Source of the DNA: Myxococcota bacterium
Lineage (GTDB): Bacteria > Myxococcota_A > UBA796 > GCA-2862545
Reading direction: 5' to 3'
Length of the DNA stretch: 33,263 bases
Assembly: GCA_039208735.1 (NCBI GenBank)
Contig: JBCCQY010000104.1
Span: 1-33,263 of the forward strand
Both the position numbers and the translations under genes were made by a program. A model generated the notes under the pieces. The model was not told the origin of the DNA. It saw only the letters and a program-made list of their open reading frames with translations, and did no database searches. Positions 1 through 33,263 of the stretch are shown here, piece by piece (positions within the stretch are counted from its first letter, which is position 1; each line of letters opens with the position of its first letter).

Positions 1-147
1 GTCAGCACCCGGATCCAAGGCATCCCCGGTCGTGTAGCCGGCATCCTTCGAGGCCGAAGCGGGATCGGTCGCGTTGGCCGCCTTGGTGAGGCCAACGGTG
101 ATGCCCCATCGGGCCTCGTCGAGGTCGACATCGCTACTGTTCGGCAT
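1..147 (-). CDS. Putative tail fibre protein, N-terminal part (runs off the window)
   Basis: ATG at 147 overlaps the upstream stop (TGATG). Open frame MPNSSDVDLDEARWG...DPASASKDAGYTTGDALDPGAD; follows the baseplate wedge genes. Not in the ORF track. Confidence 0.6.
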   Translation of the reverse strand, partial: MPNSSDVDLDEARWGITVGLTKAANATDPASASKDAGYTTGDALDPGAD

Positions 148-767
148 CAGGCCCCCAGTCCGGTTGAAAGTGAGCGGCCAATCCAGGCTGTTGGCGAATA
201 GCCCCGCCCCGGGACGCCGTAGACGACGCCGGTTTCCGTGACTTCGTGCAGCGACACCAGCGTGCCGATGGGTCGGGCGCGTCGAGCCACCGTGGTGGCC
301 CGTTCGGCGACCGGTTCGGCAAGCAAGGCGGCTCCTGACGTGACGGTGACGCGGACGAGCGGAGCGCCGTTGGGCTGGAATGCCACCCGGACCGAAGCGG
401 GTGCGAAGGCGTCCTCGAGCAACTGCACGTAGTTTGCGACGTTGCACGGGGTCTGCGTCGTGCCGATGGTGTTCGCACGGATGCGCAGGTCGATGAACCG
501 ACGAAACTCGGGGGTCGGAAGTGCGCCCTGTTGTTCGCCGACGAGCTTGCCCCACTGCCGAATGGCCGGTGCAACCGTCGCATCGTTGAGCAGGGTCGAG
601 CCGTCGTAGACGCTGAAGATGGTGTCTTCGGCGAGCTGACCCGCACAAGCGAGGGCCTCAACGTAGGCACGAAGACGGGGTTTGCAGCGCTGGTGCCAGA
701 GCATCCGGTCCGTGGCACTGGCGGTGTGCTCGGGCTGGTATTGCAAGCCGTAGGACGTCGCGGTCAT
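147..767 (-). CDS. Baseplate wedge subunit (DUF2612/gp48-like)
   Basis: Start re-set to ATG 767 (ATGA overlap with baseplate J stop). Motif WGKLVGEQ...FRRFIDLRIRAN; position after baseplate J. Confidence 0.75.
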   Translation of the reverse strand: MTATSYGLQYQPEHTASATDRMLWHQRCKPRLRAYVEALACAGQLAEDTIFSVYDGSTLLNDATVAPAIRQWGKLVGEQQGALPTPEFRRFIDLRIRANTIGTTQTPCNVANYVQLLEDAFAPASVRVAFQPNGAPLVRVTVTSGAALLAEPVAERATTVARRARPIGTLVSLHEVTETGVVYGVPGRGYSPTAWIGRSLSTGLGA

Positions 768-1957
768 GATGCCGCCACAGCCGTCACGATGGCCGCATTG
801 AGCTTTTCGTTTGCGTTCGGGAAGAGGTCGGCGTTGGCGCCATTGATGGTGAACGCGGCGGCCGTGACGCCATTGATGCCGGCAGCGAGCTGACACAGCG
901 TGAGTCGGGTCAATGGCCCGCCCATCTGCAACGGGGTGACGTAGGCGTCGACCGCAGCCTGGAGTTCGGCTTGAAGGTCGGCCAGCGCAAAGCCCGTCGC
1001 CACCGTCAACGTGGCCACCACGTTCGCCGTGAGCAGCGTGCCGTAGGCGACCCCGAGCGTGTAGGTGCTTTGGCCGACGCTCACCGTTCGGCTGAAGGCC
1101 GCAGCCACACCGTTTCGCACGCCGATGTGCAGGTTGGCTTGCAGTGCATCGAGCACCGCACCTTGGTCGGCCGCGCCGAGTGGGTTCGGCAGGACGTAGA
1201 CCGCATAGGAATGCGCAGGGAGCGACACCCCGTTGACGGTCTGGATGGCGTTGTCGGGGTTGTCGATGAGGAGCGCGTCAGTGACGCCCGGGACGGCGAG
1301 TACGGAAGCTCGCAGGGCATCCACGGTGTGCGCCCCCGCCGCAGCCGGGGACTGCCTTCGTCGCACGCGGAGTTGGTCGAGCGACTCGGCCGCCACACCC
1401 GCAACCGCAGCGGCGGGGTTCGTCACCGCGGTGAGGCCGGCTCGAGGCGTCACAATCGACGTGATGGTGGCCGCGGGCGCTGCGATGGGGCCCGTCTCCG
1501 AGGCCTCGGCCGTGATGCCCGTTGCCGACCCCGAGCCATCGAGGGTGGCATCCTCGATCGTCGTCCACGTGGCGGTGCCGTCGGCTCCTCCGCCCTGAAC
1601 AATGAGGCCCGCCGCGATGGCGGCGTTCGGAGAGCCCGTCAGCGTCAAAGCGACGCGGCTTCGCGTGGCACCCTTGCGTGCGACGCCAACAATGCGCGCC
1701 AGGTTGGTGGCTTGAACACCGGTGGCGGCGTCGGGGTCGAAGGCGTCGTGCAACGCAATGAGCGCCTGCGAGACTTCATCGAGCAGCTGGGCGAAGATGC
1801 CGTTGAGGATGACCAGCTGTTGGTCGCTGTTGTCCGGGTTCGCCGAGTCGAGATCGATGCCGGTCGCATTGAGGTACCGGGCATCGATTTCGGCGAGGAA
1901 GTCCGCCGTGCGGGGCACCTTGAGGCCGGTCTCCGTCAGCCCAAACGCGAAAGCCAT
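764..1957 (-). CDS. Baseplate J/gp47 family protein
   Basis: FGLTETG N-terminus, FDPDAATG, GLTAVTNP..A..G..AES..QLRVRR, VPGVTDA motifs. GGAGG 6 nt before ATG 1957. Confidence 0.9.
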   Translation of the reverse strand: MAFAFGLTETGLKVPRTADFLAEIDARYLNATGIDLDSANPDNSDQQLVILNGIFAQLLDEVSQALIALHDAFDPDAATGVQATNLARIVGVARKGATRSRVALTLTGSPNAAIAAGLIVQGGGADGTATWTTIEDATLDGSGSATGITAEASETGPIAAPAATITSIVTPRAGLTAVTNPAAAVAGVAAESLDQLRVRRRQSPAAAGAHTVDALRASVLAVPGVTDALLIDNPDNAIQTVNGVSLPAHSYAVYVLPNPLGAADQGAVLDALQANLHIGVRNGVAAAFSRTVSVGQSTYTLGVAYGTLLTANVVATLTVATGFALADLQAELQAAVDAYVTPLQMGGPLTRLTLCQLAAGINGVTAAAFTINGANADLFPNANEKLNAAIVTAVAAS

Positions 1958-2367
1958 CACGCACCTCCGAAGAAGACTTGGAAGAACGTCGTGTTGGTCG
2001 GGCCTGTGTTGGAGGCCACCAGCGAGAGCCGCGTGGTCTCCCCTGCGTCAGTGACGACCGTGCCTGCCATCGTGACGCGGCGGGTCGTGCGATCGAAAGT
2101 GGCAGAGAACGCCTCGAGCGAACGCACGCCGTCAGTCGCCAGGATGGAGACTTGCACTTCGGCCGACATCGCATCGAGGTCGGGCGGCTTGGCTTGGCGC
2201 CACTCGAGCAGGGGCAACCCTTGGTCAAGGGCCAAAAACCACTCGCCTCGACCGCGCTGCAGCCGAGTGTAGATGCGCTGGCGGACCAGCTCGAGGCCCG
2301 TGACCAGCCGAGGTCGTTCCGGCAGGTCGCCGGTCGCAGGGTCGAGTTCGAGGTCGACGTTCGCCAC
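1957..2367 (-). CDS. Baseplate wedge / sheath initiator (gp46/DUF2634-like)
   Basis: DLELDPATGDL...QRIYTRLQRGRGEWFL...G.P...ILATDGV motif pattern; position between spike and baseplate J. Confidence 0.8.
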   Translation of the reverse strand: MANVDLELDPATGDLPERPRLVTGLELVRQRIYTRLQRGRGEWFLALDQGLPLLEWRQAKPPDLDAMSAEVQVSILATDGVRSLEAFSATFDRTTRRVTMAGTVVTDAGETTRLSLVASNTGPTNTTFFQVFFGGA

Positions 2368-3006
2368 CTACTCCCCCTTGACTTTGGTGGCGCCGAGGTC
2401 GCCAATGGAGGGCGAAGGCACCGTTGGGGCCGACGTCACGCCGCTGACCGGGTCGGTGTGGATGTGACCGTCGAGCCACAGCTTGAGTTCGCTCAACTGC
2501 GCCGTGAGCTTCGACAGCAACACCACGGGGTCGGTGGCGAGGCTGCTGCCGAGCCGAAGGTCCGGGGACTCGAGCACGGTGGCGCCTTCGGCCCATGCGG
2601 TGGCGGGAAGTGGTCGGCTCGGCGGTCGGCCGCCGGGCAGCACGTAGGCATCGGTCAGGTTGAACCGGCGAACGTCCTGCGGGACGTTGATCCGAGCACC
2701 GGTCGCCTTCCATTCGTCGAGCGAGCGATCGGCCACCACAAGCGTGACGTAGTCGCCCACGTCGAGCGTGCCCGTGTAGTGCTTCGGCCAGATGACGGGC
2801 AGGTTGTGGAACTGGGGCATGGCCTCGGCCACCAGCTCATCGCTGTCCGGAACGCGGCGGCGAATGGCGAGAGCCGGCTGCACGGTGACGGTGGATGGAG
2901 GCGAGAACGCAACCACGGTGGCGGGCAAACACGAATGGATGCGGCCGAGCGTGTACTGGCTTGCGTCGAAGTACAGCTCGCCATCGCTTGGGGTGGCGCT
3001 GCTCAT
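2368..3006 (-). CDS. Gp138-family baseplate puncturing spike
   Basis: Start at ATG 3006 (ATGA overlap). IHSCLPATVVAF..TVTVQP, DRSLDEW, RRFNLTDA motifs and C-terminal HxH (GHIHTD). Confidence 0.85.
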   Translation of the reverse strand: MSSATPSDGELYFDASQYTLGRIHSCLPATVVAFSPPSTVTVQPALAIRRRVPDSDELVAEAMPQFHNLPVIWPKHYTGTLDVGDYVTLVVADRSLDEWKATGARINVPQDVRRFNLTDAYVLPGGRPPSRPLPATAWAEGATVLESPDLRLGSSLATDPVVLLSKLTAQLSELKLWLDGHIHTDPVSGVTSAPTVPSPSIGDLGATKVKGE

Positions 3007-3839
3007 GCGACCCCCAAGGCCGTGCCGGTGAGGTCCATGTAGAACTCGCCCGCCCACGAATCGCCGGTCATCACCACGTCGTTGGCGACGTAGTTGCCGC
3101 TCACATCGGGATGCTCGACCCGGAACCGGCGACCGGGCCGCATCGCGGAATCAAGCAGGCCCCGGACGCGGATGCCCCGACGGGTCGGGGTGGGCGAACC
3201 GATGAGGTTGCCTTCGGCGGACGAGAGCAGGATGCCGTCCTCGGCGGTCGCTTGACCGTTGGCAAGGATGTACAGCGCGTTGTCACGCACGAACCATCGA
3301 CCCCCGTTCGGCAGAACGAGGGCGGCAATCCGGTCGAGGATTTCGGGCGCCCGGTCCATGAACACGGCCCCTTGGGGCAGCTCGGCACCGGGCGGGATGT
3401 CGAGTTGGCCCCGCGTCCAGCCCGTGGCCGACAGGATTTCGGTGATCACCTGCGACCAGGGGACGCGGCCGGGGTACGACGCCACGATGAAGGCCGACAC
3501 GAAGCCTTGGCCTCCGTCGGTCGCCTCCACCGTCAGCACGCGGTCGCCGCCCGGGTCGAGGTGGTGCTCGACGCCATCGCGAGTGGGGTTGCCACTGAAG
3601 ATCTGCCGCGCGGTCCCGTCGTAACCGGCGTAGAGCCGAACAAGATTCGTTCGGGGTCGAAACAGCCCGATCGACTGTCGCGAGAGGCCGTAGATCGAGA
3701 GGGTGCCAAGCGAAGGCTGTCGACCCGCGCGATGCTCGATGCGAAACGAGGTCCGCAGGCCCTCGAAGCGGCGCCCCTCTTGTCCGGGAGGACCGACATC
3801 GACTGCAACGAGGCGTTGAATGAGGCCACGGGTCGTCAT
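3003..3839 (-). CDS. Baseplate hub protein
   Basis: LSIYGLS, LYAGY..IFSGN, WFVRDNAL, LIGSP, terminal GDSWAGEFY motifs; gene order. Confidence 0.8.
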   Translation of the reverse strand: MTTRGLIQRLVAVDVGPPGQEGRRFEGLRTSFRIEHRAGRQPSLGTLSIYGLSRQSIGLFRPRTNLVRLYAGYDGTARQIFSGNPTRDGVEHHLDPGGDRVLTVEATDGGQGFVSAFIVASYPGRVPWSQVITEILSATGWTRGQLDIPPGAELPQGAVFMDRAPEILDRIAALVLPNGGRWFVRDNALYILANGQATAEDGILLSSAEGNLIGSPTPTRRGIRVRGLLDSAMRPGRRFRVEHPDVSGNYVANDVVMTGDSWAGEFYMDLTGTALGVA

Positions 3840-4147
3840 CGCACCCCCAACGCCGTCAACTCGGCCACAGGGAAGTAGGCAAGGCGAAGTTCATCGCGTT
3901 CGTACGGATCGCTGCCGACCGCAACAAGCACGCCAGGAGGGCCGCCCAGAACACTGTCAAACACCGGGCTTTGGGGCGAGAGCCGCCGGTTTGACACCAG
4001 CTCGACGCCATCGGCATCGTGGACGGTGATGCGCCACGACGCCACGCGCTCCCGCCACGTCAGCCTCAGCTGGTACTGCACACCGTCGAGCGGAACGACG
4101 TACTCGTGGTCGGGCACGTCGTAGAAGATGGGAAGTTCCTGGGCCAT
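3836..4147 (-). CDS. Baseplate plug-like protein (103 aa)
   Basis: Real start is ATG 4147 (TGATG overlap) inside the long ORF-track call. LDGVQYQLRLTWRERVASW motif. Confidence 0.75.
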   Translation of the reverse strand: MAQELPIFYDVPDHEYVVPLDGVQYQLRLTWRERVASWRITVHDADGVELVSNRRLSPQSPVFDSVLGGPPGVLVAVGSDPYERDELRLAYFPVAELTALGVR

Positions 4148-4698
4148 CAGGGCGTTGGACCTCCCCTGACCCAGTCGAGGCCTCGAATGAAGGCGCTTGC
4201 GCCTCGATCCTGCGCGCTTTGCGGCCCGAGGTCTTGGGTGCCCGGCCCTCCGACGCTGCTCGTGTTGCCAGCCGGAATGCGAACCGACAGCGAGCGTGCG
4301 ATCCGAATCGTCTGGAGGCGAAGCCGAAAGGTCCGGGCTTCTTCGGGGCCTTGTTGCGAACCCCAGCCCTCGAGGACGACCGGAAAGACCGGCGGGTAGC
4401 CGCGGAGCGTCATGGTGAGCAGCGACGTTGAGGCGCGCTCGAGGAAGGCCTCGGCCTGCCGAACCGGCGAGAGCTGGCCCGGAATGGGGGCCACGTCGAC
4501 CAAGGGCGTGTTCGTGACGCGCACCTGCAGCACGTAGGGGTCGGGTTCGCGCTGGACGTGGTCGGTGACGTCCACCCCCACCTCGACGGGATGACGGGTG
4601 GCCGACTGGCTGGGGTCCCGCGTGACCGTGAGCACATCGAAGGTGTACGCATCGCCTGGGATGGGCGAGGTGATGGTCAAGGTGACCTGGCCGCTCAT
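4147..4698 (-). CDS. Dit-like / tail tube initiator baseplate protein
   Basis: ATRHPVEVGVDVTDHV motif, directly downstream of the tape measure gene. Confidence 0.8.
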   Translation of the reverse strand: MSGQVTLTITSPIPGDAYTFDVLTVTRDPSQSATRHPVEVGVDVTDHVQREPDPYVLQVRVTNTPLVDVAPIPGQLSPVRQAEAFLERASTSLLTMTLRGYPPVFPVVLEGWGSQQGPEEARTFRLRLQTIRIARSLSVRIPAGNTSSVGGPGTQDLGPQSAQDRGASAFIRGLDWVRGGPTP

Positions 4699-6716
4699 TG
4701 CACGCGTCCTTCGCGCACCGCTTCGGTGGCATGGCGCCGCAACGCCCCCTCGAGCTGTCGCTGTTGCGTGGGGTGAACGCCGTTAAACGTGTTGTGCTGC
4801 ACGACACTCGGGGCGGCGGGCCGGGGGGCCAACGTGCCCGAAGGCGTTGCACTGGCTCGTCCCGACACCATCTCGGCCAAGACCACCCGTGGCGGCTCGA
4901 GGGCGGACGGGCGTTTCCGAAGGGCGCCGGCGGACGCATCAGCGTTCCCGACGTCGTCTGCGAGGGCAGGCCCCTCGACACCTTCTGCCATGGCGCCCAG
5001 GGCCTTGAGGGTGCCGCTGAAGTCGCCTTTCAGAACGGCCGAGATGACGTGGCGCAGCCCCTTCAACGATTGGGTGAGGTGTTCGACACTCTCGGCCCAG
5101 CGGTTCGTGTCGTCGGTGACGCCGCGGAAGAACTCGGCGAGTTGTTGGTAGTACGGGCCCCACGACTCGAACAGGTCGAGAATGCCTTGAGCGTCCATGC
5201 CGAACGCATCCAAGACGCCGGCCAACACTTCCGTGAACAGGGTGTAGACGAGGTTGCCCCAGGCCGACATCGCGCGACCCATGGACCGAAACAGGCCTGG
5301 AATCTCGCGAAGATGCGGGGCAAACTTCTCGGCCCATTCGAGGTAGGCGCCAATCGCGGAGCGACCTCCGCGCAGGTACGAGAGAAAGTCGTCGACCACC
5401 AAGACCAGCAACCCCAAGGGGAGCAACACGGCCCCAATTGCCAGCGCAATGACGCCAAGGGCCGAGGACAGGGGGAGCGAGGCGAGCCAAGCCGCCGTCG
5501 CGCTGGCGGCGTAAGCGGCCATCCCGATGATGGTCTTGGCAAGCGACGGCGGCATCAGGTTGAAGGCAAAGCGCAAGGCTCGCACGCCAAGCCGGAGCAC
5601 GTACACCGCATTCGACACGGCGATGATGGTGGCGAGCAACGAGAGCAGCGTGGCGGCGACCTGCGCGATGCCTCCCGCGGTCAGAAACCCGGCAAACACC
5701 AGATTCCAATCCACCTTGGACATGAGCCACCACAGGCGCTCGACGGCACCGTTGATGAGCCAAACCGTCTGCTCGAATCGCAGCTTGATGATGGCTTGGT
5801 TGGCCTTGATCCAATCCTGCGCACGCTGGACGAAGCGACTCACCATGGGAGCCAGGGTCAGACCGAGCGAGTCTGACAACGCTCGGATCTGACCTTTGAG
5901 GGTGGTCCACTGGGTGGCGAGCTTGGCGCCGGCCTCGAGCAAATCGCGGTCGATGACGAGGCCGAGATCACGTGCTTCGCGGCGGAGGTTCGTGATGCCT
6001 TCCGCACCGCCTTGGAGGGCCGGCACGAGCCGCTGTGCAAGCCCGTCGCCGATCAGGCCCAGGTCCTCGCCGAGCAGGTCGTAGACCGCAGCAACGCCTT
6101 TGTCTTTGTCTGGGGCATGCTTCAGCTTTTCTGCGACCAGCTCCATGACTTCGAGTGGGTTGCGGTCTTTCAATTCTTCGAGCGTGATGCCCAGTTGTCG
6201 GAACTTCCGACCGGCCACCTCGGCCGATGCAGAGGTTCGATCGAGAGCATCAAAAGCCTGCCGACCAAACCGAGTGAGCGCAGACGTCACGTCATCGGAC
6301 GTGAGATCGAACTCACGGAAGGCGAACTGCAGCTGCTGGAACTCGTCGGTCGACAACGACAGCGCATCGGCTTGCCGGGTCAACATCCGGGCGTTTTCGA
6401 CGATGCGCCGGTTGATGATCCCGATGCCCGCATCGAAGCGCTCGAACGCATCGACGCCGCGCAACACCATGGACTCGATGAAGCCGAAGCCTTGGGCCAA
6501 CCGGTTCGCGTTGGCCTGAAACGCGCGACTTCCGAGGTTGGCCGCCAGCACCCTCGCGGACAGTGCCGCGACCCCGAGGTTCACGCCAAGTTGGACCGTC
6601 GAGCGGGCCAACGCTTTGATGCCGGTGTCGAACGCCTTCAGCCGCTTGGCGGCATTCCCATCTCCGATGACGCCAAGGCGGACGAGCAGCTCGCGGATGA
6701 CGCGCCGCTCAGCCAT
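4695..6716 (-). CDS. Tail tape measure protein (673 aa)
   Basis: IRELLVRLG N-terminus, long helical Ala/Leu-rich body with hydrophobic segments; follows the chaperone genes. Confidence 0.88.
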   Translation of the reverse strand: MAERRVIRELLVRLGVIGDGNAAKRLKAFDTGIKALARSTVQLGVNLGVAALSARVLAANLGSRAFQANANRLAQGFGFIESMVLRGVDAFERFDAGIGIINRRIVENARMLTRQADALSLSTDEFQQLQFAFREFDLTSDDVTSALTRFGRQAFDALDRTSASAEVAGRKFRQLGITLEELKDRNPLEVMELVAEKLKHAPDKDKGVAAVYDLLGEDLGLIGDGLAQRLVPALQGGAEGITNLRREARDLGLVIDRDLLEAGAKLATQWTTLKGQIRALSDSLGLTLAPMVSRFVQRAQDWIKANQAIIKLRFEQTVWLINGAVERLWWLMSKVDWNLVFAGFLTAGGIAQVAATLLSLLATIIAVSNAVYVLRLGVRALRFAFNLMPPSLAKTIIGMAAYAASATAAWLASLPLSSALGVIALAIGAVLLPLGLLVLVVDDFLSYLRGGRSAIGAYLEWAEKFAPHLREIPGLFRSMGRAMSAWGNLVYTLFTEVLAGVLDAFGMDAQGILDLFESWGPYYQQLAEFFRGVTDDTNRWAESVEHLTQSLKGLRHVISAVLKGDFSGTLKALGAMAEGVEGPALADDVGNADASAGALRKRPSALEPPRVVLAEMVSGRASATPSGTLAPRPAAPSVVQHNTFNGVHPTQQRQLEGALRRHATEAVREGRVQ

Positions 6717-6894
6717 GGCGACCCCACGCGTTCATGTGCCGCTGCACCTCGGCTTGCTCTTCCGCCTGCTGCCGCTTCGCCTCGAACAAGTCGAGCACCA
6801 CGTGCGCATGCAAGAAGTCCCGGAACGCCCAATCGCGACGGATCGCGGTTGGCGAGCACCGGTAGGCTTCCGAGGTGGCAACACGGTGGATCAT
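6709..6894 (-). CDS. Tail assembly chaperone, C-terminal (GT-type) part, probably reached by -1 frameshift
   Basis: Small ORF between chaperone and tape measure. Its frame is open back to the slippery site at 7008-7014. Confidence 0.7.
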   Translation of the reverse strand: MIHRVATSEAYRCSPTAIRRDWAFRDFLHAHVVLDLFEAKRQQAEEQAEVQRHMNAWGRHG

Positions 6895-7463
6895 GGCGTC
6901 GGCGACTCCGAAGCCGACCCGCCGAAAGGTCCGGTCAAAACCTCGGGAGACGAGGTCATCGTGTCCGCGGCTTCGGTCTGCAGATTGACCAAAGTAAGCA
7001 ACGGCCCGAAAAAATCGTTGATTTCAATCACCCTCCACGCCGCCATCAGGGCCTCGGCGTAGTTGCCGCGCCAGGCTGCGTCGTAATGGCGGGACTCCTT
7101 GAGCGGGCGTCCGTCGCGCTGGGTCCGGGCGAGGACCTTGCGAAGGAGCTGCGGCACACGGCCGGTCACGAGGACCGCTCGGGTCTCGGAGGCAACCCGA
7201 GACAGGTCGAGCTGGGCGAACGCCTCGAGTGCGGCCTCTGCTGCTTCGCTGTCGCCGCCGATCAGGCTCTGGATCCCATCGGACCCCACGAAGACGCCAA
7301 TCGCCTCGACGATGGGGCCAATGCCGACGGCAAGCAGTTCGGCGACGATGTCCATGCCTTCGCCACCCGGATGCATGACGACCAGGTAGGCATGCTCGGT
7401 GCCCTGGCTGTCGACGAGGGTGAATTCCTTCATCGAGGGATCGATGATGCGGTCGCTGTCCAC
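6891..7463 (-). CDS. Tail assembly chaperone (G-type)
   Basis: Lies between tube and tape measure genes; contains INDFF (GAT TTT TTC) near the C-terminus. Confidence 0.78.
   Translation of the reverse strand: MDSDRIIDPSMKEFTLVDSQGTEHAYLVVMHPGGEGMDIVAELLAVGIGPIVEAIGVFVGSDGIQSLIGGDSEAAEAALEAFAQLDLSRVASETRAVLVTGRVPQLLRKVLARTQRDGRPLKESRHYDAAWRGNYAEALMAAWRVIEINDFFGPLLTLVNLQTEAADTMTSSPEVLTGPFGGSASESPTP
7008..7014 (-). other. Programmed -1 frameshift slippery heptamer T TTT TTC
   Basis: X XXY YYZ pattern in the correct phase. The -1 frame has no stop from here to 6709. Confidence 0.75.
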
Positions 7464-7470
7464 GTAGACC

Positions 7471-7938
7471 TCAGACTGTGTTGAAGGCGGTGTTCAGGCC
7501 GAACTGAAAGCGCGGCTTGTTGAGCGCGAGACGAAACTGCGTCATGCCCGCGTTGCTGCTCTTGTCCAGGTTCGGCCGATTCAAATAGACGGCGTGGCGG
7601 GAGTTGCAGAAGTCGCCAATGGGCCCGTCGATCATCTGAAACGGGTTGGGCCCGATCTGGTTCGGTCGCAGTTCGCGCGGCAGCCCGAAGCCATGCTGCT
7701 CGTAGACCTGGGCCGCAAGCTCGCGGTACGAGTCCGACGTGTTCATGACGCTGAGCGTGACGAACAGGGTGTCGATGGTGCTTCGGCTTACGACCATCGC
7801 ACCGTCGGCGGTGTGCGTGACGCGCGCCGCATCGTCGGCCCATTCGAAGCGGATGGCCTCGTTTTCGGCGAAGCCTTCGATCTGGAATCCGCCGAGCGTG
7901 AGCGTGATGCTCTTCAAGTCGTACAGGGCTGCGCCCAT
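7471..7938 (-). CDS. Tail tube protein (DUF3277-like)
   Basis: YDLKSITLTLGGFQIEGFAENEAIRFE motif; 155 aa directly after the sheath gene. Confidence 0.82.
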   Translation of the reverse strand: MGAALYDLKSITLTLGGFQIEGFAENEAIRFEWADDAARVTHTADGAMVVSRSTIDTLFVTLSVMNTSDSYRELAAQVYEQHGFGLPRELRPNQIGPNPFQMIDGPIGDFCNSRHAVYLNRPNLDKSSNAGMTQFRLALNKPRFQFGLNTAFNTV

Positions 7939-7948
7939 GGGGGACTCC

Positions 7949-9040
7949 TTACGCCTCGACCACGACGGGCGTGTTCTGGACGATGAGGTTGAATTCGAAG
8001 TTCACAGCGCTCTGCGCGCTTTGGGCGGCCGCCGAAAACCGAAGCCGGCGTGCGGTGCGGTCGGCATCCGTGATGGCTTCGGCGGTGGCCGTGGTCTGGC
8101 CCGCGAGAAAGTGGCCCGCCTCTTCGCCGAGCGTCAGCAAGCCCTCGAGTTCCCCAAGGACTGCGGCCTGGCCGGTGGGTCCGACCTGGAGTTTGCGACC
8201 ACGCGCCGTGTACCGAAGGCGAAGCGCTGCGATGCGAGCCGTCAGTTCGGCCCGGAACCAGTCCGCGGTCAGCGTTTCGTACAACGGACGACCGGTGAGG
8301 CTCACACCCGGCGAGACGAAGTAGGTGGCCGTGGAGTAGGGCAGGCCAACGTTGACGTTGTTGCCAACAATGGCATCGCGCTCAGCCGCTGTCACTGCCG
8401 TAGCGTGAGCGGTGACGTCCGCCACAGGCCCATCCCACGGGGCTGACGCAAGGTTCGGGTCGAACACCACGCGTGAGGCCACCCATGCGATGTCCGCGGG
8501 GACCGTGTCGGTGTCGTGGTAGAGCACTGCGGTGCGCGTGTTGGATGCCAGCGAAGCCAGGCCTGCAGGCAAGCTGGCCGTCTTGAGATCGGCATCATCG
8601 CTCTGGGCGATGAAGACGTATTTGCCGCCCGTTTGAACCGCGTTCGACACCGACACGATGTCGGCATCCGCTCGGCTGTCGATGACGATGGCGTAAAAGT
8701 CAGCCGCCACAGCCTCAACGGCCGCCAGTCCCGCCGCGTAGGTTTCCAGCTCCACGGCGCCGGTCTGCACCTTGCCCACACGGACCGACGAAGGCCGAGG
8801 GGTCTGGGCGAACAGCGCCTGAAGCGAGGCCAGCGTTGTCGCGTTGATGTACCCCGCCGTGTTGTCGGCGACGGCCGCTTCGGGGCTCTGGTAGAGCACG
8901 GTCCGGTTTCCGTTCAGGCTGTTCGGACTCGTTGCATCCTCATTGACCAGCAGCAGCACGCGGCCAAAGCTGTCCTGCGGGACAGGATTGGGCACAATCG
9001 AGATGTTGACGACGATGGTGTTCTCGTGCGTCGCGGACAT
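7949..9040 (-). CDS. Tail sheath protein (DUF3383-like, compact 363 aa)
   Basis: IVVNISI...FGRVLLL, LFAQTPRPSSVRVG and C-terminal ADWFRAEL motifs. Confidence 0.85.
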   Translation of the reverse strand: MSATHENTIVVNISIVPNPVPQDSFGRVLLLVNEDATSPNSLNGNRTVLYQSPEAAVADNTAGYINATTLASLQALFAQTPRPSSVRVGKVQTGAVELETYAAGLAAVEAVAADFYAIVIDSRADADIVSVSNAVQTGGKYVFIAQSDDADLKTASLPAGLASLASNTRTAVLYHDTDTVPADIAWVASRVVFDPNLASAPWDGPVADVTAHATAVTAAERDAIVGNNVNVGLPYSTATYFVSPGVSLTGRPLYETLTADWFRAELTARIAALRLRYTARGRKLQVGPTGQAAVLGELEGLLTLGEEAGHFLAGQTTATAEAITDADRTARRLRFSAAAQSAQSAVNFEFNLIVQNTPVVVEA

Positions 9041-9047
9041 GAGCGCC

Positions 9048-9584
9048 TCAGGTCAGGGTGACGACGAAATCGTCGAGGGGACCGCTCGTGCTGTCGACCT
9101 CGACGGTGTCCAGCTCAATGGCGGTTTCGGGGTCCGAGACGGTGCGGTAGAGCACCGAGAAATCGCGCTGAAACCTCGGCTCCATCGACGTGTCGACGAG
9201 GTTCGTCAGGTTCTGCAAGCCCCCCGTGGGCTCGACGGTGACACCGGCCTCGGTGGTGACCGCCAACACGGAGGGGTGCCGCAACCGACCCACGGCCCGA
9301 CGAAGCCAGGTGGCAGCACCGCGGCCGAAGGTCTGCACGGAAAGCGTGCCCGTGCGCACGCCGCGTTGCCGCAGTTGGGGCGGGTCCGACGCATCCACCC
9401 ACGTTTCGTCCTCGCCGAGCTTCGCGTCGTACGTGAGCACGTTGACGGTGGCGTACGGGAGGGGTGGGCGGGGACCGTCCTGGTTCGCCAGGATGATCTG
9501 AGCGTCGGTGAGGCCCGCTGCGGTGGCGGCGGCTTTCAGCCACGTGCGGAGAACCGCAAAGAGCATGGCGAGGTCGGGATCCAT
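9048..9584 (-). CDS. Neck/tail terminator protein
   Basis: ANQDGPRPPLPYATV motif, LSVQTFG, terminal RFQRDF; precedes the sheath gene. Confidence 0.78.
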   Translation of the reverse strand: MDPDLAMLFAVLRTWLKAAATAAGLTDAQIILANQDGPRPPLPYATVNVLTYDAKLGEDETWVDASDPPQLRQRGVRTGTLSVQTFGRGAATWLRRAVGRLRHPSVLAVTTEAGVTVEPTGGLQNLTNLVDTSMEPRFQRDFSVLYRTVSDPETAIELDTVEVDSTSGPLDDFVVTLT

Positions 9585-9940
9585 CAGGACGCCTCCTCGC
9601 GCTTGCGTTGCAGGTACACCCGCTCGTGCGGAAGAAGGGGATGGGCATCGTCGACGTGGATCACCGTGTAGATGCGACCCTGCGCGTCGATGACTTCATC
9701 TGCGGAGACGCCCGAATGCTGGTCGTCGGTCCGCAGGGTGCCTTGGAGGCAGTAGATCTTGCGACTGGCGGACGCGCGCACCCCTTCGGGGAGCACCTGC
9801 CGATCGCGACCGGCCAAGGGCTGCAAGGAGCCCATGAAGGTCGATTCCGTCGACGGGCCCGCAGCCCACCCGCCGGTACTCGAATACGCCCCCACCGCAT
9901 ACCGGCGGCGGGTCAGCGTGCCCTCGCCGAGAAAGCTCAC
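9584..9940 (-). CDS. Head closure / head-tail adaptor protein
   Basis: SLQPLAGRDRQVLPEGVR motif; position in the connector module. Confidence 0.75.
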   Translation of the reverse strand: MSFLGEGTLTRRRYAVGAYSSTGGWAAGPSTESTFMGSLQPLAGRDRQVLPEGVRASASRKIYCLQGTLRTDDQHSGVSADEVIDAQGRIYTVIHVDDAHPLLPHERVYLQRKREEAS

Positions 9941-10431
9941 GAGCCCCCCAGCACGTCGCCGAAGTCGAAGGCGTCGACTTCATCGCGAACCTCGTAGTCG
10001 ATGCTCTGTCGGAGCCTTCCGGAATCGATCAACGGGTTGGAGGACCCCTTTTGGGCGATGGTCGACGGGGCATTCGGCGGCGTGCGCAGTTCCACAATCG
10101 TGCGCTGCACGTCCCCCACCGCAATGGCGCCGATCTGCTCGAGGGCGAGCGTCGACACTTCGTGGTCGAGCGCATCCTCGACGGCTTCCTGGAGCAGGTC
10201 GGCGTAGCGCTGGGCGTTCCGATCGACCGTTCGCCGAAGGTAGGACCGTTCGGGCACTCGACCGTCGGCCGTGCCGAACTCGTTCGCGGCTGCATACTCG
10301 ACGAGCTGCCGTCCTTCCTTCCCCCGCACGCCCACGTAGACCGCATGCTGCGGAATGCCCTCAAGCACGTCGACGAAGCGGACAAGGGACAGTGCGGCAA
10401 TGTCCTGAAGCGTGGCGTTGATTTCGATCAT
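9937..10431 (-). CDS. Virion morphogenesis / tail completion protein (HK97 gp10-like)
   Basis: YAAANEFGT..VPERSYLR and PPNAPSTIAQKGSSNPLIDSGRLRQSI motifs; ATG 10431 overlaps the upstream stop. Confidence 0.8.
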   Translation of the reverse strand: MIEINATLQDIAALSLVRFVDVLEGIPQHAVYVGVRGKEGRQLVEYAAANEFGTADGRVPERSYLRRTVDRNAQRYADLLQEAVEDALDHEVSTLALEQIGAIAVGDVQRTIVELRTPPNAPSTIAQKGSSNPLIDSGRLRQSIDYEVRDEVDAFDFGDVLGGS

Positions 10432-10808
10432 GCGGTCCCCCAACCGACGAACCGCGGGGACACCGCCGCTCGGGACGCCAGGGCCGCGAGGTACTGCCGT
10501 CCGTACGTGGTGGACTGCATCTCAGCCTGAACGTCGGTCGCCATCGGCGAAGGGCCTGCGTACTGACGCTGAAGGTCCCCGTCGCGTTGGGAGACGAGCG
10601 GTCCCGCCTCTTGGGCCGTCAGCCCTCCGAGGCCTGGGGTGCGGGCCAGGGTGTGCGCTGCCCACCACACCATCATCGAGGCGTACGCCGCCCCGAGCGT
10701 GCTCGCGTCATGCCGGCTCGCTGCGAGTTCGAGGTACACCATCACCGTGGCATCCGGAATGGACGCCATGGCGGGGATGAGGGCGCGGAACAGCTCGAGC
10801 GAGGTCAC
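10428..10808 (-). CDS. Head-tail connector (DUF4054-like)
   Basis: FRALIPAM, AAHTL and STTYGRQYL motifs. Confidence 0.82.
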   Translation of the reverse strand: MTSLELFRALIPAMASIPDATVMVYLELAASRHDASTLGAAYASMMVWWAAHTLARTPGLGGLTAQEAGPLVSQRDGDLQRQYAGPSPMATDVQAEMQSTTYGRQYLAALASRAAVSPRFVGWGTA

Positions 10809-11128
10809 TGCGCGCGCCCCCGCATCATGGTGATCTGCCGCTGCTGCACGTAGGCGGAAATCAGCTGCTGCGTCTCGGGTGCAAGCGCATTGAAGTCCTT
10901 GTCGCTGATCTGAACGACGGGACCGGGTGCCCCCACCTTGCGCTCATCGCCAGGAAAGCGAAGCTTGCCCGGTTCGGGCAGTCGGTCGCGGTCGGTTGCA
11001 TCACCGAGCACGATGCGACAGCGCTCGACGCGGACCTTCTCACCGTCCTCGTCCTCGCTGTCTTGAACGACGTAGTCGACGATGTGCAGGCACGTGCGCT
11101 GCCGGTTTTCAAGCGTCACCATCGTCAC
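10805..11128 (-). CDS. Hypothetical virion-associated protein
   Basis: Overlap-coupled to capsid and connector genes on both sides; start GTG 11128 or ATG 11122. Confidence 0.7.
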   Translation of the reverse strand: MTMVTLENRQRTCLHIVDYVVQDSEDEDGEKVRVERCRIVLGDATDRDRLPEPGKLRFPGDERKVGAPGPVVQISDKDFNALAPETQQLISAYVQQRQITMMRGRAQ

Positions 11129-12360
11129 ACCGCCCTTGCAAAGCCGAGGATGCAGTTGCCCACATCACCGCAGACAAACCCGCCTGTCCCGGCCCATACG
11201 ACCGTGATCTGATCGAGCGGCCCTGACTGATGGACCGGCATCACCGTGGTGGGCTGCATGATGCAGTTGCCCATGGTGTCCAGCTCGTCGCGGTAGGCGA
11301 GGATGCCGTCCTCGCCGTTGGGACCAATGCCATCGAGTTCCTGGCACTCTTCGATGGCCGTGATGCCGGCGCCATTCGTGCGAAGGAAGAACTCGGCAAT
11401 GGTGGTGTCCGTTCCACCGTTGATTTCGTGCTTCCGCGTGTGCAAAAACGCGTGAATGCGCACGGAAACGGCCAAGCGGTTCGGCTTGAACCGTGCACCA
11501 GACTGGATTTTGGGCGTGTTGACCAAGTCCTGCAGGGCGCGCAGGACAGCCTTCGGATCGGGCGTGTCGGTGAAGTCGACCGCCATGTTCTGCTTGGCGA
11601 GCGACGGGTAGTTCAGGATGCCGTAGAGCTTCTTTTCCCGGGCGCCCTTCCAGCTGATCTCGTTGATCTTCTCATCGACCACCCGGCGAGCGAGTCGAAG
11701 CGCCGCTTCGTAGCGGCGCCATCCCGCGTAGTCGGTCGACAGGGCTTCGAAGAAGTTTCGCCCGACCGAAGCGATGACGTAGGCGGTCTCGAACGTCTCA
11801 TCCACGAGCCCGACATCGACGCGGGGAATTGCGTTTCCACCCTGGTGGATTTCGGCATTGCCGGTGCCAAGCTCACGGATGGCCGTATGCTGGCGTGCGC
11901 CGACCGGAACTCCCGTGTCGATTGGAAAGAGCCGCATGGCGTTGAGGGGCTGGCGCTTTTCTTCCCAAATCCGCTTGTGGACGTGGTTGTAGGTCTCAAT
12001 GCGGCCGCCGTGACCGCCTTTTAGCGCCACCGCGTCCTGGCGAAGTTGGGGCAAGCCCATGCGAACGCGACGACGGTTCTCGCGCTGGATCGCATCCGCG
12101 CGAGCCTGCCAGATCCAGGGACCGGGCTCAATGCCGCGCTCGGCCATCGCGCGGTCCATCATCGAATCGCTGTAGCGACGCCACTGGTCGATGACGTCGG
12201 CACCGCCCACGTACCCGGTGGCGGAGTCGTAGCGGGACCCCGGCTCGCCGGCGGCGCGTCGGCCGAACATCTGCACGGCTTGGGTGATGGTGGAAAGGAA
12301 CTTCCCGGTTTCGACCTGCGGGGTGCCCTGGGGGGTCACATCAATGACGTTCACACTCAT
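11125..12360 (-). CDS. Major capsid protein (DUF2184 / HK97 fold)
   Basis: LFPIDTGVPVGA, NEISWKG..KKLYGILNYPS and LDGIGPNGEDGILAY motifs; ~110-aa N-terminal extension. Confidence 0.88.
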   Translation of the reverse strand: MSVNVIDVTPQGTPQVETGKFLSTITQAVQMFGRRAAGEPGSRYDSATGYVGGADVIDQWRRYSDSMMDRAMAERGIEPGPWIWQARADAIQRENRRRVRMGLPQLRQDAVALKGGHGGRIETYNHVHKRIWEEKRQPLNAMRLFPIDTGVPVGARQHTAIRELGTGNAEIHQGGNAIPRVDVGLVDETFETAYVIASVGRNFFEALSTDYAGWRRYEAALRLARRVVDEKINEISWKGAREKKLYGILNYPSLAKQNMAVDFTDTPDPKAVLRALQDLVNTPKIQSGARFKPNRLAVSVRIHAFLHTRKHEINGGTDTTIAEFFLRTNGAGITAIEECQELDGIGPNGEDGILAYRDELDTMGNCIMQPTTVMPVHQSGPLDQITVVWAGTGGFVCGDVGNCILGFARAV

Positions 12361-12361
12361 G

Positions 12362-13507
12362 TCAGGCCCCCCGCTTGATGTCGACGGCGGCGATTTCGTT
12401 TGCGGCCACGCGGCTCGGGCGCACCCATTCCGCGAGGTTGCGAGAAAGCTTCAGCCGACCGGTGCCCGCTGCGTTGTACAGGCGGCCGGCCGTTGCTCCG
12501 GGCGTGAGGTCGACGTAGACGTCTTGCCCCTGGGCGACGCCGTCCGAACTTTCGACCCACACGCTTCCGCGTCGGGCGTGAAGAAACGACTGGTTGGGTG
12601 CGTACTCGCCCTCGAGGGCGCCCTTGAACGGTGCTTCGACGGCACCCGAACGCAGGGACACGCCACCGAACGCACGAGCCAGCGAGGTGTCCCGGTTGGG
12701 GCCCGTGGTGGCCACGACGGTCGCCACCGCAAGCAGCTCGACGTCGAACTCCAGGCCCGCGACCTCAGCCGTCGCGATGAGGGTGGCGCCTGTTCCCGTG
12801 ATGTCGACGGTGTTGGCCGGCAGCGCAGCGTTGAGGGCCGTCCGGGCATTGCCCGCGTAGGTGGCCTCAACAGCGGACGGGGCGAAGTCGACGCGGGTGA
12901 TGAGTTCGCGCTCCCCGGGGCCAAGGATGCGGTAGACCGCAGCCGTGCCCGGTGCGTTGGCCGACTCGGTGACGGTGAGCGTCTGCACCTGCTGGGCGAA
13001 CGCGCTGGTGCTGGCGAGCGTGCCGAGGCCTTCGCCTTCACCGGTGGCGTAGCCCTGCGAGACCACCGCTCGGCCGAACGGAACCGCATCGGCAGTCTGC
13101 GAGATCGTTGGCGTCGTCGCCGTGAGGTAGGCCTCCGCTTCGACGAGGGTGAACGGAATGCCGGGGAGCAGCGCCGTGAGGGTCACCACGGCGGCGGCCG
13201 CCGAGGCCAAGACCTGGCCCCGCACGAGCGGCTCGGCATTGAGGGCATTCGCGATGGCGGTTGCAATGCCCGCTTCGGCGTTCCCGGTTCCGGTGTTGAA
13301 CGACACGGTGATGCCGTTGACCGTGACGGTGCCATCGACGTTGTCGCCCGGATCGCTGTCGACGGTCACGGTCGAGACCTGCACCCGCTGAGGCGCGTCA
13401 TTGAGGAGCGTGCCGTACTCCTTGAGGACGGAGTCCTGCATCCACTCGCCGATGAAGCCTTCGCGGGCTCTCGGCAGGACGTTGTTGAATCCCTGCGAAA
13501 AGCTCAC
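12362..13507 (-). CDS. Capsid cement/decoration protein with inserted domains
   Basis: AVPFGRAVV and RRGSVWV...VAQGQDVYV motifs; sits between DUF2213 and capsid genes. Confidence 0.75.
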   Translation of the reverse strand: MSFSQGFNNVLPRAREGFIGEWMQDSVLKEYGTLLNDAPQRVQVSTVTVDSDPGDNVDGTVTVNGITVSFNTGTGNAEAGIATAIANALNAEPLVRGQVLASAAAAVVTLTALLPGIPFTLVEAEAYLTATTPTISQTADAVPFGRAVVSQGYATGEGEGLGTLASTSAFAQQVQTLTVTESANAPGTAAVYRILGPGERELITRVDFAPSAVEATYAGNARTALNAALPANTVDITGTGATLIATAEVAGLEFDVELLAVATVVATTGPNRDTSLARAFGGVSLRSGAVEAPFKGALEGEYAPNQSFLHARRGSVWVESSDGVAQGQDVYVDLTPGATAGRLYNAAGTGRLKLSRNLAEWVRPSRVAANEIAAVDIKRGA

Positions 13508-14943
13508 TGAGCACCTCCGCGACTCGCCTCAAAGGCGTCATTCCAGGCGTTCAGCGAAGCCTGTCCAAGGCCGCCGCTGAAGAAGCTCGAGGGGTCCGAC
13601 GCGTCGTGGCGGGCCTCGGGTGCCGGAGCGGGGAGGAGGTCCCCCCAGGCCGCGAGACCCGCGGCACGCCCGGTGCCCGGACCGGAATCGGCCGAGTCCT
13701 GGCGGCGGGCTTCTGCCACATCGACCATGGCTGCAACGTACGAAGCATCGGCACGCTGCTGCTCGGTGAGCACACGGCCGACGACGACTTCAGCAATCTT
13801 GACGGCGATGTCCTGGGCCGAATCGCCCTTCTTGATTTCAACGCCCATGTCCTTGGCGAGCGGCTCCATGTCGCTTTTGGCCTGCTGCTCGTACATGTCG
13901 TGGACCATCGACTCGAGGCGCTCGATGTACTGGTCCTTGGTCAGCCGCTCGCCGTTTTCGTCGGTGTAGCCGCTGTGTTCGTCGTCGTCGGTCGACTCGT
14001 CGTTGTCGTCGGTCGGTGACATATCGTGGACGACGGGGGGAGCCGTGTCTTGGCTCTGCGCCGGGGGTTGCGGCGGGGCCATGTCGTTGGTTTCGGCCAG
14101 CTTCGCATCGACGGCTTTGCCGGCCTCTTCATCGCTGTCGTAGCGACGGTGATCCAGCCCTGCGCGAGTGCACAGCGCGATCATCCAGGGACTCAAGCGC
14201 ATGGGCGCTCCTGGGCTTTTGGAGGGGGTGGGAGGAGGAGAGGGGCGGGAGGGGGAGGAGATGACGTCCACGGCCCGCGCACTCGTGGCGCTGTCCGTGC
14301 GAAGCCGAATGCTGCGCCCGCCGCGCGCATCCGAGACGATGGCAAGGTGGTTGTACCGGCGGTGGGTTTGAATCGCGTCGTAGGCCCCAAACTCGGGATG
14401 CACGCCAGGGGTCGCGTCGATTTGCGCGTGGTAGCCGGGCGATAGCTCTTGCTTTTCGCCCGATTCGATGGCGGTCATCGCGTCGCTGCGTCGGACAGCA
14501 AGCTGCACTTGGACGTAGCCCGTGTCTTCGTGCACCTTGACGCGGTCTCCCACGTCCCCCACAGCAAGCTGCTGCCAGTTGTCAGGGTCAACGTCGTCGT
14601 CGGGATGCTCGAGGGTGACCGGGGCGCGGCCGAGCCCTTCCGCCGAATCGCGAAGCACTTCAAACGTCACGAGTTCGCGGGTTTCGGTGCCGTCGGCGTT
14701 CTTGTAGGTAAGGATGCCCGCCTTCGCGGCCATGCCTTCGATGAACAACTCGTTGCCACGCCGTTGGGGCTTGAGCAGCGTGCCGGCATCCTCACGGTAG
14801 TGCCACGCCGGCGTCGAGCCCTTGGGCGCCTCGGTGGGGTCTGCCGCATCGGTGCGCCGCTCGAGGCGAGTTCGGCGCTCGTGGTTGAGCTTGCGCTTTC
14901 GGCGCTCGCGTCGGGTCACAGGCCGCTCCGTGCTTGGGCCCAT
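13504..14943 (-). CDS. DUF2213 prohead protease-scaffold fusion
   Basis: GILTY...RE, PVTLEHP, KQELSPGY and YNHLAIVSDARGG motifs; acidic helical C-terminal half. Confidence 0.88.
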   Translation of the reverse strand: MGPSTERPVTRRERRKRKLNHERRTRLERRTDAADPTEAPKGSTPAWHYREDAGTLLKPQRRGNELFIEGMAAKAGILTYKNADGTETRELVTFEVLRDSAEGLGRAPVTLEHPDDDVDPDNWQQLAVGDVGDRVKVHEDTGYVQVQLAVRRSDAMTAIESGEKQELSPGYHAQIDATPGVHPEFGAYDAIQTHRRYNHLAIVSDARGGRSIRLRTDSATSARAVDVISSPSRPSPPPTPSKSPGAPMRLSPWMIALCTRAGLDHRRYDSDEEAGKAVDAKLAETNDMAPPQPPAQSQDTAPPVVHDMSPTDDNDESTDDDEHSGYTDENGERLTKDQYIERLESMVHDMYEQQAKSDMEPLAKDMGVEIKKGDSAQDIAVKIAEVVVGRVLTEQQRADASYVAAMVDVAEARRQDSADSGPGTGRAAGLAAWGDLLPAPAPEARHDASDPSSFFSGGLGQASLNAWNDAFEASRGGAQ

Positions 14944-15986
14944 TCGCGGTTCTCCACCGAGCCCGCGAAGCCTTGGTGCTTGCGTGCCGCCGTCTCGAGA
15001 GCGCGCAGGGTGTGGGGGTCGAGGCGCACGGTGGGTGCTTTGGACGCCTGTTGCTTGGCCCGCCGCTTTCGGAAGAGCTGGGTGAGCAACATCGTCAGGC
15101 CGACGGCGCCTGCGCCTTGCGCGATGGCACCTGGGCTGTCCTCGTGGTCGTCGTCGGGCTTCGGCAGTCCGGCTGGGGAGGGGCCGACACCGCCCTGCAA
15201 AGCGGTCGGCTCATCGCCTCGACGGCGTGCCGTTCGCTCGGCCTTGCGTGCCTTGTAAAAGGCCCGCCACTTTGGCCCAGCGGCGGCCCCACCAATGGCT
15301 GAGCCGATGGCAGCGCCTGGCAGATTGAGCAGTGGAATGCCCCCTGCTCCACCGATGATTGCACCCATTTGTCGGGGACTGACCCCAGGCGGACGCTCGA
15401 TATCGCCGCGGCGCCGACCCGCGACATAGCCAGGCATGGGTTTGCGCTTGGGGTGACCCGGTTTGTTCAGGTGCCGCTGGATGGCAGCACCGACGTACGA
15501 GCCCGCAAGGCCACCCAGGCCCAGCGCCCAGCCTACGCGGCTGTCGTCGTTGCCGTCACCATCGTTTCCGTTGCGGTTTCGGCGCCGATTCCGAAGGCGT
15601 CGCAATGCCTCGGCGCCAGCGACCAAACCAAGTCCTGCCAATGCAAATCGAGGGTCCGCTTTGAATCGAATGCCGGGTCGCTTCGGCGGCACACGATAGC
15701 CGCGGCCACCGGGGTTCTTCGCCCCGAACAGCTCACGACGCACGGAGCGTTCGTAGGCATTGCGTTCACTGCGGCCCATCGCGGGGATTTGTTTGCGCCA
15801 CCGGAGTGCGGGATGGTTGCCCTTCTGCCGCCATTGCCGGCCCTTGGAGCGGTCGATGCCGTGGGCCGCCAGGATTTCTTGGATCGGCACGACCTTGCCA
15901 CGACGCGTGTCCTCACGCCGTACAGACGGGGTACGGGTGAGCATCTTCAGGTGGTTCAGACTGCGAAGCCGGTTGCGCAGGTCCAT
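14916..15986 (-). CDS. Hypothetical Arg-rich protein with four Gly/Ala-rich hydrophobic segments (possible internal virion protein)
   Basis: 356-aa ORF heading the minus-strand operon and overlapping the DUF2213 start. No family recognised. Confidence 0.72.
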   Translation of the reverse strand: MDLRNRLRSLNHLKMLTRTPSVRREDTRRGKVVPIQEILAAHGIDRSKGRQWRQKGNHPALRWRKQIPAMGRSERNAYERSVRRELFGAKNPGGRGYRVPPKRPGIRFKADPRFALAGLGLVAGAEALRRLRNRRRNRNGNDGDGNDDSRVGWALGLGGLAGSYVGAAIQRHLNKPGHPKRKPMPGYVAGRRRGDIERPPGVSPRQMGAIIGGAGGIPLLNLPGAAIGSAIGGAAAGPKWRAFYKARKAERTARRRGDEPTALQGGVGPSPAGLPKPDDDHEDSPGAIAQGAGAVGLTMLLTQLFRKRRAKQQASKAPTVRLDPHTLRALETAARKHQGFAGSVENREWAQARSGL

Positions 15987-16062
15987 GCTGGATGTCCTCG
16001 ATTCCGCTATAAATCGTAGCGAATGGATTCGTCAATCTATCCAATACAGATTGAGGCGCAGA
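15987..16062. promoter_or_regulatory. AT-rich divergent intergenic region with short inverted repeats (candidate bidirectional late promoter)
   Basis: 76 bp between opposed ATGs. Contains CGCTA-n7-TAGCG, CGAAT-n2-ATTCG and TCAATCT-n9-AGATTGA. Confidence 0.55.
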
Positions 16063-17586
16063 ATGGGCTTCTGGAACGATTTCATCAACCTGTTCAGTGG
16101 GCGTTCCGCACCCCCAACGCTCACGGATGCTACAAATCGTCGCGCGGACAATGCATCGGGTTCACGGGGCGGTGGCGGCTCGATCGTCAATCCGCTGACG
16201 GGACTTGGCGGCCCGCACGACAAGGGTTCGTCTGCCTACCCGAACCTCAACCGGCGTCCCTTGGACGAAGATGAGCTGGAGTCGCTCTACTTGTTCAACG
16301 GAATTGCCCGGAAAATCATCGACTACTTTCCGAAACGCGCGACCCGGAAGGCCTGGGAAGTGCCCGACATCGGCGAGGAGGACAAGCGGCTGCGGACCCG
16401 GTCGAACCTCCGCGAGGGATTGTCGTTGGCTCGGGCCTACGGGGATGCTGTGGTGTTGATGGTGACCGAAGACGATGTGCCACCAGGTTACCGCAACACC
16501 CCCTCGAGGTGGCTCGAACAACCCATCGACCTCGAACGCGTCGGAAAGCTCCATGCGTTGCATGCGCTCGATGTCTGGGAAGCGCATCCGCTCGACGTTG
16601 ACCGCAACCCGCGGTCCAACAACTTTCGCCTTCCCCTGCACTTCTCCGTCAGCACGGAGGGGTTCCAGGCCACCGTTCACCACAGTCGGGTGCTGTTCCT
16701 TCGGGGTCGACGCAAACCGATGAGTCGCGCACGCTACGGGCACCACAGCATCAACCGCATGCCCGACGACTCTGAGTTGCAGGCGATTTGGGATGAGATT
16801 CGGCGGCTCACGTCGGTGATGCAAGGCGGGGCGATTCTGGCGGAGGAACTGCGGCACAGCGTGCTGAAGGTCGGAGACCTCGCCACGCATTCGACGGGGG
16901 ACCAAGCCTCGAAGTTCGAGCAGCGGATCCGGCTCATGCGGCGGTCGTTGAGCCTCATGGGCATGGCCGTCATCGGGCCGAACGACGAATTCGAGGTGCG
17001 CAGTTCACCGCCGAGCGGGTTTGGTGAACTGTCCGAGTCAGGCCAGGCGATGTTGTCGGCCGTGAGCGACATTCCGCGGGTCGACCTGTTCGGGGATGCG
17101 CCCGGTGGGCTGGGTACCGATGGGGAGTCGCACAAGGAAGACGCACGCCAGGCCATCGCCGCCTACCAGGACGACAACCTCGACCCCCTCGAACAGCTCT
17201 ACCAAGTCGTGTATGCGGCCCACGATGGGCCCACGGGCGGCCAGATTCCCGACGAATGGGGCGTGGAGTTCAAGCCCCTCGATGAGCCGAAGGAGCACGA
17301 GGTCGCGGAAGTTCGTCGGTTGATGGCGGACATCGACCAGCTGTACATCGACATGGGGGTGTACACCGAGCAAGACGTGGCGAAAGCGCGGTTCGGGGAA
17401 GACGGTTGGCAACTCGACATGGGGCCCATCGAACCGCCAACGCCTGAAGACCGCGCCATCTTGGAAGGCGCCCGCGAGCGCTTGCGGGTGTTGGCGGGTG
17501 GTCGGCCGTTGACGAATGAGCCAGGAGGCGAACATGGTAGCCAGGCCGAAGGCGCTGGTCCGGTTCCCGCGCCACCTCGAGCGTAG
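16063..17586 (+). CDS. Portal protein (DUF1073 family), 507 aa
   Basis: Start re-set to ATG 16063 (GAGG upstream). NPLTGLG...DK, LESLY..NGIARKIID, ARAYGDA, VHHSRVL, IPRVDLFGDAPGGL and FKPL motifs. Confidence 0.9.
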   Translation: MGFWNDFINLFSGRSAPPTLTDATNRRADNASGSRGGGGSIVNPLTGLGGPHDKGSSAYPNLNRRPLDEDELESLYLFNGIARKIIDYFPKRATRKAWEVPDIGEEDKRLRTRSNLREGLSLARAYGDAVVLMVTEDDVPPGYRNTPSRWLEQPIDLERVGKLHALHALDVWEAHPLDVDRNPRSNNFRLPLHFSVSTEGFQATVHHSRVLFLRGRRKPMSRARYGHHSINRMPDDSELQAIWDEIRRLTSVMQGGAILAEELRHSVLKVGDLATHSTGDQASKFEQRIRLMRRSLSLMGMAVIGPNDEFEVRSSPPSGFGELSESGQAMLSAVSDIPRVDLFGDAPGGLGTDGESHKEDARQAIAAYQDDNLDPLEQLYQVVYAAHDGPTGGQIPDEWGVEFKPLDEPKEHEVAEVRRLMADIDQLYIDMGVYTEQDVAKARFGEDGWQLDMGPIEPPTPEDRAILEGARERLRVLAGGRPLTNEPGGEHGSQAEGAGPVPAPPRA

Positions 17587-18880
17587 GCTTGTCGGGCTGC
17601 TGCTCCGGCGGCAACGCGTCGCGAGGCGGCTCATCCTCGAGCAGTTCGACGAAGGGGTGGAGCCAGAGCGTGCGGTCGAGCTGGTGGGCCAGGTCATGGC
17701 GGATTTGCCCATGGACCGCGACAAGCTCTTGCGCATTGTCGAGCTGGCCGACAAGTGGGGCACGCGGCGGGTCAAGCAGGACGTCGGGACCCTCATCGAA
17801 CGACCCGCCAAACGGCCCAGGACGCCGTCAGGGACGGTGGGTTCGCGAACACCGAAGCGGTCAGAGCCTCGTCGCGATTCCATGGACGAGGAATCGTGGG
17901 TCGATGGCGTGTCGGGTCGAACCCGGGCCACGGAAATCAAGGCGCTTGCCGACATCAACGATGCGGTACGGCTCGCGGTGCGGACCGGGATGGCGCGACG
18001 GGACCTCGAGGTCATCCTGCGCAAGCACTTCGGGGTGGCCGAGCGTAGAGCACGGTTCATCGCCCGAGACCGCGTTGGAACGCTCAACACCGACATCACG
18101 CGGCTCAAGCACCAACGGCTTGGGTTTCGGTTCTACCGGTGGGTGAGCTCGGACGATGAGCGCGTGCGACCGTTGCACGCCGCGTTGGACGGGCGGATTC
18201 GAAGTTGGGACGACCCGCATCCAACCGAGGGACATCCTGGCCATGCGCCGAATTGCCGGTGCACCGCAGAACCCGTCACCGACGAAGACGCCATGGAGGA
18301 GATGCGACGCAACCGGATGCCGGCGGCGGTGGTGGCGTCGACGGTGGCAGGACTTGGGTTGCTGGGCCTTGGGGCGGTGACCGCACGCCGTGTGTTGCCG
18401 CAGGTGTTCGAACGCTTGTCCCGTGCCGGTCGTCCCCCGAGACCGGGCACCATGGCCGCGCGTGAGCGCCGTCGACGGTTCCAGGAAGCCGCTACCGAGC
18501 GCGTGCGTCGAGGTCGGTTGGCGAGTCCTGCCAACTTGCCCGGTGAGGACGTCACCAACGTGCTCAAGCTGCCCACCGGTGGACGCCAATACCTGCGGCG
18601 ACAACGGTCAGCGCGGTTTTCGTATGCGCACGACCTGGTGCGCCGTATTCGCGAGCAGGAGCGCCTTCGGGGTGTTCCGGTGGACCAGCTCTCCGACTAC
18701 GGCGGGACGTTCCAGAGCGCGTTGAAGGCGATCGAGGACGCCAAGAGTGATCGGGAACTGCGAGCGCGGTTGGCACGGTTGGCAGGACGGGGGAGCGTGG
18801 AGGACCTGACGGAACGCCAACGACGCCGGGTGCGGAGTCGACGACGGCGGAAGACGCGGAAGGCCTCGAAGAAGCGGTGA
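17534..18880 (+). CDS. MuF / SPP1 gp7-family head morphogenesis protein with C-terminal extension
   Basis: AGGAGG 5 nt before ATG 17534. RARFIARD, YRWVSSDDERVRPLH and HPGHAPNCRC motifs; ~190-aa hydrophobic then Arg-rich tail. Confidence 0.9.
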   Translation: MVARPKALVRFPRHLERRLVGLLLRRQRVARRLILEQFDEGVEPERAVELVGQVMADLPMDRDKLLRIVELADKWGTRRVKQDVGTLIERPAKRPRTPSGTVGSRTPKRSEPRRDSMDEESWVDGVSGRTRATEIKALADINDAVRLAVRTGMARRDLEVILRKHFGVAERRARFIARDRVGTLNTDITRLKHQRLGFRFYRWVSSDDERVRPLHAALDGRIRSWDDPHPTEGHPGHAPNCRCTAEPVTDEDAMEEMRRNRMPAAVVASTVAGLGLLGLGAVTARRVLPQVFERLSRAGRPPRPGTMAARERRRRFQEAATERVRRGRLASPANLPGEDVTNVLKLPTGGRQYLRRQRSARFSYAHDLVRRIREQERLRGVPVDQLSDYGGTFQSALKAIEDAKSDRELRARLARLAGRGSVEDLTERQRRRVRSRRRRKTRKASKKR

Positions 18881-18946
18881 CGGTCCGTCACGCTCATAGG
18901 CCCTCGACTTCCTAGTGCTGAACAACACCAAGTTCTACATCGACAA

Positions 18947-19655
18947 GTTTCAATGCGCTCCATCACGCGCATGGGCCTGCAACCTCTGGACGGACGACGA
19001 TGGAGTCGTCACCCAGGCCGAGTTCGACGACCGGGTTTCAATGCGCTCCATCACGCGCATGGGTCTGCAACCCGATGTGGGTACTATCACCCACACTGGC
19101 GACCATACTGGTTTCAATGCGCTCCATCACGCGCATGGGTCTGCAACCTATGGCATCCGGCAAGGGTGCGGCTCATTCTACCGTTTCAATGCGCTCCATC
19201 ACGCGCATGGGTCTGCAACGCCTACAACAATGCGTTCGAGGCCTTCGTGCGTTCACGTTTCAATGCGCTCCATCACGCGCATGGGTCTGCAACCACCGAC
19301 AACAAGAAGACCGCGAAGAAGTACGTCAAGTTTCAATGCGCTCCATCACGCGCATACGCGCGCGACGATCGTAATGGGTCCCGAGGTGCCCATCGGCGTT
19401 CTGTTTCAATGCGCTCCATCACGCGCATACGCCCGCGACCATTGCATAAAGATAAGTCTCTACATCTTATCAGGTTTCAATGCGCTCCATCACGCGCATA
19501 CGCCCGCGACTCTGGAAGAAGCGGAAGGTTTCCCTGATCGCTCTCGTTTCAATGCGCTCCATCACGCGCATACGCCCGCGACGGTGATCAAGGGCTACGG
19601 CGAAGACGCCATCATGATGTTTCAATGCGCTCCATCACGCGCATACGCCCGCGAC
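18947..19655 (-). CRISPR. CRISPR array: 10 intact 37-nt repeats in two variants and 9 internal spacers, plus a degenerate trailer repeat (18872-18908) and extra spacer (18909-18946); no cas genes in the window
   Basis: Repeats start (+ strand) at 18947, 19035, 19111, 19183, 19257 (GTTTCAATGCGCTCCATCACGCGCAT-GGGTCTGCAAC) and 19330, 19403, 19474, 19546, 19619 (same 26 nt then ACGCCCGCGAC). Spacer lengths 38,51,39,35,37,36,36,34,35,36. Minus-strand repeat has an ATGCGC/GCGCAT hairpin and ends ATTGAAAC. Confidence 0.97.
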
Positions 19656-19878
19656 TGCGGCCCTTGAGATTGTAGGTTCCCAGCACTCTTCCAGCGCCGA
19701 AAACCGGAACCTCACCCCTGTTCACCCTCTCACCCCCTTGCAACGATCGCCAACGGCGTTCGCCGCTTGGGGATTTCCTACCATCAACCAGCGCTGTCAA
19801 AGAGCCGGAGGACCTCACGGGCCAACCGTTGTTTCCAGGACCCCCTGAGGTGTCCCGGAGCGTCCGAGGGCCATGGAG
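19656..19878 (-). promoter_or_regulatory. CRISPR leader
   Basis: Apparently non-coding stretch at the end opposite the degenerate repeat, downstream of a promoter-like motif. Confidence 0.65.
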
Positions 19879-19907
19879 ATTGTAGATCAGCCGAACGTGA
19901 ACGACAA
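19879..19907 (-). promoter_or_regulatory. Sigma70-type promoter pointing into the CRISPR array
   Basis: Minus strand reads TTGTCG-17 nt-TACAAT. Confidence 0.55.
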
Positions 19908-19941
19908 CTCGCGGTCATCGACCTGCGTCCTTGGGAATGGC

Positions 19942-20030
19942 CTAAGGTTCTTCGCCTTCGGGGCGCTTCCGCAGCGCCTTGAGCAGCTTGCCCAGCTCCT
20001 CGTTCCACTTCGCTACGTCGTAGACCGTAG
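19942..20030 (-). pseudogene. Orphan 3' end of a gene (VYDVAKWNEELGKLLKALRKRPEGEEP*)
   Basis: Strong GC3 codon bias only over the last ~30 codons; amphipathic helix reminiscent of a TIR-domain C-terminus. Confidence 0.4.
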
Positions 20031-20084
20031 GTCGTGAAGGCACAGGAGCAACAACGGCTACACAGCCACGAACCAAGTCGGGGC

Positions 20085-21530
20085 CTATTGACCTGGGGCG
20101 TACCGCCGTTGTGGCCTTTGTCCGGAATCGGTCCATTCCTTTACTATAGACTCGATCCCCCATTGGCCTGGATGATAGCGCTGGTTACAGATGCCTTCCA
20201 CGGTTTTTGAATTGGCTGGACAGTATCGATCCAGCCTGCAGGACCTGCTCTTGTCGAGTTGGCCGCGCAGCTCCTTGGGAAAGAGAGTTCTCTCATCCCA
20301 ACAAAAATACTGCTCGATAAGCTTTCTTGAAAGTCCCTTTGCGTCTACGAGATTCGTTCCGCGGACGTCAATATCCTCCCCCCAAAGGACATCGTCAAAG
20401 ACAGCTTCTCTTAGGTCAGACTCAGCGAAGGAGTTGGTGTGGAGCCTTGCGGACGAGAAGTCGGCCGCCCGCATATCACTGGAGCAGAACGAACTTGCTG
20501 TTAGGTCGACCCCGCCAAAATCTGCGGAACTGCCATCAGAGCACACAAGGTTGAGATACAGAGCTTCGTCCTTGGCAGTGTTGCTGAAGTCCGCCTTCCG
20601 CAGGCTGCCTCTGAACATGTGCACACTAACGAAGGCACCTTCCCAGTTCGTATTGCTGAGGTCAACCCGAAAGAACCGAGTATGGAAGGTCACTACTCCC
20701 TCCAGTCGGGGACGAGCGGGCTCAGGACCAGTTCCGCTCTTGGTACCAAATATGAACCCGTGGCTGTTCCAGTCTTCGGCACCGCGTGAAGGTGTTCCTG
20801 GGCCCATCACCCACGCGTGGCCCAACGTAGCTTCACGAAAGTCAGTTCCATAAGGCAGAACCTCAATTAGCCTGGAGTTCGAGAGTTCTGCCGAACGGAA
20901 CGAAGTGTCAGCAATCGACGATTGGAACCATGTCGAGCCTTCGAGGTTCGCGCCGTCGAACCTCGCTGCTGTGAGGTCTCGACCGCTGACGTCAATTCCA
21001 CGGAGGTCGCCAGCAACCTGGATTCCCGCCAAGCTGTTTTCGTTGGAAGCATCAAATCGAAGCAGCTCGCGGAGAGCTGAACTCCTGACACCACTGAATC
21101 GGCTGCCCAACTCGTCGTCATTAGGTTGCAATCTTTCGAATAGCTCTGGCAGGCGACCTTGGTTGAACTGGTCGACAAGCGCTTTAGTTTGCTTCTGAAC
21201 TTCCGCCGTCTGCAGTCGAATCTCATTGGTCTGCAGCATGAGTGCCACAAACTCTCCAACCGCCAGCATCGAGACTGCAGCACTCAGCACCACGGTGACC
21301 AGCGTTGGAATCAGTAGGCGCATGGCCGCCGCACCCACGGTGTGAGTCAGCTCTCCGATTGGAAACGCTCGACCAGGATCATCGGGCTCGGCATGGGCCC
21401 ACTCTCTCAACTTGTCCCTCAGGTCATCCAGCGATCGCATGACCTCGCTGCCAATTACGCTGTTGAGTAGAAACCGCACCAGTTCGCCTCCCAAGACGGA
21501 AGCGTACACAAACGCGGAGCCTGGGACCAA
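20085..21530 (-). CDS. Membrane-anchored pentapeptide-repeat protein
   Basis: Hydrophobic segment LLIPTLVTVVLSAAVSMLAVGEFVALML, then many A(D/N)(L/F)xx repeats (ARFDG ANLEG, ADFSS, SDLRE, TNLVD). Start codon uncertain (TTG); lower GC3 than phage core genes. Confidence 0.8.
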   Translation of the reverse strand: MVPGSAFVYASVLGGELVRFLLNSVIGSEVMRSLDDLRDKLREWAHAEPDDPGRAFPIGELTHTVGAAAMRLLIPTLVTVVLSAAVSMLAVGEFVALMLQTNEIRLQTAEVQKQTKALVDQFNQGRLPELFERLQPNDDELGSRFSGVRSSALRELLRFDASNENSLAGIQVAGDLRGIDVSGRDLTAARFDGANLEGSTWFQSSIADTSFRSAELSNSRLIEVLPYGTDFREATLGHAWVMGPGTPSRGAEDWNSHGFIFGTKSGTGPEPARPRLEGVVTFHTRFFRVDLSNTNWEGAFVSVHMFRGSLRKADFSNTAKDEALYLNLVCSDGSSADFGGVDLTASSFCSSDMRAADFSSARLHTNSFAESDLREAVFDDVLWGEDIDVRGTNLVDAKGLSRKLIEQYFCWDERTLFPKELRGQLDKSRSCRLDRYCPANSKTVEGICNQRYHPGQWGIESIVKEWTDSGQRPQRRYAPGQ

Positions 21531-21890
21531 CTTGAGAGTTCACAGTTCGACAAGCGTGTGTGCGCCTAATCCAGTGCGATGTCGCGGACTTCCCCAGTTT
21601 GGGCCTTTCACCAATTCTGCGGCCCGTTGCGGCATCAGAGGGCGGCCATGCCAAGGTTCACATGCCCAAGAGGAGGACGGACACTCACCAGCTGCTATGC
21701 ATTCACCTCACCTGCCACGAGTGGGATGACCGGAGTAGAGGCACGAATGCTCGTCCTTCTCCGGCGACATCCACTCATGCGGCTTCGGCAGCTCGGCCAC
21801 GGCACCTCCCCGGGGATTGTGGCACGACGGAGGCCACGCCCTGTGAACTGGCACGACATGCAACCGCGGTAGGCTTTGCCTGGAGGGTGC

Positions 21891-23066
21891 ATGGCGCGAC
21901 GCGCAGGGCACGTGTTCATCAGCTACAAACGCGAGGAGGCGGACACAGCGCGGATGCTGCGCGATGCGCTCGAGGCGGACGGCTTCGCCACGTGGTGGGA
22001 TGAGGACATCCAAACCGGGCAGCAGTGGGCGCAGGCGCTGGACGAAGCCGTGAAGGGTGCAACGGCGATTGTGGTGCTGTGGTCGAAGCGATCCGTGGGG
22101 TCGAAGTGGGTGACGCATGAGGCGAGCGTCGCGTTGGCCCACGACAACTACGCGCCGGCGCGCATCGAACTGGTGGCGATTCCGACGCCGTACGACCGGG
22201 TGCAGGCGACGGACCTGCTGGAGTGGGACGGTGATACCGAGCACGCAGGGTACGTGTCGCTGGTACGGCGGTTGGATGAGCTGATGCCCATGCCTACGCG
22301 ATGGCCGGTCAGAGTGGGCCGCTGGTTGTGGGGGAACGCTGTGGCGATTGCAGCAACGGCAGGGTTGTTGACAGTGCTGGTCGCCACCTTCCAGGTGCTC
22401 CAGCGGATCCAAGAAGAAGCGAGTAAGCCCGAACTCGTCCGGATGAGCGACGCCATTTGGCCAGAAGGCCTGTGCCACAGCTCAATACCGCACGCTTCGA
22501 CGCTGGTAGAGCAGTTTGTGAGAGATGAACGCTCTCTTGCGGTCGCTTGCCTCACCGGCGCCGACCTCCGAACAGCCAACCTCAACGGGGCCATCCTCCG
22601 ACATGCCGACCTTAAGGAGGCCGACCTCACCAGGGCTGACCTCAAGGAGGCCGACCTCACCTGGGCCAACCTCCACAAGGCCGACCTCACCTGGGCCAAC
22701 CTCCACAAGGCCGACCTCACCATGGCCAGACTCATCAGGGCCGTCCTCGAACACGCCCGCCTCATCAGGGCCCAGCTCACTGAGGCCAACCTCACCTCGG
22801 CCAATCTTCACGGAGCCAGCCTCACAGGGGCCGACCTCCAATCTGCCAAACTCGACGGGGCCGTCCTCACACATGCCGACCTCACCAGGGCCGACCTCCA
22901 ATCGGCCAACCTCAACGGGGCCGACCTCCGACGGGCCAACCTCACCAACGCGAGGCGATTTCCCGATGACCCACCGATCCAAGGCTGGACCACGACGAAC
23001 TGCGAACCACGCTTCGATGGCGACATCTCCGTCTGCCTCACCCGCGCCGAGCCCCCCAGGGAATAG
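21891..23066 (+). CDS. TIR domain - transmembrane helix - pentapeptide-repeat protein
   Basis: GGAGG before ATG 21891. HVFISY...WWDEDI..G..W...IVVLWSKRSVGSKWVTHEA with the catalytic Glu position kept; TM AVAIAATAGLLTVLVATFQVL; long run of regular A(D/N)Lxx repeats. Confidence 0.92.
   Translation: MARRAGHVFISYKREEADTARMLRDALEADGFATWWDEDIQTGQQWAQALDEAVKGATAIVVLWSKRSVGSKWVTHEASVALAHDNYAPARIELVAIPTPYDRVQATDLLEWDGDTEHAGYVSLVRRLDELMPMPTRWPVRVGRWLWGNAVAIAATAGLLTVLVATFQVLQRIQEEASKPELVRMSDAIWPEGLCHSSIPHASTLVEQFVRDERSLAVACLTGADLRTANLNGAILRHADLKEADLTRADLKEADLTWANLHKADLTWANLHKADLTMARLIRAVLEHARLIRAQLTEANLTSANLHGASLTGADLQSAKLDGAVLTHADLTRADLQSANLNGADLRRANLTNARRFPDDPPIQGWTTTNCEPRFDGDISVCLTRAEPPRE
22651..22721 (+). 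repeat. Exact 30-bp tandem duplication within pentapeptide repeats
   Basis: CCGACCTCACCTGGGCCAACCTCCACAAGG twice plus a partial third copy. Confidence 0.9.
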
Positions 23067-23116
23067 CGTGGCGCCAAGGCCGACGGCGGGTGAACGCCAA
23101 AGCCCCGCGCCACCGT

Positions 23117-23300
23117 TCAGACACCCGTGACCAGCGCACGCCCAGCCACCACCCGAACCGACCGCATCGGGTGCGGGTACCGATCCTCGGCGTTGCGGTG
23201 GGCGAAGTGCACAACGTCGTCGTCGTCCTCGAGTGCCCTCTTGAGGTCATCGTGAAAGTGTGCACGGGCTTTCGCCTCATCCGCGATACTCGACCCGGGG
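23117..23300 (-). pseudogene. Start-less 3' gene fragment (…IADEAKARAHFHDDLKRALEDDDDVVHFAHRNAEDRYPHPMRSVRVVAGRALVTGV*)
   Basis: Open GC3-biased frame ending TGA at 23117. Upstream it hits a stop at the AlbA gene start without meeting a start codon. Confidence 0.45.
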
Positions 23301-23321
23301 GCTGATCTGCAAGGAGGCTAG

Positions 23322-24551
23322 ATGCTCTTTGGCAAGCTTGCGAAGGATCTGGAACGTGGCGATGTGGACGCCCTAATCGACAACGCAGTCTCGGAGGGGC
23401 GACGACTCGATTACAAGCTGACCTTACCTGGCACCAAGAACAGTGATCGGAAGGAGTTCATTGACGACGTATGCTCTCTAGCGAACGCTGGTGGCGGTCA
23501 CATGCTGTTCGGCATCGACGAGGAAAGGGATGCCTCCGGAAAGAGCACAGGTCGCCCCCGCTCTGCATCCGGTCTCGGAGGGATCAATCGGGATCAGGAA
23601 GTACTGCGACTTGACTCGATGATCCTGACCAACATCTCTCCTCGAATCCGCCATCGATGGCGGTTCATAGACGGTTTCGCTGAAGGGCCTGTCGCAGTTC
23701 TTGAGGTGGACCGCTCCTGGGTCGGGCCGCACATCACGACGCATAGTGCAAGCAGGTTCCCGATGCGTGGCGGCGCAGGGAAGTACCACATGGACATCGA
23801 CCAGATCCGTGCCTCATTCATTTCTACGGCTTCGACCTCTGAGAGGCTTCGTTCCCTGCACGAAGAACAAATCGCCCTCAATGCTCAACGTGACTTACCA
23901 ATCGCGCTCGAGGGCCCGTTTCGCGTGTATGTGCACCTTCTGCCATTGTCTCTCGGAGCCGAAGTCGGACGACAGATCGATCCCCAAGACTGGGGTGAGC
24001 AAAGGTCTAAACTTGCTCCATTGGGCGCATCTGGTTGCAACTACCGCTACAACATCGACGGATACTTGACCTTCGCCAGAAACCCCTACGAAGCTGAGCA
24101 GTCTTCCTATCGTAAGGCCCAGCGTTCCTACCTACAGGCCTTTCGGCAAGGGACGTTGGTGTCTGCTACCTGCCGGTACGTGACCATGAGAGACGACGTG
24201 TGGTACATCCCATCGTCGCTGTTCGAGAAGGACGTCATGCGCTTCGTCCACCAGAAGCTCAGCGTCATGGCAAACGTTGGGGTCGAGCTGCCTATCGTGG
24301 TGTTGGTGTCGCTGGTCAACATGCGTGGTGTTCGGCTGGCGATAAGTAACTATGCCCCGATTAAAGAGCAGGGAGAACCCATCGACCGAGAGGCCCTCAC
24401 CTTGCCGGAGGCCCTGTTCGAGGAAGTCCCTCCGGACGCCCTAGCCGCGGCCCGTTTGCTTCGCCCGCTGTTTGATGGCTTGTGGCAGGCGTGCGGACAC
24501 CCCGAATGCTTGAACTATGACCCGGATGGAAACTGGCGGGAGAGTCCGTAG
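23322..24551 (+). CDS. AlbA_2 / Schlafen-like domain protein
   Basis: AAGGAGG RBS. SEGRRLDYK, EFIDDVCSLANAGGGHMLFGIDE, PH and R.GAGK..MD..QIRASF motifs; ~240-aa unrecognised C-terminal domain. Confidence 0.88.
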   Translation: MLFGKLAKDLERGDVDALIDNAVSEGRRLDYKLTLPGTKNSDRKEFIDDVCSLANAGGGHMLFGIDEERDASGKSTGRPRSASGLGGINRDQEVLRLDSMILTNISPRIRHRWRFIDGFAEGPVAVLEVDRSWVGPHITTHSASRFPMRGGAGKYHMDIDQIRASFISTASTSERLRSLHEEQIALNAQRDLPIALEGPFRVYVHLLPLSLGAEVGRQIDPQDWGEQRSKLAPLGASGCNYRYNIDGYLTFARNPYEAEQSSYRKAQRSYLQAFRQGTLVSATCRYVTMRDDVWYIPSSLFEKDVMRFVHQKLSVMANVGVELPIVVLVSLVNMRGVRLAISNYAPIKEQGEPIDREALTLPEALFEEVPPDALAAARLLRPLFDGLWQACGHPECLNYDPDGNWRESP

Positions 24552-24562
24552 AGTTCGCCTTC

Positions 24563-24592
24563 CGGACCCGCGCTCGTAGAGGGACGGGTCCG
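24563..24592 (+). terminator. GC-rich hairpin after the AlbA gene (possible terminator)
   Basis: CGGACCCG...CGGGTCCG 8-bp stem 11 nt after the stop; no U-tract. Confidence 0.35.
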
Positions 24593-24972
24593 ACGGACGG
24601 TTGGCGGCATCTGTCGATGCAGGCGTCGAACCCGCGACGCAGGTTGTGGGGCGTGCTCGACCTGGAACGTCGTGTCGCGCACGGCACGAAGGCTTGGAGA
24701 ACATCATTTCCGACTGCGCTTCGAGGTCGACAAGCCCACTGGTTCAGGGTGTTCAAGTTGCTGGTCGTCGTCTTCTCGTTTGGTAGCTTCGCGACTGTCA
24801 CGCTTGGGGCTCTGTGGCCGCCCGTGTGTTCGTTCGTCCGCTGGTGCCTCGCTCCTTGACCCAATCCGGCAAACGCAGCAGGTCGGCGGGTATGGCCAAC
24901 CGGAGAGTTCCTGATGGCTCGCGCGTTGGATGCACCTTGGCATCCAACCTATCGTTCACATCGAATCCGCCG

Positions 24973-25833
24973 TCACTTCTCCCCCCTGCGGCGAGTGAAC
25001 AGCGGGCCCTGCGAGCCTTGCCGCTCGCGCCGTCGTAATTCCGCCGCAATCCCCTTTTGGAACGCGTAGACCGTCTGCTGCCGTTCCGATCCCGACGACG
25101 ACATCACGGTCTCTTCGCCAACCCAGCTCCACGCGTCGTCGTCGAGCAGCCCAACGCTCTGCAGCCGCTTCTTCATCGTCTGGGCGCTGCAGCCCTCGGG
25201 ACGCGCCAGCTGGCCCAGGCTTCGGATCGAAAACCGCTCGGGGATGCTCAGCGGCGGAACAGGCACCCCGTGAACGAGAAGCTGCCTCGCTGGCGCCGCG
25301 CCGTCACCAAGAGCGGGAACGCGGGTGTGCGGGAGCGTGGCGAATTGCTTGGCGAGGCCCGACACCACATGCGTGAGGCCCGCCACGGCCTCCGTCAACC
25401 TCTCCTGACCCTGCTCGAGCCGAGAGACTCGTGCCGCCAACGCGTCATCGTGGGTGGGACCGCCCGGCGTGTACTGCCCGGTTCGCGACAACTGGGGCAG
25501 GACCTCATCGGCGAGGAACCTGCGTAAGGCAACGCCGATGGGCTTGCGGGTCTTGATGAACACGAGGTTCCAGCCCGATTCGGTGAGAAAGAGCCTTCGC
25601 CTCATCTTTCCGTTCAGTCCTCCATTGGAGGACTGGCCATTGTGAAGGCGCAACCGATAGTCTCGATCTTCCACGAATTCGGCAGCCCACTTGCCCCGTA
25701 TGAGGTCGGTGAGGCGGTTGCGGCGGTCATAGCCCATCACCTCAGCGAGATGGCCTGCTTCGATCATGGGTTGGTTGTCGACTTGAAGGACCTCGAGGGG
25801 TTGGCCCTCGAACTCGAAGGTGAATTCAAGCAT
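24973..25833 (-). CDS. Bro-N domain antirepressor-like protein
   Basis: FEFEGQPLEV, LAEVMGY, FLTESG, RKPIG..LRRFLADEVLPQLSRTGQY motifs; GGAG 6 nt before ATG 25833. Confidence 0.88.
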   Translation of the reverse strand: MLEFTFEFEGQPLEVLQVDNQPMIEAGHLAEVMGYDRRNRLTDLIRGKWAAEFVEDRDYRLRLHNGQSSNGGLNGKMRRRLFLTESGWNLVFIKTRKPIGVALRRFLADEVLPQLSRTGQYTPGGPTHDDALAARVSRLEQGQERLTEAVAGLTHVVSGLAKQFATLPHTRVPALGDGAAPARQLLVHGVPVPPLSIPERFSIRSLGQLARPEGCSAQTMKKRLQSVGLLDDDAWSWVGEETVMSSSGSERQQTVYAFQKGIAAELRRRERQGSQGPLFTRRRGEK

Positions 25834-26048
25834 GGGGGACTCCACAGCTCAGTCGGGTCCAGCGCTGCGGTTCAGCGCCGGCGGGAAGGGGGAAGGGAGT
25901 GTGGCGGGAGGGGAGAGCACACCGGATGCAGGACGGAGCCCACAGGCGTCCGTCAGGCGCTCGAACGCCTCGTCCGTCGTGCATTGATGCGTCTGCCAAG
26001 CGGAAGAACAGCGGAAGATGACGAAGCACGTTGCTTCTGAACCAACAA

Positions 26049-26376
26049 CCTTCTTCCTTCTTCTTCTCTTCCTCTCCCCCAACCCCGGTCCGGTCCAGAC
26101 AGGGTCCGGGGTACGGTCCGACGTTGGAGACCGATGACAACAGTGTGGTCCGGAGGGTCCAGGGTTGGAATCGTTGTGCACTCCCTTGGGGTGTAGAGAG
26201 GGTGGCGCACCGCTCGGGAAGTGCGTGGGAATGCACGCAGACCCCTGCCCATCCGGACCAGGGTGGTGTCGTCTGCGCTCTTGCCCGGCCCAGCGTTTGG
26301 ACCGGGCGTGTCCGATGTCGGACCGTCGGTGACGATGCCCTGTTCATCGGCATCGCACAGGGAACGACCCCGGACC
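26049..26376. other. Putative phage replication origin (pyrimidine tract plus opposed GGTCC/GGACC pentamers)
   Basis: Within a ~570-bp gap with no credible gene, downstream of the primase. Six GGTCC at 26087-26160 and four GGACC at 26255-26376. Confidence 0.5.
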
Positions 26377-26401
26377 TGTCGGAGGAGAACGGCACCATCG
26401 G

Positions 26402-28816
26402 CTACGCCCCCACGTGACGAGCGACAGCGCTCTCGGGAAGCAGGTACATGCGCACGCGTTTGTCGTCGCCTGCTCGCAAGCGAATCCGCGTCGGGCCATC
26501 CGCGTTGGTGAGGATTTGGAGCGCCTTGCCCGTCTTCACAGGTGAGGGCACGGGTTCACCCGCCCCAACGAGCGGTCGCCAATTCCGAATGAGACCTGGA
26601 ACGCTGATGAGGACCGTGTCGGCGTAGTTGGGGTGCCAAAGGAACGGCGGGTATTTGTCGTCGACCCAGTTCCGTTCGGCGGGGCTCATCTCGAGGTAGC
26701 AGGCCAACGCATCGAGGATGGTTCGCGGCAAGCCTTCGCGCGTGCCCACCCGAGCCGACCACTCGGCCGCATCTCCAGGCACTAAGAAGCGCGGGTCGCG
26801 CTCGACGGTGCGGTTTTCCACCAGCCATGCGATGTGCTCGACCAACCTGCCGCGCGAGCCATCGGCGCGTTCGAGCCAATCTGAGGTGATCCCTTGCCGG
26901 CCTCCCCGCACCTTGAGCCAACGTTCGGCGGCCGGGTTGCAGTCAACAATGAGCATGCGGTCGCCAATCGCGTCGTTGTCCATGCGCGTCAGGGCTTCGC
27001 GACCCCACCCCATCGGGTCGGGGTTGTTCGAGCAGATGATGAGCCGAGGACAGCCGTGAAGCGTGCCAGACGGTTCACCCTTTGCCTCGATGGCGTGCCG
27101 GGAGTTGGCGATGCGCTTTCGCATGACGCCGGTGCTCGCCTTCACCTCGGCTTGTTCGTCGAGGTGCATGATGGGACAGCGCAACAGCGCATCGTTGAAG
27201 CGGCCCTTGAAGACGTCGTCGTAGTCGGTGACCGCACTGCCGAAGTAGGCGCTGCAGGCCTCCGCAATCATGGACTTGCCGATGCCCTTCGCACCGTAGA
27301 GCCACAGCGCACTCGTGGGCTGGCCGAGTTCCGGCATCGTGGCAAGCCAATCGAGGGTCCGCTCGTTGAACGCGAGCCTTAGCCACTCATCAACGTCGGC
27401 GTGGAACACCGCAGGCGGTGGCGGCTCTTGCAAGACCTGCAAGAACAGCTTCCCGCCGTGGTTCGGCCCTTTCTCGAAGCGGGTGCGGCTCGTGTAGCTG
27501 AAGATGACGTCATCGACGCGACGGCCGAACCGCTCGTACAGCGTGGCCGCCCCGAGCGGCTCCCCCTCCTCGTTGCGGGTCTGCAGATGGGGCCACAAGC
27601 GCTGAAGCTCGACCCGTACAAGCTTCGAGGCGACGAAGACGTAGCCTGTCGCCGTGGCCACATAGAAGCCTTGTGCCCCCTTCGCCGCAGCCAGGTACGG
27701 CCGACCATCCGGCGTTTCGCTACAGCACGTTCCGCCATCCGGGGGCGTGGACGCCACTGCGTAGCGGACGAGCCCCGCCGTCGGGTCGAAGGCCTGGGGG
27801 CCTTCCCGCCACCGGTCGTTGAGGTCGCGCGTCTCGGTCGCGTCCGGGTCGGGAACCCACACGGGGCACCGTCCCTCGAGGGACTCGGCCACCGCCTTCG
27901 CGTAGGCGCGTCCCGTGGCGTTCGGGTCGGTGCAGACGAAGACCTGCGTGCCATCGGGGATGCGCGCCGCGAGTTCGGGCGTCCACTGACCGGCTCCAAT
28001 CCCGAACACGATGTCGGGACTGGTCTCGGAAAACCACGCGGCCACCGTGAGGAAGTCCGGGCCGCCTTCGGTGAGGTAGATGCGGGCGCCTTCCCCGAGT
28101 GCGCCGCCACGAAGCAGGGTTCGTCCTGCAACGTTCGCGAACACCAGGCCCCCCACGGTGTAGCCCTTGGGATTGAGGCTCTTCTGCCCATGGACGTCGG
28201 CAACCTTGCGAGCCCGGACCGACCGCAACGTGCCAGTGGCGTCGTACAGCGGCAGCAGGACGCGGTAGTGGCTGCGCCATCGTCGGGCCCAGTTGGGAGC
28301 CTGGTTCGGGATGACGCGTGCGAGGTCACGGTCGGCCAGTGCCGCAGGGTCCAGACCTCGGCTCCGCACCCACGCTGCCGACGCCTCGTCGTCGGTGATC
28401 GAGGTTGCCTGTCCCCACAGCCGCTCGACGTCCGAGCGCGGGGGTGGTGATCGCTCTGGTTCTGGCGGGGGCGGTGGTGGCGGCTTCACCCGTGGCGGCG
28501 GTGGGCCGTCCGCTGACGGATCACACCAGCCACGGGACGCGAACCAGGCCCGGGTCTCAGGTGACGTGGGCTCGACACCAAGGGCCAAACCGACGAGGTC
28601 CACCGTTGAGCCCGTGCGTTGGCAGCGGTGGCACCGCCAACCTGCGCCGTCGGTCGTGGTTCCGATGGGACCCCGACGGGAGCTGCGCTCACGGCGGCGT
28701 TCCCCACAAGAAGGGCAGGGACCAATGGTGTTGCGCGTGACCTGAAGCTTCAAGGCAGCGGCGATGTGAGCGACGGGATGGTTCTTTGCTTGGGTGACCC
28801 AGCCGTGCATCGTCAT
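26402..28816 (-). CDS. Primase-helicase: Zn finger, Toprim and SF3/D5-like (DUF5906) helicase
   Basis: CPSC...WRCHRC, poly-Pro linker, LTEGGPDFL, CTDPNATG, DLND, Walker A GAKGIGKS, Walker B IMHLDE, motif C LIICSN. Confidence 0.9.
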   Translation of the reverse strand: MTMHGWVTQAKNHPVAHIAAALKLQVTRNTIGPCPSCGERRRERSSRRGPIGTTTDGAGWRCHRCQRTGSTVDLVGLALGVEPTSPETRAWFASRGWCDPSADGPPPPRVKPPPPPPPEPERSPPPRSDVERLWGQATSITDDEASAAWVRSRGLDPAALADRDLARVIPNQAPNWARRWRSHYRVLLPLYDATGTLRSVRARKVADVHGQKSLNPKGYTVGGLVFANVAGRTLLRGGALGEGARIYLTEGGPDFLTVAAWFSETSPDIVFGIGAGQWTPELAARIPDGTQVFVCTDPNATGRAYAKAVAESLEGRCPVWVPDPDATETRDLNDRWREGPQAFDPTAGLVRYAVASTPPDGGTCCSETPDGRPYLAAAKGAQGFYVATATGYVFVASKLVRVELQRLWPHLQTRNEEGEPLGAATLYERFGRRVDDVIFSYTSRTRFEKGPNHGGKLFLQVLQEPPPPAVFHADVDEWLRLAFNERTLDWLATMPELGQPTSALWLYGAKGIGKSMIAEACSAYFGSAVTDYDDVFKGRFNDALLRCPIMHLDEQAEVKASTGVMRKRIANSRHAIEAKGEPSGTLHGCPRLIICSNNPDPMGWGREALTRMDNDAIGDRMLIVDCNPAAERWLKVRGGRQGITSDWLERADGSRGRLVEHIAWLVENRTVERDPRFLVPGDAAEWSARVGTREGLPRTILDALACYLEMSPAERNWVDDKYPPFLWHPNYADTVLISVPGLIRNWRPLVGAGEPVPSPVKTGKALQILTNADGPTRIRLRAGDDKRVRMYLLPESAVARHVGA

Positions 28817-28818
28817 CG

Positions 28819-29130
28819 CTACTTGGCCGCGACAGCGTCAATGCCGTCGTCCCAATCGGGGGTGGCCAACTGCACGGCCCATTCGAGGTCGCATCGAAGC
28901 GCGGCCACTTCGTGGACGCCGAGTTCGTCACCAAGTTCGGCAAGGTGACCGCAGCCCCAGACCGAAGGCGGTCCCTGGGGTAAGGCCAGCAACAGGTCCG
29001 GTCCCGCGGGGGCGAGATGGGCCTGGTAGGTAGGTCCGAAGGGAGACAAGCGGAAACCCACCCGCACGGCCCGTGGGTGCCCGTGCTCGATGTCCATCCA
29101 CACGTCCGTGATCGAGATGTCGAAAACCAT
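28819..29130 (-). CDS. Hypothetical phage early protein
   Basis: GGAG RBS before ATG 29130; ends 2 nt before the primase start. Confidence 0.65.
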   Translation of the reverse strand: MVFDISITDVWMDIEHGHPRAVRVGFRLSPFGPTYQAHLAPAGPDLLLALPQGPPSVWGCGHLAELGDELGVHEVAALRCDLEWAVQLATPDWDDGIDAVAAK

Positions 29131-29209
29131 GGTTGCTCCACGCACAGCTCCGCCATCCTGCGAGGCTGTGCAGGCAAATGCGGGGCAAGGCCCCTTTGGA
29201 CGGAAGGGG

Positions 29210-29563
29210 CTACTGAATGGGCTGTGGGTCAGCGAGTTCGACCGTCCAACCGGTGCCGCTAAGTCGTTCGGAAACCTCTTGCAGCGCGTCGGGCAGGGTT
29301 TCGAGCATGCTCAGTTGGGTGCGGATGGCGTCTGCACCGAGCCGTAGGCGAGCCGCATCAAGCCATGCGGGTTCGGCGGTTTGGCATCCCGTGCGAACAC
29401 GTTTTTGAAGACGCGTGATGGCACGCTGCAACTCGGTGAGCTTGTCCATCAGCATGCTGGCCTGCAAGACGTCGTGCCTAAGGCCGATGCACAGCTCGGT
29501 CAGCTGGGTCTCCGTCGTGGTCTGACGAGGGACGGGGGCAGCGTTAGGGGGAACATGGCTCAT
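29210..29563 (-). CDS. Hypothetical coiled-coil early protein
   Basis: 117-aa ORF with heptad pattern (LMDKLTELQRAITRLQKRV), co-oriented with the primase. Confidence 0.65.
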   Translation of the reverse strand: MSHVPPNAAPVPRQTTTETQLTELCIGLRHDVLQASMLMDKLTELQRAITRLQKRVRTGCQTAEPAWLDAARLRLGADAIRTQLSMLETLPDALQEVSERLSGTGWTVELADPQPIQ

Positions 29564-29687
29564 GGTTCAGTCCAATCGGGCCAGTGGACCCCCGGGGTGC
29601 TTGCCTGCAAGCTGTTGCACCTCGGGGGTTCGCGCACCCAGGGCCCAGGTTGGATGCGCGTGGCGATGGAAGTTCCCTCCGCCGGAT

Positions 29688-29731
29688 GGATAATTATCCT
29701 ATCCCCCTAGGTGGGCAAGAAAAATTATCCT
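29688..29731 (-). promoter_or_regulatory. Operator/promoter for the leftward early operon
   Basis: Perfect palindrome GGATAATTATCC (29688-29699) and AGGATAAT-TTTT-CTTGCC (29731-29714) in a local AT-rich patch. Confidence 0.6.
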
Positions 29732-30111
29732 TCCGAGCGGTCCCCTATCGCTACTCCACGGTCGCCTTCGTAGATTTCAACGAGCCGCCTGAAGAACGTG
29801 ACATCTTCAGGTGGGGCGGTGGACAAGAGCTGTAGAAGCTTCGCAGCTAGATCTCGGACATCGCGGGGCATCGTTCGCATCTGGTCGAGGCCCTCATCAC
29901 CACTCTCCGTGGCAAAGAACTCGCTAAGCGAGCTACCGCAAAGCTCGATCCACGCCCGCAGCTTGGGCAGCATCAACCCAGTGCGCCCATTCTCCACGAG
30001 TCCAATGTGACCTCTGGTGACGCCGAGTTCGGCAGCTACCTCGTGTTGCTTCAGACCAGCGGCCTCACGTAGCGCCCGCAGCCGTTTGCCGATGGACTCG
30101 AGGTCGTCGAT
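29725..30111 (-). CDS. XRE-family HTH repressor (CI-like), probable non-canonical ATC start
   Basis: The frame extends upstream of the ORF-track GTG as (M)DDLESIGKRLRALREAAGLKQHEVAAELGVTRGHIGLVENG, a complete HTH. GGAGG lies 5 nt before ATC 30111; in-frame TAG further upstream. Confidence 0.82.
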   Translation of the reverse strand: MDDLESIGKRLRALREAAGLKQHEVAAELGVTRGHIGLVENGRTGLMLPKLRAWIELCGSSLSEFFATESGDEGLDQMRTMPRDVRDLAAKLLQLLSTAPPEDVTFFRRLVEIYEGDRGVAIGDRSEG

Positions 30112-30194
30112 GGCTTCCTCCAGGGTGGAGGCTTCAGTCTACCAGGGCATCCCCGAAGCGGGTAGGACCACGACGCTCGACTTCTAGCTCGATC

Positions 30195-30212
30195 AGGATA
30201 ATAAAACTTGCC
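30195..30212 (+). promoter_or_regulatory. Operator/-35 motif upstream of the Cro-like gene
   Basis: AGGATAAT-AAAA-CTTGCC, 14/18 identical to the motif at 29714-29731. Confidence 0.6.
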
Positions 30213-30256
30213 AAGAGAGTAGTCGAAAGTCATACGGAGAGAAAGGACACTTAGGC

Positions 30257-30580
30257 ATGAACGGCTTCGCAAATGCATGGGTTCGAACACGCCTTGGACT
30301 CGGTCTTTCGCAGAAGGGCGTGGCCCGAGCTCTTGGTGAGCGAGACATTCACATCACCCGCGGTACCATCAACAACTGGGAGCATGGAACCGCGCTCCCA
30401 CGAATGGGCCTTCTTCGGGCGCTCTACGAGGCGCTGCCGCTCTCCGACGCGCAGTACAGGGAACTCCTGGACGTTGCCATCGCCGAGGACTTCTTACGGG
30501 CCAAGATGCGCCACGGCAGTCCGAAGAGGGTCTTCAGAAGTGTCCGCGACGTGGACGTGAACGCCCAGGAGCGTGTGTAA
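30257..30580 (+). CDS. XRE-family HTH regulator (Cro-like)
   Basis: RLGLGLSQKGVARAL...TINNWEHGTALP HTH motif; AAGGA RBS; divergent from the repressor. Confidence 0.85.
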   Translation: MNGFANAWVRTRLGLGLSQKGVARALGERDIHITRGTINNWEHGTALPRMGLLRALYEALPLSDAQYRELLDVAIAEDFLRAKMRHGSPKRVFRSVRDVDVNAQERV

Positions 30581-31124
30581 TCTTGATGCTCGACGTACTC
30601 CAGCAAGAGCGGCGAATCGCCTGGGTTCGGAGGGCAATTCGCCGCCAGGACGCTATAGATCGGCTGTGGTCTCTAGGTCCAATCCGCCCATGGCAGCTGT
30701 GTCAGCGTTGAGGTGGGCTGGTCAACTCAGGACGAGATTGCAGGTGCCTCCGGGCTGCCACCCGGGGCATCACCTGCGTCACCGCTCGAAGAACACGACC
30801 ATGATGCACTCCATCACGATGCCGATGATTTCGCACGTATCTACGTCCGTCAAGGACGCGCTTGTAATCATACCGAGGCATGACGGAATGGCTGGAGAAG
30901 ATGCGTCGCTGCTGCAGTTTGCATTCACGGCGTCTGGCAACATGGCCTTTGCCGAGTATAGGCATCCTCTTGAGGCCGCAGCCTCAAGCGACGATGAAGA
31001 TAGGCGCCTCATTTCCCTGGCGCAGATGAGGAAGAAGCTCGAGAGCTTCGGCGTTGTGCCAAGCAACGAAGGCGATCAGCTGTCGGATTGCGGTCTCTAG
31101 GATGGCTCCTTCAGATCGGCCATG

Positions 31125-33123
31125 TCACCGGTAGATGCCGAAGTCTTCTTCTTCGTCCCGCTTGCGCTCGTGTTCGATGGACTGATCGAGCGCGTCCATG
31201 TGTTCCCTTGCCCAACCCGATACGGCAGGATTCGGGTGGTGCGAGAGTTCGGCATAGGCGTCTCGATGCATAGTGAGACGAGGAACTCTCGACCCCGTCC
31301 AACCGCCAGAGTGGATGCTCGCGGCAAGGCCGTTGCGCAGGTCAGCGTCGTCGCCAAAGCGCTCGAGCAGCGAGAGGGCAAACGGAGTCCAGCTGGGATA
31401 TCGCGCACCGTCATCCCTGTCTTGGAGCGGATCGATCATACGACTGACATGGAAGCGTGCTAGCTCGAACGAACCGCACCAATCGAGAAGCCGCTGGGAG
31501 CCGACTAGAGACACAAGGTTCAGGTCGTCGAGTGCAAGTTCAAGATGAAAGGCAGTAAGCCCATCCGCCTTCTCATAGCTACGCCGTAGGGCCTTCCACG
31601 TCACGTCGGTGGACCGGGCGAAGAGCATCAACGTGAGCTTCACCAACGCCCTTGAGCGGTATCCAGATGAGTTCCCGAGCGCAGCCATGACGCGTTCTGC
31701 CAAACCATGAATGAGCTCGTTGCCATCGGAGGCGTCGAGACACGCTTCCGCTAGCCGTGGGATGTGAAGCTCATGCAGCGCATCGCCGCATTCAGCTAGC
31801 TCGAGGACACCAGGCCGAAGTACCAAGTCGCGTGCGCAATCCAGGAGCTCTGGCTCCAGGGTGCTGTTGTGCTGCCTCATAGCGAGTAGATCTAGTGCAA
31901 CTGCAGGTCCTCCGTCATCGGCGTCCGCGCACGCCCTAATCAGGGCGGCCACCGTCACAGGCTCCAGCGGTCGCAGGACGCCGCCGAAGCTCAACGCTCG
32001 AACGGAGGTGGAAGGAAGGGAGTCAGACCCTAGGTGACTCGCTACCATGAGCACGGCATCATCCGTGAGCCCGATTCCGAGCAGGAATGGCACGGCGAAT
32101 GCTCGCGTCTCTTCACGCTCAAGGAGTCCAAGGACATAGGCTCTGGTGTCTGCGGGCTCCCGTTCGTGCGATGCCCTGGCTATACCAACGCCCACGACCG
32201 GATTCCGCACATCTACGGGCACTTGTGTGAGCATGTCGACCACGCTCCGCAGGAGCTGCACGGGGTCGCCAACCGCACTCCCGACCGACATACCGAATAC
32301 GTATCCCTGTCTTTGCTCGCCTCGAAGAAGATCTGGCATCCGAGGGAGAAGATTCTCGATGTCCACCGCCAACCGTGCGCCAAGCTGCTCTGCCCGCTCC
32401 TCGGCGACGGAGATGATGCTTCCGTCGGGCTCTTGTCTTTGCTCGCCTCGGCCAGGGCTCGTCACGGTCTCCATGAGGAGGTCACTAAGATCTGATGGTG
32501 AAAGCGCAGTGATGAGGCGTTCGACTCGTTCCTGAAGCGCCTGGTCGTAGGTTTCGCCATCAAATCTCAATGCCATTCGCAGACCGTGCAGCATTTCCGG
32601 CCAACGGAGAGCCAGCGCGGAGTTGACAGTCTCCTCAACGAGGTTGACGGCACCGCTAGCGACTAGTCCCCGCACACGGCTGGCAACCCTGTCTCTTGCA
32701 ACCTTGCCCACTGAATCCTGGCGAAGCAAGAATGGCTCCAGCAGTTCGAACACTTCGCGCCAGTATTCCAACACCTGGTGCTGAGATTCTGGCCTCCAGT
32801 CATCCCGAGGGAGTCGGCCTCCTTGTACTTGATTGGAGCCAACCCGAAAAAAATGTCTCGTCACCAAAGCCGCGCAAAGACACCGCACTACCACCGGCTC
32901 GAAGTCTGGGTGGCCGGACCAAAGGGCCCGTCGTAGCACTGCGAGACGGTCCGATGCCGGAAGCTCAGTTCCACTCAGGTAGAGTGAGTAGAAGCTCGCT
33001 ACGTCGTTGGTGGCGTTATCGTTCGACGCTGCTTGCTCGCCCGCAGCGAGCAACAGGAGAAGCCAGATGGCATCTTGGAAGGTCTCCGGCCACCACGCCA
33101 GCTTCTCAAGGCACCAGATCAGA
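31125..33123 (-). pseudogene. 3' portion of a large helical protein gene interrupted by an IS66-type element
   Basis: >660 open codons with atypical codon usage. Credible protein (SLIWCLEKLAW...) begins exactly at the IS end at 33123/33124; the ORF-track start at 33200 lies inside the IS. Confidence 0.65.
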
Positions 33124-33263
33124 GAAGGCGTTCGACGAACCCGTGCTGACGGGGATCTCCATGGCCGATAGCGATGGCGCAACAGCACGGAGATCGGCAT
33201 GGCGAATCGAAGTCGCGAGGAGTGGCGGGAGCTTGTCTGGCAGTGGGAGCACTCGGGACAGAC
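33124..33263 (+). mobile_element. Left end of an IS66-family insertion sequence (partial)
   Basis: GAAGGCGTTCGACGAACCC resembles IS66 terminal repeats (GTAAGCG...CGAACC type, from recall) and is followed by a TnpA-like ORF. Confidence 0.7.
33199..33263 (+). CDS. tnpA: IS66 accessory protein TnpA, N-terminus (partial)
   Basis: GGAG RBS then MANRSREEWRELVWQWEHSGQ; the W..LV..W..SG pattern is typical of IS66 TnpA. Not in the ORF track. Confidence 0.7.
   Translation, partial: MANRSREEWRELVWQWEHSGQ

Follow-up and report, generated by a model that had tools for sequence, protein, structure and literature searches.

The window analysed here, a 33,263-nt stretch of DNA, is the entire contig C104 of the genome of a marine bacterium (9.4 Mb, 64% GC, 92.7% complete and 6.2% contaminated). 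It contains a CRISPR array that is flanked on both sides by phage genes. To the left of the array lie the head, neck, tail and baseplate genes of a myovirus (764-14943, minus strand), assigned through protein-family matches and including those for the protease, capsid, sheath and tape-measure proteins, followed by portal and Mu-F-like genes on the plus strand (16063-18880). To the right are a pentapeptide-repeat gene (20088-21530, minus strand), a cargo region comprising a TIR-pentapeptide gene and a Schlafen/AlbA_2 gene (21876-24551, plus strand), and then a Bro-N/Ant anti-repressor and primase (24973-28816, minus strand) that display 89% identity to the corresponding region of contig C120. 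The phage setting proposed in a preliminary description of the window is thus borne out, not only by the genes on either side but also by a read-derived contig (17648-19063) that spans the join between the Mu-F-like gene and the array, connecting the gene to spacer 10 and the first repeats with zero differences; the run from which it derives is possibly the source sample, and hence the contig is not independent of the assembly. The same description had noted that cas genes were missing, in agreement with a Pfam scan of 50 ORFs in the window (41 + 9), which returned no cas families; the Cas1, RAMP, Cas6 and Cas10 matches are all on contigs other than C104.

The arrangement of the phage genes is unusual. 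Among 160 loci encoding related portals, a terminase gene is upstream and on the same strand in 25/25 cases where one was seen, while a protease gene is downstream and on the same strand in 61/61. Unlike all these informative relatives, C104 has its portal and Mu-F-like genes in the opposite orientation to the head genes, with no terminase upstream or elsewhere on the contig; the matching terminase family, the partner of the C104 portal, is located on contig C111. No match to the tyrosine integrase family PF00589 was found on C104, C111 or C120, and no attachment site was found on C104. The gene order and integrase of an intact prophage are thus not seen on C104, which may end before such genes. 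The element looks like a defective prophage, which makes the view of the array as the weapon of an active phage weaker than that of immunity carried in a resident element. As C104 revealed neither an integrase nor an attachment site, we infer integration into the host genome only from the temperate-type genes and from contig ends that are common to other contigs. With respect to these ends, positions 1-588 of the window have a 96% copy at the end of contig C162, and positions 33120-33263 recur without change at the ends of C160, C163 and C267, so the right end may be an insertion sequence. An adjacent ORF of 642-691 amino acids (31125-33200) has no match in Pfam, PHROG or NCBIfam. Further left, an arginine-rich ORF with glycine-rich hydrophobic stretches (14919-15986) likewise matches no family, and the C-terminal half of the Mu-F-like protein (17516-18880) is an extension that resembles it; both are possibly internal virion proteins.

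The array consists of ten intact 37-nt repeats (18947-19655, minus strand), which on that strand have the 3' end ATTGAAAC, and ten spacers that are all distinct and 34-39 nt long, apart from spacer 9 (18984-19034), the longest at 51 nt. At the trailer end an eleventh, degenerate repeat (18872-18908, minus strand) lies in register with the others, separated by 38 nt from the last intact one, and overlaps the stop codon of the Mu-F-like gene; no terminator-like site was found between this gene and the array. It matches the intact repeat at 23/37 positions, 23 of the last 28 bases being conserved; of 64,652 background positions, 3 attain this score. These features agree with the preliminary description, which had listed the ten distinct spacers, a degenerate repeat at the left and the minus-strand 3' end of the repeats. 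Its statement that the repeats are near-perfect holds within, but not between, two blocks of five. The trailer-side block (18947-19293) comprises five type A repeats with spacers 6-9, and the leader-side block (19330-19655) five type B repeats with spacers 1-4; spacer 5 (19294-19329) lies at the junction and spacer 10 (18909-18946) is trailer-most. In each block four of the five copies are identical, and the 3' 26 bases are the same in all ten repeats, while 5 of the first 11 bases differ between the blocks. An Rfam search returned no matches, and the exact repeat core was absent from IMG/VR, from the other GTDB genomes and from JGI metagenomes, sets from which the records nearest to the host genome may be missing.

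Upstream of the array is a 223-nt leader of 62% GC (19656-19878, minus strand), preceded by a sigma-70-type promoter-like site (19907-19879, minus strand) with a 17-nt gap, which is directed into the array 223 nt away. The leader and promoter that the preliminary description had placed to the right of the array are therefore upheld as a prediction. This was the one such site found, against 0.3 expected in shuffles of 1.4 kb, and host contigs contain 27 such sites in 507 kb, or 0.053 per kb. All three copies of the leader have the two hexamers intact, which is weak evidence because the flanks are 91% conserved too. A search for the leader in 60 relatives gave no match, the only similarities being to repeats in the genomes G039 and G045 and short matches to the tail of the TIR gene.

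The other two leader copies, with 88% identity, are at the ends of contigs C111 and C120, where repeats of the same family follow in each case; all three copies in the assembly thus reside within phage-like DNA. C111 corresponds to a prophage early arm encoding Erf, repressors, an initiator, DnaB, RusA, TerS and TerL, while C120 contains the primase and Bro-N region that it has in common with C104. On both contigs a 3' fragment of the terminase gene is followed by a pentapeptide-TIR gene, the leader and the array; this fragment, a copy of the last 35-42 terminase codons, spans 27704-27829 on C111 and 26144-26248 on C120. In C104 the pentapeptide-TIR gene, which precedes the leader in complete form on C111 and C120, is broken, such that only its last 84 bases (19942-20025) and its upstream region and first codons (21749-21826) are left, both on the minus strand, with the pentapeptide-repeat gene sitting between the two remnants. 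It appears that the leader-array unit was acquired immediately behind a phage terminase gene and that two other phage-like elements of this genome later received copies of it along with the pentapeptide-TIR gene. Homologues of the TIR gene on C18 and C135 are without the leader. The start block comprising the upstream region and first codons is also found at C120 340-417 and C208 12522-12642, heading several different pentapeptide or cargo genes, which suggests that gene bodies have been swapped behind a fixed start. All 21 spacers compared across the leader-array family differ, pointing to separate acquisition at each copy. The repeats themselves provide a link to contig C206, which carries a cas operon (see below): one repeat variant is limited to C111 and C206, making a join of these contigs the best guess. 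A 78-nt stretch common to C206 and C120 was rejected as a candidate attachment site, because it belongs to a coding frame.

The two-block pattern of the C104 repeats may have arisen when a changed first repeat was duplicated in four later acquisitions, by recombination between arrays or through an error of joining. If the last of these applied, or if leader and array copies had truly recombined, C104 would be a chimera in which the head-tail arm and type A repeats go with the terminase arm on C111, while the primase arm and type B repeats belong elsewhere. The presence of three near-identical leaders and of the sole terminase found, the family partner of the C104 portal, on C111 would accommodate such an origin, as would the abrupt switch of repeat type at spacer 5, which is bridged by none of the read-derived pieces listed (8 of 40), and the six positions at which the leader piece among those listed differs from the window. 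The read depth, however, is similar on both arms of C104 (about 8-11), neither the leader-proximal 50 bases nor the type B repeats occur on another contig, and the repeat variants tie C111 more closely to C206 than to C104. A chimera is thus distinctly improbable and, under either join, every leader and the C104 trailer would still be in phage-like DNA.

Cas6 enzymes cleave 8 nt from the 3' end of the repeat. The stem at this site is predicted to form with a pair probability of 0.96-0.97 in the type A, C111 and C206 repeats (0.97 for the type A repeat in isolation), compared with 0.08 and 0.00 in type B repeats. In the latter the 5' end is nearly complementary to the middle of the repeat, and the predicted outcome is a rival 5' hairpin in place of the cut-site stem; these leader-side repeats may be cut less well. 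The hairpin reported in the preliminary description did not survive as a general property of the array, as folding is not stronger than in shuffled sequences (z -0.04 to -1.19) and the stem is predicted for the trailer-side block only. Across 14 aligned repeat variants the stem bases are unchanged in all 14, differences being confined to the 5' part and the loop, and no covariation was found.

The host genome contains three cas loci, of types I-G (C57), I-D (C192) and III-B (C206), of which only the last carries the C104 repeat family. At the end of contig C206 nine repeats are located directly after cas6 and a Cmr operon, which is led by a SEFIR/TIR-SAVED gene. The preliminary description had put forward a search for the same repeat beside a cas operon elsewhere in the host, and the III-B locus, with its own Cas6, is such a case. 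The C104 array is therefore more appropriately termed ‘distant' than ‘orphan', the label it was first given, because the matching cas genes are elsewhere in the genome. Two type III loci in G039, a relative whose arrays belong to the same repeat family, encode Cas6 proteins that are 33-35% identical to the one from C206; the I-D enzyme is only distantly similar. Cmr2 contains the GGDD motif, while its 628-aa open frame has no HD match and no room for an HD domain. The best Pfam match of the putative effector gene is SEFIR, and its SAVED match is weak, falling just under both cut-offs. PF05107 was not found in the host search, and the compatible locus is not of type I-B. A single-protein scan with Cmr2 as the query returned no relatives. 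It was also observed that the C206 operon (2606-12648) includes two Cmr4-like genes and is adjoined by IS66 remnants and a kinase gene.

No cas1 or cas2 is present on C206, and only Cas1 of the I-D and I-G types was found in the 92.7% complete genome; the Cas1 that is flanked by this repeat family in G045 has closest host matches of only 32-37% identity. Many III-B loci are without Cas1-Cas2, according to PMC5576922. The missing cognate Cas1 would nevertheless suit the proposal that a dead prophage has left behind a wholly or partly silent array, with a trailer block that was functional in the past, variant leader-side repeats that are inefficiently processed and no further gain of spacers. 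The same proposal is in keeping with the lack of a terminase and the inverted portal block on C104, given the unbroken order in relatives (25/25; 61/61), with the predicted loss of the cut-site stem from type B repeats and with the disruption of the TIR gene that precedes the leader. We regard it as unlikely in view of the identity of four of the five repeats per block and of the 3' 26 bases in 10/10, the intact promoter hexamers in 3/3 leader copies and the differences between all 21 family spacers, which suggest that each copy acquired its own.

The targets of the array were sought in IMG/VR with exact 23-nt cores of five spacers (1, 2, 5, 6 and 10). Spacers 1, 2, 5 and 6 had no match, while the core of spacer 10, which is also the oldest, occurred in 64 stretches. 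All 64 matches are in frame and encode the same capsid peptide, with full-length identities of 31-36 of 38; in the best of these (36/38) both differences are silent. The target gene encodes a major capsid protein of phrog_2522, distinct from the prophage's own capsid, phrog_264, and is 31-36% identical to the capsids of Salmonella phage Arash and Vibrio phages D69, D148 and D181. Four of the target-phage records are rated 99-100% complete and are 188-202 kb in length. The phages found with spacer 10 are relatives of the true target, caught because the capsid stretch is conserved, and are unrelated to the prophage. The suggestion that the array acts ‘against competitors' can be retained in so far as one spacer has a phage target; the identified target is an unrelated large phage and not a close relative. 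The target group is widespread, and most of its larger genes have no PHROG match. In one of its members, G156, no integrase or nucleus-shell family was found among 89 larger ORFs, most of which had no match, and for that reason no claim is made for a lytic lifestyle or a phage nucleus.

Comparison of the spacers with the host genome, the other check named in the preliminary description besides IMG/VR, gave no hit. Against the host's own genome and co-resident elements no C104 spacer scored above shuffles (best 26/36; shuffles 23-24), and no protospacers were found in 154 genomes of the host order, INPHARED phages, PLSDB plasmids or the 160 portal-relative loci, the last of which also contained no CRISPR-like arrays. 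The G156 capsid gene was not found in the 154 genomes. Within 1.07 Mb of the capsid-hit phages no second spacer from any array (140 spacers) rose above shuffle level, no second target for the C104 or C206 arrays was evident in 29 whole phage records, and short-peptide searches with translated spacers gave only noise.

The guide from spacer 10 is antisense to the capsid mRNA, as type III systems require of their guides (PMC5576922), and the flank of the protospacer matches just 1-3 of the 8 handle bases. A codon model, which called the strand correctly 1497 of 2000 times on known genes, placed eight of the ten C104 spacers antisense to coding sequence (sign-flip p = 0.018; binomial p = 0.11). 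The corresponding counts were 57/78 for the G039 arrays, 19/41 for the host type I arrays and 5/11 for the sister arrays, which thus have no antisense bias and leave the C104 count as weak evidence. It is conceivable that the guides are instead loaded into the host type I-D Cascade and direct the cutting of DNA, as the I-D locus encodes Cas6, Cas4, Cas1 and Cas2, its repeat ends in the same 8 bases, and type I and type III systems are known to share guides (PMC5576922). Beyond these 8 bases the I-D repeat differs, the C104 repeat family adjoins Cmr and not I-D, and the triplets on the PAM side of spacer 10 (ATC in 57, ACC in 6 and ACT in 1 of the 64 matches) are absent from the I-D and I-G motifs tabulated in PMC8482600, the phages compared being relatives of the true target. 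Use by the I-D system is thus very improbable.

Collectively, these data favour a model in which the cas-less array, located in a resident and likely defective prophage, supplies guides in trans to the host type III-B (Cmr) system against unrelated large phages, a reading that we consider likely, if by no means certain. In this model the leader promoter would transcribe the minus strand of the array, and the product of the cas6 gene that closes the Cmr operon would cut each repeat 8 nt from its 3' end. Guide-loaded Cmr would bind complementary phage mRNA, in the case of spacer 10 the major capsid message, whereupon the HD-less, GGDD-bearing Cmr2 would synthesize cyclic oligoadenylate. This signal would prompt the adjacent SEFIR-SAVED protein to degrade NAD+, stopping the infection at the cost of the cell. 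Each of these steps, from transcription, Cas6 cutting and Cmr loading to cyclic oligoadenylate synthesis and NAD+ loss, is proposed by analogy with established type III biology; TIR-SAVED degrades NAD+ upon binding cA3 (10.1101/2022.05.04.490601; 10.64898/2026.09.16.751991). A more extreme version, in which the whole type III-B/SEFIR-SAVED system is phage cargo, is unlikely. Here a temperate phage would have taken the array and Cmr operon behind its terminase, C111 and C206 being joined through the array, seeded copies into co-resident elements and killed cells infected by the roughly 190-kb phages via their capsid mRNA.

The C104 array is a real prophage-borne cas-less array, and its kind is already known. 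The closest precedents are the multi-spacer, cas-less arrays inside the Clostridioides difficile prophages phiCD630-1/-2 and phi027 and the skin element, which are expressed and depend on host Cas (PMC4556805), so that the principle of such an array using the host machinery is established. As described in that paper, the C. difficile arrays resemble the one in C104 in having a promoter, a leader of ~200 nt (223 nt here, predicted), a presence in more than one prophage, reliance on host Cas and phage-matching spacers. They differ in being of type I-B and shown to be expressed, whereas expression of the C104 array is a prediction and the machinery that matches it is type III-B with a putative SEFIR-SAVED effector; in addition, the C104, C111 and C120 copies carry different spacers. 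The mini-arrays of SPV1, SPV2 and phages likewise have no cas genes, a leader with a predicted promoter and host-type repeats, but contain 1-2 spacers against close relatives (PMC6858448; PMC11656645), compared with ten in C104, where the known target has a different capsid family. The preliminary view that ten spacers is long is accurate relative to such mini-arrays, while it is not unusual beside the C. difficile arrays, the closer precedent. C104 also conforms to ‘distant' arrays used in trans, which are far from cas genes and of which 75% have a repeat that matches a cas cluster elsewhere (PMC7145637). Unlike most of these it is in a prophage, a rare location for CRISPRs, with 212 reported in about 27,000 predicted prophages (PMC7145637). 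Finally, the host Cmr locus, with a cyclase-type Cas10 and a TIR-family/SAVED gene, resembles type III TIR-SAVED NADase systems (10.1101/2022.05.04.490601; 10.64898/2026.09.16.751991), from which it differs in the predominance of the SEFIR over the SAVED match, and its activity is putative.

What is new here is the probable coupling to type III-B, the recurrence of the cassette across three phage-like elements and a target in the capsid mRNA of unrelated large phages; in the literature searched, which was largely open access, no report of a type III-B-coupled prophage array was found. The locus offers a concrete case of resident phage DNA whose guide RNAs would serve a host immune pathway that senses RNA and destroys NAD+, and the target can be named: the conserved capsid stretch of a widespread large-phage group. 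It also suggests a route for the spread of arrays within one genome, as a cassette of terminase remnant, TIR gene, leader and array moving between prophages.

Several observations were made in related genomes. A single-protein scan with the portal as the query gave no relatives; among the portal-relative loci, those in G149 (L079, 7228-9342) and G148 (L080, 1006-3495) encode portals fused to a 2'-5' RNA ligase-family (2H) domain. In contig C116 of G039 (395-4442) genes for a reverse transcriptase, an AEP-primase-domain protein, cas1 and cas2 are arranged in a row, and this cas1 is 81% identical to the G045 cas1 that is flanked by the C104 repeat family.
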